Made by a program: the position numbers and the translations under genes | NCBI GenBank assembly: GCA_947629205.1 | Contig: CANRCV010000004.1 | Span: 441-64,440, forward strand | Origin: an uncultured Bacilli bacterium | Lineage (GTDB): Bacteria; Bacillota_I; Bacilli_A; RF39; UBA660 | Reading direction: 5' to 3' | DNA: 64,000 bases | Notes under the pieces: model-generated | Seen by the model: only the letters and a program-made list of their open reading frames with translations | The model's database searches: none | Told to the model about the DNA's origin: nothing | Part shown: piece by piece, positions 1 through 64,000 of the stretch | Layout of the letters: each line of letters starts with the position of its first letter | Numbering within the stretch: the first letter of the stretch is position 1

Positions 1-612
1 TTGATTATAATTAGCACTATTACAAATAAAAGAACCAGCTACCACTCGATCTAAATAAGGACGAACGAATATAATCGTCTCATCATTAATTCCACCATCC
101 ATACTAATTAAGAAATTTAATTTTTTATCTTTTCGTATTGTATAAAGTTCTTTTACTCTACTTGCCATCTCTTGTATAAATTTTTGACCTCCATAACCAG
201 GAATAACACCCATAACTAATACTAAATCGACTTTTTTTAAAAGAGAATGAATCTCTTCTAATTTGGTTAAAGGACTAATAGCAATTCCTACTTTACAATT
301 TTTTTCTTGAATGTATTTTATCATTTTTTCATGATTCGTCGTTGCTTCAAATTCATATATAATCATTTCTGGTTGAACATAAGAAAAAACATCAATAAAC
401 TTTTTTAAGTGTAAAGTCATAAGATGAATTTCTTTTGCTTTTTTAGCATTTTTTAAAATATCCATTTTTTCTTGATTAAAATTTGTACATTGATTAACAA
501 ATAATCCGTCCATAACATCGACATGTATAAAATCAGCTTGCGAAGAACAAATTTGTTCTATTGTTTTTTGATAAGTCGTAGGACTTTTTAAAAAAGATAC
601 TGATGTTTTCAT
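1..612 (-). CDS. rpe: Ribulose-phosphate 3-epimerase (C-terminus beyond window start)
   Basis: Minus-strand ORF starting ATG 612..610 with AAGGAGG RBS; translation MKTSVSFLKSP...HVDVMDGLFV...MGVIPGYGGQKF typical of Rpe; conserved position after rsgA. Confidence 0.85.
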   Translation of the reverse strand, partial: MKTSVSFLKSPTTYQKTIEQICSSQADFIHVDVMDGLFVNQCTNFNQEKMDILKNAKKAKEIHLMTLHLKKFIDVFSYVQPEMIIYEFEATTNHEKMIKYIQEKNCKVGIAISPLTKLEEIHSLLKKVDLVLVMGVIPGYGGQKFIQEMASRVKELYTIRKDKKLNFLISMDGGINDETIIFVRPYLDRVVAGSFICNSANYNQ

Positions 613-621
613 AGAACCTCC

Positions 622-1449
622 TTATATATTCTTTATAAATTCTAAATAATTTTGATAACGACTTTTTAATATTTTCTTTTCCTCTACTGCCCTTTTTACT
701 CCACAATCTTTTTCTTTATCATGCAAACAATTTTTAAAAGGACAAGGATAGTTTTGAAATTCCACAAAACTATCTCTAATTTCTTCTTTACTTTTGTTTT
801 GAATCTCTAAACTCGAAAAACCAGGAGTATCTGCAATATAAAAGTTTTTAATAGAAAAGAGTTCAACATGTCTAGTCGTATGTTTTCCTCTTCCTAAACT
901 TTGAGAAATTTCATCCGTTTTTAAATGTAAATTTTTATCCATTTTATTTATGAATGTACTTTTACCAGCTCCCGTTTGACCAGTAATAACTACTACTTTC
1001 TTTTTTAAGTATGGCATTAATTTTTTTAAGTGTTTATTATCTGTAACTATAAATCCTATTTTTTTATAGTAATGAATTATTTTTTTAAGTTCTTGTTTTT
1101 CCTCTTTTGTTGCTAAATCGAATTTGGTAAAACATAAAATAGGTGTAATTTTATTTAATAAAACAATACTAATCATTTTATCTAATAAAGATAAAGAAAG
1201 ATTGGGTTGTTTCACACTTGTCACAATTAAGGCAACATCTACATTGGCAATCATAGGACGAGCAAGTTCATTTTTTCGTGGTAATATTTCTAAAATATAA
1301 TGATTTTCAGGATCAATAAGACAATAATCTCCCACTAAAGGAACAATAGCTTCTTTACGAAATTTTCCCCGAGGAATACAATCATAAGTGCCTACACTTG
1401 TCTTTACTGTACATAAATTACTAATAATTTTAATGATTTTTCCTTGCAT
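622..1449 (-). CDS. rsgA: Ribosome small-subunit-dependent GTPase A
   Basis: 275 aa; circularly permuted GTPase with GQTGAGKST and C-terminal Zn-knuckle CPF.NCLH..E..C; prkC-rsgA-rpe synteny. Confidence 0.9.
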   Translation of the reverse strand: MQGKIIKIISNLCTVKTSVGTYDCIPRGKFRKEAIVPLVGDYCLIDPENHYILEILPRKNELARPMIANVDVALIVTSVKQPNLSLSLLDKMISIVLLNKITPILCFTKFDLATKEEKQELKKIIHYYKKIGFIVTDNKHLKKLMPYLKKKVVVITGQTGAGKSTFINKMDKNLHLKTDEISQSLGRGKHTTRHVELFSIKNFYIADTPGFSSLEIQNKSKEEIRDSFVEFQNYPCPFKNCLHDKEKDCGVKRAVEEKKILKSRYQNYLEFIKNI

Positions 1450-1452
1450 AGA

Positions 1453-3186
1453 CTAACATTGTCCTAATTCTTTAGCTAAATCATCACATTCTTCTTGTGG
1501 ACTAGCTCCAACAGCATATTCAATCGTTAAAGTTACTCCAGAACGAATTGTATCTCCTTTTTTACGACTTTGACTAAGAATCGTTCCTTCTTCGTATTCA
1601 TCAGTAACAACTTCTTTTTTATTTAAAGTTAAACCATTTTCCGTACAGAATTTTTCGATTTCTTCTAAAGTATAAGAACCATCTGTAAAGTCTGGATATT
1701 TATTAATATTCGGTGTATAGAAAGTAATTTCATCTCCAGAAGATAATTTTTCTCCTTCTTTTACGGATTGTTCAATAATTTCTCCTTCTACAGCATCTTC
1801 ATAATTTTCTACTTCTTTTTTCTCTATAAAGACTTTAATTCCTAAAGCTTCTAAATAGCCCTTAACCTCTAAATAATTTTTACCTACATAGTTTTCTATG
1901 GCTATTTGATCATCTCCAACTGAAACAAATAAAGTAATAGCCGTATTTCTTGTTCTTTTACTATTTGCAGCAGGATTGGTTTTAATTACTTTTCCTTCTT
2001 CAATCTCACTAGAAGGTTGTTCCATTTGTTCATCATTTACAATAAACCCAGCTTCTTGTAATTTTACAATAGCTTCTTGAATCGTTAAATTAGTAACATC
2101 AGGAACAGTTGCTTCTTTTTCCGTTGTAATTACTGGTATTAAAACAATTAAACAAGTAATAATTACGACAAGTCCAGTAAAAATAGATGCTAAAATAATT
2201 AATAACTTGTTTTGTTTTTTTAAATCATTTTTCGTAATTTGTTTTGCTATTTGTTCTTCACCTTCACTTTCTTTTTTTGTTTCTTTTAACATTTTTGTTA
2301 CTTTCGTATCTTCAAAATTATTTTCTGGATATTTAAACGTAATTTTTGCTTCTTTGGCTCTTTCATCATTCATACAAGTTTTTAAATCTTCATGCATTTC
2401 TCGAGCATCTGCATAACGATTTTTAGGATTTTTAGCGGTTGCTTTTAAAATAATATTACAAATACTATTTGGTAAGTTTGGCAATTCTTCTTTAATATCA
2501 GGCATTGGTTCTTTTAAATGTTTTAAGGCAATTTCTACAGCGTTATCTCCTCGAAAGGGAAGTTTTCCTGTTAAAAGTTCATACATCACAACTCCCATAG
2601 AATAAATATCACTTTGTAAGCTTGCTCCTTTACCATTTGCTTGTTCTGGTGGTAAATAATGAACACTTCCCATGACCGAATTGGTTTGGGTAAGTTGAGT
2701 GGCATTCATCGCCATAGCAATACCAAAATCTGTAATTTTTACTAACCCATTTTCTAAAATCATAATATTTTGGGGTTTAATATCACGGTGAATGATATAG
2801 GAGTCATGGGCAACACTCATTCCATCCGTAATTTGAAGCATGATATCCACAACTTCACTCGTTGTTAATTTTCCTCGTTTTTTTAATAAATCTTTTAGAT
2901 GTTTTCCTTCAATATATTCCATAACGATATAGTAATTTCCACTATCTTCTCCAACATCATAAACCTCAACAATATTAGGATGATTTAAACTACTTGCTGA
3001 TAAAGCTTCTCTTTGAAAACGACGGACAAACTTTTCATCACTAGCTAAATCTCCTCTTAATAATTTAATAGCAACATTGCGATCTAATATGGTATCATAG
3101 GCAAGATAAACATTTGCCATTCCACCTTCACCAATACTTTTGATAATTTGATAACGATCACTAATCTTTTGCCCCTTCATTATCAT
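1453..3186 (-). CDS. prkC: Ser/Thr protein kinase with extracellular PASTA repeats
   Basis: 577 aa; Hanks kinase motifs (HRDIKPQN, DFGIA), central TM, C-terminal PASTA-like repeats; ATGA overlap with prpC. Confidence 0.9.
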   Translation of the reverse strand: MIMKGQKISDRYQIIKSIGEGGMANVYLAYDTILDRNVAIKLLRGDLASDEKFVRRFQREALSASSLNHPNIVEVYDVGEDSGNYYIVMEYIEGKHLKDLLKKRGKLTTSEVVDIMLQITDGMSVAHDSYIIHRDIKPQNIMILENGLVKITDFGIAMAMNATQLTQTNSVMGSVHYLPPEQANGKGASLQSDIYSMGVVMYELLTGKLPFRGDNAVEIALKHLKEPMPDIKEELPNLPNSICNIILKATAKNPKNRYADAREMHEDLKTCMNDERAKEAKITFKYPENNFEDTKVTKMLKETKKESEGEEQIAKQITKNDLKKQNKLLIILASIFTGLVVIITCLIVLIPVITTEKEATVPDVTNLTIQEAIVKLQEAGFIVNDEQMEQPSSEIEEGKVIKTNPAANSKRTRNTAITLFVSVGDDQIAIENYVGKNYLEVKGYLEALGIKVFIEKKEVENYEDAVEGEIIEQSVKEGEKLSSGDEITFYTPNINKYPDFTDGSYTLEEIEKFCTENGLTLNKKEVVTDEYEEGTILSQSRKKGDTIRSGVTLTIEYAVGASPQEECDDLAKELGQC

Positions 3187-3932
3187 TCTTGTTCACCACT
3201 TTCTTTAATTTCTAAATAAGCTATAGAGACATTATCTTGTCCTCCACGAACATTACATTTACGAATTAATTTACTTAATTTTTCTTCAATCGTTAATTCT
3301 GGATCATTTAAAACACGTTCAATTTGTTCATCGCTAAGCATATTGGTAAGTCCATCACTACATAGTAAAATAGCATCAACAGATAAATCAACATCAAAAA
3401 TATCCAATTCTACTTTTTCCATAGCTCCTAAAGCTTTCATTAAAACATTTTTTTTAGGATGATACTTGGCTTCTTCTTCTGTTAATTGTCCTGTTTCTAC
3501 TAATAAATTAACTAAAGAGTGTGGTTTTGTTACTTGATGTAATTTATCATTTTTAAGTACATAACCTGTCGAATCTCCAATATTACCAAAAATTAAATAT
3601 TCTTTCGTTAATAAAGCTAATACAAGGGTTGTACCAAGTCCTGTTGCTTCTGGATTTTTTTTAGCATATTCAATAATTTCATTATTAACCTCACTCGCAT
3701 TATCATTCATCCAGTTTACAGCATCTAACTTGGAACCTACAGAAGGCATTTCATTAAATCTTTTACCAAAATGCGTAACAGCCATACTAGAAGCAACCTC
3801 TCCAGCACGATGTCCCCCCATTCCATCTGCAACCATTAAAAGATATTCTTGATTATTATTTTTTAATATGGTAACACTATCTTCATTGTGGCTTCTTACT
3901 CTTCCTGCATCTGTTAAATAAAATGATTTCAT
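3183..3932 (-). CDS. prpC: PP2C-family Ser/Thr phosphatase
   Basis: PP2C motifs (ADGMGGH, DGLTN); start trimmed to MKSFYLTD with AGAGGTGGAG RBS; ATGA overlap with rlmN TGA stop. Confidence 0.85.
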   Translation of the reverse strand: MKSFYLTDAGRVRSHNEDSVTILKNNNQEYLLMVADGMGGHRAGEVASSMAVTHFGKRFNEMPSVGSKLDAVNWMNDNASEVNNEIIEYAKKNPEATGLGTTLVLALLTKEYLIFGNIGDSTGYVLKNDKLHQVTKPHSLVNLLVETGQLTEEEAKYHPKKNVLMKALGAMEKVELDIFDVDLSVDAILLCSDGLTNMLSDEQIERVLNDPELTIEEKLSKLIRKCNVRGGQDNVSIAYLEIKESGEQE

Positions 3933-4972
3933 TTCTCCACCTCTTTGCTTCTTAACTGCCCACAAGCAGCAGAAATTTTGCTTCCAAATTCTTTTCGTAT
4001 TGTTACATTAATTTTATTTTCTTTTAATATACTACAAAAATGTTGAATTGTTTTTGCATCACTTTTATATAAATCAATATGATTGGTTTCATTATAGGGA
4101 ATTAAATTTACATAAATATTCATGCCTTTTAATAAATGAGCCAGCTCTTTTGCACAAGAGTCACTATCATTTATCCCTTTAAGCATAACATATTCTATGG
4201 TCACTCGTCTATTAGTATGATGAATATAGTCCTGAATTGCTTGTATAAGTTGACTAATATTATACACTTGATTGACTTTCATAATTTGGTTTCTTATTGT
4301 ATCATTTGGAGCATGTAGAGAAACAGCTAAGTTAATTTGGATATTTTCCTTCATTAAATCATAAATTTTAGGAACAATTCCACTTGTGGATAAAGTAATA
4401 TGACGAATACCTAATGCCAGTCCTTTTGGATCATTTATAATACGAATAAAATCCATTACATGATCATAATTATCTAAAGGTTCTCCAATACCCATAATGA
4501 CAACACTTGCTATACGATCTTTTATTTCTTTTTCAATTTCAATAATTTGTCCAACCATTTCATAAGTTTCTAAATTTCTTACCTTTTTAAGTCGGCCACT
4601 TTCACAAAAAGCACATCCCATATTACAACCAACTTGACTAGATACACATAAACTAATACCATAATCATGATACATGACAACAGCTTCAATATGATTATGA
4701 TCTTCTAATTCAAATAAATACTTTCTTGTTAAAGTATCTCTTTCTTGTTTGATAATTTTAGGTGTTTGAACGACAAAATCTTCTTTTAATTCTTCTCTTA
4801 CTTCTTTTTTTAAATTACTCCATAAATCTATATTCTCTATTTTATGAATATATAACCATTCAAAAACTTGTAAAGCTTTAAATTTTTTTTCTCCTTTACT
4901 TAAAAAATACTCTTCTAATTTTTTTCTTGTATATCCATAAATTGAATTCAATGTCTTTTCACCTAAATTCAT
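3929..4972 (-). CDS. rlmN: 23S rRNA/tRNA m2A methyltransferase RlmN (radical SAM)
   Basis: 347 aa; CNMGCAFC radical-SAM motif; ends in TGA (shows TGA=stop in this genome). Confidence 0.9.
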   Translation of the reverse strand: MNLGEKTLNSIYGYTRKKLEEYFLSKGEKKFKALQVFEWLYIHKIENIDLWSNLKKEVREELKEDFVVQTPKIIKQERDTLTRKYLFELEDHNHIEAVVMYHDYGISLCVSSQVGCNMGCAFCESGRLKKVRNLETYEMVGQIIEIEKEIKDRIASVVIMGIGEPLDNYDHVMDFIRIINDPKGLALGIRHITLSTSGIVPKIYDLMKENIQINLAVSLHAPNDTIRNQIMKVNQVYNISQLIQAIQDYIHHTNRRVTIEYVMLKGINDSDSCAKELAHLLKGMNIYVNLIPYNETNHIDLYKSDAKTIQHFCSILKENKINVTIRKEFGSKISAACGQLRSKEVEK

Positions 4973-5015
4973 TATAGCACAATTTAAAAAAAAGAAAAAA
5001 TAGTCATAAACAAGA

Positions 5016-5615
5016 TTAATAGGTATAATCTAGTTCATAAGTTTTACTTTCTTCTTGAATCAAAATTCTTTTTATTTTATTTTCTTTGGTTACATAAACC
5101 GTGATTTTTTTATCTTCTAACGTATAAATATAAGAAATATCTGTACTTTCAATCACATCATAGTCCTCTTCCGGTATATTTTTTATAAGAGCATATAAAG
5201 AAGAAGGTTGAAAATAAATATCATTTTCATATAAAGTTTCTAAAGGATATCTTTCTCCCATCACGAGTTCATAACATTGATTATTTTCAATTTCGTATTT
5301 TAAAATACCATCTTTATTTTCACGATAACCACTTGTTTTTCCATTTTCATAATTTCCTGTATATTCTACTTTTTCTTCTCCACTCGTAATTGTATATAAA
5401 AAATGATAGTTTGCTTCTAATAAATTTTGCCATATGGCATCATAACTTATTTCTTTTACTTGTTTTTCTATAGGAAGCGTTTTAGGAGGTAGAAATTGAT
5501 TACATAAAAAGACAATTCCTGTAAGTAACGTTAAAGAAATAATCCAAAGAATTAAAACCATTAAAGCATGCCATCTAGGATGTTTCCAACATTTTTTTAA
5601 AAATTCTATATTCAT
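5016..5615 (-). CDS. Hypothetical membrane-anchored protein
   Basis: 199 aa ORF with N-terminal TM segment; sits where rsmB is usually found in Firmicutes. Confidence 0.5.
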   Translation of the reverse strand: MNIEFLKKCWKHPRWHALMVLILWIISLTLLTGIVFLCNQFLPPKTLPIEKQVKEISYDAIWQNLLEANYHFLYTITSGEEKVEYTGNYENGKTSGYRENKDGILKYEIENNQCYELVMGERYPLETLYENDIYFQPSSLYALIKNIPEEDYDVIESTDISYIYTLEDKKITVYVTKENKIKRILIQEESKTYELDYTY

Positions 5616-6545
5616 TTAACTCACCTTTTTTTTCTTTAATTCTTCTTGATTACAACCATTTAAATAAGAGACAATATCCATTTTATTTTTACCAAAAGGT
5701 TTAATACTTTCTAAATAAAGTATTCCATCTTTACACCCGATTCCCATTTCTTTTTTAGAAATATACAATTGATAAGGTTTAGCCATGTGATCCTCTTTAA
5801 AATGGGCTTCAAAAACTTTTATTTCTACCGTATCTAGTAAAAAGTTCGCAACTGGCCAAGGATTTAAACCACGTATTTGATTTAGTATTTGCTCACCAGT
5901 TTTTTGAAAATCTATTTTTTCGTCTTCTCTTTTTATGTTATAAGCATATGTAACTTTATTGATATCTTGTTTTATTCTTTTATTTGTACCAGCTATAATA
6001 CTTGGTAGCGTTTTTATTAATAATTGAGCTCCCATAAGAGATAATTTTTCATGTAACGTACCGACATTATCAACTGATGTTATTGTGTATTCTTCTTGTT
6101 CAATAATATCTCCACTGTCCATTGCCTCATCCATATACATAATGGTAATACCCGTTTTTTCATCTCCATTAATTAAACAATGATGAATAGGAGCTCCACC
6201 TCTATATTTAGGAAGCAAGGATGCATGAACATTAATACAACCATATTTTGGATAATCTAAAATACTTTTAGGAATGATTTGTCCATAAGCACAAGTAATA
6301 ATGATATCGGGATGTACATCCAGAATTTTTTGATAATCTTCTTTTATTTTGGTTGGTTGAAAAACAGAAATAGCATTTTTTTCGGCTTCTACTTTGACAG
6401 GAGTTTTGGTTACTATTTGCTTTCTTCCCACACATTTATCTGGTTGCGTTACGACTAAAACCACTGTTGTATTTTTAATTAATTCTTGTAAAACGGGAAC
6501 AGCAAAATCAGGAGTACCCATAAACACAACTCTTACATCTTTCAT
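5616..6545 (-). CDS. fmt: Methionyl-tRNA formyltransferase
   Basis: 309 aa; formyltransferase N- and C-domains (HASLLPKYRG); priA...fmt synteny. Confidence 0.9.
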   Translation of the reverse strand: MKDVRVVFMGTPDFAVPVLQELIKNTTVVLVVTQPDKCVGRKQIVTKTPVKVEAEKNAISVFQPTKIKEDYQKILDVHPDIIITCAYGQIIPKSILDYPKYGCINVHASLLPKYRGGAPIHHCLINGDEKTGITIMYMDEAMDSGDIIEQEEYTITSVDNVGTLHEKLSLMGAQLLIKTLPSIIAGTNKRIKQDINKVTYAYNIKREDEKIDFQKTGEQILNQIRGLNPWPVANFLLDTVEIKVFEAHFKEDHMAKPYQLYISKKEMGIGCKDGILYLESIKPFGKNKMDIVSYLNGCNQEELKKKKVS

Positions 6546-6607
6546 TTGTAATCACCTACTTATCATTATACAAGAAAAAAAATAAATTTACACTAATTCG
6601 TGCAAAT

Positions 6608-6934
6608 TTATTTCGTTAAAGTTTTTGTATATTCTTCTGTATCTTCTTGTACTTCCATTTCATATAATTGGTCTTCTAATTTATGTAATCTATGACTAGC
6701 ATCAAGACTATGATAATGTAAAGCTATTAGTGCACCTAGCATAAAAATAGAATAAACATATGAAAATTTATCATTATGATTTTGAATGGCCATATCTAAC
6801 ATGGCTAGCATACTTGGTACTCCTAGACAAACGGTTAATCGACCAATCATTAAGTCAAATTTCAAGCTTTTTATTTTCTTTTGAAGTTCTTCCTTATTTT
6901 TGGCATCTTTAACCTCTTTAATTTTCATATTCAA
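6608..6934 (-). CDS. Hypothetical small membrane protein
   Basis: 108 aa ORF, 2 predicted TM; no recognisable family. Confidence 0.4.
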   Translation of the reverse strand: MNMKIKEVKDAKNKEELQKKIKSLKFDLMIGRLTVCLGVPSMLAMLDMAIQNHNDKFSYVYSIFMLGALIALHYHSLDASHRLHKLEDQLYEMEVQEDTEEYTKTLTK

Positions 6935-6994
6935 ATTTCCCCCTTTATTGGAATGGTTCCTATCCTACCACAAGGATAAGTAAATGGCAAATTT

Positions 6995-7426
6995 TTATAA
7001 TTCTTTTTTTAAAGTAAGTTGTTCTTCATATACTTTTTTTGTTACATGAAACATTTTAGAAGAAAGAATGATCTCTTTATATATTTCTTCTAAAAAAATC
7101 ATATAAAGGAGCCATAAACCATTTTCAATGAAAAATACAATGGGATGATTAGCAGAATGTTTAAACCATAACCAATAGTCTTCTAATAAAAAGAGACTAG
7201 CAAATACTCCAAAACTAGTAGTTATTCCAGCAGATATCTTTTCACTTTTTAGTTTTCTTTGCCATTTTTCTAATCCTTCTTTTAATTCTTCTAAAGAATA
7301 CTTTCTTTGTTCAATAGACTGAAAAATACTAGTTTTACTATCGTAAATATTCTTGATTTTCATCTTTTTACTACACATTTTTACATCTTGTTCTAAATTT
7401 TTTTCTATATTTTCTTCATTTTGCAT
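6995..7426 (-). CDS. Hypothetical small membrane protein
   Basis: 143 aa ORF with hydrophobic core; sits where def is usually found. Confidence 0.4.
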   Translation of the reverse strand: MQNEENIEKNLEQDVKMCSKKMKIKNIYDSKTSIFQSIEQRKYSLEELKEGLEKWQRKLKSEKISAGITTSFGVFASLFLLEDYWLWFKHSANHPIVFFIENGLWLLYMIFLEEIYKEIILSSKMFHVTKKVYEEQLTLKKEL

Positions 7427-7482
7427 TATTTAGTTCCCCTCTATTTGAATGGTTTTTACTTTAACATACCGATTTTAAAATG

Positions 7483-9669
7483 TCAAACACTCGTTGGATT
7501 GATATCAATTTCTAAATGAATTTTATGATTAAGAATAAACAAAGAATCTAATTCTTTTAAAGTTTGCATTAATTTTGTATCAAAACGATATTTTATTAAA
7601 ATTTGAAAACGATATATATTATTCACTTTAAAAACATTTGCTGTTGTAGGACCTAAGATAATGGTATTTTCATCTACATTTTTCTTTAAATATTGCACTA
7701 CTTTTACAGCTTCTTTACTACATAGATCATAATCCATTCCTGTTACTTTAATCCCTACTAAATAGTAAAAAGGTGGATATTTTAATTTTTTACGTAGATT
7801 CATTTCATATTGATAAAATTTTTCATAGTTTTGTTCTTTTACACATTTTAAAATAAAATTATTGGGCATGTAAGTTTGAATCACAACCGTCCCAACTGTA
7901 TCTTTTCTCCCAGCTCGACCAGCAGCTTGGGATAAAAGAGAAAAGGTACGTTCATTACTACGAAAATCAGCAATATTTAAAGAAGCATCGGCATTAATAA
8001 TCCCTACGACACTAACCTTTGGAAAATCAAGTCCTTTACTAATCATTTGTGTTCCTAGTAAAATATCATATTCTTGATTTTTAAATTTTTCAATCATTGT
8101 TTCATAACTATTTTTAACTCTTGTTGTATCAGCATCCATTCTTAATACTTTTGTATCAGGAAATTCTTTTAAAATCAATTGTTCTAATTTTTCCGTACCA
8201 TAACCATAAAAGTTTAGGCTTTCTTTACAATTAGGACAAAAATCTTTTTTATACGTTGTATAACCACAATAATGACATCTTAAGTTATTTTTTGTTTTAT
8301 GATACGTTAATGTAATATCACAATGAGGACATTTATAAGTAAAACCACAATTACTACAGGTAATGGTTGTAGAAAATCCTCTACGATTTAGTAGTAAAAT
8401 AACTTGTTCTTGACGACTTAATGCTCCTTCTATTTCATTTTTTAATGCATCACTTAATATTAAATTTCCTTTTTTCGCTTCTTCTTTCATATCAACAATC
8501 GTACAAATAGGTAAAGCTTGATGATTAATTCTATTTTTAAGTTCTAAACGCGTATATAAATTTTTAGTGGATTTGGCCATACGTTCTAAAGTAGGAGTTG
8601 CACTACCTAAAACAATAGGAATTTGATTTAACTCGGCACGATACTCCAAAACATCAATAGCATTATATCTTGGGGTATTTTCTTGTTTATAACTTTCAGC
8701 GTGTTCTTCATCAACAATAATAATTCCTAAATGACTTAAAGGAGCAAAAGCAGCACTACGAACACCAATAACAATTTTTACCTCTCCTCTTTTAATTTTA
8801 CGCCATTCATCATATCGTTCTCCATTTGATAAATGACTATGTAAAACCGCAACAGAATTTGAAAATCTTTGACGAAACGTATAAACAAATTGAGGAGTTA
8901 AACTAATTTCTGGAACAACCACTAAAGCTGTTTTTCCTTGTTTTATGACCTCTTCTATCACTTGCATATAAACCTCAGTTTTTCCAGAACCTGTTATACC
9001 ATACAATAAAAATTTATGAAAAGTATTTAACTTTTTTAAAATCGCATCATAAGCATTTTTTTGTTCGGTATTTAATATTTTTTTCTCATCACTTACATAG
9101 ACTTTATCTTCTAAACGATAAACCTCTTCTTGTTCTTCTCGAATGATATTTTTTTTAAGTAAAGTACTAACACTCGATAAAGAAATTTGTTGGGCTTCTT
9201 TTTTAGTAAGTTTAGAAGAAGCCTCAATACAATCAATAATCTCTTTTTGACTCTTCGTTTTAGCTTGGTTTAAAGCATCATCATAAGGCATATTTAGTAT
9301 TAAAAACTTTTCATATTTTTTATTTATTTTTTTACTTTTTAATGAAGCTTTTAAAGCTTTAGGAAGCATAGTTGCATAAGCAGTCGATAAACTACATAAA
9401 TAAGTATTTTTTAAAAATTGTCCTAATTTTATAAGTTCTTCATTTAAAATACTTTCTTCATCTAAAACCGCTAGAATTTCTCGAATGGTAAAATCGCCTT
9501 CAACCTTTTTTTTCACATTCAAAATAAATCCTTCCAACTCTCGATGTTGAAAAGGAACTTTAACGCGTTTTCCAATTTCTATTTTTTTTAATAAAGAAGT
9601 AGGAACTTTATAAGTATAGGTTTGATCGGTTTGTTTATTTTTTAATTCTAGTAAAACATCTACAAACAA
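7483..9669 (-). CDS. priA: Primosomal protein N' (replication restart helicase)
   Basis: 728 aa; Walker A GITGSGKTEVY, DEAH box, Cys-rich zinc-binding region CSNCGF..CPHCD..C..CG. Confidence 0.9.
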   Translation of the reverse strand: MFVDVLLELKNKQTDQTYTYKVPTSLLKKIEIGKRVKVPFQHRELEGFILNVKKKVEGDFTIREILAVLDEESILNEELIKLGQFLKNTYLCSLSTAYATMLPKALKASLKSKKINKKYEKFLILNMPYDDALNQAKTKSQKEIIDCIEASSKLTKKEAQQISLSSVSTLLKKNIIREEQEEVYRLEDKVYVSDEKKILNTEQKNAYDAILKKLNTFHKFLLYGITGSGKTEVYMQVIEEVIKQGKTALVVVPEISLTPQFVYTFRQRFSNSVAVLHSHLSNGERYDEWRKIKRGEVKIVIGVRSAAFAPLSHLGIIIVDEEHAESYKQENTPRYNAIDVLEYRAELNQIPIVLGSATPTLERMAKSTKNLYTRLELKNRINHQALPICTIVDMKEEAKKGNLILSDALKNEIEGALSRQEQVILLLNRRGFSTTITCSNCGFTYKCPHCDITLTYHKTKNNLRCHYCGYTTYKKDFCPNCKESLNFYGYGTEKLEQLILKEFPDTKVLRMDADTTRVKNSYETMIEKFKNQEYDILLGTQMISKGLDFPKVSVVGIINADASLNIADFRSNERTFSLLSQAAGRAGRKDTVGTVVIQTYMPNNFILKCVKEQNYEKFYQYEMNLRKKLKYPPFYYLVGIKVTGMDYDLCSKEAVKVVQYLKKNVDENTIILGPTTANVFKVNNIYRFQILIKYRFDTKLMQTLKELDSLFILNHKIHLEIDINPTSV

Positions 9670-9694
9670 TATTGTCCCCTCATTTCATCATGTT

Positions 9695-10831
9695 CTAGCG
9701 AAATAACATAATCGATAAGAATGCTATATAAATAACTAAAACAATATAACCATTCATCTCATCGGTTTTAGAAGATTTACCAGGAATTCCTAAGGCCATA
9801 GTTGCTAAATATCCTCCAATTAAACCACCTATATGAGCAGCATTATCAATATTACTAAGCATAAAGCCCATAAATAAATTTAATAAAATGATAGGAATAA
9901 TTTGCGTTTTTAAAGTCGTTCCTAAGTACAAACGATAATGGTATCCAAAGTATAAAATACTTCCTAATAAACCAAATATAGCACCACTGGCTCCAACCGA
10001 TAAAGGATTAAACAAACTAGACATTAAACTACCACTAATAGCACTTGTGATATAGATTAAGAAAAATTTTCTTTTTCCTAAAAAATTTTCCAGTTGCATT
10101 CCAATAACACATAAAGAATAAATATTAACGAGTAAATGAATTAAATTCGCATGTAAAAAAGTTCCTGTCAGTAATCGCCATAATTGACCAGATTGAATTG
10201 CTGTACTAGCTACAGCACCAAGTCGAAATAAACTATAAGTATCCATATTTCCTTTGCTATAAATAAAACTAATAAAGAAATAAATAACACATAAAGCCAT
10301 TAATAAATATGTAACAATAATTTTTTTCGGTTTAAAAGTAGCTTCATAGATTTGATTGGTTTTCGCATTCTTTTTATTAATATCTTCTGTAACATTTAAA
10401 ATTAAATCAAACCCTTCACTATCTTTTAATAGTTTATTTTCAATTCCGGGAAAATACTTTTCTATTTTACTCGTTTCTTTTTTACTTACATCTTTTAAAA
10501 TAATCGATTTAATATGTTTTTCATCTTCTATTTTTACATTTTCATTTACATCTAAAAAAATATTTAATGTATTCATAGTAAAAGAAACTGTTTTTCTTTT
10601 AATTTGACGCATGACATTATAAATTTTAAATAAATCTGTACGAAATTGTTCTTCATTATGAATATAATTTGAATTAATTCTTACAATTTTATATTTTGCA
10701 TCACTATTTTCTAACCATATTTCATCTTTTACTCCATTAACAATAATAGGAGCATAGTTTTCTTCTGTAATAAAATAATGAACCAAACGCATCACAATTT
10801 CATCTTTACGAGTAATAGTAATTGTATTCAT
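9695..10831 (-). CDS. Rhomboid-family intramembrane serine protease with N-terminal cytoplasmic domain
   Basis: 378 aa; GASGAIFGLLG catalytic Ser motif and downstream His (AHIGG); GluP/YqgP-like architecture. Confidence 0.8.
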   Translation of the reverse strand: MNTITITRKDEIVMRLVHYFITEENYAPIIVNGVKDEIWLENSDAKYKIVRINSNYIHNEEQFRTDLFKIYNVMRQIKRKTVSFTMNTLNIFLDVNENVKIEDEKHIKSIILKDVSKKETSKIEKYFPGIENKLLKDSEGFDLILNVTEDINKKNAKTNQIYEATFKPKKIIVTYLLMALCVIYFFISFIYSKGNMDTYSLFRLGAVASTAIQSGQLWRLLTGTFLHANLIHLLVNIYSLCVIGMQLENFLGKRKFFLIYITSAISGSLMSSLFNPLSVGASGAIFGLLGSILYFGYHYRLYLGTTLKTQIIPIILLNLFMGFMLSNIDNAAHIGGLIGGYLATMALGIPGKSSKTDEMNGYIVLVIYIAFLSIMLFR

Positions 10832-10897
10832 CTAGAATCCTCCTTAGTCAGTACTATTATTTTAGTACATTTCATAAATTTAGTAAAGAGGTGATTT

Positions 10898-11230
10898 ATG
10901 TTAAATTTTGGATTAACCCTTGCCTTTATCTTTACACACCTACTTTTTATTTTTCCTATAAAAAAAATCATACAACAAGAAAAAATGGACAATGATTTTT
11001 TATTTATATATTTAAGTAATTTACTTTTATTATTTGCTTTCTTTTACTACTATTTATTCCTTCCTCATTTGTTTTTAGCTTTTTTTACTGCTTTATTTTT
11101 AATGATTTTTTCTTACTTACTTTTTTATCATACCAAAAACTTATTAGGTCGTTATCAAGTATTAAGTTTTCCCTACTTTTTCTTATGTGTTTTTAATTTT
11201 GCTAATATTTTTGTTTTATATCTCTTCTAA
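10898..11230 (+). CDS. Hypothetical small hydrophobic protein
   Basis: 110 aa ORF with GAGGTGA RBS 6 nt upstream; fills otherwise empty 385 bp gap; very Phe/Leu rich. Confidence 0.35.
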   Translation: MLNFGLTLAFIFTHLLFIFPIKKIIQQEKMDNDFLFIYLSNLLLLFAFFYYYLFLPHLFLAFFTALFLMIFSYLLFYHTKNLLGRYQVLSFPYFFLCVFNFANIFVLYLF

Positions 11231-12115
11231 AGTATTTAAATATTCTTGAAAATAATCAGGTAAAGGACAAGAAAAAGACATTTCTTTTTTAGTAGTAGGA
11301 TGGACAAAAGTAATGGATGCAGAATGTAAAAATTGTCCAACCTCTTTTATTTTTTGTTGTCCATAAACCGGATCATTAAATATAGGATACCCAATATATT
11401 TCATATGTACTCTTATTTGATGTGTTCTTCCTGTTTCTAAATTTAATTTTACTAAGGTATATTCCTTATATCTTTTTAATACTTTTAAATACGTTATAGC
11501 TGGTTTACTATTTAGACTTGTCACCGTCATTTTCTTACGCATGAGTTTATCTCTTCCAATAGGAGCATCAATTTTGGCTTCATTATGAGGAAATACCCCT
11601 TTTAAAAGAGCAATATATTCTTTTTTAACTTGATGCTTTTGAAAATCTAGAGCTAACTTTTCATGAGCTTCATTCGTTTTAGCCACTAACAAAATACCAG
11701 AGGTATCTTTATCAATTCGATGCACAATTCCTGGTCGTAGGGAACCATTTTTATCACTTAAACTTTGGGTGTAATACAAAAGTCCATTTGCAAGCGTATG
11801 ATCGGGATTCCCATTTCCCGGATGAACTACTAACCCAGTTGGTTTATTAATCACTAAAAGATCTTGATCTTCATATAAAATATCTAAATCCATTTTAGTA
11901 GGAATTAAATTTGTTTCTTCCTCATACTCTTTTATTATTTGAATATGATCCGTATCCGTAGGAACATAGCTTGGTTTTACAATATTCCCATTTACTTTAA
12001 TACAGCCATCTTTTAACATTTTGGTAACTTTACTACGAGAATAAGATAATTGATCACTTAACACTTTATCAATACGTTCTTTATTTTCTTTTAGAATCAA
12101 TTCTTTCATGTTCAT
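11216..12115 (-). CDS. rluD: RluA-family 23S rRNA pseudouridine synthase (RluD-like)
   Basis: 299 aa; S4 domain plus HRIDKDTSGILLVAK catalytic motif. Confidence 0.85.
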   Translation of the reverse strand: MNMKELILKENKERIDKVLSDQLSYSRSKVTKMLKDGCIKVNGNIVKPSYVPTDTDHIQIIKEYEEETNLIPTKMDLDILYEDQDLLVINKPTGLVVHPGNGNPDHTLANGLLYYTQSLSDKNGSLRPGIVHRIDKDTSGILLVAKTNEAHEKLALDFQKHQVKKEYIALLKGVFPHNEAKIDAPIGRDKLMRKKMTVTSLNSKPAITYLKVLKRYKEYTLVKLNLETGRTHQIRVHMKYIGYPIFNDPVYGQQKIKEVGQFLHSASITFVHPTTKKEMSFSCPLPDYFQEYLNTLEEI

Positions 12116-12560
12116 CTTCTCCTTTCACAATGGCAATAATTAAAAGTAGTACTCCAATCACGATAAAGGTATCTGCAAAATTAAAAATAGGATATTGGTA
12201 ATTCCAAAATCGAAAAGATAAAAAATCTCTTACGTACCCTAAAAAGACACGATCCATTAAATTTCCTACAATTCCACCTAAAATGAGTCCAAAAGCTAAA
12301 GTATTTCTTTTATTTAATTTAAAATGATACATAAAACGATAAATAATAAAAATAGCCAGTAAAGAAGCAAGAATTAAAAAATCTACTTTACTTGCAAGTA
12401 TACTCCATGCTGCTCCATTATTTTCAATAAAATGAAGAGAAAAAAAGTGGGGAATCACTACCCATTTTTCATCCAATGCAAAAAAAAGACCAATCAAAAT
12501 TTTTGTAGCTTGATCCACAACTAAAGCTAAAATAGAAATTAAAAATATTTTTCGATTCAT
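12081..12560 (-). CDS. lspA: Lipoprotein signal peptidase II
   Basis: 159 aa, 4 TM; NxGAAW and FNFAD motifs. Confidence 0.85.
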   Translation of the reverse strand: MNRKIFLISILALVVDQATKILIGLFFALDEKWVVIPHFFSLHFIENNGAAWSILASKVDFLILASLLAIFIIYRFMYHFKLNKRNTLAFGLILGGIVGNLMDRVFLGYVRDFLSFRFWNYQYPIFNFADTFIVIGVLLLIIAIVKGEDEHERIDSKRK

Positions 12561-12598
12561 ACTATCCTCTTCTATTGGTATTATAGCAAGAAAAAGTT

Positions 12599-12817
12599 TT
12601 AAATTTCAACCAATATTACATCTTCTCCTATTTTTTTTATCTGTTTCATACTAATATTAACCTCTCCATTTTTCCAAAAACGAAACCATTTTCTTGGTTC
12701 TACTACAAAATAATTTATACTACCCGTTGCATCAATTTCAATATCTACAATTCTTCCTAACTTTCGTCCATCAACTAAACTAACGACATCTTTGGCTTGT
12801 AAATCCGAAACACGCAA
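12599..12817 (-). CDS. ylmC: PRC-barrel protein YlmC/YmxH family
   Basis: Track ORF trimmed to TTG start preceded by AAGGTGG; VSDLQAKDVVSLVDGRKLGRIVDIEID matches YlmC/YmxH. Confidence 0.6.
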   Translation of the reverse strand: MRVSDLQAKDVVSLVDGRKLGRIVDIEIDATGSINYFVVEPRKWFRFWKNGEVNISMKQIKKIGEDVILVEI

Positions 12818-12866
12818 TATAACCACCTTTTTACAATGTATGAAAAAGAATAAAAAAAAGAACAAA

Positions 12867-13313
12867 TTATTTTGTTCCTGTTGAACCAAATCCACCTTCT
12901 CCTCTTTCGGTATTTTCTAACTCTTCCACTAATTGAAATTCAGCTTTTAAATAAGGAGCAATGATAAATTGAGCTATTCTTTCATTTGGTTCAATACTTT
13001 GCAACTCTTCACTATGATTATGTAGGGCAACCATAACCTCTCCACGATAATCTGAGTCAACAACTCCTACTTTATTAGCAGGTGCTAAATGTCTTTTACT
13101 AGCAAGTCCACTTCTAGCATAAATAAATCCAGCATATCCAGATGGGATTTCAAAAGAAAGTCCAGTTGGTACTAACTTTGTTTCATGGGGATTAAAACTT
13201 AAAGTTTCCTCTATACAAGCATAAAGATCTGCTCCTGCTGCAAATTCAGTTCCATAGGTTGGAATTTTGGCATTTTCTTTCAATTTTTTGACATTTACTT
13301 TTTCACAATTCAT
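12867..13313 (-). CDS. dut: dUTP diphosphatase
   Basis: 148 aa; trimeric dUTPase motifs AAGADL, RSGLA, SDYRGEV, GERIAQ, C-terminal GGFGSTG. Confidence 0.9.
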   Translation of the reverse strand: MNCEKVNVKKLKENAKIPTYGTEFAAGADLYACIEETLSFNPHETKLVPTGLSFEIPSGYAGFIYARSGLASKRHLAPANKVGVVDSDYRGEVMVALHNHSEELQSIEPNERIAQFIIAPYLKAEFQLVEELENTERGEGGFGSTGTK

Positions 13314-13353
13314 TTTTCTTACCTCGTCTCTTTATTCATTATAACAAAAAAAT

Positions 13354-14130
13354 TTATTTTATTAAACGTTTTACGTTACTAATTGCATTTTTTTCGATAC
13401 GAGAGACTTGAGCTTGCGAAATTCCTAAAGATTCTGCTATTTCCATTTGGGTTTTGCCAATAATAAAACGAGAGATTAAAACATTTCTTTCTCTTTCTTT
13501 AATTTTACTAATAGCTCTTCTTAAAGAAATTAACATATCGGTATCTTTATTTAATTGCTTCTTGTCTGCAATTTGATCTAGTAAATAAATAGTATCTCCT
13601 CCATCATTATAGATCGGTTCAAAAATACTCATAGGTTCTTTTAAAGAATCCAAAGCATAATTAATTTGATATTCATCAATAGAAAGTACTTTAGCAATTT
13701 CTTGATTAGTTGGTTCTATTCCTTTTTCTTTTAAATACTCTTCTTTGTATTTAATAATTTGATAAGCTAAATCTTTAATACTACGACTTACACGAATGGG
13801 CGTATTGTCTCTTATGTATCTTTTGATTTCTCCAACAATTAAAGGACAAGCATAGGTGGATAGTTTTAAATCATACGATAAATCAAAATTATCAATGGCT
13901 TTGGTAAGACCAATGACTCCTACTTGAAATAAATCATCCATATTATACTTTTCTTTGTTAAAACGTTTTAAAATACTTAAAACTAATTTTAAATTTCCTA
14001 AAATTAATTCTTCTTTGGCACTTTTATCCCCTGCTTGATACTTTTTAAATAATTCATTCATTTCACTTTGTTTTAAAACTTTAATCGTATTCGTATTTAA
14101 ATTGGTAATATCTACTTTGTATTTACTCAT
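13354..14130 (-). CDS. sigG: Sporulation sigma factor, SigG-like (forespore late)
   Basis: 258 aa; MSKYKVDI...ILGNLKLVLSILKRFNK...DDLFQVGVIGLTKAIDNFDL...FEPIYNDGGD...GKTQMEIAESLGISQAQVSRIEK aligns closely with B. subtilis SigG. Confidence 0.75.
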   Translation of the reverse strand: MSKYKVDITNLNTNTIKVLKQSEMNELFKKYQAGDKSAKEELILGNLKLVLSILKRFNKEKYNMDDLFQVGVIGLTKAIDNFDLSYDLKLSTYACPLIVGEIKRYIRDNTPIRVSRSIKDLAYQIIKYKEEYLKEKGIEPTNQEIAKVLSIDEYQINYALDSLKEPMSIFEPIYNDGGDTIYLLDQIADKKQLNKDTDMLISLRRAISKIKERERNVLISRFIIGKTQMEIAESLGISQAQVSRIEKNAISNVKRLIK

Positions 14131-14190
14131 ATAAAAACTCCTTTCATAGTTGTTTTGCTAAAAAAAGAGTTTTTTTATTCATAGCAAAAT

Positions 14191-14212
14191 AAAAAGACCA
14201 AAAGGTCCTTTT
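14191..14212 (-). terminator. Probable intrinsic terminator after deoD
   Basis: Imperfect hairpin GACC-AAAA-GGTC with A/T extension, followed on minus strand by a U-rich run; overlaps deoD stop. Confidence 0.4.
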
Positions 14213-14963
14213 ATTTGATGATTGATTCTAAGGCTAAAGTGATGGATGCATTTAATGATTTTTCTCGGTCTTCGGGACTCATAAAAACATCACTAAATTT
14301 ACTATCCACAACCGTTAAGATACAAGAGGCTTGTTTATCGAAAGAAGAAGCAATATGGAATAATGCAAATGCTTCCATTTCTTCAGCAATAACACGAATA
14401 TTTTTAGGAACTCTAGAAAGGACATGTTCATTATCGCTGTAAAAACCAAATTGTTCGGTTGTCATAACGGTTCCTGTTTGCACCGTATAATTAAGTTCTT
14501 GAGCTGTTTTTAAAATAGTATTTTTTAATTCTATACTAGGATAAGCTACATGAGTAGGATCCCCATTGTAAGAATAAGCAAAGTTTCCTTCCGTATAACT
14601 ACTTGTAACAACAACCAAATCAGGGACATTTAATTCTTTTACTAATCCACCACAAGTTCCTACACGAACGATTTTTTCTACTCCAAAAAAGTAGAAAAGT
14701 TCAAACGCATAAATACTCATACTAGGCATTCCCATTCCTGAACCCATAACAGTTACTCTTACATTCTTATACATTCCTGTAAAAATAAACATGTTTCTTG
14801 TATCACTTACTAGTTTCGCATCACTTAGGAAGTTTTCAGCAATATATTTTGCTCTTAATGGATCTCCTGGCATCACAACAATTGGTGCAATTTCTTCTTT
14901 TGAACATTCAATATGAGCAGGTTTAATATGCTCCAAAACTTTTGGTGCCTTCACAATAATCAC
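14211..14963 (-). CDS. deoD: Purine nucleoside phosphorylase, DeoD type
   Basis: 250 aa; MPGDPLRAKYIAE, GMGMPSMSIYAFEL, VRVGTCGG, EMEAFAL motifs of PNP family 1. Confidence 0.85.
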   Translation of the reverse strand: MIIVKAPKVLEHIKPAHIECSKEEIAPIVVMPGDPLRAKYIAENFLSDAKLVSDTRNMFIFTGMYKNVRVTVMGSGMGMPSMSIYAFELFYFFGVEKIVRVGTCGGLVKELNVPDLVVVTSSYTEGNFAYSYNGDPTHVAYPSIELKNTILKTAQELNYTVQTGTVMTTEQFGFYSDNEHVLSRVPKNIRVIAEEMEAFALFHIASSFDKQASCILTVVDSKFSDVFMSPEDREKSLNASITLALESIIK

Positions 14964-15083
14964 TCCTTATTATTCCATTTTTAATATAACAAAAAAAAGT
15001 AAAGTTATGAATAATTTTACTTTATTTTTACTCTTCTTTACTTAAATTTTACATTCTATTATTTTACATAATATTGACTTTTC

Positions 15084-16268
15084 TTATTCATCAATATGTT
15101 TGTCATACTCTATATCTGCTATTTCATAGTGTTGATTATTACCAATAAAACTTAAAATCTTGGTAGCAATCCATCCTACTAAAGCTAGAGCAAAGAAATA
15201 CACAAAACCAAAAATAGTAAATGTTGGAGCAGAATCGGTGATAAGTCCAATAATGGATGCTCCAGCACTCATACTAGTAACAATGGTTAGGCTATCAATA
15301 GATTTATTGGTAACATCACTTTTTAAACTAGAAAATAATTTTTGAGCAGATGACACGTACGTTTGCGTCATATCCCATAAATATTTAATATAATCTAAAG
15401 TATCACGTAATGTTTCAAAACGATATCCAGAAATAGCTAAAAATTCTGTTAATTCTTTATCACTCTTAGCAATTCTTTCACGAGTAGAAATATACGTACC
15501 CATTTGATTAATTCTTCCATCGATTAAGTTAATTGTTTTGGCATATCCTTCTAGTTTACTATTAAACTTAACGATATCTGCCCCCTTAACATGAGCATTT
15601 TCTTTAACTTTATCAATTTTTTCCCAAATAATACGATGAAGATTTAAATAGCGATGCATTTGGCCTTTAAATTCACGTATAAAAATTTGTTCTTCAATAT
15701 ATTTTTCGATTTTATCTAAAGAAGACTTTTTATTATTAATAAAATAATATTTATCTCCTCTTACAACATCATAGCGATCATTATTAAATTCAAAATATTT
15801 TTGTTTTTCAGTTCTCGAAAGTAAATCCGCAATATTTTCTTTCGTTGCTTTATCAATCACAATAAAATAGGGATAAACAGTTTCAATATGAGCAAGTTCT
15901 TTAGGAACTGGAGCTCCTAAACTAAATAGATAATTAAAAGCTGGAGATAGTTTATTTTCATAATAATCAGTAACTTTTTCTAAATCTGCAAATAAAGTAT
16001 TTTCACTAACATGATGATTATTCAAACAAATTAAACCATCTTCATAAATTTTAACGGATATATCATAAGCAGTCGTAAACTCAATAAATTCTTCTCCATC
16101 TACTCCATAATCAATTTTACCAATCGCTAATTCTTTACGATAATTTAATAATTTATCATGATCCAAATCTAATTTTGTTCTAGCTTCTCTTAAAAAATCA
16201 TAGATTTCTGTTAATTGTAACATGGTTCTTTGAAACCAACCACCTATATATACATTTGATATTTTCAT
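15084..16268 (-). CDS. Hypothetical protein with C-terminal pair of TM helices
   Basis: 394 aa; large soluble N-domain then two TM segments; immediately downstream of GNAT gene, probably co-transcribed. Confidence 0.5.
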   Translation of the reverse strand: MKISNVYIGGWFQRTMLQLTEIYDFLREARTKLDLDHDKLLNYRKELAIGKIDYGVDGEEFIEFTTAYDISVKIYEDGLICLNNHHVSENTLFADLEKVTDYYENKLSPAFNYLFSLGAPVPKELAHIETVYPYFIVIDKATKENIADLLSRTEKQKYFEFNNDRYDVVRGDKYYFINNKKSSLDKIEKYIEEQIFIREFKGQMHRYLNLHRIIWEKIDKVKENAHVKGADIVKFNSKLEGYAKTINLIDGRINQMGTYISTRERIAKSDKELTEFLAISGYRFETLRDTLDYIKYLWDMTQTYVSSAQKLFSSLKSDVTNKSIDSLTIVTSMSAGASIIGLITDSAPTFTIFGFVYFFALALVGWIATKILSFIGNNQHYEIADIEYDKHIDE

Positions 16269-16284
16269 ACATCTAATCTCCTTT

Positions 16285-16719
16285 TTAAATATCTATACTA
16301 AAGAATGTAGAATCATCAGGAACAAATCCAAATTTTTTATAACAGGTATGAGCAGGAATACGAAAATTTCTACTCCATAGTTTCATAGCAGTACAATTAT
16401 GATTCTTACATATATTTTGTACGACTTCTAACATTTTGGTTGCAATGTGATGCTTACGATACTCCGGTTTTACACAAACATGATTTAAGATAGCATAGGT
16501 ATTCATATCTTCAAAAATTGTCGGTATAATAGCAATTCTTGTATGAGCAATAATTTTATCATCTAATTTTCCTACTACATATATTTGATTACGATCTTTG
16601 TATTCTTGAAAAAGTTCTATTGCTTCTTCATACTTTGTTTCTTCTTCAAAACATTCATTACATAAATCTACAATTCCTCGTATATCAGCAACTGTTGCAA
16701 TTTGAAATTCGACATTCAT
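16285..16719 (-). CDS. GNAT-family N-acetyltransferase
   Basis: 144 aa; acetyl-CoA binding-like segment (HHIATKMLEVV); RBS GAGGTG 9 nt upstream. Confidence 0.7.
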   Translation of the reverse strand: MNVEFQIATVADIRGIVDLCNECFEEETKYEEAIELFQEYKDRNQIYVVGKLDDKIIAHTRIAIIPTIFEDMNTYAILNHVCVKPEYRKHHIATKMLEVVQNICKNHNCTAMKLWSRNFRIPAHTCYKKFGFVPDDSTFFSIDI

Positions 16720-16740
16720 TTTGAATCACACCTCTACTAT

Positions 16741-16772
16741 TTTAAGTTTATAACCCCCCCCCCGTGTGTCAA
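16741..16772 (-). promoter_or_regulatory. Putative sigmaA promoter of GNAT gene with poly(G) in the spacer
   Basis: Minus strand TTGACA(16772..16767)-CAC-G10-T-TATAAA(16752..16747); spacer 14 nt in the sequenced state, 17 nt if the tract were G13. Confidence 0.45.
16754..16763 (-). repeat. Homopolymeric G10 tract (C10 on + strand) in promoter spacer
   Basis: Ten consecutive C on + strand in an otherwise ~28% GC region. Confidence 0.9.
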
Positions 16773-16804
16773 TTAAAGATAAACTATATTTGTAAAATAA
16801 TGTA

Positions 16805-16836
16805 AAATAAAAAAATTCAATTTTATATATTGAATT
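16805..16836 (-). terminator. Intrinsic terminator downstream of endA-like gene
   Basis: aaaaattcaat-tttatat-attgaattttt perfect 11-bp stem flanked by A/T runs. Confidence 0.55.
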
Positions 16837-16856
16837 TTTTAATAGTTATACTTATT

Positions 16857-17564
16857 TTATTCTTTTATCTTGCTCTCTCCAGTTTTATAATCAATTTCTA
16901 CTCCATCTTCTACATTATAAATAAAAACATATATGGATAAAGAAGAACCCCTATCTTCTAAAGAAGATGCTTCTAATAAAACACCATTAGCTAGAAGGTT
17001 ATCATTTTCATAAACGGGTGTAACACGATACAAAACATGATTTTTAGTAGCTTTTATATACTCAGCCACTTGATTTTCAAAAGGAAGCATTCCTTTTGTA
17101 TTCATCTGTCTTGTACAAGTAATTAAGTTTTTGATATTGGCATTTTCTCCTGTTAGTTGATAACCTATTAAGTGACAACGATTATATAAATATTTACCAT
17201 CTACAAAATCATACTTAATTGTATGCCATCCACTAGGTTTAATTGAACCAATACTTTCTCGATCTTTGGTAGGCATTAAATCAAGACCAATATTGGCCAT
17301 TGCCCTTTGAGCTCTATTTAAAGAATCTAGTTCACTATACATTTCAAAAGATGTTGTATTTTGATAGTCTTCTTCTGTAAAATTTGGTTGATTATCATTT
17401 ATAACAACATAGTTTTCTTCCTTATAAGCAGGAATCTCTTCTAATGCATAAGAAGGAGTAACCTTCTTTTGTTGATTGTAATACTCTACTCCTACAAGTA
17501 AGAGAAGAACAATCAAACTAGCAATCAAACTTTTTCTTTTTCTTTTACTCATTTTACACCTCAC
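16857..17564 (-). CDS. endA: Membrane-anchored DNA-entry nuclease (EndA-like DNA/RNA non-specific endonuclease)
   Basis: 235 aa; N-terminal TM anchor; PSGWH, NRCHLIGYQLTG, VLYRVTPVYEN, IDYKTGE align with S. pneumoniae EndA (PPGWH, DRGHLLGYALIG, LDYRTGE). Confidence 0.75.
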   Translation of the reverse strand: MRCKMSKRKRKSLIASLIVLLLLVGVEYYNQQKKVTPSYALEEIPAYKEENYVVINDNQPNFTEEDYQNTTSFEMYSELDSLNRAQRAMANIGLDLMPTKDRESIGSIKPSGWHTIKYDFVDGKYLYNRCHLIGYQLTGENANIKNLITCTRQMNTKGMLPFENQVAEYIKATKNHVLYRVTPVYENDNLLANGVLLEASSLEDRGSSLSIYVFIYNVEDGVEIDYKTGESKIKE

Positions 17565-18277
17565 AAATATTGAAATACATTTCCTAAAGAATCATGAATA
17601 ACAATGTCAGCAAGTGTATCAAAAGATGTACTATCTTTATTAATTAACACTAAATTTTTACCTCTAAAATAATTTATTAACCCACTTGCTGGATATACAC
17701 GTAAACTCGTTCCTGCAACAATTAAGACCTCGGCTTTTTGAATACTTTCTATGGCTTTTGTTAGTATTTCATTATCTAAACTTTCTTCGTATAAAACAAC
17801 ATCTGGTTTTATAATACCTCCACAACTACATCTAGGAATATCTAATGCATCAAATACACTTTCGGCAGGATAAAATTTTTTACAATTCATACAATAATTT
17901 CTTAAAATACTGCCATGTAATTCTAAAACGTTTTGAGCCCCAGCCGTACTATGTAAACCATCAATATTTTGAGTAATAATGGCTTTTAATTTACCAAGAC
18001 GTTCTAATTCTGCTAATTTAATATGCGTAATATTTGGTTGAACACCTAAAGAATTCATTTTATCTTTATAAAATTTATAAAACTCTTTTGGATTGTTCAT
18101 AAAAAAAGTATGACTTAAAATTTCTTCTGGTGGAAACTTATAGTTTTGGTTATACAAACCATCTTTGCTACGAAAATCAGGAATTCCTGATTCTGTTGAA
18201 ACCCCTGCTCCTCCAAAAAAGACAATGTTTTCACATTCTTTTATAATTTCTTTTAATTTTTGAACCTCTTCTGTCAA
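17561..18277 (-). CDS. cobB: NAD-dependent protein deacylase, Sir2 family
   Basis: 238 aa; GAGVSTESGIPDFRS, Zn-ribbon CxxC...CxxC, QNIDGLH. Confidence 0.85.
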   Translation of the reverse strand: MTEEVQKLKEIIKECENIVFFGGAGVSTESGIPDFRSKDGLYNQNYKFPPEEILSHTFFMNNPKEFYKFYKDKMNSLGVQPNITHIKLAELERLGKLKAIITQNIDGLHSTAGAQNVLELHGSILRNYCMNCKKFYPAESVFDALDIPRCSCGGIIKPDVVLYEESLDNEILTKAIESIQKAEVLIVAGTSLRVYPASGLINYFRGKNLVLINKDSTSFDTLADIVIHDSLGNVFQYL

Positions 18278-18289
18278 TGAAAAAACCTC

Positions 18290-18727
18290 CTATTTTTTGA
18301 ATACTTGATTTTCAAAATAAACCTCTTCTAAAAAAACAGGTTCTTGATACATAGTACCTAAAACAGCTAATAAGTAAGCATTAAATTCAAAATCACTTAT
18401 TTCTTGATAACCATTTTTTAAAAGAAAATCTAGTAAATTCTCTTGATAAGAAAACTGAGAAAAGGTTAAATCGACTAAGTAATACGTATTATTATTTGGT
18501 ATTAAAATAAAATGATGTTCATAAGAAAAACCTAAATCCAAAGTATTTATTACTTTACATGGAATATGTTGTTTTAATAATTCTTGATACAAAAAACTAC
18601 TATATATTTTACAAGTTCTTTCTTCTGTTAAATGGTTTAAATCTTCTTTTACTTTCTTTATAGAAGTTATTATTTCTTCTTCTAAATTAATCCCTGTAAT
18701 ATTGGTCATTTTTGAAAATAAATCCAT
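18290..18727 (-). CDS. Hypothetical protein
   Basis: Track ORF trimmed to internal Met with AAGGAG RBS to remove 43-nt overlap with upstream gene; no family recognised. Confidence 0.45.
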   Translation of the reverse strand: MDLFSKMTNITGINLEEEIITSIKKVKEDLNHLTEERTCKIYSSFLYQELLKQHIPCKVINTLDLGFSYEHHFILIPNNNTYYLVDLTFSQFSYQENLLDFLLKNGYQEISDFEFNAYLLAVLGTMYQEPVFLEEVYFENQVFKK

Positions 18728-18744
18728 ATTGTTTAACTCCTTTA

Positions 18745-20151
18745 TTATAGTATACCAAAAAGTAAATCCTTCTGCATACGTAAACAAATTCTTTCTCGAT
18801 AATTTTTATGAAGAATTTTTTGAATTTCTAAAACTTGATTCGTAATAAGATGATCTACTCCATAAGAAGCCATTTCTAATGCTATATCTTCTTGATCCAC
18901 TGTCCAAGCAAATATTTCTTTATTTTCTTTATGTACTTTTTTTACTACACTTTCATCAATTCCTTGATAATGAATACTAAAGGCATCTACCTCTTTATAG
19001 TTTTCAAAATCTAGGGGAAGTTCATTTGTTGTATAACCTATTTTTAAATTAGGATAAAGTTCTTTTACAGTCATTAAATAACTATAGTTAAAAGAGGTAA
19101 TAATGGCTTTATTTTCTAAATGGTATTGGTAGACTAAAGATCCAATTTCTTGTTCAAATGAGGTTCCTTCTTTTTTTGTTTTTAATTCAATATTGACTTT
19201 TAAATGATTCTTTTTGACAAAATTTAAAACCTCTTCTAGTAAGGGTATATGTTCTTCCATATTTTTATAAACTCCTACATTTATGGTTTTTAATTCTTCA
19301 TAAGTAAGATCCCAAAGCGTTTGATTAAGAAGGGCTGTTCGATTTAAATTTCCATCATGAGAAACAACAAGTTGATTGTCCTTAGTTTGCCATACATCTA
19401 GTTCTATAAAATCTGCTCCCGCTTCTTTAGCTTTTTGAAAAGAGGTTAAGGTATTTTCAGGAGCAATAGAGGAATACCCACGATGTCCTTCAATAAAGGG
19501 AATTTTATAATTTTTATTCCAATTCATTTTGGAAAAACTAAAAATATCAAGGAATAAAAACACAAGGAAAAAAGCAATTGTTTTTCTCTTATCAATCAAA
19601 AAGAAGATTTTTTCCTCTTTATTTATTTGCTTGTTGTATAAAGGAACAAATAAGAAAAGAAGAATTTGTAAAAAAATACACCAATAACATATTCCACATA
19701 AAAAATTAAAAAGAAAAAGCAAAAGAAAAAAGGAAATTTGAGCAATTCTTTCTTCTTTATCAAAAGAATTTTTAATAAAAGTGATTAAATAAAATAGAAA
19801 ATAAAGAAAAACAATATACTTAAATACATTTAAAAAGCGATTTAAAAAATCTGGAGCTGTAAAAGTAAGAAACGAATGAAAAAATAAAACAGAAACACAA
19901 GTTGGAAAAGAAAAATAAAATTCCTTTTCTAAAAGATAGGACCAACTCTTTTTTTCTTCTTTTTTATCTAAAGCAAAAAGAAAATGGGTGTAGAATAAAA
20001 AAGGAAAAAATAACAAAAACGTATAAATTCCTCCCACATATACATTGCGAATATAAAATAAAAGAGAATAGAAAAAAGTATAAACTAAACCAAAACCAAA
20101 AGTTATGATTAGTTCTTTTAAAAAATAGTTTACAAATTTATTATCTTTCAT
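18745..20151 (-). CDS. Membrane protein with C-terminal glycerophosphodiester phosphodiesterase domain
   Basis: 468 aa; ~6 TM N-terminal region then GDPD motifs EGHRGYSSIAPENT...ELDVWQTKDNQLVVSHD. Confidence 0.8.
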   Translation of the reverse strand: MKDNKFVNYFLKELIITFGFGLVYTFFYSLLFYIRNVYVGGIYTFLLFFPFLFYTHFLFALDKKEEKKSWSYLLEKEFYFSFPTCVSVLFFHSFLTFTAPDFLNRFLNVFKYIVFLYFLFYLITFIKNSFDKEERIAQISFFLLLFLFNFLCGICYWCIFLQILLFLFVPLYNKQINKEEKIFFLIDKRKTIAFFLVFLFLDIFSFSKMNWNKNYKIPFIEGHRGYSSIAPENTLTSFQKAKEAGADFIELDVWQTKDNQLVVSHDGNLNRTALLNQTLWDLTYEELKTINVGVYKNMEEHIPLLEEVLNFVKKNHLKVNIELKTKKEGTSFEQEIGSLVYQYHLENKAIITSFNYSYLMTVKELYPNLKIGYTTNELPLDFENYKEVDAFSIHYQGIDESVVKKVHKENKEIFAWTVDQEDIALEMASYGVDHLITNQVLEIQKILHKNYRERICLRMQKDLLFGIL

Positions 20152-20290
20152 ACTGCCACCTTTTATTTCATTATAAAAAAAATTTTTAATTTACACAATC
20201 TAAAATTAGTATGTAAAAAAGAAAAAAACATATACAAACGCCCAGCACCTTCAAAAAAGTAGGAATAGATTATAAAAGTAAGGAGCGATT

Positions 20291-21094
20291 GTGATGTTCG
20301 AATCTCTATTAAATTTACACCCTATTTTACAAGCGGGGTTTGCAACTCTTTTTACTTGGAGTATCACGGCTATTGGTGCTGCCTTAGTTTTCTTTTTTAA
20401 AAAAATTAATAAAAATATTATGGATGGCATGCTTGGTTTTGCTGGTGGTGTTATGATAGCTGCCTCTTTCTTTTCCTTAATTGCTCCAGCAATTACGATG
20501 GCAGAGAATTTACATTTAATTACTTGGCTTGTTGTTTTTATTGGTTTTTTCTTAGGAGGAGTGCTTCTTTTTATTGGAGACAAAATCTATGATGTTTTTG
20601 AATCCCATCATAAAACAATGCGTAAAAGTAGTTTTAAACGTTGCTTTATGTTAATTACCTCTATAACATTACATAATATTCCAGAAGGCATGGCCGTTGG
20701 AGTTGCTTTTGGTTCAGTAGTATATGGACTAGATGGAGCAACAATTGCTGCAGCATGGACACTGGCTTTAGGAATAGGACTACAAAATTTTCCTGAAGGA
20801 AGTGCTGTTAGTATGCCTCTTCGTCGTGAAGGAATGAGTCGTAAAAAAGCTTTCTTCTTAGGTCAACTTAGTGGAATTGTAGAACCTATTGCTGGTATTC
20901 TAGGAGCAATACTTGTTATAAAGGTACGTATTTTACTTCCCTATTTACTTGCTTTTGCTGCTGGGGCTATGATTTATGTTGTTGTAGAAGAATTAATCCC
21001 TGAAAGTCAAACGAATAAGAAAAAAGATGTTATGGCTTTATTTACTTTAATTGGATTTTCCGTTATGATGATACTCGATGTTGCTTTAGGTTAA
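20291..21094 (+). CDS. zupT: ZIP-family zinc transporter
   Basis: 267 aa, 8 TM; HNIPEGMAVG and PEGSAVS motifs; AAGGAG RBS. Confidence 0.85.
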   Translation: MMFESLLNLHPILQAGFATLFTWSITAIGAALVFFFKKINKNIMDGMLGFAGGVMIAASFFSLIAPAITMAENLHLITWLVVFIGFFLGGVLLFIGDKIYDVFESHHKTMRKSSFKRCFMLITSITLHNIPEGMAVGVAFGSVVYGLDGATIAAAWTLALGIGLQNFPEGSAVSMPLRREGMSRKKAFFLGQLSGIVEPIAGILGAILVIKVRILLPYLLAFAAGAMIYVVVEELIPESQTNKKKDVMALFTLIGFSVMMILDVALG

Positions 21095-21097
21095 AAA

Positions 21098-21132
21098 ATA
21101 ATTCTTGCCCAAAAACAAGAATTATTTTTTTA
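21098..21132. terminator. Bidirectional intrinsic terminator
   Basis: ataattcttg-cccaaaaa-caagaattat perfect 10-bp stem with A-run upstream and T-run downstream. Confidence 0.7.
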
Positions 21133-21262
21133 TCATTTTTATTCCAATCATAATCCATAAGAGACCTAAAACTACATATATAATTTCTTTTTTGAGTACA
21201 CTACTTACTAAAAAACAAATTCCTGCTAGGATTGGCAGTACGGCTGCTATTTTTCTATTCAT
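21122..21262 (-). CDS. Putative 46-aa membrane peptide
   Basis: MNRKIAAVLPILAGICFLVSSVLKKEIIYVVLGLLWIMIGIKMIKK; AGGAG RBS 7 nt upstream; 3' end overlaps terminator stem. Confidence 0.3.
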   Translation of the reverse strand: MNRKIAAVLPILAGICFLVSSVLKKEIIYVVLGLLWIMIGIKMIKK

Positions 21263-21271
21263 ACACGACTC

Positions 21272-22036
21272 CTATCTTTTTATATCGAATAATTCATTGT
21301 TTTTTTCAAAGTCTCTAATAATTTCATCACGAAATACAAAATATACTTCTGGATTAAACTCTTCAATTTTATATAAATATTTATCTATATCATCTTGTAA
21401 TGTTTGATTTGAAATTTTAGTTAAAGGCTTAAAATGACGAAGAGCGTAGTAACCATCTTTATTGATAATGGCGTTTAATGTCCCATCAATAACGACCTCT
21501 TCTCCATCTAATGTTGTTTCTACAATACTATGTAAAAATCTAGATTTATCACTATAACCATAACAATATCCAGTCACAATTGTATTATCTCGTCCTAAAT
21601 GAGTTGCTGTTGTTAGGGCTTTTGTAAAACAAGTACCCACTCTTGTATCATCTTCTAAATCTGGACAAGTTTCTAAAGAAATAGGTAGACGTTTTGATAA
21701 AGGCATTACCGTAACAGAAAAATCCTCTTTGTTTACAATAAATCGAAAAAAATTTTTATCTTTTACCTTCTCTATTTTTACTTCTTTTGTACCATTTTGT
21801 CTGCTAATTCTTTCTATTAAACTTTGAAAAAATTTTTCATCTGTATCCTTTTTCGTAAAAGCAGAAATTGTATACAAAATTTCATAATTCTCTTTATCAT
21901 ACCAAGTAGCACCAATTTCTTTTAAATACTCAAGTCCCTCTTTTAGGCCTTTTTTATTACAAAGGTCAGCAAATGTTTCATCAATATTTTGAGAATTATG
22001 AAATTCTTCTTGAAATAAAAGATTATAATTTTTCAT
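21272..22036 (-). CDS. Hypothetical protein
   Basis: 254 aa, soluble; no recognisable motif beyond a Cys/His-containing core (GTCFTKALTTATHLG). Confidence 0.5.
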   Translation of the reverse strand: MKNYNLLFQEEFHNSQNIDETFADLCNKKGLKEGLEYLKEIGATWYDKENYEILYTISAFTKKDTDEKFFQSLIERISRQNGTKEVKIEKVKDKNFFRFIVNKEDFSVTVMPLSKRLPISLETCPDLEDDTRVGTCFTKALTTATHLGRDNTIVTGYCYGYSDKSRFLHSIVETTLDGEEVVIDGTLNAIINKDGYYALRHFKPLTKISNQTLQDDIDKYLYKIEEFNPEVYFVFRDEIIRDFEKNNELFDIKR

Positions 22037-22080
22037 ATGATCATCACCTATTTCTTATTAAAATATTAATACTGCATTCC

Positions 22081-22118
22081 CTTTTGAACTGAAATTTTAT
22101 CATTTTTCAGTTCAAAAG
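22081..22118. repeat. Perfect palindromic element (14-bp stem, 10-nt loop), copy 1; coordinates +/-1
   Basis: cttttgaactgaaa-ttttatcatt-tttcagttcaaaag; shares core aactgaaa-tttYatcatt-tttcagtt with element at 38182..38229. Confidence 0.7.
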
Positions 22119-22189
22119 TGAATAGTTTTTTTTAAAATTTATTAAGTATTAAGCTTTTGTATCACTAGTGGTGACACAATTTCATCACT

Positions 22190-23404
22190 CTATACATTTT
22201 TTTCTAACACAACCATACTTTCTAAATGATATGTATAACTAAACATATCAAATAGTATAACTTTTTTTATTTCATAAACATGTTGTAATTCTTTTAAATC
22301 TCTAGCAAGCGTAAAAGGGTCACAAGAAATATAAAGAATTTTTTGAGCTTTACTTTGTAGTAATAGTTCTAAAGAATTTTTATCCAGTCCTTTTCTTGGA
22401 GGATCAATTAGAATGGTATCAAAATCTTCTTTTATTTTCGGTAGTGTTGTTTTAGCATCTCCAAGTACTGGATAGATATTAGTTCGTTTATTTAACTTAC
22501 AGTTTTCGATATTATCTAAAACAGCATTTTTGATAATTTCAATACTAATTACTTTTTTGGCTTTTTTAGAAGCAACAATTCCAAGAACACCAACACCAGA
22601 ATATAAATCAAGTATGGTATTGGACATACTTATATTTTTTTCGACTTCTTCAAATAAGTGACTTGCAACAAATGGATTGACTTGGAAAAACGCATCATAA
22701 CTAATTTTAAATAACAAGTGATGGATTCGTTCATAAAAATAAGATTGTCCATAAATACATTTGTCATTTAACACAATTCCTACTATTTTCACATTTGCAA
22801 AGTTTTCTTCCTTTACGACTAGAGAATCTTTTGTGTTTATAGAAATTAAAACCTCATCATTGGTATTAGAACGCAAAATGGCTTCTCCATTTTGAATAGA
22901 AAATGTTTTTAAAACATTTATCGCATTATTTAAAACAGGACGTGCTAATAAACACTTTTCAATTGGAATTAACGTATGACTATTTTCTTCATAAAACCCT
23001 ATTGCTCCCTTTATAACTTTTAAAGAAAGTTTATTACGATAAAAGTAATAGTTTTCATTTTCTACCACTTGTATTTCTGAATATTTAATTTGTTCTTTTT
23101 CTAAAATATGTTTTAATTTTTCTTTTTTAAATTCAATGGTATCTGGGTAGTCTAAATGTTCTAAAGTACAACCACCACAAATCGAAAAATAAGGACACTT
23201 AGCTTCTATCCTTTTTTTACTCTTCGTTTTATACTCGATTACTTCTCCAACATTGTATTTTTTTGTTCTTTTGGTAATCTTACAAACGACTCTTTCTTCT
23301 GGCAAAGCATTTTTTATAAAAGTAATCTTGTTGTCAATAAAAGCTATTCCTCTACCTTGATCATCTAAACGTTTTATTTCTACTTCATACATCATAAACA
23401 CCAT
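22190..23404 (-). CDS. rlmD: 23S rRNA (uracil-5)-methyltransferase RumA/RlmD family with TRAM domain
   Basis: 404 aa; N-terminal TRAM, 4Fe-4S Cys cluster CPYFSICGGC, C-terminal SAM MTase (DLYSGVGVLG, DPPRKG). Confidence 0.85.
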   Translation of the reverse strand: MVFMMYEVEIKRLDDQGRGIAFIDNKITFIKNALPEERVVCKITKRTKKYNVGEVIEYKTKSKKRIEAKCPYFSICGGCTLEHLDYPDTIEFKKEKLKHILEKEQIKYSEIQVVENENYYFYRNKLSLKVIKGAIGFYEENSHTLIPIEKCLLARPVLNNAINVLKTFSIQNGEAILRSNTNDEVLISINTKDSLVVKEENFANVKIVGIVLNDKCIYGQSYFYERIHHLLFKISYDAFFQVNPFVASHLFEEVEKNISMSNTILDLYSGVGVLGIVASKKAKKVISIEIIKNAVLDNIENCKLNKRTNIYPVLGDAKTTLPKIKEDFDTILIDPPRKGLDKNSLELLLQSKAQKILYISCDPFTLARDLKELQHVYEIKKVILFDMFSYTYHLESMVVLEKNV

Positions 23405-23426
23405 CTTTATTATACACGAACTTTAG

Positions 23427-23455
23427 GTATATAGGGTATTTTTTCGTTCATACTA
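23427..23455 (+). promoter_or_regulatory. Putative forespore (sigmaG/F-type) promoter of gerA-like operon
   Basis: GTATA-17nt-CATACTA fits sigmaG consensus gHATR-N17/18-CATxHTA; 17 nt before gerAA ATG. Confidence 0.4.
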
Positions 23456-23472
23456 AAAATGGTGATGCAACG

Positions 23473-24909
23473 ATGCAAGAAGAACTTTTAAAACGTTTAA
23501 AACAAGAATTTTCTAAAAATACCGATTTTATTGTTAAAAAAATTAAAACCAAACATTTTAAAACGATTTATGTTGTCTATTTAGAAACCGTTACCGGTAG
23601 TGATAAAGTAAATGATTATATTTTAAAAGGATTAACCAAAATTAATAACTTAAAAAGTGTTAAGAAAAAGGATATTGCTAGTATTATTCCCGGGCCAAAT
23701 ACAGTAGAAGTAACAAAACCTGACCAAATGGAATACTATTTAACCAATGGATTTACTTTAGTTTTAACGAGTGAAGAAATTCTTGCTTTTGAAACCAAAG
23801 CCGATATCAATCGAAGCGTTAGTGTACCAGAGGTGCAAAAATCGATTTATGGACCAAGTGATGCTTTTACCGAAAACATTCAAATAAACTTAGGTCTTTT
23901 AAAACGTCGTATTAAATCCAGTCATTTAAAAAGTGATGATTTGAATATGGGAAGAAAAACCAATACCAAGGTCCAAATTTTATACTTTGATGATATAACA
24001 GACATGCAGATTGTGAATAGTATAAAAGATAAACTTTCTAAAATTGATGTGGATGGAATCATTGATGCTGGAAATATTGCCAATATTTTATGTGAAGATG
24101 AAGCAACACCCTTTCCTACAATTTCGCAAAGTGAAAGACCTGATGTAGTGGCTACAGCTCTTCTAGAAGGAAAAGTATGTATAATGGTGGATACTTCTCC
24201 TTTTGTTTTAATCTTGCCGGCTTTTTTTGCTGATTTTATAAATCCGGTAGTAGATAACTACAATCGAAATGTCAATGTAAATTTTTTAAAAGTTTTACGT
24301 TTTGCATCTTTCTTTCTAACCATGATGATTCCCGGTGTTTATATTGCTTTAGTCAACTACAATATGGAAACGATTCCAACAAGCTTGCTTGTCAATTTTG
24401 CGATGCAAAATGCTGAGGTCCCCTTCCCGACCATTATCGAAGCCATTGTTATGATTATCGTTTGTGAAATATTAAGAGAAAGTGATTTACGTTTTCCCAG
24501 TAATTATGGAAGTGCAATATCGATACTTGGAGCTTTAGTTTTAGGAGAAGCCGCTGTTGCAGCAGGAATCGTAAGTCCCATTATGATTATCATTATTGCC
24601 TTTACATTTATAACCAGTTTAATATTTACGGAACTCGAAGTCATCAACGCCATTCGGTATTTTCGTTTTATTTTTTTAATCCTGGCCGCTTTATATGGTC
24701 TTTATGGAATTGCTCTTGGGCTTATCTACTTTAGCATTCATATTACGAGTGTTTCCACAGCTGGAAAACCATACTACTATCCAATTGTTCCTTTTGATTT
24801 TACTTATATTAAAAAAACTCTATTTAAAGTAAAATACGTAAACGATACCAAACGTAGTAAATTACTCGCTCGTAAAAATCTAATAAAGAAAAAGGTGAAG
24901 CAACAATGA
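23473..24909 (+). CDS. gerAA: Spore germinant receptor A subunit (GerAA/GerKA family)
   Basis: 478 aa; soluble N-domain plus C-terminal 5-6 TM region typical of GerA family. Confidence 0.8.
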   Translation: MQEELLKRLKQEFSKNTDFIVKKIKTKHFKTIYVVYLETVTGSDKVNDYILKGLTKINNLKSVKKKDIASIIPGPNTVEVTKPDQMEYYLTNGFTLVLTSEEILAFETKADINRSVSVPEVQKSIYGPSDAFTENIQINLGLLKRRIKSSHLKSDDLNMGRKTNTKVQILYFDDITDMQIVNSIKDKLSKIDVDGIIDAGNIANILCEDEATPFPTISQSERPDVVATALLEGKVCIMVDTSPFVLILPAFFADFINPVVDNYNRNVNVNFLKVLRFASFFLTMMIPGVYIALVNYNMETIPTSLLVNFAMQNAEVPFPTIIEAIVMIIVCEILRESDLRFPSNYGSAISILGALVLGEAAVAAGIVSPIMIIIIAFTFITSLIFTELEVINAIRYFRFIFLILAALYGLYGIALGLIYFSIHITSVSTAGKPYYYPIVPFDFTYIKKTLFKVKYVNDTKRSKLLARKNLIKKKVKQQ

Positions 24910-25988
24910 AAAGAAAATGGATTATCCTTAGTTTCTTAATATTATTTTGTAGTGGTTGCTATGATTATACGGAAATAAATGATATGTCAATTGTTTCTGG
25001 TATTTCGATTGATTATGAAAAAGATAAGTATAACGTAGCTTTTGAAATTTTAAATACCCAAAATAAAGAAAACCAAGAAACAGATGAAAAAGTCTATGCG
25101 GCTTTTGGTAGTGGTTCTTCTCTATCGGAAGCCTTCTCCAATACTTCATTAGAACTTGCAAACTTTCCTTATATGGCGCATTTAAAAACCATCATCATTA
25201 GTGAAGAAGTGGCAAGATACCACGTAGAAGATATCATTGATTTTTTAATACGAGATAATCATATTCGTAATATTTTTTATTTAACCGTTGCAAAAGGAGG
25301 AAGTGCTTATGATATTCTAAGTAAAACTGATAAAAACAATCCGGTTGTCAGTACTGCTATTGCTAACTTAATTGATAGTGATATATATGCCAATCATATT
25401 GCATCGAATTTAAACTTTGAACAATTTGTAATGAACATTATTGATCCAAGAAAAGATACCTATGTTTCTTCGATTGAAATAAAAGATGATATTTTAAAAC
25501 TAGGACCTCTTGCTATTTTTAAATCCTATCAAATGCAAGAGTATTTAACAGAAGAAGAATCTGCAACCTTTAATGTAATGATTGGAGAATCAAAAGAAGT
25601 CCATTTTAAAGTCAGTTGTCCAAATGATGCAAGTAAATTTATTTCTTTAACGACTTTTAACAAACCAAAATCAAACGTTCAAATTGATGATAACAACGTT
25701 ACCTTAAAAACAGAGGTTGAAACACGTATTGTAGAAAACCATTGTACTATGAACTTTAAAGATAGCAACACCTATGAACAAATTGAAAAACAAATTAAAA
25801 ACCAACTCGAAAAAAACATGCAAAAAGTAATGGAAACGAGTTTAAAAAATGATAGTGATATTTTTCGCATAGAACAAATTTATTATCAAAAATACAAACA
25901 AGATACGGATTTTAAGAAACTACATTACAATTATCAAGCAAGTGCCATCATTAATAGAAATGGATTAATATTTGAGGTGAAATCATGA
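24906..25988 (+). CDS. gerAC: Spore germinant receptor C subunit lipoprotein (GerAC family)
   Basis: 360 aa; lipobox LILFCSGC; 4-nt overlap with A subunit; A-C-B order as in gerK operons. Confidence 0.75.
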   Translation: MKRKWIILSFLILFCSGCYDYTEINDMSIVSGISIDYEKDKYNVAFEILNTQNKENQETDEKVYAAFGSGSSLSEAFSNTSLELANFPYMAHLKTIIISEEVARYHVEDIIDFLIRDNHIRNIFYLTVAKGGSAYDILSKTDKNNPVVSTAIANLIDSDIYANHIASNLNFEQFVMNIIDPRKDTYVSSIEIKDDILKLGPLAIFKSYQMQEYLTEEESATFNVMIGESKEVHFKVSCPNDASKFISLTTFNKPKSNVQIDDNNVTLKTEVETRIVENHCTMNFKDSNTYEQIEKQIKNQLEKNMQKVMETSLKNDSDIFRIEQIYYQKYKQDTDFKKLHYNYQASAIINRNGLIFEVKS

Positions 25989-27022
25989 AATTAGAAAATT
26001 TTTCCGTTCATTATTTTTTAACAAGGTCCTTATTTTTAGGAATTGGATTTTCGTTAATTATTGGGGTTACCAAACAAGATAGTATTCTAGCCTTTATTAT
26101 TGGTACTTTACTCGGTTTAATCTTTATTCATCTCATGAATAAAATTCAACAAGAGAAGGGTTCGAAAACCTTAAATGAACTATTAACAGAAATGAAAGGT
26201 TTAGGTATTTTTTTACGAATTGTTTTTATTTCCTATGGTGTCATTTTGTTATGTGAAGGTTTAACGTTTATTCAATTATTTGCTAGTTCTTTTTTCTTAA
26301 TTCATACCCCTATTTGGTTTATTTCTTTACCACTCGTTCTATTATTACTTCGTATTTGTAAAAATGGTAAAACCACCACTTTTCGTGTTGCCACTTGTTT
26401 GTTTCCTATCTCTCTTTTCTTAACCATTATTTCTTTAGGAACTTTACTTGGTTATGCCAAACTGGATAATGTAAATCCCTTACTCGTAACACTACCAATC
26501 CATTTTTTAAAATCGGTATTTTATTATACAACCTTATCCGTATCTCCCTCTATTTTAATGCTTCTAACAGAAAATAATAAAAGCAATACGTTTTCTTACT
26601 TACTTGGAAGTCTTACTTTAATTTTAAAAATGTTTTTAATCATTGCCATATTAGGTCCAATACTTGCTACCATCTATCGCTTCCCAGAATACATTATTTT
26701 AAAAGAAATTAAAATTTTAGATTTTATTGAAAAAATCGAAAACGTTGTTGCTTTATCTTGGATTTTTGATGAATTTATTTATTTATCAATGGCTTCTTTA
26801 TTAGTAAAAGAATTAATTCCTAAAAAATTTAATTTTCTTCATACTTTACTTGTTATAGCTTCTTTCTTTATTGCTTTCCTATTTATAGGAAAATATTATC
26901 AAAATGAACTCAGTATTTATTATTTATTTCCTATTATTACAACTATCATTGTTCTTCTTATTCTTTTTACTTTCTTTTTCTACTTTTTTAAACAAAAGAA
27001 AAAACAAAAAATAGCAAATTAG
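25985..27022 (+). CDS. gerAB: Spore germinant receptor B subunit (GerAB, APC-superfamily permease)
   Basis: 345 aa, ~10 TM; translationally coupled to C subunit. Confidence 0.75.
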   Translation: MKLENFSVHYFLTRSLFLGIGFSLIIGVTKQDSILAFIIGTLLGLIFIHLMNKIQQEKGSKTLNELLTEMKGLGIFLRIVFISYGVILLCEGLTFIQLFASSFFLIHTPIWFISLPLVLLLLRICKNGKTTTFRVATCLFPISLFLTIISLGTLLGYAKLDNVNPLLVTLPIHFLKSVFYYTTLSVSPSILMLLTENNKSNTFSYLLGSLTLILKMFLIIAILGPILATIYRFPEYIILKEIKILDFIEKIENVVALSWIFDEFIYLSMASLLVKELIPKKFNFLHTLLVIASFFIAFLFIGKYYQNELSIYYLFPIITTIIVLLILFTFFFYFFKQKKKQKIAN

Positions 27023-27035
27023 TTATTTTTTGTTT

Positions 27036-28943
27036 TTATTTGTTTGGAGAAAGGACAATACGGAAGCCATTGTTGTTATGTGCTTCACCACCCATGTTAA
27101 CAAAGGCAAAGACACCAGCACCTGCACCATTTTCAACGGCACCGCCACGAACGAACCAAGGATAGGCACAAATAAACCAGGATTCATCTGCATACCAAAA
27201 GTTAATATTTCTTGGTTGAACTTTATCACTATAAATTTTTTGAACAAATGGTCCTAATTCTCCAGTTGCATCTCCTAGTATTCTTCGATTATATTGATTT
27301 CGATTTGTTCCATAATCATAAATATCATAATATTTAAAATAATCTGTTTCTTCACTAGTTTTAAATGGAATATCTTCTAAAGTAAAGCCACTTTCATAAA
27401 ATGTAAAACCACTATCATCTGTATTTTTCATTGCTCCCATTACATATTCCCAGGCACCTCCACTCATGTCATATACTCCAGTATAATTTTTAGTAGTACT
27501 TGCAACACTACTATCTGGATTTGTATAATTTATTGTATTATTTCCGTCTTGTAATGGTAGTTTATTCTCATAGTTATTGTAAGCATTAAATCCAACAATT
27601 GATTCTTCTGTTGCTGCATATCCTGTTACAAATCCAAGATTATTATTGTTTCTTACCTCTTTACATACTCCATTTTCACAAGTTCCATATTTAGAATGTG
27701 ATAAATATGCAACTGCTCCCCATTCTGTATTTTTCATTAAATGACTATCTAATTCTCTTTGATAATTATAACTCGTATTAAAAGCATTTTTAATATTTAT
27801 ATATCTCCAACTATATACATTTGGCTTTATTACTACTTTTGTTTTATCCACTACATTTGTTTTTTCTTTATTACTACTATTAAATGTAGAAGCATCTGCA
27901 CCTTTATATCCAGTTTCAAACTTTCCTACCCAAAATCCATTTGTATCAAATGCAGTAAATGCTGATGGTGTCATCCATTTATCTACTGCACATTCTCCAT
28001 TCTCTCCACTTGGTGGTGTTATACATTCTATTGTATTATCTACTGTATCATAGATTCCAAATTCTATTTCTATTTCTTGCGATTTTTCTTCATATTCATC
28101 TTGTGAAAGGCTATTATATTCTCCCATATTAAAGATTTTGTATTTATATTTTGGTATCCATACAAAATAACTTTCTATATTCTCTTCTTTTATAGTTCCA
28201 TCTTCTTCTATTATTCCATCATCTTTTAATATGACTGCATTCGCCCACTCTTTCTTAGAATAATCATACCATTCTTCTTCTATATTTGCTTTGGTTACTG
28301 TTCCATCATCTTCATTTATTTTTACTGGTATTAAATTATCTTTTATTACTGGATCTGCTCCATTTAATGTATCATCTGTATATACTTTTGCTAGTGTGTT
28401 TAATGTAGCATTGACTACTACCTTACTTTCAAAGATTTTATTCATGGATTCTTCATCTTCTACTGTTACATGTTCATCCATCCATAGTTTTAAACTATAT
28501 TCTTTACTTTCTTTTCCATTTAGTATTCCTGTTGCTAGTTCATATCCTTTTTTATATTTTTCTAATGTTGTTTCTTTTAAACTATTTAATATTCTTTTGG
28601 TATTACTATTTAATTGTACTGCTATATATTGACTATCTAAAGTTGTATTATTTGTTATACCTAAGTTTACTGTATAGTTAATACTTGTATCACATGTATT
28701 TTCTACTTTAAAAGTAAATGGTGTTAATTCTTTTGCTTCTTCATCTGTTATTGGGTATGCTTTTTCTAAATGAATAGCATCACTTTCATTTTCAAGAATC
28801 AAACTTAAACAATCACTTTGAATTTGATTCATACCTTGTTGTTCTGCAGTAGACGTCCACCATGCAAAACTAGAACCTATCATTACAATTACTGTAAAGA
28901 GCATTCCTACTACTAAATATTTTTTCTTTTTACTTTTTTCCAT
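27036..28943 (-). CDS. Secreted TasA/camelysin-like N-terminal module fused to C-terminal FGE-sulfatase (SUMF1-like) domain
   Basis: 635 aa; signal anchor then SSFAWWTSTAEQ (SipW-type motif, cf. TasA GGTWAAFND); N-domain paralogous to 53369..54088; C-terminal YDMSGGAWEYV...RGGAV...NNNGFRIVL matches FGE-sulfatase domain ends (YDMSGNVWEW...RGGSW...NIGFRCV). Confidence 0.7.
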   Translation of the reverse strand: MEKSKKKKYLVVGMLFTVIVMIGSSFAWWTSTAEQQGMNQIQSDCLSLILENESDAIHLEKAYPITDEEAKELTPFTFKVENTCDTSINYTVNLGITNNTTLDSQYIAVQLNSNTKRILNSLKETTLEKYKKGYELATGILNGKESKEYSLKLWMDEHVTVEDEESMNKIFESKVVVNATLNTLAKVYTDDTLNGADPVIKDNLIPVKINEDDGTVTKANIEEEWYDYSKKEWANAVILKDDGIIEEDGTIKEENIESYFVWIPKYKYKIFNMGEYNSLSQDEYEEKSQEIEIEFGIYDTVDNTIECITPPSGENGECAVDKWMTPSAFTAFDTNGFWVGKFETGYKGADASTFNSSNKEKTNVVDKTKVVIKPNVYSWRYINIKNAFNTSYNYQRELDSHLMKNTEWGAVAYLSHSKYGTCENGVCKEVRNNNNLGFVTGYAATEESIVGFNAYNNYENKLPLQDGNNTINYTNPDSSVASTTKNYTGVYDMSGGAWEYVMGAMKNTDDSGFTFYESGFTLEDIPFKTSEETDYFKYYDIYDYGTNRNQYNRRILGDATGELGPFVQKIYSDKVQPRNINFWYADESWFICAYPWFVRGGAVENGAGAGVFAFVNMGGEAHNNNGFRIVLSPNK

Positions 28944-29000
28944 ATTATCAATTCTCCTATAATTCTAATTTTATTCTAAAAAATAGGGTTTGAATTGTCT

Positions 29001-29041
29001 ATGACATAGATGACATACAATTTAAAAGTTAAATATGACAT
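29001..29041. promoter_or_regulatory. Three ATGACAT direct repeats in divergent intergenic region (candidate operator)
   Basis: ATGACAT at 29001, 29010 and 29035 between divergent TasA-FGE gene and XRE ORF. Confidence 0.3.
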
Positions 29042-29065
29042 CATTGTTTTTAGAGGGAAAACAAA

Positions 29066-29269
29066 ATGTTAAAAGAATATAGAATTAAAAGAGGATATAG
29101 TTTAGAAAAATTAGCAGAATTATGTGAAATATCTTGAAGAAATTTACAAAGAATTGAAAATGGAAAAGCAAATGTGGCTAAATTTGAAACCATAAAAAAA
29201 TTACTTTTTGTTTTAAAAGTAGAAGATAAAGATATTTTAAAATTTATAAAAGAAATAGAAAAAGAATGA
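29066..29269 (+). pseudogene. XRE-family HTH regulator interrupted by in-frame TGA at codon 24
   Basis: GAGGG RBS; MLKEYRIKRGYSLEKLAELCEIS-TGA-RNLQRIENGKANVAKFETIKKLLFVLKVEDKDILKFIKEIEKE-TGA; helix-turn-helix continues through the stop. Confidence 0.55.
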
Positions 29270-29290
29270 ATTATTCAAATCCATTCTTTT

Positions 29291-32200
29291 TTAAAATAAA
29301 CTTAATTGACTTGTTTCTGGCATTCCATTAAAGATACCTAAAGTACGCATTTTTTCAATAGTTGATTGATTTACTTTTCCTCGATTACTAAAATCTTCTA
29401 CACTATAGAAAGGTTTTTCTTTTCTTTCTTCCATGATTTTAGTTGCAACAGCATCTCCAAGACCATCTAAACTACTAAATGGTAAGATTAATGCATTTTC
29501 ATCTTTTACCATAACAAAATCTTTTCCTTGACTCTTTTCAATATCAATCATTTTAAAAGATATACCACGAGCTGTTGCTTCTAAAGCTAGTTTTAAAGTT
29601 TCTAATAAAGATTCATCTTTCTTGGTAGTATCAAATCCTTTGGATTGAATTTCAAGTATCTTAGCTTTAATAGCATCATAGCCTTTTACCATACATTCGG
29701 CATCGAAATCAGTAAATCTTGTAGAAAAATACGTACAATAATAGACTAAAGGATTATGAACTTTATACCAAGCAATACGAAAAGCACTAGTTACATACGC
29801 TGCTGCATGGGCTTTTGGGAACATGTATTTTATTTTTTGACAAGAAGAAATATACCAATCGGGAATATTGTATTCTTTTAAGGTTTTTACATGTTCTGCC
29901 CATGTATCTGGCTCTTTACTGGCTTTTCCTTTACGAACAAATTCCATAATTTTAAAAGCTTTTAAAGCTGGAACTCCCTTGTTCATTAACTCAACCATAA
30001 TATCATCACGACATCCAATAACATCTTTAAATGGACAAATATTTTTTTGTATAAGTTCTTGAGCATTACCAAGCCATACATTTTCTCCATGAGCAAGACC
30101 AGATATTTTAACAAGTTCAGCAAATGTGGTTGGTTTGGCATCTTTAACCAATTGAATGGTAAATGGTGTACCAAATTCTGGAACCCCTAAAGTTCCCGTA
30201 TCACACATAATTTGTTCTTTACTAACTCCTAGTGATTTTGTTCCTTTAAATAAATCCATCGTTGCTTTATCATCCAGTGGAACTTTTGTTACATCATCTC
30301 CTGTTAAATCTTGAATCATTCTTAACTGAGTTGGATCGGTATGTCCTAAAATATCTAGTTTTAATACATCAGCATCAATGGCATGATAATCAAAATGCGT
30401 TGTTCTCCAATTGCTCGTTGGATCTTCTGCTGGAAATTGATAAGGTGTAAAATCTAAGACATCCATATAATCAGGGATAACAACAATTCCTCCTGGATGT
30501 TGTCCAGTCGTTCTTTTACATCCCGTACATCCTTTTGCTAATCGTTCAATTTCAATATTTCTTAAAATAATTCCCTTATTTTCACAATACCCTTTTACAT
30601 ATCCAAATGCTGTTTTTTCAGCAACAGTTCCTATAGTTCCAGCACGATACACATTATCGACTCCAAATAAAACTTTGGTATATTCATGAGCACTTGCTTG
30701 GTTTAAATCAGAGAAATTTAAATCAATATCTGGTACTTTATCGGCGTTAAATCCAAGGAAAGTAGCAAAGGGAATATCATGTCCATCTTTGGCCATAATA
30801 CTACCACAATTTGGGCATTTTTTATCTGGTAAATCAAATCCACAAGAATAGTTAACCCCAAAAGGATTTCCTTCTTCATCATTAAAAATACTTAATTTAC
30901 AGTTTGGACAACGATAATGAGCTGGCAAACTATTAACCTCCGTAATTCCCATCATATTGGCAACAAAAGAAGAACCAACACTACCACGAGATCCAACTAA
31001 GAATCCTTCATCATTAGAGTGTTTTACTAGCTTTTGCGCAATCAAATAAATAACATCATAATTGGCTCCAATAATACCTCCTAGTTTTTTTAAAGCTAGT
31101 TTATCTAACTCTTCATCGGTTGCTTTTTCTTCTAAATGTTTTTTAACCATATCCTTAACGGCATCTTTTCCTTTTAATATGGTTTCATGTATAAGAGCAT
31201 AAGCTTTTGCTTCTTCTTTTTCTTCCATTTTACAAGCATCTATTAAAGCATCACCATATAATTCTTTAGCCAAACGTTCTTCTATATTGATAGGAAGAGG
31301 GCTTCCATATAACAAATCTGCTTTATGATACACTAATTCGGTCATTGTTTCGACTGAATTTGGGATTCTAGGAGCAAAAGGTTTTTCGGTATTAATAATA
31401 ACCTCTATTTCTTCACATAAATCTTTTATTTTATTAGGATTATCTACAATAATTTCTTTTCGTGTTTCTTCATCTAAAAAGGCAAAATCTTCCATCATTT
31501 CTTCTGTTGTTTTTAAATATTGATTAGGAATTTCAATTCCTTTTCGATTTAAAGGATGTAGTTTTCCATTAAACTTTTGATTAATAATAATTTCACGATA
31601 AATTTTATCTTCTTTTTTTAAGTTATGAACATCCCCAGTAACAACAACCGGTTTACCAGCTTCTTTGGCTACTCTTATAATTCTTTTTAAATATTCTTGG
31701 GCTTCTAAAAGAGAAGAAAATTTTTCTCCTGGACCAATTAAATGAGAAAAAGCACTAATGGGTTGAACCTCAATATAATCATAGAAATTCATCATATTTA
31801 CTAATTCTTCATCTTCTTTTCCTGCTGCTTTATCAAATATTTCTCCATTAATACAACCAGATCCTATTAACAAACCTTCTCTTGCTTCAATAATATCTTT
31901 TCTAGGTATTTTTGGTTGTTCATTTTTATATAAATATTTGGTATTCGCAAGAGATACAATTTTAAATAAATTTTTAAGTCCTTCTCTATTTTTAGCAATC
32001 ATGGTAGCATGAAAAGGATAAGCAAATCGTACTAAATTTTCTTGATCGATATTCGAAAATAAATCATCGGTTGTTGTAATATTTTGATCATATAAAACTT
32101 TACACATTTTATAAAAAGCTAGAGCTGTTCCTTCTGCATCATAATCTGCTCGATGGTGTTTATCTTCATCCCATGGAACATCTAATCGTTTGGTTAGGGT

Positions 32201-33778
32201 TTGGAGTTTATGATTTGGCCATTCTGGATGTAACATACGGGCCATACTCATCGTATCTAAAACCGTTGGATTAAATTCTTTTAAATTGTATTTATTACAA
32301 GCTGCTCTCATAAAAGAAATATCAAATTTGGCATTATGCGCTACCATTGGTAAATCTTTGGCCCAATCTAAGAAACGACGCGTAACACTTTCTTCATCCT
32401 CTTTTCCTTTTAACATTTCATCTGTTATAAAGGTAAGTTCTGTTATTTTTTTAGGAATGGGTCTTTTTGGATCGATGAGTTCATCAAAACGATCTAAAAT
32501 CTTTCCATTTTGGATCTTAACCGCACCAATTTCGATCATTTGATCACTTCCAGCATAGAACCCAGTTGTTTCTGTATCAAATACAACAAAAGCATCTTCT
32601 AATAAATTAAAGGTACGATTATTAAAAATAATATCTACATCATCATTTACAACATTCATTTCTGCTCCATACAAAACTTTAAAGTGTTCACTTTCTTCTA
32701 ATCCTTTATTGACATCACAAACAACATGATATAGATCTGGAAAAGATTGAACACAGTTATGATCTGTTACCGCAATCGCTTTTTGACCAATTTTCATTGC
32801 ATGTTTTACTAAAGCTTTAGCATCAATAACTCCATCCATGGCACTCATCATGGTATGCGCATGTAATTCAACTCTAGGCCTATTTGTTTGTTCTTTTATA
32901 ATTTCTTCTTTTGAATCTATTTTTTCATAACGATTAAAAGTTAATACTAAATCTTTACTATATGTATCAAACTCGACTTTTCCTTGAAAACGATACCAAT
33001 TTCCTTCTTTAAACTCCTTTAAAGTTTTTTGATATTCTGCTTTATCCTTTTTAAAAATCTTAGCCAGTAAACTATTGGTTTGATCACTAATTTTTAACGT
33101 AATAATATTTACTTTTTCATGTTCTTTGGTATCAATTCCAAATACATAGGCTTCGACAATCACCTTTTTCATATCCCCCATAATATTTTGAATAGAGGTA
33201 ACTTCTCCTTCTATTTTGGGAAGAGTTGATTGTGTTTCTTTTAAAATAGGTATTTCACTGGTTCTTTCTTTTTCTAAATCTTGTTTTATTTCCCAGTTTA
33301 ATTCTTCATTTATTCGACTTGTTAATTCATATCCTAAAAAACCATATTGATATAAACTATTTAAAATGTTTTTCGCTTCTTTTTTAATTTCATTTTCTTC
33401 TACTTTTGATGCGGCTTCAATCGTTATAATTTCATCAACAATGGTAATGGGTGCTTCTTTTAAATTCACTAAAGAAGGTCTTTTTGTTGCTATTTCATTT
33501 ACAATTTCTTTTACATAGTACTCTACATCCTCTTTTTTAATTTCATCATAATGGATAAAAATAGAACACTCTTTTTCGCCTTTAATTTTATTATTTGCAG
33601 CCATTAAAAGTTTTTTAGCAATCGAAAAAGGCAAGATTTGCTTTAACTTTAAATAAACCTCAAATACATCTTTTTGTTTTTTATAAACGACTTTAGCAAT
33701 CGATGCACCTTCAAAAACACTTTCATCGACATCAAATTGTATACTCGTAAAAAATCTTTTTAATTCATCACTCATCAA
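29291..33778 (-). CDS. polC: DNA polymerase III alpha subunit, PolC type (with proofreading exonuclease)
   Basis: 1495 aa; OB fold, PHP, DnaQ-like exo (FVVFDTETTG...HNAKFDISF), Zn-finger CPNC...CPNCG, pol III alpha core. Confidence 0.95.
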   Translation of the reverse strand: MMSDELKRFFTSIQFDVDESVFEGASIAKVVYKKQKDVFEVYLKLKQILPFSIAKKLLMAANNKIKGEKECSIFIHYDEIKKEDVEYYVKEIVNEIATKRPSLVNLKEAPITIVDEIITIEAASKVEENEIKKEAKNILNSLYQYGFLGYELTSRINEELNWEIKQDLEKERTSEIPILKETQSTLPKIEGEVTSIQNIMGDMKKVIVEAYVFGIDTKEHEKVNIITLKISDQTNSLLAKIFKKDKAEYQKTLKEFKEGNWYRFQGKVEFDTYSKDLVLTFNRYEKIDSKEEIIKEQTNRPRVELHAHTMMSAMDGVIDAKALVKHAMKIGQKAIAVTDHNCVQSFPDLYHVVCDVNKGLEESEHFKVLYGAEMNVVNDDVDIIFNNRTFNLLEDAFVVFDTETTGFYAGSDQMIEIGAVKIQNGKILDRFDELIDPKRPIPKKITELTFITDEMLKGKEDEESVTRRFLDWAKDLPMVAHNAKFDISFMRAACNKYNLKEFNPTVLDTMSMARMLHPEWPNHKLQTLTKRLDVPWDEDKHHRADYDAEGTALAFYKMCKVLYDQNITTTDDLFSNIDQENLVRFAYPFHATMIAKNREGLKNLFKIVSLANTKYLYKNEQPKIPRKDIIEAREGLLIGSGCINGEIFDKAAGKEDEELVNMMNFYDYIEVQPISAFSHLIGPGEKFSSLLEAQEYLKRIIRVAKEAGKPVVVTGDVHNLKKEDKIYREIIINQKFNGKLHPLNRKGIEIPNQYLKTTEEMMEDFAFLDEETRKEIIVDNPNKIKDLCEEIEVIINTEKPFAPRIPNSVETMTELVYHKADLLYGSPLPINIEERLAKELYGDALIDACKMEEKEEAKAYALIHETILKGKDAVKDMVKKHLEEKATDEELDKLALKKLGGIIGANYDVIYLIAQKLVKHSNDEGFLVGSRGSVGSSFVANMMGITEVNSLPAHYRCPNCKLSIFNDEEGNPFGVNYSCGFDLPDKKCPNCGSIMAKDGHDIPFATFLGFNADKVPDIDLNFSDLNQASAHEYTKVLFGVDNVYRAGTIGTVAEKTAFGYVKGYCENKGIILRNIEIERLAKGCTGCKRTTGQHPGGIVVIPDYMDVLDFTPYQFPAEDPTSNWRTTHFDYHAIDADVLKLDILGHTDPTQLRMIQDLTGDDVTKVPLDDKATMDLFKGTKSLGVSKEQIMCDTGTLGVPEFGTPFTIQLVKDAKPTTFAELVKISGLAHGENVWLGNAQELIQKNICPFKDVIGCRDDIMVELMNKGVPALKAFKIMEFVRKGKASKEPDTWAEHVKTLKEYNIPDWYISSCQKIKYMFPKAHAAAYVTSAFRIAWYKVHNPLVYYCTYFSTRFTDFDAECMVKGYDAIKAKILEIQSKGFDTTKKDESLLETLKLALEATARGISFKMIDIEKSQGKDFVMVKDENALILPFSSLDGLGDAVATKIMEERKEKPFYSVEDFSNRGKVNQSTIEKMRTLGIFNGMPETSQLSLF

Positions 33779-33789
33779 GAATTCCTCCT

Positions 33790-36690
33790 TTATTTTTTAA
33801 TGATATTGTTTACATTTACTTGATACTTATCAAATCGTTTCGTAACTCTTCCTTGAATTTCTGCAATATCTTTCACTTTTAAATTTTCCAATAACCCAAT
33901 TTGTTTATGAAAAACAACAAAGGTAGAAGCATTGGTTTCATCACTTGCTTCCACAAATGCCATCTCTTCATTATTTTTTGTTTTGAGTCTCTTTATACTC
34001 TCTATTAATACCACGCATCTTACTTGTTTGTCAAAATAATTTTTTATATTTTTTAATTTCATAATGTTTGAATCATTATAAATACTTGTTGGATGATTGG
34101 TAATATAAAACCCATAGCTTTCTAATTCTTTTTGATTTACATTTTCTTCCATAGGATATTGTTCTAATACGGGTTTTAAAAGGAGTGGAGAATCTACACT
34201 ACTTACTAATTCTGCATAATTAAAAACTGCAGGTATATTTTTAAGTAGAGTTGTCATATTTCCAAATTCTTCTAAAATCCCAGCATAGATTAAAGATTCC
34301 ACCATTTTTGTCGTTATAGAATAAGGTTTCATTCTACTAACAAAATCTATAAAATCGGTAAAAAGCCCTTTTTCTCGTTCTTTTAATAAATCTTCTATAA
34401 AATGAGAACTTAAACCCTTTACAATAGAAAAAGGTAGTATCAATTGGCTTTCGATAATCTTATATTCTTTTTCACTTTTATTAATAGAAGGATGGACAAT
34501 TTCTAAATCTAATTTTTTAGCTTCTCTTAAATATTCTTTGGTTTTAATTTCACTCCCAATCGATAGATTTAATAAATTCGTCATAAAATACATAGGAAAT
34601 TTTACTTTTAAATAGGCCATTTGATACCCAATTAGAGCATAAGAAACAGAATGGGATTTATTAAAACCATATCCAGCAAATTTTAATATTAAATCGTATA
34701 ATTCTTCAATCTTTTGTTTTGGATAGCCTTTTTGTAAAGCTCCATTTATAAACTTAACTCGTTCTTGCTCTATAATTTCTTTTTTCTTTTTACTCATAGC
34801 TCTTCTTATAATATCTGCCTCTGAAAAACGATATCCACCAATTTCTACTAATATTTGCATAACTTGTTCTTGATACACAATAATACCTTGTGTTTCTTTT
34901 AAAATGGGTTCTAATTCTGGCAAAAGATAAGTTACTTTCTCTTTTTTTTCTTTTCTTCTTACAAAAGTAGATAAATTATCCATAGGTCCAGGACGATATA
35001 AGGCGATAACAGCCACTAAATCACTAAATTTTGTTGGTTTTACTTTTTGTAAAAAAGAACGCATTCCCATACTTTCAAATTGAAATATTCCAGTTGTATT
35101 GGCATCACTAAAGAGTTTTAAAACCTCGGCATCTTCTAAATTAATTTTATTAATATTTAAATGTTTCCCCGTATCTTTTAAAATTAAATCTAAAGTACTT
35201 GATAAAATATATAAATTTTTAATCGCTAATAAATCCATTTTTAAAAGGCCTAATTCTTCTAAGTATTCCATCGTAATTCCGGTTGATATAGAATTACCTA
35301 CTTTTAATATAGGAATAACATCATCTAAATTAACTCTTGATATAACTATACCTGCTGCATGTGTTGAAATATTTTTCTTAAATCCTTCTATTTTCATCGC
35401 CAGTTTATAAACCTTTTGTAAAGAAGAATTATTTTTTAACATATTTTTTACTTTTTCTTTTTCTAAATTCTCTTTTAAATTTTTATTTGGTTCTATTTCT
35501 TTTAAAAGTTGTTCAAAATGTCCATCTTCTATTTCTACTATTCTTGCTATTTCCCTTAATGCCAGTTTACTTTTTAAAGTAGCAAACGTCATAATTGAAG
35601 CTACTTTCTTTTCACCATAACGTTGTTTAATATATTCAATAACCTCTCCTCTTCGTAAGTTATCAAAATCAATATCAATATCGGGCATGGTTACTCTTTC
35701 TGGATTTAAAAATCTTTCAAAAAGCAAATGATATTTTAAAGGATCTATATCCGTAATCCCTAGAGTATAACAAACAAGGGAACCCACAGCACTCCCTCTT
35801 CCAGGACCTACATAAATATGATTCTTTTTAGCAAATAAAACATAATCATATACAATTAAAATATAATCCACAAATCCCATTTTATTAATAACACTTAATT
35901 CATACTCTAATCGTTTTTCATATTCATCTGTCACTTGATTATTTAATCTTTTCTTTAATCCTTTTTCCGTTAAATTTTTTAAATAAGCATAACGATCTTT
36001 TATTTCAGCATTATAAGAAGGAATATAATTTTCATTTTTAGGAATACAAATCGTAATTAAATCACTAAACTCTTTCGTTGTTTTTTGATCACTTTCATTG
36101 TCGTTTTCATGATAATAATTATTTTCATACTCTTTTAATTGATAATCTTTTGCTTTTGTATCCGTACGAATCATATTTAAATAATCTAAATAAAGTGTAT
36201 CTTCTTTTTTTAAAGAATGAATGTCATTTAAATAAACTATATTTTTACTTTGTAATAAAGCATGGGTTTTTTCTAATTCATTTTGGTATGCCAAATAAAC
36301 GATTTCATAAATAGAAGAAAGTTCTTTATAGTAAGAATAAGTTGCATAAGGAAGAACACATAGTATATTTTTTTTATAAAGTTCTAATTCTACAATACTA
36401 ATTTCTTTTTCCATCACAAGAGTATGAATTTTTAATAAATTTTGATATCCTACATAATCTTTAGAATATAAATAAATTGGTAGATGATTTAAGGTGATTT
36501 CTAAACCAATAATTGGTTTTATATTATTTTCTATACACTTATTATAAAATTCCATAACACCATATAAATTCTCATCTACAATAGCACAAGTTGAAATATT
36601 TTTTTCTTTTAAAAAATCTATTAAAGAATCAATGGTAATTGTACTTTTTAATAAGGAATAATCTGTTGTAATTTTAAGTGGTATAAGCAT
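33790..36690 (-). CDS. dnaE: DNA polymerase III alpha subunit, DnaE type
   Basis: ~967 aa from the third Met (RBS GGGGGAGGAA 8 nt upstream); PHP domain, GFNKSHSVSYA pol core motif, OB fold; directly downstream of polC. Confidence 0.9.
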   Translation of the reverse strand: MLIPLKITTDYSLLKSTITIDSLIDFLKEKNISTCAIVDENLYGVMEFYNKCIENNIKPIIGLEITLNHLPIYLYSKDYVGYQNLLKIHTLVMEKEISIVELELYKKNILCVLPYATYSYYKELSSIYEIVYLAYQNELEKTHALLQSKNIVYLNDIHSLKKEDTLYLDYLNMIRTDTKAKDYQLKEYENNYYHENDNESDQKTTKEFSDLITICIPKNENYIPSYNAEIKDRYAYLKNLTEKGLKKRLNNQVTDEYEKRLEYELSVINKMGFVDYILIVYDYVLFAKKNHIYVGPGRGSAVGSLVCYTLGITDIDPLKYHLLFERFLNPERVTMPDIDIDFDNLRRGEVIEYIKQRYGEKKVASIMTFATLKSKLALREIARIVEIEDGHFEQLLKEIEPNKNLKENLEKEKVKNMLKNNSSLQKVYKLAMKIEGFKKNISTHAAGIVISRVNLDDVIPILKVGNSISTGITMEYLEELGLLKMDLLAIKNLYILSSTLDLILKDTGKHLNINKINLEDAEVLKLFSDANTTGIFQFESMGMRSFLQKVKPTKFSDLVAVIALYRPGPMDNLSTFVRRKEKKEKVTYLLPELEPILKETQGIIVYQEQVMQILVEIGGYRFSEADIIRRAMSKKKKEIIEQERVKFINGALQKGYPKQKIEELYDLILKFAGYGFNKSHSVSYALIGYQMAYLKVKFPMYFMTNLLNLSIGSEIKTKEYLREAKKLDLEIVHPSINKSEKEYKIIESQLILPFSIVKGLSSHFIEDLLKEREKGLFTDFIDFVSRMKPYSITTKMVESLIYAGILEEFGNMTTLLKNIPAVFNYAELVSSVDSPLLLKPVLEQYPMEENVNQKELESYGFYITNHPTSIYNDSNIMKLKNIKNYFDKQVRCVVLIESIKRLKTKNNEEMAFVEASDETNASTFVVFHKQIGLLENLKVKDIAEIQGRVTKRFDKYQVNVNNIIKK

Positions 36691-36786
36691 AAGACATTCC
36701 TCCCCCATCATGGTATATTTTTATTATAACATGAACAAATGTTTAAGGGTATAGGTAAGTTTCAAAAAATGAAAAAAAGGAAAAAT

Positions 36787-37917
36787 TTATTTTCCTAAAT
36801 ATGTAATTCTTGCATATCCATTTCCAGAATTTCCAACCATTGTATTTTGTGTTCCATCATGTTTGGGCATAACCTCTTTCCCGGATTTCATTTCCGTATT
36901 TGTAAAAACAAGTCCGGAATAATGAATAGAATCTCCAGTATGTTGAATGTTATTTTCAACAGATTCTTGTTTTATGGCATTACATCCCTCATATCCAGAA
37001 ATAAAGGATGAACCACCTGAGGCTGAGGTTGCATTTGTAATTCCTTCACTACGACCACCATAATAGCCTCCTCCAGCACCAGCAACACCACAATCGCCAT
37101 TACCAACACTACCTGATCCAGCACATTGGCCATCTCCAACCCCACTTTGTCCTTTACCAAAAGCATAACCAGTTGTTTGATTGATTGCTGATTTTGTTCC
37201 AACTAAATCAGCAGATAAGCCACCTCCTGCTCCTGGAGCGTAACTCCAGCTAGCTCCTCCACCACCTGCTGCAACCATAATTCTAGATTTTAAACTAGCA
37301 AAAGAGTCCCACAAACCATTTACAAGACGAATGTCGGTGGCTCCTCCTCCACCACCACTACTTTCATCATCTGCTTTATCAGGAACACCATTACCACCAC
37401 CATTATATCCACCAAGAGATTCTACTCTTTTACTAGCATTTGCACCAGCACCACCTACATAAAGATATAATGTTTGCTCTTTTTGTAAGCTTATTTCACC
37501 TTTGGTATATGCACCATTTCCTCCATCATTATAAGACACACCTTGATAAAGAGATTTTCCACCTTCAGCTCCCCATAATTCTATTTTATATTTTCCTTGT
37601 AATGGTACTGTAAATGATTGTTCACTTCCTGTATAATCAAATGTCCATTCTGTTCCTTCTTTTATAATAAAATTAATGCTACATGTCGTTGGACTCTTTT
37701 TTAGACTTGATACAAATAATCCCCATCTCTCTGTATCCCATTCTCCAATGGCATCATTATCACATTCTACAATTATATCTCCATAGTTTCCTTTTTGTGG
37801 AACGGTATTTGTTGTTTCTCCATTTATTTTCAAAGCAATGATATTTACATCGTTTTTTAAACTAAAATCAGGTACAACGCCTTTTATAACATCAAAACTT
37901 TTTTCTGTTTTATACAT
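36787..37917 (-). CDS. Phase-variable surface protein with ALK/LTK-like glycine-rich domain; annotated ORF is the out-of-frame body of a longer gene
   Basis: 376 aa ORF; no RBS before its Met; reading frame open upstream through the G10 tract; Gly-rich region GGGYYGGRSEGITNATSASGGSSFISG resembles ALK GRD GGGGYIGGNAASNND...DGVSFIS (Pfam Gly_rich). Confidence 0.7.
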   Translation of the reverse strand: MYKTEKSFDVIKGVVPDFSLKNDVNIIALKINGETTNTVPQKGNYGDIIVECDNDAIGEWDTERWGLFVSSLKKSPTTCSINFIIKEGTEWTFDYTGSEQSFTVPLQGKYKIELWGAEGGKSLYQGVSYNDGGNGAYTKGEISLQKEQTLYLYVGGAGANASKRVESLGGYNGGGNGVPDKADDESSGGGGGATDIRLVNGLWDSFASLKSRIMVAAGGGGASWSYAPGAGGGLSADLVGTKSAINQTTGYAFGKGQSGVGDGQCAGSGSVGNGDCGVAGAGGGYYGGRSEGITNATSASGGSSFISGYEGCNAIKQESVENNIQHTGDSIHYSGLVFTNTEMKSGKEVMPKHDGTQNTMVGNSGNGYARITYLGK

Positions 37918-38035
37918 AGCAAAAGTATGGTATAGTGTTATACCACCAATTAATAAAATAATTCCTATAATTGTACTAATTAAAATTTGTTTTTGTTTTT
38001 TATTTTTGATAAATCTTTCTAATCTAGGTTTGTGT

Positions 38036-38098
38036 TTATCTAATATACCCCCCCCCCAGACTAGACTCTAGAGTTGGGAGGTTTTTATTTTTCTTCAT
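38036..38098 (-). other. Leader ORF ending just after the G10 tract (OFF-state product of the phase-variable gene)
   Basis: GGAGGAAG RBS + ATG 38098; encodes MKKNKNLPTLESSLGGGYIR-stop; a 9-G allele would fuse it in frame to ...ILDKHKPRLERFIKNKKQKQILISTIIGIILLIGGITLYHTFA-MYKTEKSF (TM anchor). Confidence 0.7.
38048..38057 (-). repeat. Homopolymeric G10 tract (C10 on + strand) inside 5' coding region
   Basis: Ten consecutive C at 38048..38057; frame analysis shows G9 (or G12) gives an in-frame full-length protein. Confidence 0.9.
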
Positions 38099-38123
38099 TT
38101 TTTCTTCCTCCTACTATACTTTT

Positions 38124-38152
38124 ATTATAAACGAATTTCTTATTCTTGAAAA
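38124..38152 (-). promoter_or_regulatory. SigmaA-type promoter of phase-variable gene copy A
   Basis: Minus strand TTTTCA(38152..38147)-17 nt-TATAAT(38129..38124); identical in copy B. Confidence 0.5.
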
Positions 38153-38181
38153 GTTTTTTTCATAGTAATCCCTATTCTTCC

Positions 38182-38229
38182 TTTGACAATTAAACTGAAA
38201 TTTCATCATTTTTCAGTTTAATTGTCAAA
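38182..38229. repeat. Perfect palindromic element (19-bp stem, 10-nt loop), copy 2; likely terminator of upstream paralog
   Basis: tttgacaattaaactgaaa-tttcatcatt-tttcagtttaattgtcaaa; core and loop shared with 22081..22118. Confidence 0.75.
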
Positions 38230-38234
38230 TACTT

Positions 38235-39371
38235 TTACTGATTTTCATTTATAAATATTCTATAAGGATTTTGTTGAGTTCCATTACCACTTTGAAATAA
38301 TACTTTTGATTTAAGATAGAAAGACGGATAAATTTTAGTATTACTATAATATCCAGCATGAAAGTTCCATAATTGGCCTGTTTCATCCATGTACCATGCA
38401 TCTGGATTCCCAGAGATCGTTGTTGTCAAAAACCATTGTTTGTTCTTGCTAAATATCCAATTATTTATTACACATGAGCTATTATCACTCTCATTATTCC
38501 ATAGTTTTAAAGATTGTTGCATACATTGTGTTCTAGTTTTTAAAGCTGATCCGCTTGTTGCATATCCATAATCACTTGCATATATTAATCCAATTTTTGT
38601 ATTAGTTGATTTAGAATAACCATCACGAACACTATTTCCACGTTCTGCTTTATAAAATTCAGTTACGGTACTTAAATTGGTTTCCCCTAAATACCATTTT
38701 GCAATATCAATATACGTTTGATATGATTTTATACTACCCCAAAATTCTTCATTTAAAATATTTGTATTTAATTCGCTACTAATCCAATTATTTTGTTGTA
38801 ATTCTGGATGTCCATACCAAGAAGCTTCACTGTAGTTAACATATTTAATTAATTTTACTCTATCTTCATAAATTCCATTCTCACTTGATTGAGTAGGTAT
38901 TATACCTATAATTCGATATAAATTGTTTTCACTACATTCTCCATTTTCTTCTAAACATACATAGTTATTAGGATTAGCACCTATATATCGATAGTCCGTT
39001 TTAGCACTTTCACCAGTTTGATCAGTAGCTTCGTGTGTTTGCACTATTAATCCACTTGCTCCATCTGCAACATTTGTTACTTTTGATTTTAAATAAGTAG
39101 AAAATATTGGAGCATTAAAATCAATGGTACATTTAATTCTACTTTGATTATTGCTGTTTTTTAATTTTAAAGACCATGTTGTATCATCCCAATCTGCTTC
39201 TACTCCACCATCACATTTTATATCTTTCTTAGTAAATCCTTCATTTTGATTAGGAAAAGAAACATCACTTGTTTTTACACCATTTATACTAAAAGCAAGT
39301 GTTACATCTCCACTACTAAAATCAGGCACAACACCTTTTATAACATTAAAAGACTTTTCCATTTTATACAT
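38235..39371 (-). CDS. Phase-variable surface protein paralog (divergent C-terminal domain); annotated ORF is out-of-frame body
   Basis: 378 aa; first ~85 aa homologous to 36787..37917 product (MYK.EKSF.VIKGVVPDFS...EWD..W); C-terminal Trp/Tyr-rich domain ending GNGTQQNPYRI; same upstream architecture. Confidence 0.7.
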   Translation of the reverse strand: MYKMEKSFNVIKGVVPDFSSGDVTLAFSINGVKTSDVSFPNQNEGFTKKDIKCDGGVEADWDDTTWSLKLKNSNNQSRIKCTIDFNAPIFSTYLKSKVTNVADGASGLIVQTHEATDQTGESAKTDYRYIGANPNNYVCLEENGECSENNLYRIIGIIPTQSSENGIYEDRVKLIKYVNYSEASWYGHPELQQNNWISSELNTNILNEEFWGSIKSYQTYIDIAKWYLGETNLSTVTEFYKAERGNSVRDGYSKSTNTKIGLIYASDYGYATSGSALKTRTQCMQQSLKLWNNESDNSSCVINNWIFSKNKQWFLTTTISGNPDAWYMDETGQLWNFHAGYYSNTKIYPSFYLKSKVLFQSGNGTQQNPYRIFINENQ

Positions 39372-39486
39372 AGCAAAAGTGCGGTATAAAGTTATACCAC
39401 CAATTAGTACTATGATTCCTACTATTGTACTAATTAAAATTTGTTTTTGTTTTTTATTTTTAATAAATCTTTCTAATCTAGGTTTA

Positions 39487-39549
39487 TTATTTAATATACC
39501 CCCCCCCCAGACTAGATTTGCTGGTTGGGAGGTTTTTATTTTTCTTCAT
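39487..39549 (-). other. Leader ORF ending after G10 tract, copy B
   Basis: ATG 39549; MKKNKNLPTSKSSLGGGYIK-stop; G9 allele fuses to ...ILNNKPRLERFIKNKKQKQILISTIVGIIVLIGGITLYRTFA-MYKMEKSF. Confidence 0.7.
39499..39508 (-). repeat. Homopolymeric G10 tract (C10 on + strand) inside 5' coding region, copy B
   Basis: Ten consecutive C at 39499..39508; same -1 requirement for in-frame fusion as copy A. Confidence 0.9.
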
Positions 39550-39574
39550 TTTTTCTTCCTCCTACTATATTTTT

Positions 39575-39603
39575 ATTATAAACGAATTTCTTATTCTTGA
39601 AAA
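39575..39603 (-). promoter_or_regulatory. SigmaA-type promoter of phase-variable gene copy B
   Basis: TTTTCA(39603..39598)-17 nt-TATAAT(39580..39575), within a block nearly identical to copy A. Confidence 0.5.
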
Positions 39604-39655
39604 GTATCTTTTTTCATATTAATCCCTTTTAAGATATCATCGAATATCAAAATAA

Positions 39656-40738
39656 TTAATTGCTACAATTATTGTAGCATTTTTTCATATAATCATCTGT
39701 CATACCTGCAATAAAGTCAATGACTTTACGTGCTATTGTTGTACTACTTATATACTCTTCTGTCATATCTTTTAAGAATTTTTTATAAATCTCTGATTTG
39801 GTATTATGTATTTCAATATCATTTTTATATTTATCAAATAAAGTTCTAAACATCTTCTCATACATTTTAATCTCTTGTTTCGTATTGGCTTTTAAATAAA
39901 TATTTTCCATATTAAAGGCTTTTAAATCCACTAAAGCTTTAAAAATGGGTTTACTCATTTTAATATAAGGTTTTCCTTTACTATTTTTGATGATATCACT
40001 TACAAAAGTATTGACGATATTTTTATTTTCTTCTCCAATTAACTTGGTAATATTTTTGGGTAAGTTTTCTTTTTTGATGACACCTAAACGGATGGCATCT
40101 TCAATATCTTTTCCAATGTATGCAATAATATCACTAATTCTTACAACACAACCTTCTAACGTCATAGGTCTTAATTTTTTAATCATTCTCTTATCCACAT
40201 AGCATTGTTTATATTCCTCTAAAAACTCTTCTTTTGTTTTTTTAACAGGACGATATTCATTTAAAGGAAGTTCTCCGTTATGACACATAATAGCATCCAA
40301 AACTTGAACCGTTATGTTTCTACCACGGCCATTTTGTTCTAGATTCATTAAAACACGAACGCTTTCTATATTATGATTGAAATAGCCTTCTCCATTTTCT
40401 AAACTAATTTCATTTAAAATACTTTCTCCCACATGACCAAAAGGAACGTGTCCTAAATCATGACCAAGAGCTGCTGCTTCAATTAAGTCTTCATTTAATT
40501 TTAAGTTTCTGCCAATAGTTCTAGCTATTTTACTTACCAATTGAACGTGGATCATACGTTTTGTAATATGATCATCTTCATTGTAACTAAACACTTGGGT
40601 TTTATCTGCATATCTCGTATAACTCAAGGAATAAATAATACGATCAATATCACGAAAAAAATCCGTTCTATACGGGTCTTTTTCTTCTTTTTTTAAACGA
40701 ATAGCTTCTTCATTTACACAAGCATAGCGACTCAACAT
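39656..40738 (-). CDS. dgt: dGTPase-like HD-domain deoxynucleoside triphosphate triphosphohydrolase
   Basis: 360 aa; HD motif AALGHDLGHVPFGH and downstream His/Asp. Confidence 0.75.
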   Translation of the reverse strand: MLSRYACVNEEAIRLKKEEKDPYRTDFFRDIDRIIYSLSYTRYADKTQVFSYNEDDHITKRMIHVQLVSKIARTIGRNLKLNEDLIEAAALGHDLGHVPFGHVGESILNEISLENGEGYFNHNIESVRVLMNLEQNGRGRNITVQVLDAIMCHNGELPLNEYRPVKKTKEEFLEEYKQCYVDKRMIKKLRPMTLEGCVVRISDIIAYIGKDIEDAIRLGVIKKENLPKNITKLIGEENKNIVNTFVSDIIKNSKGKPYIKMSKPIFKALVDLKAFNMENIYLKANTKQEIKMYEKMFRTLFDKYKNDIEIHNTKSEIYKKFLKDMTEEYISSTTIARKVIDFIAGMTDDYMKKCYNNCSN

Positions 40739-40754
40739 AAGTCTTCACTTCTTT

Positions 40755-43028
40755 CTACTCCTCCGGTTCTTCCTCTTTCAGTTTCACTAAAACCTCTCTT
40801 GGTTTTGAACCATTTTGTGGTCCTATTATACCTCTTTCTTCTAATAAATCAACTATTCTGGCAGCACGATTATAACCAAGTCTAAATCTTCTTTGTAAAA
40901 GAGATGCACTGACCTTACCAGTTTCTAAAGCAAATTTAACCACTTCATCGTAAATTGGATCATCTGTATCATCATTAAATGGAGCAACACCACTTATAGA
41001 ATCGGTAGATTCACTACCCACATTCATTAAAGATTCATCATAACTGGCTTCTTGTTGTTTACTAACAAATTTAATAATACGTTCAATTTCATCATCAGAA
41101 ATATAGCAACCTTGAATACGAGTTGGGAATGGTGCTCCCATTGGTTGATAAAGCATATCTCCTTTCCCAAGTAGTTTTTCTGCACCCGGTGCATCTAGTA
41201 TGGTACGAGAATCAATGTAACTGGCAACCGAAAATGCTATACGTGATGGAATATTCGTTTTAATAACACCCGTAATAATATCGGTAGATGGTCTTTGGGT
41301 TGCTACAATTAAATGAATTCCAGCTGCACGAGCAAGTTGAGTAATACGCATGATCGAATCTTCTACTTCTTTTCTGGCAACAATCATTAAATCCGCCATT
41401 TCATCCACAATGACAACTAAATAATTCATTTTGGCTTGCGGATTATTGGGATGGCGTTCATTTTCACTTTCTATTTTTTTGTTGTAATCGGCAATATTTT
41501 TAACCCCTTTTTCTGCTAATACTTTATAACGACGATCCATTTCCCCTACTACTTTTTGTAAAACAAGACTGGCGCGTTTTGGATCGGTTACAACTGGAGC
41601 TAGTAAATGCGGTATACCATTGTAATTCGATAGTTCTACTTGTTTTGGATCTACTAAAACCAGTTTTACCTCATCAGGTCTATAATGCATTAAAAGAGAA
41701 ATAATAATACTATTAATACAAACAGACTTACCACTACCCGTAGAACCTGCAACTAGTAAATGTGGCATCGTCGTTAAATCGGCATTAATCGTACGTCCTG
41801 CTATATCTTTTCCTAAAGTAACCAGTAAACCTTTTTTAATTTTATCAGGATTGGCATCTCCAATTACTTCTTTTATTTTAACACTACTAACCTCTTTATT
41901 GGGTATTTCAACTCCTATGGTACTTTTACCAGGAATTGGAGCTTCAATACGAACATCTTTAGCAGCAAGAGCAAGAGCAATTTCTTTGTTAATGCTACTT
42001 ACTCGACTCAACTTAGTACCTGTTGGTACAACCACCTCGTATTGCGTAACAGCAGGACCTACATGTATTTCTACAACTTTTCCTTGAATTTGAAAATCAT
42101 TTAAAACACGTTCTAAACATTCTTTATTACTACGAATAAACTCTGTAGAATTTACTTTTTTATTACGAGTTACCTCATCTAAAAGCGTAAGTGGTGGCAA
42201 TTTATACGTTGAATTTACGAATTCATTATGTATTTCACTTTCCTCAATTAATTTTGGTTCATTTTTAGTTGGATGTGGTTTTAATTCTTCTACACTCGTA
42301 ATTACAATTTTATCATCAGGTTCTGTTACCCCTGTAATTGGTAAATCCAGATTTTTCTCTTTCTTGGCTTTTTTATGAAATATTTTTCCAAAAACTGTTC
42401 CTATATTGATATTAAATACCATAATTAAACCAAATAAAGTTAAAATAGAAATCACAATATAGGTTCCCGTTAAACCAAATAAAACGGATACTAAAAAAGA
42501 TAATGTAGCTCCTAAAATTCCTCCTCCAATGACAATAGAGGTTTGTCCCGTACTGGTTAGAATCTCTGCTTTATTAATGGAATCCATTCGATCCATATAA
42601 CTACTAATCGTTTCTTGAAATATTTCTACTGGTTTTGCACAATTCTTAACAAAACTAATATGAGATAAAATTAAAATAACAGCAATTAAAATATAAATAC
42701 CAATTAATTTTGAAGATACAAAATTAGGTAATTTACGTTTTATCAGCATATGAATTCCTAAAACGAATACTAAAATTAAAGCACAAAACCACCATTCACC
42801 AAGTAAAAACATGGCAAATTCTTTAATAATAGCTCCCACAGGTCCAAAGCCAAAACCAATAAGTCCTATTAAAATTAAAATAAGACCTGTAAGTTCTACA
42901 CTATATTCAAATTTATTTTTACTTTCCTCTTTTGATTTTTTTTTCTTTGCCATATGCTTCACCATACTCATTATAGCAAGTTGCTTATTTTTTTGCAAAA
43001 AAAAGTGCCTACTTGACACTGAAATCAT
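40755..43028 (-). CDS. ftsK: DNA translocase FtsK/SpoIIIE
   Basis: 757 aa; N-terminal 4-5 TM, linker, motor domain with Walker A GSTGSGKS, C-terminal winged-helix gamma domain. Confidence 0.9.
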   Translation of the reverse strand: MISVSSRHFFLQKNKQLAIMSMVKHMAKKKKSKEESKNKFEYSVELTGLILILIGLIGFGFGPVGAIIKEFAMFLLGEWWFCALILVFVLGIHMLIKRKLPNFVSSKLIGIYILIAVILILSHISFVKNCAKPVEIFQETISSYMDRMDSINKAEILTSTGQTSIVIGGGILGATLSFLVSVLFGLTGTYIVISILTLFGLIMVFNINIGTVFGKIFHKKAKKEKNLDLPITGVTEPDDKIVITSVEELKPHPTKNEPKLIEESEIHNEFVNSTYKLPPLTLLDEVTRNKKVNSTEFIRSNKECLERVLNDFQIQGKVVEIHVGPAVTQYEVVVPTGTKLSRVSSINKEIALALAAKDVRIEAPIPGKSTIGVEIPNKEVSSVKIKEVIGDANPDKIKKGLLVTLGKDIAGRTINADLTTMPHLLVAGSTGSGKSVCINSIIISLLMHYRPDEVKLVLVDPKQVELSNYNGIPHLLAPVVTDPKRASLVLQKVVGEMDRRYKVLAEKGVKNIADYNKKIESENERHPNNPQAKMNYLVVIVDEMADLMIVARKEVEDSIMRITQLARAAGIHLIVATQRPSTDIITGVIKTNIPSRIAFSVASYIDSRTILDAPGAEKLLGKGDMLYQPMGAPFPTRIQGCYISDDEIERIIKFVSKQQEASYDESLMNVGSESTDSISGVAPFNDDTDDPIYDEVVKFALETGKVSASLLQRRFRLGYNRAARIVDLLEERGIIGPQNGSKPREVLVKLKEEEPEE

Positions 43029-43057
43029 TCTTTTACTGAGACAAAAAAAGAGCTTTT

Positions 43058-43618
43058 TTATGCTCTACTTGAATATTTTCCGTCTTTGGTTGAAATAATA
43101 ATTTTTTCTCCACTTTCAATAAATAGGGGTACTTTTACCGTATAACCCGTTTCTAATGTAGCATCTTTCATTGCATTATTCGTTGTATTTCCCTTTACAG
43201 CTGGTTCTGTATCTGTAACTGTAAATTCAATTTTTTCTGGTAAAGTAATACCAATAATTTCTCCTTCATAAAAATCCATTAAAATTTCTAAATTTTCTTT
43301 TAAGAATTTCTTATCTTCCCCTAAAACAGTGTCGGGAATTTCAATTTGTTCATAAGTATTTGTATCCATAAAAACAAAATTAGAACCATTGGCATATAAA
43401 TATTGCATTGGAGATTTTGTAATATGAGCACGATCAACTTTTGTACCGGAATTAAAAGATACTTCTGTAATAGAACCCGTTTTTAAATTTTTAAGTTTCA
43501 TTTTTACAAACGCAGCTCCTTTTCCAGGTTTTACATGATAGAAATCTTGTACGACACAAGGGGATCCATCTACCATAATTGTCATTCCATTTTTTATTTC
43601 ATTAACACTAATATTCAT
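43058..43618 (-). CDS. efp: Elongation factor P
   Basis: 186 aa; KNGMTIMVDG...VKPGKGAAFVKMKLKNLKTG canonical EF-P with conserved Lys. Confidence 0.95.
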   Translation of the reverse strand: MNISVNEIKNGMTIMVDGSPCVVQDFYHVKPGKGAAFVKMKLKNLKTGSITEVSFNSGTKVDRAHITKSPMQYLYANGSNFVFMDTNTYEQIEIPDTVLGEDKKFLKENLEILMDFYEGEIIGITLPEKIEFTVTDTEPAVKGNTTNNAMKDATLETGYTVKVPLFIESGEKIIISTKDGKYSSRA

Positions 43619-43630
43619 TTTTTAAACCTC

Positions 43631-43804
43631 CTATTTTCCTAATTTTGTTTCAACAAATGTTGTTGTTTTATTACATTTAGGACAAAATTTTTTCACTTCT
43701 AATTTATCAGGTGTATTTTTTTTATTTTTAATACTCGGTCTTCTTTGATATCCACATTCTGTACATTTAAGACCAAAAAATACTCGATTTAGATTTTTTG
43801 CCAT
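43631..43804 (-). CDS. rpmG: 50S ribosomal protein L33
   Basis: 57 aa not in ORF track: MAKNLNRVFFGLKCTECGYQRRPSIKNKKNTPDKLEVKKFCPKCNKTTTFVETKLGK; CxxC...CxxC zinc ribbon. Confidence 0.8.
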   Translation of the reverse strand: MAKNLNRVFFGLKCTECGYQRRPSIKNKKNTPDKLEVKKFCPKCNKTTTFVETKLGK

Positions 43805-43873
43805 GTAAGATACCTCTCTTTCTTTTTAAAACTATATGTATTATAAAATAAATTGTGTACTATTGCAACTTTT

Positions 43874-45871
43874 TTAAAAGTTTTTAAAAACATAATCACT
43901 AGCGGATTTACTAATATAACGATTAATATAAGCAAAATAATTGGTTGTTCCATTATAATGACTTACATTAGGACTTACCACTACCATACTGTATTTAGGA
44001 GATTCTACGGGAGCATAAAAAGCAAAGGTATTATTAATGGTTTCTACATCCCCCACTCCATCTTGATTACTATCATAAATGGTTTCACTCGTTCCTGTTT
44101 TTCCTGCTGCTTTTAAGTTTACATCTACATATCCAGAACCGGTTCCACCATTTAATACTTGATAAAATCCAGTATGAATACGATCAAAATACGTTTGTTC
44201 TAAAGCAAACGTACTTAAAATGGTTTTTTCTTGTTTTAAAACAACATTTCCATCTGTATCTAAAATTTTATCCATTAAAGAAAGTTTATAACGAACCCCA
44301 CTTGTTGCAATTGTATTAATATATTGTAATAATTCTAAAGGTGTATACGTATCATACTGTCCTATAGCTAAATTTAAAAGTAAATCGGGGGCAATGGTTT
44401 TTCCTTTCATTCCCGTCTGTTCATAAGGTAGATCAATACCCGTTTTTACTCCTAAACCAAATAAAGAAAAAGCATCCCGATAAATAGAAAATTCTTTTTC
44501 ACTTACTTGCATTTTTAAATTAGGTTTATATGTATATCCAGCTAGTTTAATAGCTAATAAAAATTGATAATAATTAGAACTGGTTTTTAAAGCTGTTATA
44601 TCATCAATCATACCAAGTGATTTATAAGAACATTTTTCTGGAACTAAATAAAGTTTTACACAAGAATCCTTTATTTTTTTTCCTACCTCTACTAACTTAT
44701 TTTGATAAGCCATAGCCATACTAGCTCCTTTTACAATACTTCCTACTGTAAAAGATTTAGTTAAAACATCACTTTCGACATTTTTAAATACATCATTTCC
44801 TAAATATTGTAATCCTACAATGGCTTTTAGTTGCCCATCTAAAGGAGTACCTACAAGTACATAACTACCATGATAATATTCCGTATTTTTTAACTTTTTT
44901 CCTTCTTTAATTTGTTCTTTTACAATTTGTTCAAGACCAAGTTGCATATGAATATCAATCGATAAAACCAAATCATGTCCTCTTTTTCCTTCTTTTACAA
45001 GGGTTAATGTTCCATCATTTTCCACTTTATAAACATCCTTTTCTCCTTTTAAAAAAGGTTCATATTGTTCTTCTAAATAACTAATACCAATTTGATCATT
45101 AAGAGAATACCCTAAATTTAAATATTTTTCTTTTTCTTCTTCAAAAATAGGTCCAACAGTACCAAAAAGACCTCTTAAGGTAGAACCATAAGGATACTCT
45201 CTTTTAAAATACATTTCACTGGTAATTCCACTTAACTTTTTTTCTAAAATTTGAGCATTTTCCGATTCACTTACCTCTAATTTAATTAATTTGGCTTCAT
45301 AGTAGTAGCCTTCGTTCATTAAGTGGTATAAAAGAGCTACTTTCTTTTCAATTGCACTAAAAGTATTTAACATATCTTCTGTAATACGATCTAGTTTTAA
45401 AAGATATAAATCTTGACTATTTAATTTTCTTTGTTCATACAAATCATATTCTTCCTGCGTAATTAAAGCATCAGCATCTTTTTGATGGGTCACAATCCAA
45501 TAATTTTTTAAATCGAGTAAACTGGGGTTTTGATCCATGGTTAAAACCATTGCAAGTTCTTTGGCAATTTCTAATTCTTTTTCTGTATCAATATAATTAT
45601 TTTTACGATAAACAATCGCTTTTATGCCAATATTATCTACTAATACATTTCCCTTACAATCTAAAATTCTTCCTCTCGGTCTTGATAGGGATTGAACATA
45701 GCGATTGGTTTTTTCTTCATACATTTGTTGATAATATTCTTGCTTTTGAAAAATTGTTTGATATAAAAAAATACTTGTTAGTAAAAATAAACTAAAAATA
45801 AAACCATAATAAAACTTTTTCATTTCAAAACACCTATTCTTAGTATTCAAAAAAAATCTTTTTTCATACAA
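43874..45871 (-). CDS. Class B penicillin-binding protein (PBP2/SpoVD/FtsI-like transpeptidase)
   Basis: 665 aa; N-terminal TM, dimerisation domain, transpeptidase with KTG(T) box (AGKTGTSE). Confidence 0.85.
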   Translation of the reverse strand: MYEKRFFLNTKNRCFEMKKFYYGFIFSLFLLTSIFLYQTIFQKQEYYQQMYEEKTNRYVQSLSRPRGRILDCKGNVLVDNIGIKAIVYRKNNYIDTEKELEIAKELAMVLTMDQNPSLLDLKNYWIVTHQKDADALITQEEYDLYEQRKLNSQDLYLLKLDRITEDMLNTFSAIEKKVALLYHLMNEGYYYEAKLIKLEVSESENAQILEKKLSGITSEMYFKREYPYGSTLRGLFGTVGPIFEEEKEKYLNLGYSLNDQIGISYLEEQYEPFLKGEKDVYKVENDGTLTLVKEGKRGHDLVLSIDIHMQLGLEQIVKEQIKEGKKLKNTEYYHGSYVLVGTPLDGQLKAIVGLQYLGNDVFKNVESDVLTKSFTVGSIVKGASMAMAYQNKLVEVGKKIKDSCVKLYLVPEKCSYKSLGMIDDITALKTSSNYYQFLLAIKLAGYTYKPNLKMQVSEKEFSIYRDAFSLFGLGVKTGIDLPYEQTGMKGKTIAPDLLLNLAIGQYDTYTPLELLQYINTIATSGVRYKLSLMDKILDTDGNVVLKQEKTILSTFALEQTYFDRIHTGFYQVLNGGTGSGYVDVNLKAAGKTGTSETIYDSNQDGVGDVETINNTFAFYAPVESPKYSMVVVSPNVSHYNGTTNYFAYINRYISKSASDYVFKNF

Positions 45872-45887
45872 TATACTAGGTGATTAT

Positions 45888-46148
45888 ATGTATAATATTA
45901 TAGAAAGGTATATGGATAAATTAACCAAAGAAGATGTCAATCGTTTCGCCCAAAACAATAATGTTTTTTTAAGTGAAGAAGAACTGGATTTTACGTATCT
46001 ATTTGTGAAAAAAAATTGGTCAACCGTAATTGCCAATCCTAATACACTTAATTTAGATCGTTACAAAGATAAATTCAGTGAAGAAAATTTACTTAAAATT
46101 AAAAAATTATTTAAAGAATACTCTATACGTTATAAAAACTTTTTATAG
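45888..46148 (+). CDS. Small protein, DUF2624/YlbG-like
   Basis: 86 aa; AGGTGA RBS; weak similarity to YlbG-type proteins; convergent overlap with nfo 3' end. Confidence 0.5.
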   Translation: MYNIIERYMDKLTKEDVNRFAQNNNVFLSEEELDFTYLFVKKNWSTVIANPNTLNLDRYKDKFSEENLLKIKKLFKEYSIRYKNFL

Positions 46149-47029
46149 TCATTTTTGACATCTTCTACTAAATTGGGATTAAATTTTCCTTGTTGTAATG
46201 AAAGTATTTCCAATTTATAGGGAGGATACGCACGTTCAATATAAGGTGTTTCTAATATTTTAGGAACATCTTTTAATTTAGGACAAGTTAACACTTGATA
46301 AAGGGATTGAAAACCAATAGAACCAAGTCCAATATTTTCATGACGATCTTTATGTGCTCCAAGAGGGTTTTTACTATCATTTAAATGAACACAATGAATG
46401 TTTTCTATACCAATCAATTGATCAAATTTTTCTAAAAAAGCATCAAAATCACTTATATTATAACCAGCGTCATTTAAATGACAAGTATCTATACATACCC
46501 CAATATTTTTAGAATGTACTTGATTTACTATTTGTTTTAGTTCTTCTAAAGTACAACCACATTCACTCCCTTTTCCCGCCATTGTCTCTAAAAGAATCAT
46601 AGGAGAATCTGGTTCAATAATAAAATTTAGAGCATCACTTATATTTTGTAAAGCTACATTTTTTTCTAACCCTACAGCGCTTCCTGGATGAACAACAATA
46701 TATTCTACATTTAACTCTTTACAACGTTTTAATTCTTGTTTTAAAAATTGAATACTAAATTGCCACTTTTCTAAATCTTTGTTATTCGCAAGATTAATGA
46801 TATAAGGAGCATGACAAATCACATGTTTTGTAGATATTTTATTTTCTTTCATCAACTGCATAGCTTCTTCTGTTAAATGTGAATCTAATGGTTTACGAAT
46901 GGTATTTTGAGGAGCTCCTGTATAAAACATAAATGCATTCGCTCCATAAGAAAGAGCTTGTTTTACACTCCCTAATAATTGTTCATTTGTAAAATTGACA
47001 TGACAACCTAAAATCATTTTCATCACCAA
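46130..47029 (-). CDS. nfo: Endonuclease IV (AP endonuclease, TIM-barrel)
   Basis: 299 aa; HAPYIINLA, VHPGS, HLNDSK metal-binding motifs. Confidence 0.9.
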   Translation of the reverse strand: MVMKMILGCHVNFTNEQLLGSVKQALSYGANAFMFYTGAPQNTIRKPLDSHLTEEAMQLMKENKISTKHVICHAPYIINLANNKDLEKWQFSIQFLKQELKRCKELNVEYIVVHPGSAVGLEKNVALQNISDALNFIIEPDSPMILLETMAGKGSECGCTLEELKQIVNQVHSKNIGVCIDTCHLNDAGYNISDFDAFLEKFDQLIGIENIHCVHLNDSKNPLGAHKDRHENIGLGSIGFQSLYQVLTCPKLKDVPKILETPYIERAYPPYKLEILSLQQGKFNPNLVEDVKNDYKKFL

Positions 47030-47046
47030 ACCTATTATCTCATAAA

Positions 47047-47066
47047 TAGCAAAAAAAAAGAAGAAA
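47047..47066 (-). terminator. Intrinsic terminator downstream of pilin gene
   Basis: aagaagaa-ttcttctt hairpin preceded on + strand by A9 (U-run on minus transcript). Confidence 0.55.
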
Positions 47067-47097
47067 TTCTTCTTAACTATTAAAACTCCCCACTAAA

Positions 47098-47568
47098 TTA
47101 ACTAGAGCTACTATTAAACATATTACCGCTATTTACACTACTTTCACCATTACAGTTTTCAGAAGCCGTTGTTCCTTCTACTGCACTATCTCCATTTGCT
47201 CCTTTTTCTCCAGATATAGTATATTTTCCATTACTAATCCAGAATGTATAAGTAGGATTTTTACCATTGTTAGGGTTTGATACTAAAACACTTCCGGTAT
47301 AGTCATCCTTTTTTCCTTTTGTATACAATCCTTCATTATATAAATATTCTACAGAAAAACAAGCATTTCCTGTTATCATATGCAATTGATAAGCAGCCAT
47401 TGCAGACTCGATTAATTCATTACCTTCTGTTGCTAAAACATCTCTTTTTCCTTTTTCCAAAAAAGAAAAGACATTTTTAGAAGCCATTAAAAGAATAACG
47501 GCTAAAATAACGATTACTGCTAATAATTCAATTAAAGTAAAACCATTTTTATTCTTAACTATCTTCAT
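47098..47568 (-). CDS. comGC: Type IV (pseudo)pilin, ComGC-like major pseudopilin
   Basis: Start set to MKIVKNKNG|FTLIELLAVIVILAVI (class III prepilin signal, Glu at +5) with AAGGA RBS; 156 aa. Confidence 0.75.
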   Translation of the reverse strand: MKIVKNKNGFTLIELLAVIVILAVILLMASKNVFSFLEKGKRDVLATEGNELIESAMAAYQLHMITGNACFSVEYLYNEGLYTKGKKDDYTGSVLVSNPNNGKNPTYTFWISNGKYTISGEKGANGDSAVEGTTASENCNGESSVNSGNMFNSSSS

Positions 47569-47637
47569 ACAAGTTACCATCCTTGTCTATTATCAATTTC
47601 ATTATACAATAGATAAAAGAAGGTAGTCAATCAAAAA

Positions 47638-47859
47638 CTATTTTAAATTTTCCAAAATACCAGTAATAATATCCATATTATCTATGGCATCACTAATTTT
47701 ATCTGTTACTTTTAAATGATATTTATCTTTCATTGCTTTTACAAAATTTTTATAATTATCACTATCCCGATTTAATTCTTTATACCAATAAGAATTTTCT
47801 TTTAATAAAGCAGCCATTTTGGCATCTTCTTCTAATTTTTGTTGTAATAGAAATTCCAT
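47638..47859 (-). CDS. ylbE: YlbE-like small protein (DUF1811)
   Basis: 73 aa; NSYWYKELNRD resembles B. subtilis YlbE NPYWYRKLSRN. Confidence 0.5.
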   Translation of the reverse strand: MEFLLQQKLEEDAKMAALLKENSYWYKELNRDSDNYKNFVKAMKDKYHLKVTDKISDAIDNMDIITGILENLK

Positions 47860-47861
47860 TA

Positions 47862-48221
47862 TTAATCCTCAAATATTTTATTAATTGGTCTAGGATTTAC
47901 TGTATCTACTGTTTTTGCAACCCCACTCGATGATCCTTTACTCGTTAATTCTTCGACAATTCCTAAAGCTTTTTGAGCAGTAGCGATATGTTCTTGAATA
48001 CTGGATAGATCAATATTTTTTATTTTATCCGTTATACTTTTAAAATTATAATCTGTTTTTGTCTTATTGGTTTTTAAATAATCTTGCCAAGCACTTTCAT
48101 TTTCACCATAAATATCATAAATTTCATATAGTTTTTGCCATGTCGTTTCTCCATTTTTAATATAATGAACAAGTTCTGGATGTGCTTTAGCAAATGTTTT
48201 AAATTGGTCTTTTAAAGCCAT
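47862..48221 (-). CDS. ylbD: YlbD-like putative spore coat protein
   Basis: 119 aa; FAKAHPELVHYIKNGETTWQKLYE...VNPRPINK parallels YlbD FVKEHPKLIKEVRSGKATWQELYE...KRPNHP. Confidence 0.55.
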   Translation of the reverse strand: MALKDQFKTFAKAHPELVHYIKNGETTWQKLYEIYDIYGENESAWQDYLKTNKTKTDYNFKSITDKIKNIDLSSIQEHIATAQKALGIVEELTSKGSSSGVAKTVDTVNPRPINKIFED

Positions 48222-48267
48222 AAAAAATCACCTATTACATAGTATGCAATTTGGTGATTTTTATGGA

Positions 48268-48843
48268 CTATCTCTTACTATTTGAATGATTTTTTATAGA
48301 TTCTATTTCTTCTAATCTTTGCGCTAAGTGTTCCACAATTGTTTCTTTTTGTTTTAAAATCCAATCATTATCTAATTGATGAAGATGTTTAGAATCTAAT
48401 TCTTTATATTGTTTTATAATCGAGATAATTTGTTCATCATCCATTTCTAATTGATTTTTTAAATTTTGATAAACTTCTGTTAAATCAGGATTCGATAAAA
48501 GTTGAATAATTTGCATCACTTTTGGAGTTACTTTTAAATCTTCAGCAAGAACCACCCCTTTATGATCTTGCATCATTTCAGTTAATAAAGTAAGAATAGT
48601 CATTTTGGATTTATACCAAGTACTTACAGAGGTACTCCTTGCTGTTAACTCTTTAGCATCTAATAAATCAAATTGTTTATACAAAGAAATATTTTGCATT
48701 ACTTCTTCATTTGTTAAAGCACAAACCTCATGTAAAGATTCAATTGCCTTTTTTGTATCGGGGAATCCCACTAAATATGTCGTTAAATAAATATAACGAT
48801 TATCTTGCTTCATTTTATCTCTCTCCTTTTTTCTATTATACAA
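48268..48843 (-). CDS. Hypothetical protein
   Basis: 191 aa soluble ORF, no family recognised. Confidence 0.5.
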   Translation of the reverse strand: MYNRKKERDKMKQDNRYIYLTTYLVGFPDTKKAIESLHEVCALTNEEVMQNISLYKQFDLLDAKELTARSTSVSTWYKSKMTILTLLTEMMQDHKGVVLAEDLKVTPKVMQIIQLLSNPDLTEVYQNLKNQLEMDDEQIISIIKQYKELDSKHLHQLDNDWILKQKETIVEHLAQRLEEIESIKNHSNSKR

Positions 48844-48846
48844 CTT

Positions 48847-51363
48847 TTATAATTTAAAATCATCTAAGAAATCGGCCATGGTAAATTCTTTAATTTTGAC
48901 TGTTGATTCGGTTTCTTCTTTGGTCTCTTGTTTTTTCTCATTTGTAATAAAACTCATAAACTCACTTTTTTTAGCTATGAAATCAATTTTATGTTTCGTT
49001 AAAGTAGAACCTGTACTCACCAAATCCATAATTGGAATTTCACTATTTTTAATTTCTTTAATCTCACTATCAGATTTGATTAGAATACTATCTTTGGTAT
49101 TGGTTAAAATTCCATTTATCAGTTCATAATGAACGGTTTTTACTTTTTTAAGTAATGCATTTCCTCGTTTAGCTCTTCCTGTTTCTTCTAATTCTTCTAT
49201 TTTAATTCTTTTAGCTGTTTTTTGATTTGTAAAAATATCTAAGTATTCTTTATGGGTATAAGAATGCCCTGCAACAAGATAGCCTTCTTTTAAATTCATT
49301 CCTTTTACACCACCCGATTTTACACCTGTTAATGGAATTTCACTTGATTTAAATAAAACATAATAACCGGTATTACTGATTAATACAGTATTTTCTTTTT
49401 CTAAAAAGACATCCACAACACTATCGTTTTCTTTTAATTTAATAGCAGACATAACTTTAGAATATCTGGATACCTCATAATCTTTACTACTACTTTTTTT
49501 CACCATACCCTCTTTGGTAACGGTGATAATATTTTGTGGATTCTTTGGTAAAACAAGACTAGATACAACCATTTCTTCTAAATTCATAGAAACAATATTG
49601 TTTATATGTTTTCCTAAATCTTTCCATTTTGCTTCTGGTATTTTATGAACTGGAATATATAAATAATTGCCTAAAGTCGTAAAAACTAATAAAGTATCTA
49701 AAGTTGTTAGTTCATAAAGTCCTGTTACAAAATCTCCTGGTTTTAAAGTGGTTTGTTCTTCTCCACGTGCCGCATAGGATTTAGAACTTACCCGTTTAAT
49801 ATAGCCTTCATGGGTTAAAACAACAACTACATTTTCTTTAGGAATCATATCGGTCATATCCAACTTAATATCGGTAATTTCATCTTTAATAATGGTACGT
49901 CTAGGATTTCCATATTCCTTTTTTAATAGTTTTAATTCTGTTTTCATAACATGTTTTAAAGCTTCTTCATTGGTTAAAATTTGTTCCCAAATCTTTATAT
50001 TTTTAGCTAGTTTAGCCATTTCTTCTTCTAATGCAACAACATCAGTATTGGTTAAACGATAAAGTTGTAATTCCACAATCGCTTTGGCTTGTTCATGACT
50101 AAAAGCATATTCTTTTACTAAATTGTCTATTGCATCTGCTTTATTTTTACTAGCACGAATAATACGAATAACCTCATCTAATATACTAATGGCTTTAATT
50201 AAACCTTCTAAAATATGATAAGAAGATTTTGCTTGATTTAAATCAAATTCTGTTCTTCTAGTAACAACCTCTTTTTGATGAGCAATAAAAGCATCTAAAA
50301 TGTCTAAAATACCAACAAGACGAGGTCGACGATTTACTATTGCTACCATATTAAAATTATAATTCACTTGTAAATCCGTATTTTTAAGTAAATAATTTAA
50401 AATCAGTTCGGCATTCGCATTACTTTTTAAATCAATGACAATACGTGCCATATGATTATGATCAGATTCATCAATCACATCATTAATTCCTTCTATTTTT
50501 TTATCAATTTTTATTTCTGTTATTTTTTTAATTAATTGTTCTTTGATCACCTCATAAGGAATAGAATGCACAATAATTTGTTTCTTACTACCATTTGTTA
50601 CAATTTCACAATCCGCTTTTAAAACTACTTTCCCTTTTCCTTTGGTATAAGCATCTATTAAGCCCATTTTTCCTTCAATGACTCCACCAGTTGGAAAATC
50701 AGGTCCAGGTAGTATTTCCATAATCGATTCTAAACGACAATTAGGAGATTCAATTCTTTTAATCGTTACATCAATGACCTCCCCTAAGTTATGAGTTGGA
50801 ATATTAGTTGCATACCCTGCACTAATTCCTGTTGAACCATTTACAAGTAAATTTGGAAAAGAGGCAGGCAAAACGGTTGGTTCTAGTTCTTCATCATCAA
50901 AATTATAGGTCATTTCAACCGTATTTTTATTAATCGAATTTAACATTTCCTCAGCTATTTTGGATAATCTTGATTCCGTGTAACGCATGGCAGCAGGTCC
51001 ATCACCATCAATAGATCCATTATTTCCATGGATATCAATAAAACACTCACGCATTTTCCAATCTTGACTCATACGAATCATTGCATCATAAATAGAAGAA
51101 TCACCATGAGGGTGAAATTTACCCATGATTTCTCCAACGGCTCTAGCACTTTTACGATGAGGTTTATCATGTTTAAAACCAGAAATATACATACAATACA
51201 AAATTCTTCTTTGTACTGGTTTTAAACCATCTCTTACATCTGGTAGAGCACGTTCTTGAATAATTTCTTTCGAATATCTTCCAAAACCCGTTTCTAATAA
51301 TTCTTCTAAACTATAATCATAAATTTTTTCTATAATCGCTTGGGTTTCACTTTTTTTAGGCAT
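48847..51363 (-). CDS. parC: Type IIA topoisomerase A subunit, probably topoisomerase IV ParC
   Basis: 838 aa; active-site region RYTE; CTD lacks a clear GyrA box (QRRGGKG), favouring ParC; follows parE as in Bacillus. Confidence 0.7.
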   Translation of the reverse strand: MPKKSETQAIIEKIYDYSLEELLETGFGRYSKEIIQERALPDVRDGLKPVQRRILYCMYISGFKHDKPHRKSARAVGEIMGKFHPHGDSSIYDAMIRMSQDWKMRECFIDIHGNNGSIDGDGPAAMRYTESRLSKIAEEMLNSINKNTVEMTYNFDDEELEPTVLPASFPNLLVNGSTGISAGYATNIPTHNLGEVIDVTIKRIESPNCRLESIMEILPGPDFPTGGVIEGKMGLIDAYTKGKGKVVLKADCEIVTNGSKKQIIVHSIPYEVIKEQLIKKITEIKIDKKIEGINDVIDESDHNHMARIVIDLKSNANAELILNYLLKNTDLQVNYNFNMVAIVNRRPRLVGILDILDAFIAHQKEVVTRRTEFDLNQAKSSYHILEGLIKAISILDEVIRIIRASKNKADAIDNLVKEYAFSHEQAKAIVELQLYRLTNTDVVALEEEMAKLAKNIKIWEQILTNEEALKHVMKTELKLLKKEYGNPRRTIIKDEITDIKLDMTDMIPKENVVVVLTHEGYIKRVSSKSYAARGEEQTTLKPGDFVTGLYELTTLDTLLVFTTLGNYLYIPVHKIPEAKWKDLGKHINNIVSMNLEEMVVSSLVLPKNPQNIITVTKEGMVKKSSSKDYEVSRYSKVMSAIKLKENDSVVDVFLEKENTVLISNTGYYVLFKSSEIPLTGVKSGGVKGMNLKEGYLVAGHSYTHKEYLDIFTNQKTAKRIKIEELEETGRAKRGNALLKKVKTVHYELINGILTNTKDSILIKSDSEIKEIKNSEIPIMDLVSTGSTLTKHKIDFIAKKSEFMSFITNEKKQETKEETESTVKIKEFTMADFLDDFKL

Positions 51364-51376
51364 CCACTACACCTCC

Positions 51377-53284
51377 TTACTTTCTAAAATCATCTTCTAA
51401 AGTAAAATCAACATTTTCATTAATCCATTCTTTTCTTGGTTCTACTTGATCTCCCATTAAAAGATGAATTCTTTTTTCTGCAACAGCAGCATCGGTTAGA
51501 TTAACACGAAAAAGACGTCTGTTTTTTGGATCCATGGTGGTTTCATATAACTCATCTGCATCCATTTCTCCTAAACCTTTAAAACGTTGTACTTTATAAT
51601 TACCTTTAATTGTTTTCTTTCTTTCTTCTAATTCTTCATCCGTAGCAATATATTCCTTATCTTTACTACCAATTTCTATAGAATACAAAGGAGGCGTTGC
51701 AATATAAAGCATTCCTTCTTCAATTAAAGGACGCATAAAACGATAAAAGAACGTAATTAATAAAATTTGAATATGTGATCCATCAACATCGGCATCGGTC
51801 ATAATAATGATTTTTCCATAATTCGATTCTTTTGGATCAAAATCTGCTCCCAGTCCTGCTCCAATAGCATATTCAATTTGTTTTAATTCAGCATTGGAAG
51901 CAATATCACTGGCACTCGCTTTTTCACAGTTTAATACTTTTCCTCGTAAAGGTAAAATAGCTTGGGTTTCACGATTACGGAAGGCTTTAGCAGAACCTCC
52001 AGCACTATCTCCTTCGACTAAAAAAAGTTCATTTTTAGAAGCATCTTTACCTGTTGCTTTAGCTAGTTTTTCACTTAACAAACGCTCTTTAGCATTTTTT
52101 CCTGTTCCTTTTCTCGCTGCTTCTCTTGCTTTTCTTGCTGCTTCTCTTGCTACACGACTTTTCATGGCTTTATCCAAAATAGATAAAGCAATCTCTTTAT
52201 TTTCTTCTAAGAAAAATTTTAAATTTTCATACGTAATACTTTCTGTTACACTTTTAGCTTCTGGAGTTCCTAATTTACCTTTGGTTTGTCCTTCAAATTG
52301 TAAAAGTTTTTCTGGTATTTTTAAACTGATAACAACACTTAAACCTTCTCTTACGTCACTACCTTCTAAATTAGCTTCTTTTCCTTTAATTATGTTATTT
52401 GCTCGAGCATAATCATTAAAAGCTTTGGTAATTCCTGTTTTAAAACCTACCTCATGAGATCCACCATCACTTGTTTTAACATTATTAACAAAACTTAAAA
52501 TATTTTCATTGTAAGAATCATTATATTGCATAGCAATATTGACCTCAATTTCATTTTTAATACCACTAAAATGAATAACTTTATGTAAAACATTCTTGCC
52601 TTCATTAATATATTCAACAAAACTAACTAATCCATTTTCATAATGAAACTCTGCTCTTTTATCATCTATTTCATCAACAATTTCTACTTTTAAATTAGGA
52701 AGTAAAAAAGCACTTTCTTGCATTCTTTCTACAATTGTTGTATAAGAAAAAGAAGCATTTTTAAACATTTCATAATCTGGTAAAAAGGTAACCGTTGTTC
52801 CTGTTTTTTTGGTTTCTCCAATCGTTTTTAATGGACTTTCTACTTTTCCACCATCACAAAACCTAATATTACTAATTAATCCATCGGTATAGATTGTAAC
52901 ATCCATTCTTTTGGATAAGGCATTTACAACACTTGCCCCTACTCCATGTAGTCCTCCACTGACTTTATATCCATCACTTTCAAATTTTCCTCCAGCATGT
53001 AAAACCGTATAAATAACCTCTGGAGTGCTCCTACCACTTTCATGCATTCCAATAGGTACCCCTCTACCATTATCACTTATTGTTATACTTTCATCTTTAT
53101 TTAAAGTAATTTTAATGGTATCTCCATACCCATTAATAATTTCATCGATGGCATTATCTACAATTTCCCAAACTAAATGATGAAGCCCTCTTTTATCCGT
53201 TGAACCAATATACATACCTGGTCTTTTACGAACGGCCTCTAAACCTTCTAATATTTTAATTGACGATGCATCATATTTTGCCAT
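51377..53284 (-). CDS. parE: Type IIA topoisomerase B subunit, probably topoisomerase IV ParE
   Basis: 635 aa; GHKL ATPase, TOPRIM (EGDSAGGSAK), PLRGKVLN; adjacent to parC. Confidence 0.7.
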   Translation of the reverse strand: MAKYDASSIKILEGLEAVRKRPGMYIGSTDKRGLHHLVWEIVDNAIDEIINGYGDTIKITLNKDESITISDNGRGVPIGMHESGRSTPEVIYTVLHAGGKFESDGYKVSGGLHGVGASVVNALSKRMDVTIYTDGLISNIRFCDGGKVESPLKTIGETKKTGTTVTFLPDYEMFKNASFSYTTIVERMQESAFLLPNLKVEIVDEIDDKRAEFHYENGLVSFVEYINEGKNVLHKVIHFSGIKNEIEVNIAMQYNDSYNENILSFVNNVKTSDGGSHEVGFKTGITKAFNDYARANNIIKGKEANLEGSDVREGLSVVISLKIPEKLLQFEGQTKGKLGTPEAKSVTESITYENLKFFLEENKEIALSILDKAMKSRVAREAARKAREAARKGTGKNAKERLLSEKLAKATGKDASKNELFLVEGDSAGGSAKAFRNRETQAILPLRGKVLNCEKASASDIASNAELKQIEYAIGAGLGADFDPKESNYGKIIIMTDADVDGSHIQILLITFFYRFMRPLIEEGMLYIATPPLYSIEIGSKDKEYIATDEELEERKKTIKGNYKVQRFKGLGEMDADELYETTMDPKNRRLFRVNLTDAAVAEKRIHLLMGDQVEPRKEWINENVDFTLEDDFRK

Positions 53285-53368
53285 GTTACCACCTTAAATT
53301 AGTATAACATAAAAAAAAAGACGGTGCAAAACACACTGTCAAGAAAATGTCCTATTTTAAAAGAAAAA

Positions 53369-54088
53369 TTAACTTGCTGCTGTAGGAGTTGTATCCTTTG
53401 AAACATTGACTTTATTTTCATCTGTACTAGTAGCATTTATATTAGTACCTTCTTCAATTTGAGTAGCGACTGCTACAACTGCAATACTTGCATTAAATGA
53501 TTTTCCATTAATGGCTGTTGTTGCAGCTGAATCAATCCAAAGTCTTAGTTCATAAGTAACAGATTCTCCAGCTTTTACACTACTTGTTGTTTCATCTTTT
53601 TTACCTTTTAACTTTCCAGTATCTAATTGATAAGATTGTTTAATTTGGTTTTTATTTTGAAAATCATCTAAATTAGTATTTTTTTTACCATTCGTTTTTA
53701 AATTTTGTTTTGATTTAACAGCACTATCTACTTTATTAATAGAGTAATCAATATATTGTTCATCTAAATAGTTATTACTTGAATTATTTAATTGATTTAA
53801 ATAAAGGGTATAACTTGCATCAATATTACAATTATTGGTAAGGGTAAATGTATAGGGGATTTTATTTAAGCCTTTATTGTCTTCTACTGGATACGTATTA
53901 TCCAAATTAATATTAGGACTTATACCTTCAAAAGCCACAGAAAAGCAACCAGAGGTAATTACATTATCTGTTGTTTGTTCTGCCGTTGCCTTCCAAAGTG
54001 CATAACTACTTCCTAAAAACATCGTCATAACCATAAGTATAGCTATTACTGCTAAAGATAAACGATATCCAAAACGCATATATATCAC
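53369..54088 (-). CDS. TasA/camelysin (peptidase M73)-family secreted protein with SipW-type signal
   Basis: 239 aa; ...LGSSYALWKATAEQ...NVITSGCFSV...YTFTLTNNC...GKSFNASIAVVAVATQ parallels CalY/TasA (GGTFAYFSD...NTFAAGTLDL...GNSIKLQFSFEATQ); paralog of N-domain of 27036..28943. Confidence 0.65.
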   Translation of the reverse strand: MIYMRFGYRLSLAVIAILMVMTMFLGSSYALWKATAEQTTDNVITSGCFSVAFEGISPNINLDNTYPVEDNKGLNKIPYTFTLTNNCNIDASYTLYLNQLNNSSNNYLDEQYIDYSINKVDSAVKSKQNLKTNGKKNTNLDDFQNKNQIKQSYQLDTGKLKGKKDETTSSVKAGESVTYELRLWIDSAATTAINGKSFNASIAVVAVATQIEEGTNINATSTDENKVNVSKDTTPTAAS

Positions 54089-54145
54089 CCTATTTTTCTA
54101 TTATCTATTTCTTATTATAGCCGATAAATCGTCATTTGAAAAGTC

Positions 54146-55156
54146 CTAATTTAAATTTTCTAATGCATTTACAGCATCTTGTAAGGTAGAAACAGCAATA
54201 ATTTCTAAATTTAAATGCTTTTTTTCTTTAATTTCCATAGCTTCTTCATAGTTTTCTTCTGGACATAAAAATACATCCGCTTTGTTTTTTTCTGCTCCTA
54301 ATAATTTATATTTAATACCACCAATTTCTCCAACGGTACCATATTCATCAATCGTTCCTGTTCCAACAATCAATTTTCCTTTCGTGATATCTTCCTTTGT
54401 AATAGCGTTATAGATAGCAAGTGAGGTCATTAATCCTCCACTTGAACCACTTTCACTTTCTTTGGTTTCAATACTTACTTTGGGATTGGTTTCATATTCA
54501 AATTTATTCACCATAGCAATTCCTACTTTTAAAGAATCTTCTAGTTCATAAATAGTAGCATAACACTTTCTTTCTTCTTCCCCTCTTTTGACTTTAAAAT
54601 GTACTGTATCTCCTACTTTTAAGGAATTAACATACGTTTTTAAATCATCTAAATCTCTAAATTCTTGATTATCCATACTTAAAATAACATCACCCATTTC
54701 TAAATCGGTATTTGCTTGTTTATCAATATAGATAACGGTATGATAAATATTTTCTATATGAATTTCTTTATTAGCCAGACGAAAAGCACTTAATGTAGCA
54801 TTATCTAATCCCTCTTCTAAGTACAAACGATCACGATATAAACTTTCATCTAAACTTTCATCATCTAATGTAATACTATCGGTTTTTATTAAATCCCAAT
54901 TAGGAAGCAAAAAGGATAAAAGCACAAATGGAATATTGCCATTCATAGCAGAAACATAAGATAAAGCAAGAGTTCCTTTTTGTTCATACGCATCTTCTAC
55001 TTTTACTCTTGTTTCTAAATCAACGATATCTCCTGGACGATAAACGACATAAGGAAGCTTATAAAAAACCAAAAACAAATAAAGAACAATCCCTATTAAA
55101 AATTTATAATTTTCTTTTAAAAGTTTTTTTCCTTTTTCATATACTTTAGTAATCAT
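54146..55156 (-). CDS. ylbL: YlbL/SepM-family PDZ domain protein with Lon-like (S16) protease domain
   Basis: 336 aa; N-terminal TM, PDZ, C-terminal Lon protease-like segment (SGSSGGLMTSLAIY...KLLGA). Confidence 0.75.
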   Translation of the reverse strand: MITKVYEKGKKLLKENYKFLIGIVLYLFLVFYKLPYVVYRPGDIVDLETRVKVEDAYEQKGTLALSYVSAMNGNIPFVLLSFLLPNWDLIKTDSITLDDESLDESLYRDRLYLEEGLDNATLSAFRLANKEIHIENIYHTVIYIDKQANTDLEMGDVILSMDNQEFRDLDDLKTYVNSLKVGDTVHFKVKRGEEERKCYATIYELEDSLKVGIAMVNKFEYETNPKVSIETKESESGSSGGLMTSLAIYNAITKEDITKGKLIVGTGTIDEYGTVGEIGGIKYKLLGAEKNKADVFLCPEENYEEAMEIKEKKHLNLEIIAVSTLQDAVNALENLN

Positions 55157-55195
55157 GCTATCACCAATTTAATTATAGCAAAGGAAGAAGCGTTT

Positions 55196-56104
55196 ATGAA
55201 AAAAAGTTTAAAAGAACAAGAAATTATTTTTATTATTTTACTTTTTATTGTCCTTTTATTTAAAAAGAATATGGTATTTAAAACTTGTATTTTACAAGGT
55301 TGTTTTATTTTTTTTGAAAACGTTTTTCCTTTTTTATTTCCTATGTTTTTAATAAATGATTTATTAATGAATTATCATTTTGATGTTTTTATTACCTATA
55401 CAATTCATCCCTTATTAAAAAAACTATTTCATTTTTCTCCTATTGTATCTTCTATATTTATTTTATCACTATTTTCAGGAACTCCTACCAATGCCTATCT
55501 TATTACCAATTTAGTAAAACAAAAAGCCCTTAGTAAGAAAGATGCATGTATCACATTAAGTTATTCTTTCTTTCTAAATCCTTTATTTTTATATAGTACT
55601 TTTTTAATGTTATTTCAAAGTACTTGGATCAGTATAAAATTAATTGGTATTACTTATGGTCTTAATTTTTTATTTGCTTTTTTCTTTCGTTTTTACCCTT
55701 ATGAACAAACAACCATTCAAAAAAGAGAAAGTCAAAAATTTTCTCTTTGTTTAACCAACAGTTTAAAAAAAACAAGTAATACTTTACTACTCGTTTTAGG
55801 TACTATACTCTTTTATCTTTTCGTATGTGAAGCCTTTTCCATTCTTTTCAAAAATTCAATTGTTAATTGTATAGGAAATGGAATTTTAGAAGCAACGGGT
55901 GGTTTATTCAAATTAAAAACTTTAAACTTTTCGATGAAAGGAAAAGAAATTCTTGCTTTATTTTTTGTTTCTTTTGGAGGATTTAGTATTCATAGTCAAA
56001 TTAAAAATATTATTGATGAAGAAGAAATTTCATATCGTCCTTTTTTAATCGTTCGATGTCTTCATGCTTTTTTAGCCGCACTGATTGGCTTGATAATCCC
56101 CTAA
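55196..56104 (+). CDS. Integral membrane protein, possibly YlbJ-like (nucleoside-recognition/Gate domain)
   Basis: 302 aa, ~8 TM; neighbours ylbL as ylbJ does in Bacillus; weak call. Confidence 0.4.
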   Translation: MKKSLKEQEIIFIILLFIVLLFKKNMVFKTCILQGCFIFFENVFPFLFPMFLINDLLMNYHFDVFITYTIHPLLKKLFHFSPIVSSIFILSLFSGTPTNAYLITNLVKQKALSKKDACITLSYSFFLNPLFLYSTFLMLFQSTWISIKLIGITYGLNFLFAFFFRFYPYEQTTIQKRESQKFSLCLTNSLKKTSNTLLLVLGTILFYLFVCEAFSILFKNSIVNCIGNGILEATGGLFKLKTLNFSMKGKEILALFFVSFGGFSIHSQIKNIIDEEEISYRPFLIVRCLHAFLAALIGLIIP

Positions 56105-56662
56105 AAATTGTTTTTCTAAAAAAGGATTTTCTCCTTGTAAATCTTTTTTCTCTCCTAGATAGAAAAATTCTAAGTCATCAATTGTATTTTTCGATTTACT
56201 ACTTACAATAACGGGAATTGTAAACTTGACATAGTAAAAATCTGCTGTATCTTCTACTGTATTTGAATACGTATAAGAAACACATTGGATACCAAATTTA
56301 GTCTTCGCTGTTTGTTTTTCCAAATTCCATTTTTCTGTTCCATTTTTATTTTGATACGTTAAAGTGGATTCTGTTACTAAAAGAGTAGCTGTTTCATTAT
56401 TTTGATAGGTAAATGTTAATTGTAATTGATTTTGATTACTTCCCGTATCTTGGATACCAATTAATTTTTTTTCTAAGAAATCTTGTTCAATATTTTTTAA
56501 AATAACCGCTCTTGTTTGTTGATTATTGCGATTATAATCAATATTATTTTCACTATTACGAATATCTACCAATAAACGAAATAAAAACATAACAATAATG
56601 GTAATTAAAGCAATACTAATAATTAATTCAGTTAGTGTAAATCCTTTTTGATTCAAATTCAT
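56072..56662 (-). CDS. Type IV pseudopilin (minor, ComGD/GspH-like)
   Basis: 196 aa; MNLNQKG|FTLTELIISIALITIIV class III signal; 33-nt convergent overlap with + gene. Confidence 0.65.
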   Translation of the reverse strand: MNLNQKGFTLTELIISIALITIIVMFLFRLLVDIRNSENNIDYNRNNQQTRAVILKNIEQDFLEKKLIGIQDTGSNQNQLQLTFTYQNNETATLLVTESTLTYQNKNGTEKWNLEKQTAKTKFGIQCVSYTYSNTVEDTADFYYVKFTIPVIVSSKSKNTIDDLEFFYLGEKKDLQGENPFLEKQFLGDYQANQCG

Positions 56663-57273
56663 GTTAATTCCCCCAAACTAAGTGTTGTATAAAAGTACAA
56701 ACAATCGTTATTTTCATCTGTACAAGCTTCTCCTTTTTTCGTTTCCGCAAATTCTGCAATGATACGATATCCCTCTTGCCCATTTCCCCCAATGGTTTTT
56801 AAATATTCTGCAGCTTGGGAATTCACTTGTACTAAAGCTTCACATAAACCTTTTTGATCCGTACAATCTTGTAATTCACTTAAATCATTATAAGTAAAAT
56901 ATAAATTATGAATATGTAATTCTTGATATAAATTCTCACAAAAACCTAAATTATCCTCTTCATTTAAAAATATATCTCCTCGACAACCAAAACTCGTAAT
57001 CATGGATTTAGGTTTTGTATCCTCTTCTTTATTTAAACTAGCCATTAATAAATCAACACGAAAATTTTTAAAAAATTTTTCTAAATAATAAGTACGATAT
57101 AAATAAACCGAATCATTGTATTTCAATCTTGTTTTTTCTTTTTGAATAATACCACTATAACTCGAATAAAGCATAAGTAAAGAAGCCGTCAAAACAGCAA
57201 CTACAATTAAAGTTTCTACAAATACAAATCCCTTTTTTTTCTTCATATTTTGAACGCTCCTTATTGTATTCAT
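56659..57273 (-). CDS. Type IV pseudopilin-like protein
   Basis: 204 aa; ...KKKKG|FVFVETLIVVAVL prepilin-type signal with Glu +5; 4-nt overlap with downstream pseudopilin. Confidence 0.6.
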   Translation of the reverse strand: MNTIRSVQNMKKKKGFVFVETLIVVAVLTASLLMLYSSYSGIIQKEKTRLKYNDSVYLYRTYYLEKFFKNFRVDLLMASLNKEEDTKPKSMITSFGCRGDIFLNEEDNLGFCENLYQELHIHNLYFTYNDLSELQDCTDQKGLCEALVQVNSQAAEYLKTIGGNGQEGYRIIAEFAETKKGEACTDENNDCLYFYTTLSLGELT

Positions 57274-57347
57274 TATAGTAAATTCTAAAAATTTTGTAAA
57301 TCTTTTTAAGTAAAAAAAAGAAGAAAGTAACTTTTTCTTCTATTTCA

Positions 57348-58595
57348 TTAAGCTTTAACAATTTCAATCGCTTTATGCATTTTCATATCGTATTTAATAA
57401 CCTCTAAACTACCATAAGCTTTTAATAACTCTTCTTTGGTAATTCCATAATTGTTTGCCATTTCATCTGCTTGTTTTTCTGCTTCTTTATCACTAATTTC
57501 AATTTTTTCTGTTTCAGCTACTTTTTCTAATAAATAACGATATTTAATTCTTTTTGTAGCTTCTGGTTCCATTTGTTCATGCATTTTTTCATGAGTCATA
57601 CCACTAAATTGATAATATTGTTCTAAAGTTAATCCTTGCATTTGTAATTGTTGTTCAAATTGATGAATCATACGATGAATTTCATCATCCAATATTTCTT
57701 CATTAATATCCATTTTCATATTGGAACTTGCTTTAGCAAGACAATCTTCTATATATTGATCTTCAATCTCTGCTTCTTTTCTTGTTTTGATTGTTTCTTC
57801 AGCTTTCTTTTCTAAATCTTCTTTCGTTTTAACATCATCATAACCTAAATCTTTATAAAATTCTTCATTTAATTCTGGTAAAATTCTTTCTTTAATTTCA
57901 TTTACCTTAACCTCAAATTTTACTTCTTTATTTTTTAATTCTTCTGTATAATTTTCGGGAAATTTTAATTGAAGTTCTTTTTCTTCTCCAACTTTTAAAC
58001 CAACTAAACCTTCTTCAAATCCGGGAATAAAAGTATGAGAACCAATTTCTAATGGATAATTTTCTCCTATTCCACCTTCTAATACTTTATTATCAACATA
58101 TCCAGTAAAATTAATAATAGCGGTATCACCCATACAAACACTTGCATTTTCTTCTTTTACTTTAATTTCTGCAAATTTATTTCTTAAAGCTTCAATTTCA
58201 CTATTAATTTCTTCTTTGGTTACTTTAGCTGCTGGTTTTTTAATTTTTAAATTTTTATATTCTCCTAAAATAACCTCTGGAGCTGTAATAAAGGTAAATT
58301 CTAAAACACATTCTTTTTCATTAATACTTTTTACATCTAATTTTGGTTCACAAACAGGAACAATCGTTTTATCTTCCATTAATTTTTTATAAGAAGCATC
58401 TACTGCCATATCTACAGCATCCATATACAAAGATTCTATTTTAAATTTTTTAAGATAAACCTCTTTAGGTGCTGCTCCTTTACGAAAACCATCAATTTTA
58501 ATATCTTTATTTTTTTTCTTAAAAGCAGAATCCAAATATTTTTCCCATTCTTTATTCTCTACTTTTATCTCTTTTACAATAACATTTTTTTTCAT
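57348..58595 (-). CDS. tig: Trigger factor
   Basis: 415 aa; ribosome-binding N-domain GFRKGAAP, FKBP-like PPIase middle, C-terminal arms. Confidence 0.9.
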   Translation of the reverse strand: MKKNVIVKEIKVENKEWEKYLDSAFKKKNKDIKIDGFRKGAAPKEVYLKKFKIESLYMDAVDMAVDASYKKLMEDKTIVPVCEPKLDVKSINEKECVLEFTFITAPEVILGEYKNLKIKKPAAKVTKEEINSEIEALRNKFAEIKVKEENASVCMGDTAIINFTGYVDNKVLEGGIGENYPLEIGSHTFIPGFEEGLVGLKVGEEKELQLKFPENYTEELKNKEVKFEVKVNEIKERILPELNEEFYKDLGYDDVKTKEDLEKKAEETIKTRKEAEIEDQYIEDCLAKASSNMKMDINEEILDDEIHRMIHQFEQQLQMQGLTLEQYYQFSGMTHEKMHEQMEPEATKRIKYRYLLEKVAETEKIEISDKEAEKQADEMANNYGITKEELLKAYGSLEVIKYDMKMHKAIEIVKA

Positions 58596-58659
58596 TCTTC
58601 GTCCTCTTTCTAACTAGCCTTATTATACATAAGTCCATAAAAAAAAGCAATTGCTTTCT

Positions 58660-59130
58660 TTATTTAATTTCTTGAATGATGACATTGAAATTTCCATTTG
58701 GAGAAGAAACCTCAACACTTTCACCTTTTTTGTGTCCAAGAATTGCTTTTCCTATTGGACTTTCATTTGATATTTTATTATCAAAAGGATCAGCTTCTAA
58801 AGAACCAACAATGGTATATTCTTCTGTTTCCTTATCTTCTTCATATAAAATGGTCACTTTACTTCCTACATGAACAACTCCATTTTCACTTGTATCTGCT
58901 ATAGTACAATGTTCCAGTTTATATTCTAATTCTTTAATTCTAGCTTCTAATTGCGCTTGTTCATTTCTTGCTGCATCATAATCACTATTTTCAGATAAAT
59001 CTCCTAAAGCTCTAGCTTCTTTTAAAGCTTTAATTACCTCAGGTCTTTTTTCTGTTTTAAGAGCATTTAACTCTTGTTCTAAAGCTAAATAGCCATCTTT
59101 TGTTAACATTATATTTTCTACTTGTTTCAT
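58660..59130 (-). CDS. greA: Transcription elongation factor GreA
   Basis: 156 aa; N-terminal coiled coil, C-terminal FKBP-like (GESVEV..PNG). Confidence 0.9.
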   Translation of the reverse strand: MKQVENIMLTKDGYLALEQELNALKTEKRPEVIKALKEARALGDLSENSDYDAARNEQAQLEARIKELEYKLEHCTIADTSENGVVHVGSKVTILYEEDKETEEYTIVGSLEADPFDNKISNESPIGKAILGHKKGESVEVSSPNGNFNVIIQEIK

Positions 59131-59168
59131 ATTTATTCACCTTCTAAAATTTTACAGAATTAAGAATA

Positions 59169-60368
59169 CTATAAATAATCCTGTTTGTCAAATATTTTTA
59201 TACGCATCATATCATAGGGATGTAATTCTTGTTTCACTTTTAATTTAAGAATCATTTTAGGATGATTAGCAATTTCTATTTTTTCTCCTTGTTCATCATA
59301 TATTTCTTTTACTTGATACGTAAATGTTTTGATATTGGGTCCAAAAAACTCAACAACATCTCCCACTTTAAAATAATTTCTTTCTTCTAAAGTAACTAAA
59401 TGGGTTTTTTCATCATATTCTAATACCAATCCTAAAAAATCTTGATTGGAAACCTCATCTCTTCCTAAAAAATATTGTTCTTTTCTAGTTGGTAAACCAT
59501 TTAAAAATTGAGGAGTTGATTCCCGATTAGCACAACGATTTAAGATATCTAAGTAATAGGCACTTTCTTGTTTCGTTAAAGCATGTTTCATAATCTTATC
59601 TATAATTCTTCTATAAACTAAAATGACGGTTGCTATATAATAAATACCACGCATTCTTCCTTCTACTTTAAAAGAATTAACACCTGCCTCTATCATATCA
59701 TTAATATATTCTATTAAATTTAAATCTTTTGGTGTCATACTAAAAATTGGTTCTTCTTTTGAGGTCGAAAATGTCCAACGACAAATTTGGGCACATCCTC
59801 CTCGATTCGCATCTCTTCCCGTACAAAAATTAGATAAAACACACCTTCCACTAAAGCTTGTACACATAGCTCCATGAATAAAACATTCTAATTCTAAATG
59901 GGTTTGTTTTTTTATGGCTTTTATATCTTCTAAAGAGGCTTCTCTTGCTAAAACCAAACGATGGACTCCCAAATTTTTATAATAAGTAGCTGCTTTACTA
60001 TTTAAAATACTTGTTTGTGTCGAAACATGAATCTCGTACTTTACCTTCAACTCTTTAGCTAATTTAAGAACTAAGATATCACTAGCAATAATACCATCAA
60101 TTCCAATAGTATCTAACTCTAGTAAATAGTTTTTTAAACCAATGGTTTCCTTTTCATGAAATAAAATATTGACTGTTACATAGATATTTTTTTGATTTTG
60201 ATGTACAAACTCTGTAGCTTCTTTTAATTCTTCTAAAGTAAAATTATTTGCATTTGCTCGAAGACCATATTGTTTTCCAGCACAATAAACAGCATCTGCT
60301 CCATATAAAATGGCTATTTTTAATTTTTCCATATCTCCTGCAGGAGCAAGTAATTCGACTTTTTTCAT
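59169..60368 (-). CDS. trhP: Peptidase U32-family protein (TrhP/YrrO-like, tRNA ho5U synthesis)
   Basis: 399 aa; U32 core with conserved Cys cluster; yrrM-yrrN-yrrO order as in B. subtilis. Confidence 0.75.
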   Translation of the reverse strand: MKKVELLAPAGDMEKLKIAILYGADAVYCAGKQYGLRANANNFTLEELKEATEFVHQNQKNIYVTVNILFHEKETIGLKNYLLELDTIGIDGIIASDILVLKLAKELKVKYEIHVSTQTSILNSKAATYYKNLGVHRLVLAREASLEDIKAIKKQTHLELECFIHGAMCTSFSGRCVLSNFCTGRDANRGGCAQICRWTFSTSKEEPIFSMTPKDLNLIEYINDMIEAGVNSFKVEGRMRGIYYIATVILVYRRIIDKIMKHALTKQESAYYLDILNRCANRESTPQFLNGLPTRKEQYFLGRDEVSNQDFLGLVLEYDEKTHLVTLEERNYFKVGDVVEFFGPNIKTFTYQVKEIYDEQGEKIEIANHPKMILKLKVKQELHPYDMMRIKIFDKQDYL

Positions 60369-61153
60369 CTTTCTTCCTCCTTCAAACGATAATACGTTTC
60401 TTTTTCTAAAAAACCACTATTACTGATATCTTTTAAATCTTTTCCCATTAAGATATCTTCTACACATTCTTTAGATAAACCAATGGGATTTAAAAAACGA
60501 TATTTAGCATTTTTATGTTTTATAAAACGATAATCAACAAATTTCTTAGCATAAAGTACTGTACCATACGCATTTTCAATTGCTAAAAAATCTTGATTGG
60601 AAATGGGTTCGTGTAATAAGACTTCTTGTTGTTTTAAAAGATCAAATTCTTCTTGAAAATTTTTAAGTAAAGTTCTTCTAGAATACATTGCATCTACAAG
60701 TATAAAGTATGGAACAACTAATGGTTTATGAACTTTATCTAAAATACACATCATTTCTTCTTTGGTAATATCTGTACTTAAAAAAACACTATCTACATCT
60801 TCTAAATAGGCATTAATCGAACTAGCATTCGTAGTATTATGGTTTTGCATATAGATTTTTAAACCAGAATAATGCATTTCTTTTAAAATTTCTAATACAC
60901 CTAAATCAGTAAAAATAATACCTTTTATTTTTTTACTAATTTGTTTTAATTGTTCTTGTAAAGATAAGATACTTTTTTCATCTAATATACGATTAATAAG
61001 TAAAAAAGCATTTTCACTCGTAATTTCTTCCATTTTATATGTTAAAGGATACCCGACACTATACTCTTCCAATGGAAAAAGAAAGTTAATATCTTTAACT
61101 TTCAAATCAAATAAATCTTTACTAGTAGCTACAATGAAATAAGTCTCTTTCAT
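60365..61153 (-). CDS. Peptidase U32-family protein (YrrN-like)
   Basis: 262 aa; second U32 paralog, translationally coupled. Confidence 0.65.
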   Translation of the reverse strand: MKETYFIVATSKDLFDLKVKDINFLFPLEEYSVGYPLTYKMEEITSENAFLLINRILDEKSILSLQEQLKQISKKIKGIIFTDLGVLEILKEMHYSGLKIYMQNHNTTNASSINAYLEDVDSVFLSTDITKEEMMCILDKVHKPLVVPYFILVDAMYSRRTLLKNFQEEFDLLKQQEVLLHEPISNQDFLAIENAYGTVLYAKKFVDYRFIKHKNAKYRFLNPIGLSKECVEDILMGKDLKDISNSGFLEKETYYRLKEEER

Positions 61154-61743
61154 TTTCTTTTACTCACACTTAATCCATCTCCAATATCGATGAATTCCGT
61201 TTCAAACTCTTCATTATTTTTTAAAAAATCAATATACCCTTCAATTTTATCAACAATGCCTCTTAAATTTTTACTATCAATTGTTTCTTTTTTTCCAACA
61301 TAACCATGAAATTTTAAATTATCCGTGATAATAACTCCATTAGGAGCCAAAAAGTATTTAAACTTTTCAAAAAATTTTTTATATTGTCCTTTAGCAGCAT
61401 CTATAAAGATTAAGTCATAAGAGACTCCTGTTAAATTTACCTCTAATGCATCTTGAAAAACAACATTAACCTCTTTATCAAAACCACATTTTTTAACATT
61501 TTTTAAGCATTCCATATATCGAGCTTCATCTCGTTCAATTGTTGTTACTTTTACCTCTTTACTAGAAGAAGCCATTAAAATTGCAGAATACCCAATAGCA
61601 CTACCTATTTCTAAAATATTTTTAATATTATTTGTTTTAATATATTTCATAATAAAGGCAATAGAATCTTTTTCTATAATGGGTACATTTTTTTCTTTTG
61701 CATATTCTTCCATTTCTAAAATTGTTTCTTTCATTTTTCTCAA
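61150..61743 (-). CDS. trmR: SAM-dependent O-methyltransferase (TrmR/YrrM, tRNA mo5U34)
   Basis: 197 aa; class I MTase motif EIGSAIGYS...IFIDAAK. Confidence 0.75.
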   Translation of the reverse strand: MRKMKETILEMEEYAKEKNVPIIEKDSIAFIMKYIKTNNIKNILEIGSAIGYSAILMASSSKEVKVTTIERDEARYMECLKNVKKCGFDKEVNVVFQDALEVNLTGVSYDLIFIDAAKGQYKKFFEKFKYFLAPNGVIITDNLKFHGYVGKKETIDSKNLRGIVDKIEGYIDFLKNNEEFETEFIDIGDGLSVSKRK

Positions 61744-62789
61744 CCTACTTCTCTTTGAATTGCAATAAATTCCTCATATGTATTTGCAAAGAATACCTCA
61801 TGAGTTTTTACATTTGCATAAAAAAATATATAATCTGTATCACTTGGATTTAACACTGCTTCTATAGACATTTTTGAAGGATTACAAATAGGTCCTACTG
61901 GTAATTTACCAGCCATAGAGCCATTCGATTCACTAGTATTATACGGATTAATTGTTTGTAAATCACTCATAGTAAGTGTATCTTTTAAACTTTTTTTCAC
62001 CGCATAGTAAGTGGTTACATCCATTCCTAGTCCTTTTTTCATTTCTAATCTTTTGTAAATAACTTGAGCAACACGAGCACGATCACTTTGATTAACAGCT
62101 TCTAATTCAACAATGGAAGCCATTGTTAAAATCTCATGAATACTATACTTGCTACTTTTTAAGTCTAAACTAGCTAATTTCACTTTCGTATTATCTAATA
62201 TCTTGATTAATATCTCTTTGATACTTGCATTCTCATCAAAAACATATGTATCCGGAAATAAATAACCTTCCAGTGCATAATAAATATTACCATTTAAAAT
62301 TTCATCTGTCAAAAAATCATACTTTTCAATCAATTCTTGCATCAATTCTTTTGATGCTAATACCTCTTTTATTTCATTTTCCGTATAATGGAAATTTTCA
62401 GCAATTAAGTTTATAAAATCCGTCATATTCTTACCTTCTACAAAGGTAATCGTTACATTTTTTAAAGCTACATCGCCATTTTCTATGGTTTTTAAAATTG
62501 AAATAGCAGACATATTACGATCCAATTCATATTCTCCAGCTTGTAAATTCATATCACTATGAAAGAATAAATAGGCTAAAACTGTATAAGAATTACGAAT
62601 TAAACCAGATTCTTTTAAATTTTTAACCACTTGTTTTTTACTAACTCCTTTATCAAGAACAAACGTTACTTTTTCACTTGTTTTACTTACAGGAGTGAAA
62701 CTAAACCCAATAAATCCTATACCAAAACAGACAATAATTACAACAAGAAAAACAATTAAAGCACTTTTTTTTATTTTAATTTTCTTCAT
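61740..62789 (-). CDS. mltG: Endolytic murein transglycosylase MltG (YceG-like)
   Basis: 349 aa; N-terminal TM then YceG domain (GEYEL, LFPDTY, PGPICNP). Confidence 0.85.
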   Translation of the reverse strand: MKKIKIKKSALIVFLVVIIVCFGIGFIGFSFTPVSKTSEKVTFVLDKGVSKKQVVKNLKESGLIRNSYTVLAYLFFHSDMNLQAGEYELDRNMSAISILKTIENGDVALKNVTITFVEGKNMTDFINLIAENFHYTENEIKEVLASKELMQELIEKYDFLTDEILNGNIYYALEGYLFPDTYVFDENASIKEILIKILDNTKVKLASLDLKSSKYSIHEILTMASIVELEAVNQSDRARVAQVIYKRLEMKKGLGMDVTTYYAVKKSLKDTLTMSDLQTINPYNTSESNGSMAGKLPVGPICNPSKMSIEAVLNPSDTDYIFFYANVKTHEVFFANTYEEFIAIQREVG

Positions 62790-63051
62790 GAATTTCCGCC
62801 TCTAACTTGCTTAAAAATGTTTCAATTGTATTCCATTCTTCTTCTGTTTCAATAGGAGAAAGTTCTTTACTTCGGCCTGTTTTATCATAAACATTGGCAT
62901 AAACTTTCATTTTTCCTTTTTCCATTTTATGATCGGTATAAACAACATAACTTTTTTTGGTTTCTTCTGAGTCAAATTTAAAAATAATTTCATATTCACA
63001 TGTATTGCCATCTTTATCTTTGGCAGTAAAATAACTATTTTTTGTATCCAC
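62776..63051 (-). CDS. DUF1292 protein (YrzB-like)
   Basis: 91 aa; position between ruvX and mltG as yrzB in Bacillus. Confidence 0.65.
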   Translation of the reverse strand: MDTKNSYFTAKDKDGNTCEYEIIFKFDSEETKKSYVVYTDHKMEKGKMKVYANVYDKTGRSKELSPIETEEEWNTIETFLSKLEAEIHEEN

Positions 63052-63060
63052 TTTTCTTCC

Positions 63061-63468
63061 CTACTTTCGTTTTAAATATGTATCTAAAATAATAGCAGCT
63101 GCATAACTATCAATCACTTTTTTTCTTTTTTTTCGACTTGTGTCCATTGAAATCAATAAATTTTCGGCTTCACTTGTTGACAAACGTTCATCCATCAGTA
63201 TAATTGGTAAATCAAAATTTTTTTCTAACTCCTCTTTAAAACATAATGTTCTTTCCACTGCTGGACCACTCGAATTATTCATATTTTTAGGATAACCTAA
63301 AATAAGAGTCCCAATCTCTTTTTCTTCAATAATTCCTTTTAATTTTTCTATTAATTCTTGATAGGATGTATATCGAAGAGTTAAGAAGGGAGAGGAAATT
63401 GTATTCGTTTTATCACTAATGGCAAGTCCTAGAGTTTTTGTACCTAAATCTAAACCTAAAATTCTCAT
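63061..63468 (-). CDS. ruvX: Putative pre-16S rRNA nuclease / Holliday junction resolvase-like YqgF
   Basis: 135 aa; MRILGLDLGTKTLGLAISD RNase H-fold N-terminus. Confidence 0.9.
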   Translation of the reverse strand: MRILGLDLGTKTLGLAISDKTNTISSPFLTLRYTSYQELIEKLKGIIEEKEIGTLILGYPKNMNNSSGPAVERTLCFKEELEKNFDLPIILMDERLSTSEAENLLISMDTSRKKRKKVIDSYAAAIILDTYLKRK

Positions 63469-63707
63469 TTTAAATATTGTTCAAGTAAATAAGCTACAAT
63501 CAGTTCTCGATCAATTTCTTGAATCTTTTGTCGAGCATCTTTATAACTTGATATATAACCAGGATCTCCAGAAATTAAATATCCAACAATTTGATTAATT
63601 GGATCATATCCTCTTTCCATTAATGCTTGATAGACTTCTTTAATTGTTAACTCAATTTGAGCTTGTTTAAATAATGTAATATCAAATAGAGTTGTTTTAT
63701 CGTCCAT
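63465..63707 (-). CDS. DUF965/IreB-family protein (YrzL-like)
   Basis: 80 aa; conserved partner upstream of ruvX. Confidence 0.7.
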   Translation of the reverse strand: MDDKTTLFDITLFKQAQIELTIKEVYQALMERGYDPINQIVGYLISGDPGYISSYKDARQKIQEIDRELIVAYLLEQYLK

Positions 63708-63801
63708 ACTTCCACCTCTTATACTATCAATATTTTATCAAAAGATAACGTATAATGCAAATAGTAGTCATTTAAAAAAAAGAAATTAATTTGCACAAAA
63801 A

Positions 63802-64000
63802 TTAATTTCCTTTTTGTAATGCTTGAATTTCATCTAGAGATAAATCTGTACATTTTGTAATAATTGAAATAGCAATATTTTCATCAAGCATCTTCTTAGC
63901 TGTAGAAATAGCTTTATTATATTCGCCTTTTTGAATACCTTCTTGGATGCCTTCTTGAATACCTTCATCATAGCCAGTTTCTTTTGCATCTTCTATTTGT
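63802..64000 (-). CDS. C-terminal fragment of Rpn-family recombination-promoting nuclease / putative transposase (YhgA-like), N-terminus beyond window
   Basis: Minus-strand translation ...EGIQEGIQEGIQKGEYNKAISTAKKMLDENIAISIITKCTDLSLDEIQALQKGN-stop; EGIQ repeats and terminal HTH-like tail typical of Rpn/YhgA C-termini. Confidence 0.5.
   Translation of the reverse strand, partial: QIEDAKETGYDEGIQEGIQEGIQKGEYNKAISTAKKMLDENIAISIITKCTDLSLDEIQALQKGN

What the first reader, a model, noticed from the sequence alone, without database searches (positions are those of the whole stretch)
37917..38152. Translational phase-variation switch: G10 tract between a leader ORF and a membrane-anchored surface protein gene (copy A)
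A perfect TATAAT promoter and a GGAGGAAG RBS drive an ATG at 38098. In the sequenced state (10 G on the coding strand, 38057..38048) this yields only MKKNKNLPTLESSLGGGYIR, ending at a TAA 9 nt past the tract. The 376-aa ORF in the track begins at an internal Met with no Shine-Dalgarno. Its frame is open upstream straight through the G tract. Removing one G (G9, or G12) puts the leader in frame and produces MKKNKNLPTLESSLGGG-ILDKHKPRLERFIKNKKQKQ-ILISTIIGIILLIGGITLY-HTFAMYKTEKSF... This gives a short cytoplasmic tail, a TM signal anchor and the ectodomain. I checked codon by codon that no stop occurs in that frame between 38067 and 37917. This is the classic slipped-strand mispairing ON/OFF switch known from Neisseria and Campylobacter. 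Here it sits in a very low-GC Firmicute, where a G10 run is compositionally extraordinary. The sequenced allele is in the OFF state.
Basis: seen in the sequence. Interest (0 to 1): 0.9.

Follow-up and report, generated by a model that had tools for sequence, protein, structure and literature searches.

The report
Poly-G on/off switch for surface proteins
A run of ten G's in the first codons of a membrane-anchored surface-protein gene puts the gene out of frame, and related gut bacteria carry the same switch on dozens of paralogous genes, with G-run lengths that differ between near-identical strains; this is classic phase variation, found here in an uncultured spore-forming gut Firmicute.

Summary
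G10 (38057..38048, minus strand) separates a 20-aa leader (ATG 38098, good promoter and SD) from a 376-aa ORF that has no start signals of its own. G9 or G12 gives a 436/437-aa protein with a basic N-tail, one TM helix, a beta stalk and an ALK/LTK-type glycine-rich ectodomain. Copy B (G10 at 39508..39499) has the same design.

Relatives carry the same leader-plus-G-tract cassette on many paralogues, at least 31 in one rabbit-gut MAG. Tracts of G8 to G12 occur, and in-frame full-length alleles exist. One orthologous locus sampled in 7 assemblies has 3 SNP columns in 770 nt but G8, G9 or G10. Paralogues without the cassette start directly at MKLEKF. This is slipped-strand phase variation, a known mechanism in a new family and lineage.

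One feature is new. An invariant CCUCCC in the leader, kept by the rare Leu codon CTC, is complementary to both the G tract and the SD. Folding predicts that SD accessibility depends on tract length. This is untested. No reads were available for the window's own locus.

The parts
38124..38152 (-). Promoter-like site of copy A: TTTTCA, 17 nt, TATAAT
   Evidence: Consensus scan, 10 of 12 matches. The same site stands before copy B at 39603..39575.
38104..38111 (-). Shine-Dalgarno GGAGGAAG, 5 nt upstream of the leader ATG
   Evidence: Read from the sequence. An SD of type GGAGG is present in all family cassettes.
38036..38098 (-). Leader ORF in the sequenced G10 state (MKKNKNLPTLESSLGGGYIR, then stop)
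38076..38081 (-). Invariant CCTCCC element (anti-SD mimic) inside the leader codons N-L-P-T; complementary to the G tract and to the SD
   Evidence: 41 of 41 distinct leaders use CTC-CCA, although CTC makes up 1.5% of Leu codons in the window's genes. It pairs with the tract in the minimum-free-energy folds.
38047..38082 (-). Predicted hairpin: ACCUCCC pairs with the 3' six G's plus U, and an inner stem lies between
   Evidence: dG about -20 kcal/mol. The inner segment folds better than its own shuffles in 10 of 11 subfamily representatives. Alignment-wide covariation is weak.
38048..38057 (-). G10 tract, the switch
38036..38042 (-). Stop codons closing both OFF frames just after the tract: TAG 38042..38040 (G8/G11 frame) and TAA 38038..38036 (G10 frame)
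   Evidence: Across the family, 44 of 45 distinct cassettes stop within 4 codons in both OFF frames, against 14% at control positions.
37930..37986 (-). Transmembrane signal-anchor (ILISTIIGIILLIGGITLY), translated only in the ON frame
   Evidence: KD 2.45; modelled as helix 33-60.
36787..37917 (-). The 376-aa ORF as listed, starting at an internal Met after the TM helix; it is the 3' part of the real gene
   Evidence: P0001. No SD upstream.
36796..37599 (-). ALK/LTK-type glycine-rich (TG) ectodomain, residues 167-434 of the ON product
   Evidence: Pfam PF12810, E 3.4e-53. The AF2 model has pLDDT mostly 80-98 here. Foldseek hits LTK/ALK structures 7nx1, 7mzy and 7lrz at E about 1e-9.
38235..39603 (-). 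Copy B: same promoter, SD, leader (ATG 39549), CCTCCC, G10 (39508..39499) and TM, with a different ectodomain (ORF 39371..38235)
   Evidence: G9 gives 437 aa. The 5' cassette is 85% identical to copy A over 372 nt.

Best explanation
Copy A is a contingency gene. A strong promoter and SD start translation at ATG 38098. Fourteen codons later the ribosome meets a hypermutable G tract. At G10, the sequenced state, translation stops after 20 residues. The TM anchor and ectodomain are then not made, and no canonical start exists downstream before the TM helix. Replication slippage to G9 or G12 fuses the leader to the body. The result is a type II membrane protein: a basic cytoplasmic tail, one TM helix, a beta stalk and an ALK/LTK-like glycine-rich ectodomain displayed on the cell surface. 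The leader and tract form a portable switch cassette shared by a paralogous family of surface proteins with interchangeable ectodomains. Most copies rest OFF and a few are ON, so each cell shows a random subset. Shown here: the anatomy, the frame logic, the existence of ON alleles, natural tract-length polymorphism in relatives, and the fold of the product. Inferred: that switching happens at this locus, its rate, and surface exposure.
For: Frame logic. Improbability of the tracts. Copy B has the identical design. There are 47 homologous leader cassettes in MAGs of gut Bacilli: G8 x3, G9 x2, G10 x38, G11 x4, with frame always following length. One MAG has at least 31 distinct cassettes, 2 of them ON. 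In-frame alleles: G9 in L039, L052 and L057, and G12 in L180. Full-length proteins: P0002, P0064, P0121, P0122, P0189, P0241. Near-identical sequences differ at the tract: L057 against L025 is 99.25% identical with a single gap, G9 against G10. Seven assemblies of one locus have 3 SNP columns in 770 nt but G8, G9 or G10, matching the 418-aa (OFF) and 517-aa (ON) gene calls. Both OFF frames are closed within 4 codons in 44 of 45 cassettes, against 14% expected. Paralogues without a tract begin at MKLEKFNKNKKQK with their own promoters. Product: TM helix and positive-inside tail; AF2 pLDDT 82 and pTM 0.75; ALK/LTK TG-domain fold. C. jejuni tracts are likewise held at G9-G10 by mutational bias (PMC8355987).
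Against: There are no reads or sister genomes for the window's own organism, so length variation at 38048..38057 itself is not shown. G10 is strikingly uniform (38 of 47), which a purely neutral random walk would not give; it needs a mutational attractor or some other constraint. The polymorphic assemblies have low to moderate coverage (2-14x), so some length calls could be homopolymer errors. However, G8 was found in two independent assemblies, one of them at 13.8x coverage. Whether the organism lacks mismatch repair is unknown.
Confidence: 0.72

Rival explanations
1. Programmed recoding from a fixed G10. In this reading the ribosome shifts +1 on GGG_G, helped by rare GGG codons and by the G run acting as an SD-like element, as in prfB. 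Alternatively, RNA polymerase slips on the run. Either way a constant fraction of full-length protein is made without any DNA change.
For: G10 is the consensus in 81% of cassettes. A +1 shift on G10 gives the ORF frame. GGG is a minor Gly codon at 4.3 per 1000. 'GGGGG UAU' resembles the prfB shift region (own knowledge). A conserved RNA hairpin involves the tract.
Against: Tract lengths in all three frames (G8/G11, G9/G12, G10) occur among intact paralogues, and between near-identical strains at one locus. Recoding sites are normally fixed. The 0-frame stop is 3-4 codons after the run, not at the shift site. At one locus G10 is itself the in-frame state. Transcriptional slippage is documented mainly for A/T runs (own knowledge). 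A third G10 sits in a promoter spacer where translation is irrelevant.
Confidence: 0.1
2. Homopolymer miscount in sequencing or assembly. The true state would be G9, the gene is simply intact, and nothing varies.
For: Long G runs are error-prone on several platforms. The platform for this contig is unknown. All three tracts in the window read exactly 10.
Against: G10 is also the call in 38 cassettes from at least 6 independent, mostly SPAdes short-read, MAGs, alongside G8, G9, G11 and G12 calls in the same assemblies. A systematic +1 error would not leave G9 calls in the same genome. The promoter tract has no frame to 'repair'.
Confidence: 0.06
3. Decaying pseudogenes. The frameshift would be a fixed inactivating mutation in redundant paralogues.
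For: Most family members are out of frame in the consensus. A few are truncated soon after the tract (L049, L053, L054).
Against: The bodies stay open for 250-600 codons in the single correct frame in 39 cassettes. The lesion is always at the same tract and nowhere else. The promoter, SD, leader and OFF-frame stops are conserved. The ectodomains fold with high confidence.
Confidence: 0.05

Closest known systems
Campylobacter jejuni poly-G contingency genes (phasome)
   Same: G8-G11 tracts in coding regions switch genes ON and OFF by frame. There are tens of loci per genome, and lengths are concentrated at G9-G10 by insertion/deletion bias (PMC8355987). Most targets are surface structures.
   Different: In Campylobacter the tracts arose independently in unrelated genes at varied positions. 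Here one homologous 5' cassette (promoter, SD, leader, CCUCCC, tract, OFF-frame stops) heads a single paralogous family with swapped ectodomains. The host is a walled, spore-former-like low-GC Firmicute.
Neisseria pilC and other poly-G genes with the tract in the signal-peptide coding region (hmbR, hpuA and others)
   Same: A G tract in the first codons, before the export or anchor signal, decides whether the surface protein is made (own knowledge; hmbR/hpuA in PMC3786947, listed).
   Different: Those are Gram-negative outer-membrane or pilus proteins with cleaved signal peptides. No complementary C-rich partner element has been described.
Mycoplasma variable surface protein families (M. hominis Vaa poly-A frameshift; M. 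hyorhinis Vlp promoter poly-A)
   Same: A multigene family of variable surface proteins in low-GC Bacillota relatives, with a conserved 5' region, divergent C-terminal parts and homopolymer-driven switching (own knowledge).
   Different: Those are lipoproteins with a lipobox and use poly-A tracts. Here there is no lipobox, the protein has an uncleaved TM anchor, the tract is poly-G and the organism is walled.
prfB (RF2) +1 programmed frameshift
   Same: A G-rich SD-like stretch followed by UAU, and a need for a +1 shift to reach the main ORF.
   Different: There is no stop at the shift site, the tract length is not fixed, and in-frame alleles are common.
ALK/LTK extracellular TNF-like + glycine-rich (TG) domain, Pfam PF12810
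   Same: The ectodomain of copy A matches the Pfam model (E 3.4e-53) and the solved LTK/ALK structures by fold.
   Different: This is a bacterial, membrane-anchored protein with no kinase. Its ligand is unknown, and sequence identity to ALK/LTK is only 16-20%.

Membership tests
SSR (slipped-strand) translational phase-variable gene | Homopolymer of hypermutable length (G/C of 8 or more) inside the coding region, far above compositional expectation | tested here: met
   G10 at 38057..38048. Expected 0.14 G8-pattern matches, observed 9 matches in 3 tracts. No G/C runs of 7-9 nt in the window.
SSR (slipped-strand) translational phase-variable gene | Changes of plus or minus 1 repeat unit toggle between full-length and truncated product | tested here: met
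   G9 and G12 give 436 and 437 aa. G8, G10, G11 and G13 give 18-21 aa.
SSR (slipped-strand) translational phase-variable gene | Tract length is polymorphic between closely related strains or within populations while the flanks are conserved | tested here: met
   Met in relatives. Seven assemblies of one orthologous locus have 3 SNP columns in 770 nt and G8 x2, G9 x1, G10 x4. L057 against L025 shows G9 against G10 in 99.25% identical DNA. This was not testable for the window's own locus.
SSR (slipped-strand) translational phase-variable gene | Reversible, high-frequency ON/OFF switching in a clonal lineage | not testable with these tools
   Needs reads, colonies or reporters.
Programmed +1 ribosomal frameshift (prfB type) | Fixed shift site with a slow or stop codon in the A site at the shift, conserved among orthologues | tested here: not met
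   The stop lies 3-4 codons after the run. All three frames occur among alleles.
Mycoplasma-type variable lipoproteins | Lipoprotein signal peptide with a lipobox Cys | tested here: not met
   There is no Cys before or at the end of the hydrophobic segment. The model shows a continuous helix 33-60.
ALK_LTK_GRD (PF12810) domain proteins | Match to the family model above its gathering score, and the corresponding fold | tested here: met
   181.6 bits against a cutoff of 24.5. Foldseek probability 1.00 to 7nx1, 7mzy and 7lrz.
Type IV pilin-like (N_methyl, PF07963) GRD proteins seen among distant homologues | Prepilin leader ending in G followed by F/M-T-L-x-E and a hydrophobic helix | tested here: not met
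   There is no PF07963 hit for copy A. The N-terminus is KNKKQKQ-ILISTIIG with no cleavage motif.

The most novel reading that the evidence does not exclude
The tract may do two jobs at once. The invariant CCUCCC in the leader mimics the 16S anti-SD and can pair either with the gene's own SD or with the G run. Folding predicts that short tracts (about G9 or less) leave CCUCCC free to sequester the SD, while tracts of about G10-G11 or more capture it and free the SD. Expression would then depend on tract length through both frame and initiation: G9 in frame but weakly initiated, G12 in frame and fully initiated, G10/G11 making the leader only. That is a graded, multi-state switch built from one homopolymer, and it would also explain why the family rests at G10.
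Probability: 0.2. Interest if true: 0.8.

Novelty: new member of a known kind. Interest (0 to 1): 0.6.

Why it matters
Phase variation in gut commensals is mostly discussed in terms of invertible promoters. Large repeat-driven phasomes are textbook features of Campylobacter, Helicobacter, Neisseria and mycoplasmas. Here an uncultured, walled, spore-former-like gut Bacilli lineage appears to run dozens of poly-G switches from a single portable leader cassette. The cassette is placed in front of surface proteins with exchangeable binding domains, including ALK-like glycine-rich and lectin-like or IgA-peptidase-like types.

There is a practical consequence as well. Gene callers systematically mis-annotate these genes as N-terminally truncated, anchor-less proteins, as with the 376-aa and 378-aa ORFs here. 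The assemblies also often break at the cassette. The conserved anti-SD mimic next to the tract gives a concrete, testable hypothesis for length-dependent translational gating.

Tried and rejected
- **JGI metagenome scan with family peptide patterns.** It gave 600 pattern hits, none confirmed.
- **DNA pattern CCTCCCAAC-N(12-22)-G8-T.** The JGI metagenome scan gave 120 or more hits and the IMG/VR scan gave 2. All sit in unrelated contigs of 37% GC or more, so they are chance matches.
- **RNA and structure databases.** Rfam gathering scan of the window found nothing. No tRNA or tmRNA genes were found in the window. PDB sequence searches with both ON products found nothing.
- **Word-indexed protein search with the N-terminal profile.** Lys-rich words swamped it and it returned only 16 fragments. 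The exhaustive representative search worked better.
- **Exact-product look-ups.** The look-ups of P0001, P0002, P0003 and P0064 found no contigs.
- **Alignment-wide covariation test of the hairpin.** It was weak: the outer stem is invariant, the inner stems use different registers, and 34 of 500 shuffles reached the observed score. The hairpin therefore rests on per-sequence folding and codon-usage arguments, not on covariation.
- **Considered and rejected.** A lipoprotein and a pilin-like N-terminus were ruled out (see the membership tests). A prophage or mobile context was also ruled out, because the locus lies between ftsK/dGTPase-like and dnaE/polC genes.
- **Literature.** Four searches found no description of this family or of poly-G phasomes in this lineage.

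Full report
**1. The observation**

On the minus strand the window reads TTTTCA, 17 nt, TATAAT (38152..38124), then GGAGGAAG and ATG at 38098. Fourteen codons follow, then ten G's at 38057..38048, then TAT ATT AGA TAA.
- The 20-aa leader ORF (38098..38036) and the 376-aa ORF (37917..36787) are both listed mechanically.
- The long ORF's frame is open upstream to 38067, through the tract. It contains no ATG/GTG/TTG before the Met at 37917, and that Met has no SD.
- Editing the tract in silico gives 436 aa at G9 and 437 aa at G12. It gives 18-21 aa at G8, G10, G11 and G13.
- The window is 28% GC. G/C homopolymers number eight of 5 nt, one of 6 nt, none of 7-9 nt and three of exactly 10 nt. A G8 pattern is expected 0.14 times and found 9 times, in 3 tracts.

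**2. Surroundings in the window**

The locus is chromosomal. ftsK (40755..43028) and a dGTPase-like HD gene (39656..40738) lie upstream. dnaE (33790..36711) and polC (29291..33778) lie downstream. PBP2, a PASTA kinase and GerA germination genes in the window indicate a walled, spore-former-like Firmicute.

Directly upstream of copy A lies copy B (ORF 39371..38235). It has the same promoter, SD and leader (ATG 39549) and a G10 at 39508..39499. It is also OFF at G10, and gives 437 aa at G9. The two copies share an 85% identical 5' cassette of about 370 nt, running from the promoter through the TM helix to '...VVPDF', and then diverge completely.

The third G10 (16763..16754) sits inside the spacer of a TTGACA-16-TAAACT promoter-like site. 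That site precedes a GNAT acetyltransferase gene and a 394-aa ORF.

**3. The product**

The ON translation has three main parts:
- a Lys-rich tail (11 K/R against 3 D/E in the first 38 residues);
- one strongly hydrophobic segment (residues 38-56);
- a C-terminal domain matching Pfam ALK_LTK_GRD at E 3.4e-53.

An AlphaFold2 model built on 40 homologues has pLDDT 82.4 and pTM 0.75. Residues 1-24 are disordered, 33-60 form a helix, 87-144 form a beta stalk, and the glycine-rich domain is confident. Foldseek places that domain with the solved LTK/ALK TG domains (7nx1, 7mzy, 7lrz; E about 1e-9).

Copy B's ectodomain has no Pfam match but folds confidently (pLDDT 85). Its only significant PDB neighbour is the Thomasclavelia ramosa IgA peptidase (9qa6, E 2.4e-6), followed by weak C-type-lectin-like hits.

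By the positive-inside rule both proteins are N-in, C-out signal-anchored surface proteins. This topology is inferred.

**4. The family**

A protein search found full-length in-frame homologues carrying the same leader. Examples are P0002 (430 aa, 68% identical, MKKKNKNLPTSNSSLGGGILDNHKPRLE...) and P0064. It also found truncated calls such as P0003.

Scanning one genome per species for the N-terminal module gave 56 loci. Nearly all come from gut MAGs labelled uncultured Bacilli, Tenericutes or Erysipelotrichaceae, from rabbit and mouse among other samples. Main results:
- **Tract census.** Of the 47 leader-associated tracts (45 in these loci, 2 in the window), 38 are G10, 4 are G11, 3 are G8 and 2 are G9.
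- **Frame logic.** In every cassette of that first census the in-frame lengths are G9 and G12.
- **Copies per genome.** One MAG (Lapin-021 bin68) has at least 31 distinct cassettes: 25 G10, 3 G11, 1 G8 and 2 G9.
- **Ectodomain types.** The bodies fall into at least three large types (20, 8 and 7 members), plus singletons and a second anchor type. The switch cassette is therefore modular.
- **Constitutive paralogues.** About 15 paralogues lack the leader and tract altogether. They start at MKLEKFNKNKKQK, just before the TM helix, behind promoters of their own.
- **Family size.** An exhaustive HMM search of 1.84 billion representatives found only 285 family members at E of 1e-3 or better. Most are of this constitutive type. 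About 10 include the leader in frame, and about 9 are alternative-start calls of OFF alleles.
- **OFF-frame stops.** Both OFF frames are closed within four codons after the tract in 44 of 45 distinct cassettes. At control positions in the window's genes the figure is 14%.

**5. Does the tract really vary?**

ON alleles were confirmed at the DNA level. L057 has G9 and encodes P0121. Its 400-nt 5' region is 99.25% identical to L025, and the single gap is G9 against G10. L180 has G12 and encodes P0122.

The strongest test is one orthologous locus, downstream of a PFOR gene, recovered from seven independent assemblies (L181-L187).
- Over 770 aligned nt there are three SNP columns. The tract is G10 in four assemblies, G8 in two and G9 in one.
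- These lengths match the 517-aa and 416-418-aa gene calls within one 90% protein cluster.
- At this locus the hairpin loop is one nt shorter, so G10 is the ON length.

G10 is therefore modal whether it is ON or OFF. That points to a mutational attractor or structural fit, not to selection for OFF. C. jejuni tracts are similarly confined to G9-G10 by insertion/deletion bias (PMC8355987).

Two caveats apply. Coverage of these assemblies is 2-14x. And none of this is the window's own organism.

**6. A conserved partner element**

Every leader contains CCTCCCAAC 14-18 nt upstream of the tract. It encodes an invariant L-P-T.
- All 41 distinct leaders that still have this stretch use CTC for Leu. 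CTC makes up 1.5% of Leu codons in the window's genes. This indicates nucleotide-level constraint, though shared ancestry is a caveat.
- In single-sequence folds, (A)CCUCCC pairs with the last six G's (plus U). The intervening 14-18 nt form an inner stem whose sequence differs between subfamilies: CCAUUG/CAAUGG, CUUCAGG/CCUGGGG, CCAGACG/CGUCGG. Free energy is -20 to -23 kcal/mol.
- Shuffling only the inner segment gives weaker folds in 10 of 11 representatives, five of them at p of 0.033 or less.
- The alignment-wide covariation test is weak, with 34 of 500 shuffles reaching the observed score. The outer stem never varies and the inner registers differ.

CCUCC is also the complement of the gene's own SD. 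Partition-function folding predicts that the CCUCCC element pairs with the SD when the tract is about G9 or shorter, and with the tract when it is about G10-G11 or longer.
- Mean SD accessibility rises from 0.0-0.3 to 0.6-0.99 across that range in copies A and B.
- The same rise appears in 12 of 14 diverse family members.
- The dependence vanishes when CCUCCC is replaced by synonymous codons.

This is a thermodynamic prediction only. I treat it as a hypothesis, not a finding.

**7. Mechanism and rivals**

The rivals are:
- **Recoding from a fixed G10 (0.10).** The uniformity of G10 and the prfB-like look of the site suggest it. Alleles in all three frames, the distant 0-frame stop, the locus where G10 is in frame, and the promoter tract all argue against it.
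- **Homopolymer miscall (0.06).** This is unlikely, because many independent short-read assemblies also call G10 and report other lengths alongside it.
- **Pseudogenisation (0.05).** The bodies stay intact for 250-600 codons, the lesion always falls at the same tract, and the cassette is conserved. All of this contradicts it.

**8. Comparison and novelty**

In mechanism this works like the poly-G contingency genes of Campylobacter and Neisseria. In organisation it resembles the mycoplasma variable-surface-protein families. It is not a lipoprotein, not pilin-like, and not a prfB-type frameshift (see the membership tests).

Four literature searches found no description of this family or of a poly-G phasome in this lineage. 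I rate it a new member of a known kind. One anatomical novelty, the anti-SD-mimic partner of the tract, could make it a new variant if its function is confirmed.

Interest is 0.6. The result is solid and of real use for annotating and understanding uncultured gut Firmicutes, but the core mechanism is classical.

Noticed in passing
window 16745..16772 (minus strand), tract 16754..16763: A third G10 lies inside the spacer of a promoter-like site, TTGACA-16-TAAACT. The site precedes a GNAT acetyltransferase ORF (16719..16285) and a 394-aa ORF with a C-terminal hydrophobic segment (16268..15084). G11 would give the optimal 17-nt spacing. This is a candidate transcriptional poly-G switch.
   Followed up: partly
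window 38235..39603 (minus strand): Copy B has the same promoter, SD, leader, CCTCCC, G10 (39508..39499) and TM helix, but an unrelated ectodomain. The best structural neighbour of that ectodomain is the Thomasclavelia ramosa IgA peptidase (9qa6), followed by weak C-type-lectin-like hits.
   Followed up: yes
window 27036..28943 (minus strand): This 635-aa ORF belongs to the same surface-protein superfamily. It has a second anchor type ('...SSFAWWTSTAEQQG') and the C-terminal domain of the largest family type. It has no G tract, so it is a constitutive paralogue. In relatives the same anchor type also occurs behind the switch cassette (L029 at 5441, L042 at 2526, P0189, P0241).
   Followed up: partly
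window 38182..38229: A perfect 19-bp inverted repeat (TTTGACAATTAAACTGAAA / TTTCAGTTTAATTGTCAAA, 10-nt loop) lies between the stop of copy B and the promoter of copy A. It is probably the terminator of copy B, but no T run follows it.
   Followed up: no
L181-L187 (about 75-115 in L181): In this orthologous locus the hairpin loop is 1 nt shorter (ataacct against ataagcct). G10 is therefore the ON length, and four of seven assemblies are ON at G10. The modal G10 is independent of ON or OFF state.
   Followed up: yes
L057 compared with L025 and L002: The 5' 400 nt of L057 match L025 (99.25%), while its body matches L002 (99%). This is either recombination between paralogues at the shared cassette or a chimeric short-read assembly. 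Several MAG contigs also end at or within the cassette (L012, L023, L033, L042).
   Followed up: partly
window 38140..38163 and 39590..39616 (minus strand): A conserved mini-ORF (MKKTFQE* in copy A, MKKDTFQE* in copy B) overlaps the -35 region of both copies. It may only reflect conservation of the promoter region.
   Followed up: no
P0128 (65-aa fragment), P0064: Some homologues keep the leader but have lost one of its elements. P0128 reads ...EASQTRKKLFEDIL..., with no LPT and no GGG. P0064 has SLST in place of LPT. These are possibly alleles locked ON. Their DNA could not be retrieved.
   Followed up: no

What the first reader, a model, noticed from the sequence alone, without database searches (positions are those of the whole stretch)
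36787..39620. Tandem paralog cassette: conserved 5' module on divergent ectodomains, suggesting a variable-surface-protein family
The two genes lie about 1.45 kb apart as direct repeats. They share an almost identical ~240-bp 5' block covering the promoter, RBS, leader, G tract and TM anchor, plus a homologous first ~85 aa of ectodomain (VIKGVVPDFS...I.CD...EWD..W.L). Downstream they carry completely different C-terminal domains: a Gly-rich domain in one, and a Trp/Tyr-rich domain ending GNGTQQNPYRI in the other. The identical repeats could mediate gene conversion or deletion, giving a second route to variation. This resembles mycoplasma Vlp/Vsa-style cassette families rather than typical Firmicute surface proteins. 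The full-length products would be type II (signal-anchor) membrane proteins, not LPXTG or lipoproteins.
Basis: partly seen in the sequence, partly recalled or inferred. Interest (0 to 1): 0.8.

Follow-up and report, generated by a model that had tools for sequence, protein, structure and literature searches.

The report
Poly-G switched modular surface-protein gene pair
Two neighbouring genes of an uncultured gut Bacilli bacterium share one promoter-leader-signal module, each interrupted by a run of ten G that puts the gene out of frame, and carry different binding "heads"; they belong to a large, undescribed gene family that looks built for random on/off switching of surface proteins.

Summary
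Two minus-strand genes 1451-1454 bp apart share a ~310-bp 5' block (~89% identical; 46 bp is the longest exact stretch) and a homologous small beta domain, then diverge completely.

Each gene has its own promoter, ribosome-binding site and ATG. A G10 run in the leader stops translation after 20 codons; G9 or G12 gives 436/437-aa proteins.

Related gut MAGs hold up to 37 copies per genome, at least 14 head types, frequent tandem arrays, and tracts of G8-G12. Consensus is G10/out of frame in 42 of 57 tract-bearing copies. In-frame alleles exist elsewhere.

Within a genome the 5' module is homogenised whatever the head.

Best reading: poly-G slipped-strand phase variation of a modular secreted or anchored protein family, a known kind of switch in an undescribed family.

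New detail: a conserved CCUCCC-stem-G-tract hairpin in the leader, function unknown.

The Vlp/Vsa analogy holds only loosely. The host has a cell wall, and the "signal anchor" may be a cleavable signal peptide.

The parts
38235..39549 (-). Gene B, full coding region as read with G9 (437 aa). As assembled (G10) it splits into a 20-codon leader ORF (39549..39487) and the annotated ORF 38235..39371.
   Evidence: exact ORF is in the protein database as P0001
36787..38098 (-). Gene A, full coding region as read with G9 (436 aa). As assembled (G10) it splits into a 20-codon leader ORF (38098..38036) and the annotated ORF 36787..37917.
   Evidence: P0264 is the exact ORF
39575..39603 (-). Promoter-like site of gene B: TTTTCA-17 nt-TATAAT (10 of 12 matches), inside the conserved block
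38124..38152 (-). Promoter-like site of gene A: TTTTCA-17 nt-TATAAT (10 of 12 matches), inside the conserved block
39499..39508 (-). G10 homopolymer in the leader of gene B. In frame at G9 or G12; stop codons follow in both wrong frames.
38048..38057 (-). G10 homopolymer in the leader of gene A. In frame at G9 or G12; stop codons follow in both wrong frames.
39499..39532 (-). Predicted leader hairpin of gene B: CCUCCC (39532-39527) pairs with six G of the tract, with an inner stem CCAG../..CUGG
38048..38081 (-). Predicted leader hairpin of gene A: CCUCCC (38081-38076) pairs with the G tract. In the longer-context fold, CCUCC pairs instead with the ribosome-binding site GGAGG.
39375..39440 (-). 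Hydrophobic segment of B (ILISTIVGIIVLIGGITLYRTF) after a Lys-rich stretch and ending in TFA|MY. Either a signal anchor or a cleavable signal peptide.
   Evidence: translation; motif conservation
37921..37986 (-). Hydrophobic segment of A (ILISTIIGIILLIGGITLYHTF) ending in TFA|MY. Either a signal anchor or a cleavable signal peptide.
39108..39323 (-). Shared small all-beta domain of B, with conserved P, C, W, W, C, F
   Evidence: alignment; AlphaFold model strands 18-86, pLDDT about 85-97
37660..37869 (-). Shared small all-beta domain of A
   Evidence: model strands 27-84
38238..39059 (-). Head of B: C-type-lectin-like fold, closest to the N-terminal domain of T. ramosa IgA protease
36796..37599 (-). 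Head of A: ALK/LTK-type glycine-rich domain
38183..38228 (-). Perfect 18-bp inverted repeat with a 10-nt loop just after the stop codon of B. Probably the terminator that separates the two transcription units; it has no T run.
   Evidence: read from the sequence

Best explanation
The locus holds two independently transcribed members of a large family of modular exported proteins from uncultured gut Bacilli.

Each gene has five parts:
- a sigma-70-like promoter, a strong ribosome-binding site and an ATG;
- a short Lys-rich leader that contains a poly-G tract;
- a hydrophobic signal or anchor segment;
- a small conserved beta domain;
- a variable head. B has a C-type-lectin-like head and A a glycine-rich ALK-type head. 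Both folds serve as binding modules elsewhere.

At G10 the start codon is out of frame with the body of the gene, and translation stops after 20 codons. Loss of one G or gain of two G, by slipped-strand mispairing during replication, restores the frame and switches that gene on. Each paralog therefore flips on and off at random and independently, so a population displays changing combinations of heads. In this assembly both genes read off.

The shared 5' block is kept similar within a genome by recombination or gene conversion. It is probably also the seam at which heads are exchanged and tandem copies arise.

Shown directly: the anatomy, the frame logic, the head folds, the family size, tract-length polymorphism, in-frame alleles, and within-genome homogenisation.

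Inferred: that switching happens at useful rates, that the products reach the cell surface, and that the heads bind host, glycan or phage ligands.
For: - Frame logic: G10 gives a 20-aa product; G9 or G12 gives 436/437 aa. Stop codons follow the tract in both wrong frames.
- Tracts are not background. Apart from the three G10 tracts, the window has no G or C run of 7 or more. In 1.16 Mb of loci plus window, nearly all of the about 80 G runs of 8 or more sit in this leader or in promoter spacers; the few exceptions are contig-end artefacts and one unexplained run.
- Tract polymorphism across 57 tract-bearing copies: G10 out of frame (in frame at G9) in 42; G11 in 5; G8 in 3; G10 in frame in 2; frame unresolved in 6.
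- In-frame alleles exist. L184 has G9. L185 has G10 made in frame by a spacer 1 nt shorter. P0055, the 66% ortholog of A, is in frame, as are P0125, P0129 and P0237. P0167 reads GGGG, consistent with G12, and P0247 has a shorter tract.
- Out-of-frame copies are not decaying: 39 of 42 keep open frames of 230-586 aa in AT-rich DNA.
- The family is real. The N-module profile finds 888 cluster representatives among 1.84 billion proteins. One MAG holds 37 copies. Heads fall into at least 14 types, and tandem arrays are common.
- Head folds.
- Homogenisation of the 5' module: 0.83 identity (same MAG, different head) against 0.59 (different MAG, same head).
- The locus is chromosomal, lying between an HD-domain gene and dnaE/polC with ftsK nearby. 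No relatives are found in viral contigs.
Against: - No read-level data, so tract-length heterogeneity within one population is not shown.
- The consensus is overwhelmingly out of frame at one length: 42 of the 51 copies with an assignable frame are G10 needing G9. A simple unbiased switch would not obviously give this. It needs a mutational mode at G10 or selection against expression, and it leaves room for rescue at the RNA level.
- The conserved hairpin has no role in the classical model.
- The rest of this genome could not be examined, so further copies in this organism are inferred from near-identical 5' modules in other database contigs.
- Surface localisation and ligand binding are untested.
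Confidence: 0.74

Rival explanations
1. Programmed recoding rather than DNA switching, or in addition to it. G10 would be the selected wild-type state. The conserved CCUCCC-stem-G-tract hairpin in the nascent RNA would drive loss of one G during transcription, or a +1 ribosomal slip on the all-G run. A fixed fraction of product would then be read in frame from 'off' alleles.
For: - 42 of the 51 tract-bearing copies with an assignable frame, from several species and independent assemblies, are exactly one G too long.
- The hairpin is predicted in most leaders at -18 to -21 kcal/mol. It is more stable than when only its inner 12-18 nt are shuffled: mean z -1.9 over 23 distinct leaders.
- Inner stems differ between lineages but stay complementary: AGA/UCU, AUUG/CAAU, CAGG/CCUG.
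- CCTCCC is fixed at synonymous sites. All 44 distinct leaders matching the exact CTCCCAAC motif use CTC for Leu, a codon that makes up 1.4% of Leu codons in this window.
- The required direction (minus one nucleotide in the RNA, or +1 for the ribosome) matches stem-loop-dependent transcriptional slippage in Roseiflexus IS630, which yields transcripts lacking one nucleotide (PMC5009743).
Against: - DNA-level length variants (G8, G9, G11, G12 and shorter) and in-frame alleles do exist. That is the signature of a mutable tract, not of a fixed recoding site.
- Leaders of one mouse MAG lack CCTCCC yet keep the G10 tract.
- Known efficient polymerase slippage involves A/T runs, or T5C5 with an adjacent hairpin, not a hairpin that contains the run itself.
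- No expression data.
Confidence: 0.12
2. Assembly or sequencing miscount at homopolymers. The true tracts would be G9 and both genes ordinary, constitutively in-frame genes.
For: - Homopolymers are error-prone.
- Both tracts, and most tracts in relatives, are off by the same +1.
Against: - The same G10 appears in MAGs from independent projects and pipelines.
- G9 is assembled correctly where it makes sense. Examples are the in-frame L184 and promoter spacers giving exactly 17 nt in L035 and L053.
- G8 and G11 are also seen.
- In-frame G10 alleles exist where the context differs by 1 nt (L185 and L045).
Confidence: 0.05
3. Decaying duplicates: two frameshifted pseudogenes left over from a tandem duplication.
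For: Both are out of frame as assembled, and annotators called only the truncated ORFs (P0001, P0264).
Against: - The only lesion is in the tract. The bodies stay open for 376-378 codons in 28.5% GC DNA.
- The same design recurs in dozens of copies and several species, with intact bodies.
- Promoter, ribosome-binding site and leader are the best-conserved part.
Confidence: 0.03
4. Cassette recombination of the Vsa, pilE/pilS or Vlp kind as the main route of variation, with the 5' block serving as an expression site that captures different 3' cassettes.
For: - The 5' module is homogenised within genomes irrespective of head.
- Exact stretches of 35-46 bp are long enough for homologous recombination.
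- Tandem arrays are common.
Against: - Every copy has its own promoter, ribosome-binding site, ATG and tract, so none is silent for lack of an expression site.
- There are no flanking inverted repeats and no recombinase gene next to the pair.
- Synonymous divergence between A and B shows no recent exchange here.
Confidence: 0.04

Closest known systems
Campylobacter jejuni poly-G contingency genes (the 'phasome')
   Same: - G8-G11 tracts in a low-GC genome.
- Tracts sit near the 5' end of genes for surface structures.
- Frame-dependent on/off states, and tract length polymorphic between strains.
(Own knowledge; PMC6321876 listed.)
   Different: - The Campylobacter tracts sit in unrelated genes without a shared leader.
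- Here a single conserved leader cassette (ribosome-binding site, ATG, Lys-rich codons, CCTCCC, stem, G tract, stops) is reused on dozens of paralogs and on at least two protein families.
- The host is a Gram-positive-type gut commensal.
Neisseria Opa proteins (own knowledge)
   Same: - Multigene family in which each copy has its own promoter.
- The repeat lies in the leader or signal-coding region, so each copy switches independently and most are off at any time.
- Paralogs recombine.
   Different: - Opa uses CTCTT pentamer repeats, not a homopolymer.
- Opa proteins are one beta-barrel fold with variable loops.
- Here whole head domains of unrelated folds are exchanged.
Mycoplasma hyorhinis Vlp and M. 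pulmonis Vsa families (own knowledge)
   Same: Families of surface proteins with a conserved 5' end (promoter plus signal) and divergent 3' ends, arranged in clusters.
   Different: - Vlp and Vsa are lipoproteins with C-terminal tandem repeats.
- Vlp switches through a poly-A tract in the promoter spacer.
- Vsa switches by site-specific inversion into one expression site.
- None of these features is present here, and the host has a cell wall.
N-terminal C-type-lectin-like domain of Thomasclavelia ramosa IgA protease (PDB 9QA6; PMC12237041)
   Different: - In IgAse the domain precedes a metzincin catalytic domain and is not needed for the minimal active enzyme.
- Here it is the terminal head of a short protein with no protease domain.
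- No sequence-level match to any PDB chain.
ALK/LTK glycine-rich domain (PF12810) and phage tail-fibre relatives
   Different: - In ALK the domain binds a cytokine in a receptor kinase.
- Bacterial copies have no known ligand.
- In other bacteria the same head sits on type IV pilin-like N-termini (P0281, P0286), not on this module.
Stem-loop-dependent transcriptional slippage of Roseiflexus IS630 (PMC5009743)
   Same: A GC-rich nascent-RNA hairpin next to a slippery run yields transcripts one nucleotide shorter, which restores the frame. The leader here has a hairpin at the run and needs exactly minus one nucleotide.
   Different: - There the hairpin is 5'-adjacent to a T5C5 motif.
- Here the run itself forms the 3' arm of the hairpin.
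- Nothing has been tested experimentally for this leader.

Membership tests
Simple-sequence-repeat phase-variable ('contingency') genes | A hypermutable repeat tract within the reading frame or the promoter | tested here: met
   G10 at 38048-38057 and 39499-39508. Apart from the three G10 tracts the window has no G or C run of 7 or more.
Simple-sequence-repeat phase-variable ('contingency') genes | A change in tract length toggles between a full-length and a truncated product | tested here: met
   In silico, G9 or G12 gives 436/437 aa, while G8, G10 and G11 give 18-20 aa.
Simple-sequence-repeat phase-variable ('contingency') genes | Tract length is polymorphic among alleles, paralogs or strains, and includes in-frame states | tested here: met
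   G8, G9, G10, G11 and G12-equivalent tracts are seen. In-frame alleles are L184, L185, P0055, P0125, P0129, P0237 and P0167. Other strains of this same species could not be examined.
Simple-sequence-repeat phase-variable ('contingency') genes | Reversible, high-frequency switching observed within a population | not testable with these tools
   Needs reads or cultures.
Mycoplasma Vlp-type variable lipoproteins | Lipoprotein signal with a lipobox cysteine | tested here: not met
   No Cys at or near the end of the hydrophobic segment (LIGGITLY[HR]TFAMY).
Mycoplasma Vlp-type variable lipoproteins | Poly-A tract in the promoter spacer, and C-terminal tandem repeats | tested here: not met
   The tract is poly-G inside the coding leader. 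No tandem repeats score above 38 in the genes.
Mycoplasma Vsa-type inversion systems | Site-specific inversion sites flanking a single expression site, plus a recombinase | tested here: not met
   Only weak inverted repeats, at most 86% over 22 nt. The neighbouring genes are an HD-domain gene, dnaE, polC and ftsK. Each copy has its own promoter.
ALK_LTK_GRD (PF12810) | Match to the family profile above the curated cut-off, and the GRD fold | tested here: met
C-type-lectin-like domain fold (IgAse N-terminal domain type) | Structural match to solved C-type-lectin-like domains | tested here: met
LPXTG sortase substrates | C-terminal LPXTG motif followed by a hydrophobic segment and a basic tail | tested here: not met
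   The C-termini are ...GNGYARITYLGK and ...NPYRIFINENQ.
TasA/camelysin-type secreted fibre proteins (PF12389) | Profile match to Peptidase_M73/TasA | tested here: not met
   No PF12389 hit for A or B at E up to 1. Only a distant relative of the B head (P0074) carries it. The resemblance of the TFA|MY(K/E)E site to TasA/CalY signal-cleavage sites rests on memory and is a lead only.
Programmed transcriptional slippage or ribosomal frameshift sites | Out-of-frame state conserved across orthologs, with a conserved stimulatory structure | tested here: inconclusive
   42 of the 51 copies with an assignable frame share the +1 state, and a hairpin is predicted with supporting substitutions. However, the tract length varies and in-frame DNA alleles exist.

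The most novel reading that the evidence does not exclude
The conserved leader (ribosome-binding site, ATG, CCUCCC, short stem, G10, AU-rich stops) may be a dedicated recoding or regulatory RNA element shared by several gene families of this clade. G10 would be the selected state. A hairpin that uses the G run as its 3' arm would make RNA polymerase drop one G, or make the ribosome slip +1. Every 'off' copy would then be expressed at a set low level, on top of slower DNA-level switching.
Probability: 0.13. Interest if true: 0.85.

Novelty: new variant of a known kind. Interest (0 to 1): 0.62.

Why it matters
Homopolymer-driven phase variation is textbook for Campylobacter, Neisseria, Haemophilus and mycoplasmas. 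I found no description of it for the abundant, uncultured small-genome Bacilli of animal guts (literature searches).

Here a single reusable leader cassette switches dozens of paralogs per genome. The paralogs carry heads with folds used elsewhere for ligand or receptor binding: a lectin-like domain shared with an IgA protease, and an ALK/phage-fibre glycine-rich domain. That implies strong, fluctuating selection on the cell surface from IgA, phages or host glycans. It also gives a concrete handle on how these organisms persist.

The practical consequence is that gene callers truncate or split most family members. Many database entries start at the internal Met, so these proteins are systematically mis-annotated as cytoplasmic fragments.

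The conserved hairpin around the tract and the near-universal G10 state pose a testable question: can RNA-level slippage and DNA-level switching be combined in one element?

Tried and rejected
- DNA pattern scan of JGI metagenome contigs for the leader (CCTCCCAAC-N12-20-TG8+). It gave 104 stretches, all chance matches in unrelated, mostly GC-rich contigs, and none from the family. Strain-level tract variation could therefore not be measured.
- The look-up of encoding contigs failed for the window's own proteins and for the closest relatives P0055, P0129, P0237 and P0247. Their DNA and genomes could not be inspected, and cluster look-ups gave no names or accessions.
- The window's genome is not among the GTDB species representatives, so 'more copies in this genome' could not be checked directly.
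- Rfam has no family for the leader; the only hit was a chance snoRNA match.
- A PDB sequence search with the B-family profile found nothing.
- PADLOC gave no defence-system match. PHROGs gave only unknown-function phage families for the glycine-rich domain. IMG/VR holds no relatives of the N-module. A prophage or defence origin was therefore rejected.
- A fixed-register covariation count for the hairpin was set up and then abandoned, because the inner stems use different registers in different lineages. The shuffle test was used instead.
- The afdb50 fold library was unavailable.
- Literature searches found no description of this family or of poly-G switching in this clade.
- A mycoplasma-like, wall-less host was rejected after finding a PASTA kinase, PBP2B and spore-related genes.


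Full report
**1. What is in the sequence**

Both genes lie on the minus strand. Gene B is upstream: annotated ORF 38235..39371, true ATG at 39549. Gene A is downstream: annotated ORF 36787..37917, true ATG at 38098.

Direct repeats of 194 nt (85%) and 125 nt (92%) are spaced 1451-1454 bp apart. A 41-mer spanning the ribosome-binding site, ATG and leader is exact in both copies and absent elsewhere in the window.

A global alignment places the conserved block at about -75 to +237 relative to the ATG, at roughly 89% identity. Similarity then falls to 50-70% over a small domain and to noise after that. The longest exact stretches are 46, 38 and 35 bp. Within the conserved coding part, 52 of 57 residues are identical, but 11 of those 52 codons differ synonymously. 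The copies are therefore not a very recent duplication.

Each copy has a promoter-like TTTTCA-17-TATAAT, an AGGAGG ribosome-binding site and an ATG. A perfect 18-bp inverted repeat (38183-38228) follows the stop codon of B. These are two separate transcription units.

**2. The G tracts**

Both leaders contain exactly G10. Apart from a third G10 tract at 16754-16763, the 28.5% GC window has no G or C run of 7 or more.

With G10 the leader frame reads MKKNKNLPT..SSLGGGYI[RK] and stops. G9 or G12 joins it to the main frame and gives 436 aa (A) and 437 aa (B). G8 and G11 also stop at once.

In the G10 state the main frame has no ATG, GTG or TTG upstream of the hydrophobic segment. Only a signal-less product from the internal Met would be possible, and that Met has no ribosome-binding site (read).

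**3. The proteins**

The in-frame products have four parts: a Lys-rich stretch, a hydrophobic segment of about 22 residues ending in TFA|MY, a conserved small beta domain, and a head.

Both folds are used elsewhere as binding modules.

Neither protein has an LPXTG motif, a lipobox or tandem repeats.

The most conserved motif of the whole family is [ST][FY]A followed by [LMF]Y[EK] at the end of the hydrophobic segment, which looks like a signal-peptidase site. The 15-24 residues after it are conserved but disordered in both models. From memory, this resembles the TasA/CalY cleavage region. That is a lead, not a test.

**4. The family**

A profile of the N-terminal module finds 888 cluster representatives among 1.84 billion proteins. 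All those I could place come from uncultured gut Bacilli or 'Tenericutes' MAGs from rabbit and mouse. The window's own genome is not in the reference set. Its ParE has only 'MAG: Bacilli bacterium' relatives.

The 79 fetched loci plus the window hold 97 copies. One MAG holds 37. Tandem pairs and triples are common.

The parts after the module fall into at least 14 unrelated head types. The B type has 25 members, a large unknown type 23, and the A type 9. One type matches DUF285/LRR.

About 40% of copies lack the leader and tract. These start directly at MKL[EQ]KF with their own promoter.

Database proteins with 78-88% identity to the first 78 residues of A and B carry at least five other heads.

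**5. Evidence for switching**

Among 57 tract-bearing copies:
- 42 are G10 and need G9;
- 5 are G11;
- 3 are G8;
- 2 are G10 and already in frame;
- 6 could not be assigned a frame.

In-frame alleles exist elsewhere:
- L184 has G9.
- L185 has G10 rescued by a spacer 1 nt shorter.
- P0055, the 66% ortholog of A, is in frame, as are P0125, P0129 and P0237.
- P0167 reads GGGG, and P0247 has a shorter tract.

The 76% ortholog of A, P0265, is called from the internal Met and is therefore probably out of frame.

Out-of-frame copies keep long open bodies, so they are not pseudogenes.

In 1.16 Mb of loci plus window, nearly all G runs of 8 or more lie in one of three places: in this leader before family genes; in the same leader before a second family with SYAWW-type N-termini; or in promoter spacers that give 17-18 nt spacing. 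The few exceptions are contig-end artefacts and one unexplained run. The clade therefore uses poly-G as a general switch.

**6. Why the consensus is nearly always G10 and off**

Three readings are possible:
- The modal tract length at mutational equilibrium is G10, and the frames have evolved so that the mode is off.
- Expression is usually selected against.
- G10 alleles are partly rescued at the RNA level.

I cannot separate these without reads.

**7. A conserved hairpin**

Most leaders carry CCTCCCAAC 14-18 nt before the tract.

All 44 distinct leaders matching the exact CTCCCAAC motif use the Leu codon CTC, which makes up 1.4% of Leu codons in this window. In 42 of them the preceding codon ends in C. 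This points to a constraint at the nucleotide level.

Folding pairs CCUCCC with six G of the tract. An inner stem differs between lineages but stays complementary: AGA/UCU, AUUG/CAAU, CAGG/CCUG.

Shuffling only the inner 12-18 nt gives a mean z of -1.9 over 23 distinct leaders.

CCUCC is also complementary to the ribosome-binding site. In gene A the longer-context fold prefers that pairing.

Rfam has no such family. The function is unknown. The direction of the needed correction (minus one nucleotide, or +1 for the ribosome) matches hairpin-dependent transcriptional slippage known from Roseiflexus IS630. I give that reading about 0.12-0.13.

**8. Concerted evolution**

The leader-plus-signal part is 83% identical between paralogs of one MAG that carry different heads. 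Between MAGs with the same head it is only 59% identical. The beta domain shows no such effect (0.38 against 0.37).

The boundary coincides with the end of the A/B conserved block. Exchange is not recent in this pair.

**9. Context and rejected origins**

The pair sits between an HD-domain phosphohydrolase gene and dnaE/polC, with ftsK, efp and parC/parE nearby.

The host has a PASTA kinase, PBP2B, and GerXA-like and YlbD-like genes. It is a walled, probably spore-forming Firmicute, not a mycoplasma-like cell.

There is no link to phage or defence systems.

**10. Verdict**

It is a new variant of a known kind. The conserved hairpin and the fixed G10 state remain unexplained and are worth testing.

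Noticed in passing
window 16754-16763 (minus strand), with ORFs 16288-16719 and 15087-16268: A third G10 tract lies in the spacer of a promoter-like site (TTGACA-16 nt-TAAACT, 10 of 12 matches). It sits 34 nt upstream of a GNAT acetyltransferase gene, which is followed by a 394-aa ORF with no Pfam match. This looks like a promoter-type poly-G switch. Relatives have G9 or G10 in spacers that give exactly 17-18 nt to a TATAAT (L035:4971, L051:2596, L053).
   Followed up: partly
L011:12414, L019:15376, L028:2526, L031:9374, L048:3745, L024:12533: The same leader cassette (CCTCCCAAC, stem, G8-G10) also precedes a different family of exported proteins. Their N-termini read ...SYAWW/SYAYI...INxVxSxC..., which is TasA-like. 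The cassette is therefore shared between gene families.
   Followed up: partly
L185:48-120 compared with L048:5656: One allele keeps G10 but is in frame, because the spacer between CCCAAC and the tract is 1 nt shorter (GGAATAACC instead of GGAAATAACC). A compensating indel outside the tract appears to lock the gene on.
   Followed up: partly
window 47101-47580 and 56075-56662 (minus strand): Two ORFs carry the prepilin N-terminal methylation motif (PF07963), so a type IV pilin or pseudopilin system is encoded nearby. In other bacteria the glycine-rich head of gene A is fused to exactly such pilin N-termini (P0281, P0286).
   Followed up: no
window 23473-24906 (+) and 47865-48221 (-): A GerXA-like spore germination protein and a YlbD-like coat protein suggest that this small-genome uncultured Bacilli lineage forms spores.
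   Followed up: no
window 38183-38228: A perfect 18-bp inverted repeat with a 10-nt loop lies between the two genes. It is AT-rich and has no T run, so the terminator scan missed it.
   Followed up: no
window 27039-28943 (minus strand): A 635-aa ORF has no NCBIfam or Pfam match at the thresholds used.
   Followed up: no
L075:1-60: The contig end is made of long C and G runs (C16, then G10 to G17). This is most likely a sequencing or assembly artefact at a contig end and was not counted as a tract.
   Followed up: no
L027:10001, L029:10001, L050:10001, L065:17133: Some leaders have interrupted or decayed tracts, for example GGGGAGGGGG, GGGGTGGTGG and GGGGGTGGGG. Such tracts should no longer slip, so these copies may be locked alleles.
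   Followed up: no
database proteins P0001, P0026, P0075, P0264, P0265 and many hits: Gene callers start many family members at the internal Met after the signal segment, or at odd start codons inside the leader. A large share of database entries for this family are therefore N-terminally truncated artefacts of the out-of-frame tract.
   Followed up: partly

What the first reader, a model, noticed from the sequence alone, without database searches (positions are those of the whole stretch)
36787..37560. Bacterial surface protein with an ALK/LTK-type glycine-rich (polyglycine-II) domain
The Gly-rich half (WGAEGG...GGNGAYTKGE...YVGGAGAN...SSGGGGGATDIRL...AAGGGGASWSYAPGAGGG...GVAGAGGGYYGGRSEGITNATSASGGSSFISGYEG) matches the signature of the ALK/LTK receptor glycine-rich domain (GGGGGGYIGGNAASNND...DGVSFISP; Pfam Gly_rich PF12810). 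That domain folds into a lattice of polyglycine-II helices. Bacterial members are essentially uncharacterised. Here one is membrane-anchored, phase-variable and paired with a non-Gly paralog.
Basis: inference. Interest (0 to 1): 0.6.

Follow-up and report, generated by a model that had tools for sequence, protein, structure and literature searches.

The report
Phase-variable bacterial protein with ALK-type glycine-rich domain
This gene from an uncultured low-GC gut-type bacterium encodes a membrane-anchored protein whose outer part is a true relative of the glycine-rich ligand-binding domain of the human ALK/LTK receptors; a run of ten G bases currently keeps it switched off, and it is one ordinary member of a very large, functionally unstudied bacterial and phage family.

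Summary
The observation and the family assignment hold.

- **Family:** ORF 36787..37917 (-) hits Pfam PF12810 (ALK_LTK_GRD) at E=2.3e-53. Four composition-preserving shuffles give no hit.
- **Homology to ALK/LTK:** a profile of 85 homologues finds only LTK/ALK/SCD-2 in the PDB. A confident AlphaFold model (pLDDT 88.7) matches only ALK/LTK structures by Foldseek (21 hits, then a cliff).
- **Gene structure:** the gene really starts at ATG 38098. A G10 tract (38048-38057) stops translation after 20 codons. G9 would fuse a basic leader and a transmembrane helix to an Ig-like stalk and the glycine-rich head.
- **Paralogue:** the upstream gene has the same promoter, leader, G10 and stalk, but a C-type-lectin-like head.
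- **Phase variation:** relatives carry the same leader with G9 (in frame) or G10. The tract uses codons that are otherwise very rare in the window. This fits a maintained switch, but switching was not shown within one population.
- **Novelty:** low. The family has at least 7,035 clusters, is already annotated, and is common in phage virion and tail-fibre proteins. In the one studied phage member, the C-terminal part, not this domain, was enough to bind cells.
- **Function:** inferred only. The likely role is a surface recognition head on a rigid scaffold.

The parts
38124..38152 (-). Promoter-like site TTTTCA-17 nt-TATAAT upstream of the GRD gene
   Evidence: Consensus scan, 10 of 12 matches. 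An identical element lies upstream of the paralogue at 39575-39603. Consensus match only; function not shown.
38107..38111 (-). Shine-Dalgarno sequence GGAGG, 8 nt before the true start codon
   Evidence: Read from the sequence. Conserved in all six leaders compared.
38036..38098 (-). Leader reading frame: ATG 38098, 14 codons, the G tract, then a TAA stop at 38036-38038. In the G10 state it encodes only MKKNKNLPTLESSLGGGYIR*.
   Evidence: Translation. The exact 26-nt leader occurs twice in the window against 0 expected.
38073..38081 (-). Conserved CCTCCCAAC element in the leader. It uses the rare Leu codon CTC and is predicted to pair with the G tract.
   Evidence: Invariant in six leaders from two species. 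CTC is 1.4% of Leu codons in the window's long ORFs. RNAalifold predicts a CCUCCC:GGGGGG hairpin with no covariation and z=-2.06, which is weak support.
38048..38057 (-). G10 homopolymer, the candidate slipped-strand switch. G9 or G12 is in frame (ON); G10 is OFF.
   Evidence: The window has three G>=8 tracts against 0.14 expected pattern matches. GGG is 7% of Gly codons, and the longest G run in the 71-Gly-codon body is 4. Relatives carry G9 (L010; P0241 is in frame) or G10.
37930..37986 (-). Transmembrane or signal-anchor helix ILISTIIGIILLIGGITLY, preceded by the basic stretch RLERFIKNKKQKQ. It is read only in the ON frame.
   Evidence: Reconstructed ON translation. Kyte-Doolittle 19-residue mean is 2.45. 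Topology and cleavage after TFA were not tested.
37654..37869 (-). Ig-like beta-sandwich stalk domain (about aa 17-88 of the 376-aa ORF) with two conserved Cys. It is shared with the paralogue.
   Evidence: AF2 strands E24-E84 with pLDDT 85-95. 43% identity to the paralogue over aa 1-85.
36790..37653 (-). ALK/LTK-type TG head (TNF-like sandwich plus glycine-rich region), aa 89-376. The Pfam PF12810 match covers aa 107-374 (36796-37599).
   Evidence: Conserved Gly-rich core segments alternate with variable loops.
36787..37917 (-). The 376-aa ORF as public annotation calls it (internal ATG, no SD, no signal or TM)
   Evidence: P0001 is identical in sequence and carries a precomputed PF12810 assignment.
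38183..38228 (-). Perfect 18-bp inverted repeat (TTGACAATTAAACTGAAA / TTTCAGTTTAATTGTCAA, 10-nt loop) between the paralogue's stop and the GRD gene's promoter. Possible terminator.
   Evidence: Read from the sequence. Not called by the terminator scan, because it is AT-rich and has no T run.
38235..39549 (-). Paralogue gene: same promoter (39575-39603), leader ATG 39549, G10 at 39499-39508 (also OFF), same TM and Ig-like stalk. The head is different and is C-type-lectin-like or DUF6273-related.
   Evidence: The model has pLDDT 90.5. Its only PDB fold hit is T. ramosa IgAse 9qa6 at E=9e-7. 9 of 80 homologues hit DUF6273.

Best explanation
This is a contingency (phase-variable) gene for a small cell-envelope protein. 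Its distal head is a genuine homologue of the ALK/LTK 'TG' supradomain, a TNF-like beta-sandwich packed against a glycine-rich polyglycine-II-type lattice.

**Shown from the sequence.**
- A promoter-like site and a Shine-Dalgarno sequence drive an ATG at 38098.
- After 14 codons comes a G10 tract, and in this state translation stops at codon 21.
- The 376-codon body has no start codon or ribosome-binding site of its own upstream of its membrane helix. The gene is therefore OFF in this assembly.

**Inferred from the sequence and from relatives.**
- Slipped-strand mispairing to G9 (or G12) would fuse the leader to the body.
- That gives a 436-aa precursor: a Lys-rich cytoplasmic stretch, one transmembrane or signal-anchor helix, an Ig-like stalk with a Cys pair, and the 288-aa TG head outside the membrane.

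**Inferred by homology and analogy.**
- The conserved Gly-rich segments form a rigid scaffold.
- The variable loops (about aa 121-130, 161-190, 221-280, 291-300, 341-360) form a recognition surface for an unknown external ligand.
- ON/OFF switching, together with a neighbouring gene that has the same switch and stalk but a lectin-like head, would diversify the cell surface within a population. The likely selective pressures are immunity, phage or niche.
For: **Family and fold.**
- PF12810 at E=2.3e-53, and no hit for four shuffles.
- The family profile hits only LTK/ALK/SCD-2 in the PDB.
- AF2 pLDDT 88.7, with Foldseek PDB hits exclusively ALK/LTK.

**Switch.**
- G10 with an in-frame stop, and an ON reconstruction.
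- Only three G>=8 tracts in 64 kb, against 0.14 expected pattern matches.
- The tract and its flanks use codons that are otherwise very rare: CTC 1.4%, CTG 1.8%, GGG 7%. The Gly-rich body avoids G runs longer than 4.
- The same leader in another species carries G9 (in frame, P0241) or G10. The 66%-identical protein P0003 reads through in frame as ...SSLGGGILD....

**Extracellular head.**
- There is a TM helix.
- Homologues carry prepilin N-termini, Listeria-Bacteroides repeats, CBM and LamG domains, or are giant proteins with up to 11 copies of the domain.

**Recognition role.**
- Conservation shows a conserved core with variable, indel-rich loops.
- The fold is common in phage proteins: CDMH1 gp30 sits next to the tail-collar fibre, and 104 BFVD hits include virion structural and tail-collar proteins.
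- PtsHN10M is a homotrimeric receptor-binding protein, and 'hyp' co-determines host range (PMC9615553; bioRxiv 10.1101/2023.10.16.562632).
- The paralogue's head is lectin-like (PMC12237041).
Against: - No function has been shown for any cellular bacterial member.
- In the one tested phage protein, the fragment holding the glycine-rich domain (aa 1-269) bound neither cells nor the partner fibre. The C-terminal part (259-570) was sufficient for cell binding (PMC9615553). The domain may therefore be a scaffold or oligomerisation module rather than the binder.
- Five of the six tracts read in DNA are G10. Length variation at one locus within one population was not observed.
- The organism appears to be walled: there is a SigF/G-like sigma factor in the window, and FemAB and LysM-M23 genes in related loci. 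A protein of about 400 aa anchored in the membrane may not reach the outer surface.
- TM-scores to ALK/LTK are moderate (0.31-0.50), and the PGII geometry could not be checked on coordinates.
Confidence: 0.55

Rival explanations
1. Same protein and same switch, but the glycine-rich TG domain is a structural module (a rigid spacer, oligomerisation domain or wall-zone scaffold) rather than the ligand-binding surface.
For: In PtsHN10M the fragment with the Gly-rich domain did not bind cells or the partner fibre, and the protein is a homotrimer (PMC9615553). In ALK the GlyR part is described mainly as a scaffold (10.1101/2023.11.25.568672). Tandem arrays of up to 11 copies in giant proteins suggest stalk-like use.
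Against: Here the domain is the terminal and only large extracellular module, so no other candidate binder exists. Its loops are hypervariable and indel-rich around a fixed core. The paralogue places a lectin-like domain at the same position.
Confidence: 0.25
2. The G10 tract is not a heritable ON/OFF switch. Instead it is a site of transcriptional slippage or +1 ribosomal frameshifting that gives constant low-level expression from the G10 template.
For: Five of the six tracts read in DNA are G10, including both window genes. The flanks are conserved, with a predicted CCUCCC:G-tract hairpin. From general knowledge, homopolymers of 9 or more are known slippage sites for RNA polymerase.
Against: G9 in-frame alleles exist (L010, and P0003 by inference). 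The hairpin has no covariation and z is only -2.06. One or two ON alleles among six or seven tracts is what a random three-state switch would give.
Confidence: 0.12
3. The gene is a decaying pseudogene, and the frameshift at the G tract is simply a lesion.
For: The frame is broken in this assembly. The 76%-identical relative P0002 has an in-frame deletion that removes a conserved core segment.
Against: The 376-codon body is intact. The neighbouring paralogue has the identical leader and the same G10. The tract is built from very rare codons yet is conserved across species. In-frame alleles exist.
Confidence: 0.06
4. It is a prophage-derived tail-fibre or receptor-binding protein remnant, not a cellular gene.
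For: The domain is frequent in phage virion and tail proteins.
Against: The neighbours are polC, dnaE, an HD hydrolase and ftsK, with no phage genes. The protein has an N-terminal membrane anchor rather than a fibre-attachment domain. Related genomes carry several chromosomal copies between housekeeping genes.
Confidence: 0.02

Closest known systems
ALK / LTK extracellular TG supradomain (TNF-like plus glycine-rich; PDB 7nx0, 7nx1, 7lrz, 7ls0, 7mzw, 7n00; C. elegans SCD-2 7lir)
   Same: Same Pfam family (PF12810). Non-glycine motifs are shared: YKIELWGAxGG / YLISAYGAAGG, LYIYVGG / LYILVGQ, GGGGGATDIRL / GGGGGATYVF, IMVAAGGGG / LLVAAGGGG, GGGYYGG / GGGYRGG, GGSSFIS / DGVSFIS. These are the only significant PDB fold neighbours. 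Beta strands from both ends of the domain flank the Gly-rich insert.
   Different: There is no kinase and no MAM, LDLa or EGF module. The domain sits on a bacterial membrane anchor with an Ig-like stalk. There are about 10-11 Gly-rich segments, closer to SCD-2's ten helices than to the 14 of human ALK (10.1101/2023.11.25.568672). Sequence identity is 14-22% and TM is only 0.31-0.50. No ALKAL-like ligand is known in bacteria.
C. difficile phage receptor-binding proteins with an N-terminal Gly-rich domain (PtsHN10M; CDMH1 gp30; phiCD508 gp68; 'hyp' of phiCD1801 and phiCD2301)
   Same: Same domain: gp30 hits PF12810 at E=2.6e-49, with about 42% identity over 110 aa. It is an extracellular recognition protein of a Firmicute-associated entity.
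   Different: In the phage proteins the domain is N-terminal and is followed by a helical region and a C-terminal receptor-binding region. That C-terminal part is sufficient for binding SlpA-bearing cells, while the Gly-rich fragment is not (PMC9615553). Here the domain is the C-terminal head of a membrane-anchored cellular protein.
Phage S16 gp38 adhesin (PGII sandwich, PDB 6F45) and mycobacterial PE_PGRS domains
   Same: Analogous design: a conserved glycine-rich PPII/PGII bundle acts as a stable platform for variable surface loops on an exposed recognition or antigenic protein (10.1101/2023.11.25.568672; PMC10216338).
   Different: No detectable homology. These proteins do not appear among the Foldseek PDB hits, and their topology is different.
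Poly-G contingency loci of Neisseria, Haemophilus and Campylobacter (for example hmbR, hpuAB)
   Same: A G tract of 9-10 inside the 5' coding region of an envelope protein sets the reading frame (PMC3786947 for the Neisseria precedent). As in Campylobacter (my own knowledge), the genome is AT-rich and the G tracts stand out.
   Different: The host is an uncultured low-GC Bacillota lineage. The tract sits in a conserved portable leader upstream of the signal anchor, and that leader is shared by genes with different heads.
Mycoplasma variable surface protein families (Vlp, Vsa) - from my own knowledge, not tested here
   Same: A conserved 5' expression, leader and anchor region is joined to divergent extracellular bodies. 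Homopolymer-dependent switching occurs, and members are in multigene families.
   Different: Those are lipoproteins with repetitive low-complexity bodies, and switching occurs in the promoter spacer or by inversion. Here the heads are folded globular domains and the tract is within the coding sequence.

Membership tests
Pfam PF12810 ALK_LTK_GRD (ALK/LTK glycine-rich domain) | Match to the family HMM above the curated gathering score, over most of the profile | tested here: met
   182.1 bits against a cut-off of 24.5, E=2.3e-53, profile positions 7-243 of 243.
Pfam PF12810 ALK_LTK_GRD | The match is sequence-specific, not due to glycine composition | tested here: met
   Four composition-preserving shuffles give no hit at E<=10. 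Non-Gly motifs align with LTK and SCD-2.
ALK/LTK TG supradomain (structure) | Overall fold: a TNF-like beta-sandwich built from N- and C-terminal strands, with the Gly-rich subdomain inserted | tested here: met
   AF2 pLDDT 88.7, pTM 0.88, with strands at 90-153, 194-216 and 339-375 flanking non-H/E Gly-rich segments. Foldseek PDB: the 21 best hits are all ALK/LTK, E 2e-10 to 1e-6, TM 0.31-0.50, then E>0.1.
ALK/LTK TG supradomain (structure) | Hexagonal lattice of polyglycine-II helices (backbone phi/psi and inter-helix H-bonds) | not testable with these tools
   Model coordinates could not be read. The only indirect evidence is Gly-rich segments with pLDDT 95-98 and no DSSP helix or strand.
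ALK/LTK TG supradomain (function) | Binds an ALKAL/Augmentor-type cytokine and drives receptor dimerisation | not tested
   No kinase or EGF module is present, and no ligand candidate was looked for. There is no reason to expect this function.
Homopolymer (slipped-strand) phase-variable contingency gene | Homopolymer tract of 8 or more inside the 5' coding region (or promoter) of the gene | tested here: met
   G10 at 38048-38057, 14 codons after ATG 38098.
Homopolymer (slipped-strand) phase-variable contingency gene | A change of one repeat unit toggles between the full-length product and a truncated one | tested here: met
   G10 gives a 20-aa peptide and a stop. G9 gives a 436-aa protein with a TM helix. 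There is no alternative start in the body frame upstream of the TM.
Homopolymer (slipped-strand) phase-variable contingency gene | Tract length differs between isolates or populations at the same locus | tested here: inconclusive
   G9 (L010) versus G10 (L006, L007, a second tract in L010, and the window twice) was seen among paralogous or orthologous loci. P0003 is in frame. The same locus in two samples (L006, L007) is G10 in both. Two metagenome scans found no further copies.
Homopolymer (slipped-strand) phase-variable contingency gene | Read-level length heterogeneity within a clonal population, with reversible switching | not testable with these tools
   No reads or cultures are available.
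Type IV pilin / pseudopilin-borne GRD proteins (PF07963 N_methyl plus PF12810) | Prepilin leader ending in G, followed by F/M-T-L-x-E | tested here: not met
   The window N-terminus is KNKKQKQ-ILISTIIGIILLIGGITLY, with no GFTLIE motif. Homologues P0020, P0025 and P0030 do have it.

The most novel reading that the evidence does not exclude
The conserved leader (SD, ATG, CCTCCCAAC, 13-15 nt, G9/10, TATATT) may be a portable switch cassette in an uncultured gut Bacilli lineage. Recombination at the cassette would attach the same promoter, switch, anchor and stalk to interchangeable folded heads (ALK-type TG domains, lectin-like domains and others). The result would be a Mycoplasma-like variable surface system built from globular recognition domains. 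The TG heads would then be the cellular counterparts of phage receptor-binding modules and the prokaryotic source of the metazoan ALK/LTK ligand-binding domain. Two observations hint at this. L007 and L010 carry 100% identical GRD bodies behind different leaders and in different contexts. L006 has L007's leader and context but a different body.
Probability: 0.3. Interest if true: 0.6.

Novelty: new member of a known kind. Interest (0 to 1): 0.35.

Why it matters
The ALK/LTK glycine-rich domain drew attention in 2021 as an unprecedented polyglycine-II lattice. The PDB copy searched here holds no prokaryotic or phage member of the fold. I found no paper on a cellular bacterial member.

This small protein of about 290 structured head residues models with high confidence. 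That makes it a convenient target for the first bacterial structure, and for asking what the fold binds outside animals.

The poly-G leader shared by genes with different heads would also extend homopolymer phase variation to a poorly known group of gut Bacilli. For the finding as stated, however, the domain assignment is already in Pfam and in public annotation, so this is confirmation rather than discovery.

Tried and rejected
- **Single-sequence phmmer against the PDB:** no ALK hit. A family profile was needed.
- **Exact-protein look-ups of P0001, P0002 and P0003:** not on record. The source genome and its closest relatives could therefore not be read. Cluster look-up gave no names.
- **Genome-contig scan with the protein:** only distant relatives were found (Clostridium sp. 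CAG:1193, Erysipelotrichaceae MAG, Coprobacillus sp. CAG:605, Prevotella/Segatella).
- **Two metagenome scans for the leader and G tract:** 0 hits, then 3 chance hits (L011-L013, unrelated). No wider tract-length distribution could be built.
- **NCBIfam:** no hit for either protein.
- **Rfam on 36600-39800:** only a chance snoRNA hit at E=0.6.
- **Leader RNA structure:** a CCUCCC:G-tract hairpin is predicted, but with no covariation and z=-2.06. It is not claimed as functional.
- **Compositional artefact, prophage remnant and type IV pilin:** all considered and rejected (see the rival explanations and membership tests).
- **De Munck et al. 2021:** not held in the library under either the DOI or the PMC id tried. 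I could not check whether the ALK/LTK structure papers discuss bacterial homologues.
Full report
**What is there.** Glycine is 23% of aa 107-374. The Pfam match begins at aa 107, and the predicted structural domain begins near aa 89.

**Is the resemblance real?** Against Pfam-A the protein hits PF12810 (ALK_LTK_GRD) at E=2.3e-53. The score is 182 bits against a cut-off of 24.5, over profile positions 7-243 of 243. I shuffled aa 107-374 four times while keeping its composition, and none of the shuffles hit PF12810 even at E<=10.

A single-sequence search of PDB sequences finds no ALK. A profile built from 85 homologues finds LTK 7nx0 (E=1.6e-8), C. elegans SCD-2 7lir (4.2e-8) and seven human ALK constructs (about 5e-7), and nothing else. 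The alignment matches non-glycine motifs too: YKIELWGAxGG, LYxYVG, GGGGGATD, xxVAAGGGG, GGGYYGG, G(G/V)SFIS.

An AlphaFold2 model built on that alignment is confident (mean pLDDT 88.7, pTM 0.88). It has beta strands at both ends of the domain and long Gly-rich segments with pLDDT 95-98 and no helix or strand. Foldseek against the PDB returns 21 significant hits, all ALK or LTK TG/GRD structures (E 2e-10 to 1e-6, TM 0.31-0.50). The next hit is at E=0.13.

**Gene anatomy.** The ORF as publicly annotated (P0001, identical, PF12810 precomputed) starts at an internal ATG with no ribosome-binding site. Upstream lie, in order:
- a promoter-like TTTTCA-17-TATAAT (38152-38124);
- a GGAGG Shine-Dalgarno sequence;
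- an ATG at 38098;
- 14 codons, then a G10 tract (38048-38057).

With G10 the frame ends at TAA after 20 codons (MKKNKNLPTLESSLGGGYIR*). With G9 the leader is fused to the body. That gives MKKNKNLPTLESSLGGGILDKHKPRLERFIKNKKQKQ-ILISTIIGIILLIGGITLY-HTFA-MYKTEKS..., a Lys-rich stretch and a 19-residue hydrophobic helix (hydropathy 2.45) ahead of the body. In the body frame there is no ATG, GTG or TTG between the upstream stop and the internal ATG. The G10 allele is therefore OFF, or at best makes an unsecreted protein.

The model shows an Ig-like sandwich at aa 17-88, followed by the TG head.

**The paralogue.** The gene immediately upstream (38235-39371, with its leader ATG at 39549) has the same promoter-like site, the identical 26-nt leader start and a G10 tract at 39499-39508 that is also out of frame. 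Its TM helix and Ig-like stalk are also the same. The two 5' regions are about 88% identical at the DNA level, and the proteins are 43% identical over residues 1-85 and unrelated beyond that.

Its head has no Pfam hit. It models well (pLDDT 90.5), and its only significant PDB neighbour is the Thomasclavelia ramosa IgA peptidase 9qa6 (E=9e-7). That enzyme's N-terminal domain is an enlarged C-type-lectin-like domain that is dispensable for catalysis (PMC12237041). I could not see which part of 9qa6 aligned, and the paralogue lacks an HExxH motif. Nine of 80 homologues hit DUF6273.

**Is the G tract a maintained switch?** Four lines of evidence bear on this.
- **Rarity.** G>=8 tracts are very rare in this 28%-GC window: 3 tracts (9 pattern matches) against 0.14 expected.
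- **Codon usage.** The tract and its flanks use codons that are otherwise almost absent: Leu CTC 1.4%, Leu CTG 1.8%, Gly GGG 7%. The 71 Gly codons of the body include only two GGG, and the longest G run there is 4.
- **Conservation.** The same leader design (GGAGG, ATG, CCTCCCAAC, 13-15 nt, (A/C)GTCTG, Gn, TATATT) occurs in a second species whose protein bodies are only about 46% identical. There it carries G10 (L006, L007 and a second tract in L010) or G9 (L010, where P0241 reads through in frame).
- **In-frame relative.** The 66%-identical relative P0003 is also in frame (…SSLGGGILD…).

This fits a contingency locus. However, I saw length differences only between related loci, not at one locus within a population. 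Two metagenome scans for more copies found nothing relevant. Transcriptional slippage on a fixed G10 template remains possible. The predicted CCUCCC:G-tract hairpin has no covariation and a weak z-score.

**How big and how known is the family?**
- A word-indexed search gave at least 3,015 homologues, nearly all already labelled PF12810. NCBI names them 'glycine rich domain-containing protein'.
- An exhaustive phmmer search against 1.84 billion cluster representatives gave 7,035 clusters at E<=1e-3 and 843 at E<=1e-30. These include giant proteins of up to 7,663 aa with up to 11 copies.
- Partner domains include prepilin N-termini, Listeria-Bacteroides repeats, CBM_4_9 and LamG. All are extracytoplasmic.

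The domain is also common in viruses.
- 31 C. difficile phage records carry it.
- In phage CDMH1, gp30 (PF12810, E=2.6e-49, aa 15-254) lies directly after the tail-collar fibre gene and before holin and endolysin.
- Six PHROG families of unknown function match.
- 104 BFVD models match the fold. They include gut phages (TM 0.57-0.60), Caulobacter phages, cyanophage virion structural proteins, a tail-collar protein and giant viruses.

**What the literature says.** I found no paper on a cellular bacterial member. Reviews of PPII/PGII bundles list ALK and LTK but no prokaryotic homologues (10.1101/2023.11.25.568672; PMC13243192).

The phage homologue PtsHN10M (54% identical to the CDMH1 protein) is a homotrimeric receptor-binding protein that binds the low-molecular-weight SlpA subunit. 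Its Pfam glycine-rich domain (aa 14-267) was noted. Residues 259-570 were sufficient for cell binding, and the fragment 1-269 bound neither cells nor the partner fibre protein (PMC9615553).

In phiCD1801 and phiCD2301, a 496-564-aa 'hyp' gene downstream of the tail fibre is required together with the fibre to transfer host range (10.1101/2023.10.16.562632). A phage of host CD2301 is among my hits. The equivalent gp68 of phiCD508 was not resolved by cryo-EM (PMC11948020).

The domain therefore travels with recognition machinery, but its own role there is still open.

**Mechanism proposed.**
- *Shown:* the gene structure, the OFF state, and the family and fold assignment.
- *Inferred:* slipped-strand change to G9 turns on a signal-anchored protein with an Ig-like stalk and a TG head outside the membrane. 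The head's conserved Gly-rich core (entropy 0.4-1.5 bits at aa 111-120, 191-220, 281-290, 301-340) carries variable, indel-rich loops (aa 121-130, 161-190, 221-280, 291-300, 341-360). Those loops would bind an unknown ligand. Switching, plus a neighbouring gene with a lectin-like head on the same chassis, would diversify the surface.

The main rival is that the TG domain is a scaffold or oligomerisation module, as the phage data allow. One caveat is that the organism looks walled: there is a sporulation-type sigma factor in the window, and FemAB and LysM-M23 genes in relatives. A short membrane-anchored protein may therefore act in the wall zone, or be released after cleavage at ...HTFA.

**Verdict.** The thing itself is an ordinary member of a very large family that is already annotated but functionally uncharacterised. 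The added value lies in three points:
- the corrected gene structure, since public annotation misses the leader, switch and anchor;
- the link to phage receptor-binding proteins;
- the hint of a portable poly-G leader shared by different heads in this lineage.

Noticed in passing
window 16754-16763 (-), upstream of ORF 16285-16719 (-): A third G10 tract lies between a perfect TTGACA and TATAAA/TAAACT, upstream of a GNAT-type acetyltransferase ORF. It is a candidate promoter-spacer phase-variation site. All three G10 tracts in the window are on the same strand.
   Followed up: partly
L006 7487-7700, L007 7509-7722, L010 7452-7700: L007 gene 2 (P0019) and L010 gene 2 (P0241) are 100% identical over 433 aa from the G tract onward, but their leaders and genomic contexts differ. 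L006, from the same sample as L010, has L007's context and leader (99% identical upstream) but a different 556-aa body. This is either recombination at the leader/G tract between loci, or a MAG mis-assembly at a roughly 70-nt repeat.
   Followed up: partly
L010 8953-8962: The contig ends inside a leader and its G10 tract. Other contigs of this species (L007, L008, L009) also end close to family genes. The genes appear to sit in tandem arrays that break assemblies, so copy number is probably underestimated.
   Followed up: no
L006 5380-5661, L008 7029-7250, L010 5381-5611, L014 9697-9915: Family members that lack the poly-G leader (P0016, P0122, and the 560-aa gene of L010) each have a small divergently transcribed HTH_3/XRE regulator gene directly upstream. 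This suggests two alternative control modes for the family. No such gene flanks the window pair.
   Followed up: no
P0016 (L006 5714-6985) versus P0241 (L010 7480-8829): The C-terminal 89 aa are 93% identical while the rest of the proteins is much more divergent. This mosaic pattern suggests gene conversion among GRD paralogues.
   Followed up: no
P0002 (76%-identical relative of the window protein): P0002 lacks about 32 aa between two GGGG runs (SSGGGGGATDIRL...AAGGGGASWSY becomes SGGGASYNF). This is an in-frame deletion between Gly-codon repeats that removes the most conserved core segment, so the copy is probably inactive.
   Followed up: no
window 38030-38125 (-) and 39481-39576 (-): The invariant CCTCCC in the leader is an anti-Shine-Dalgarno-like sequence. 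It is predicted to pair with the G tract (dG -20.3 kcal/mol, z -2.06, no covariation), and it could alternatively pair with the GGAGG ribosome-binding site. Any regulatory or slippage-promoting role is untested.
   Followed up: partly
window 38183-38228 (-): A perfect 18-bp AT-rich inverted repeat lies between the two genes and begins with TTGACA. It is a possible terminator of the paralogue and was not detected by the consensus terminator scan.
   Followed up: no
window 36787-37917 and 38235-39371: Public annotation (P0001, P0121) calls both genes from the internal ATG. It therefore misses the leader, the G tract and the membrane helix. In another species the caller used a TTG that reads through G10 (P0019).
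   Followed up: yes
proteins P0242-P0372: Giant proteins of 2,000-7,663 aa carry 3-11 tandem copies of the GRD. This architecture of the ALK-type domain is not mentioned in the structural literature I could read.
   Followed up: no
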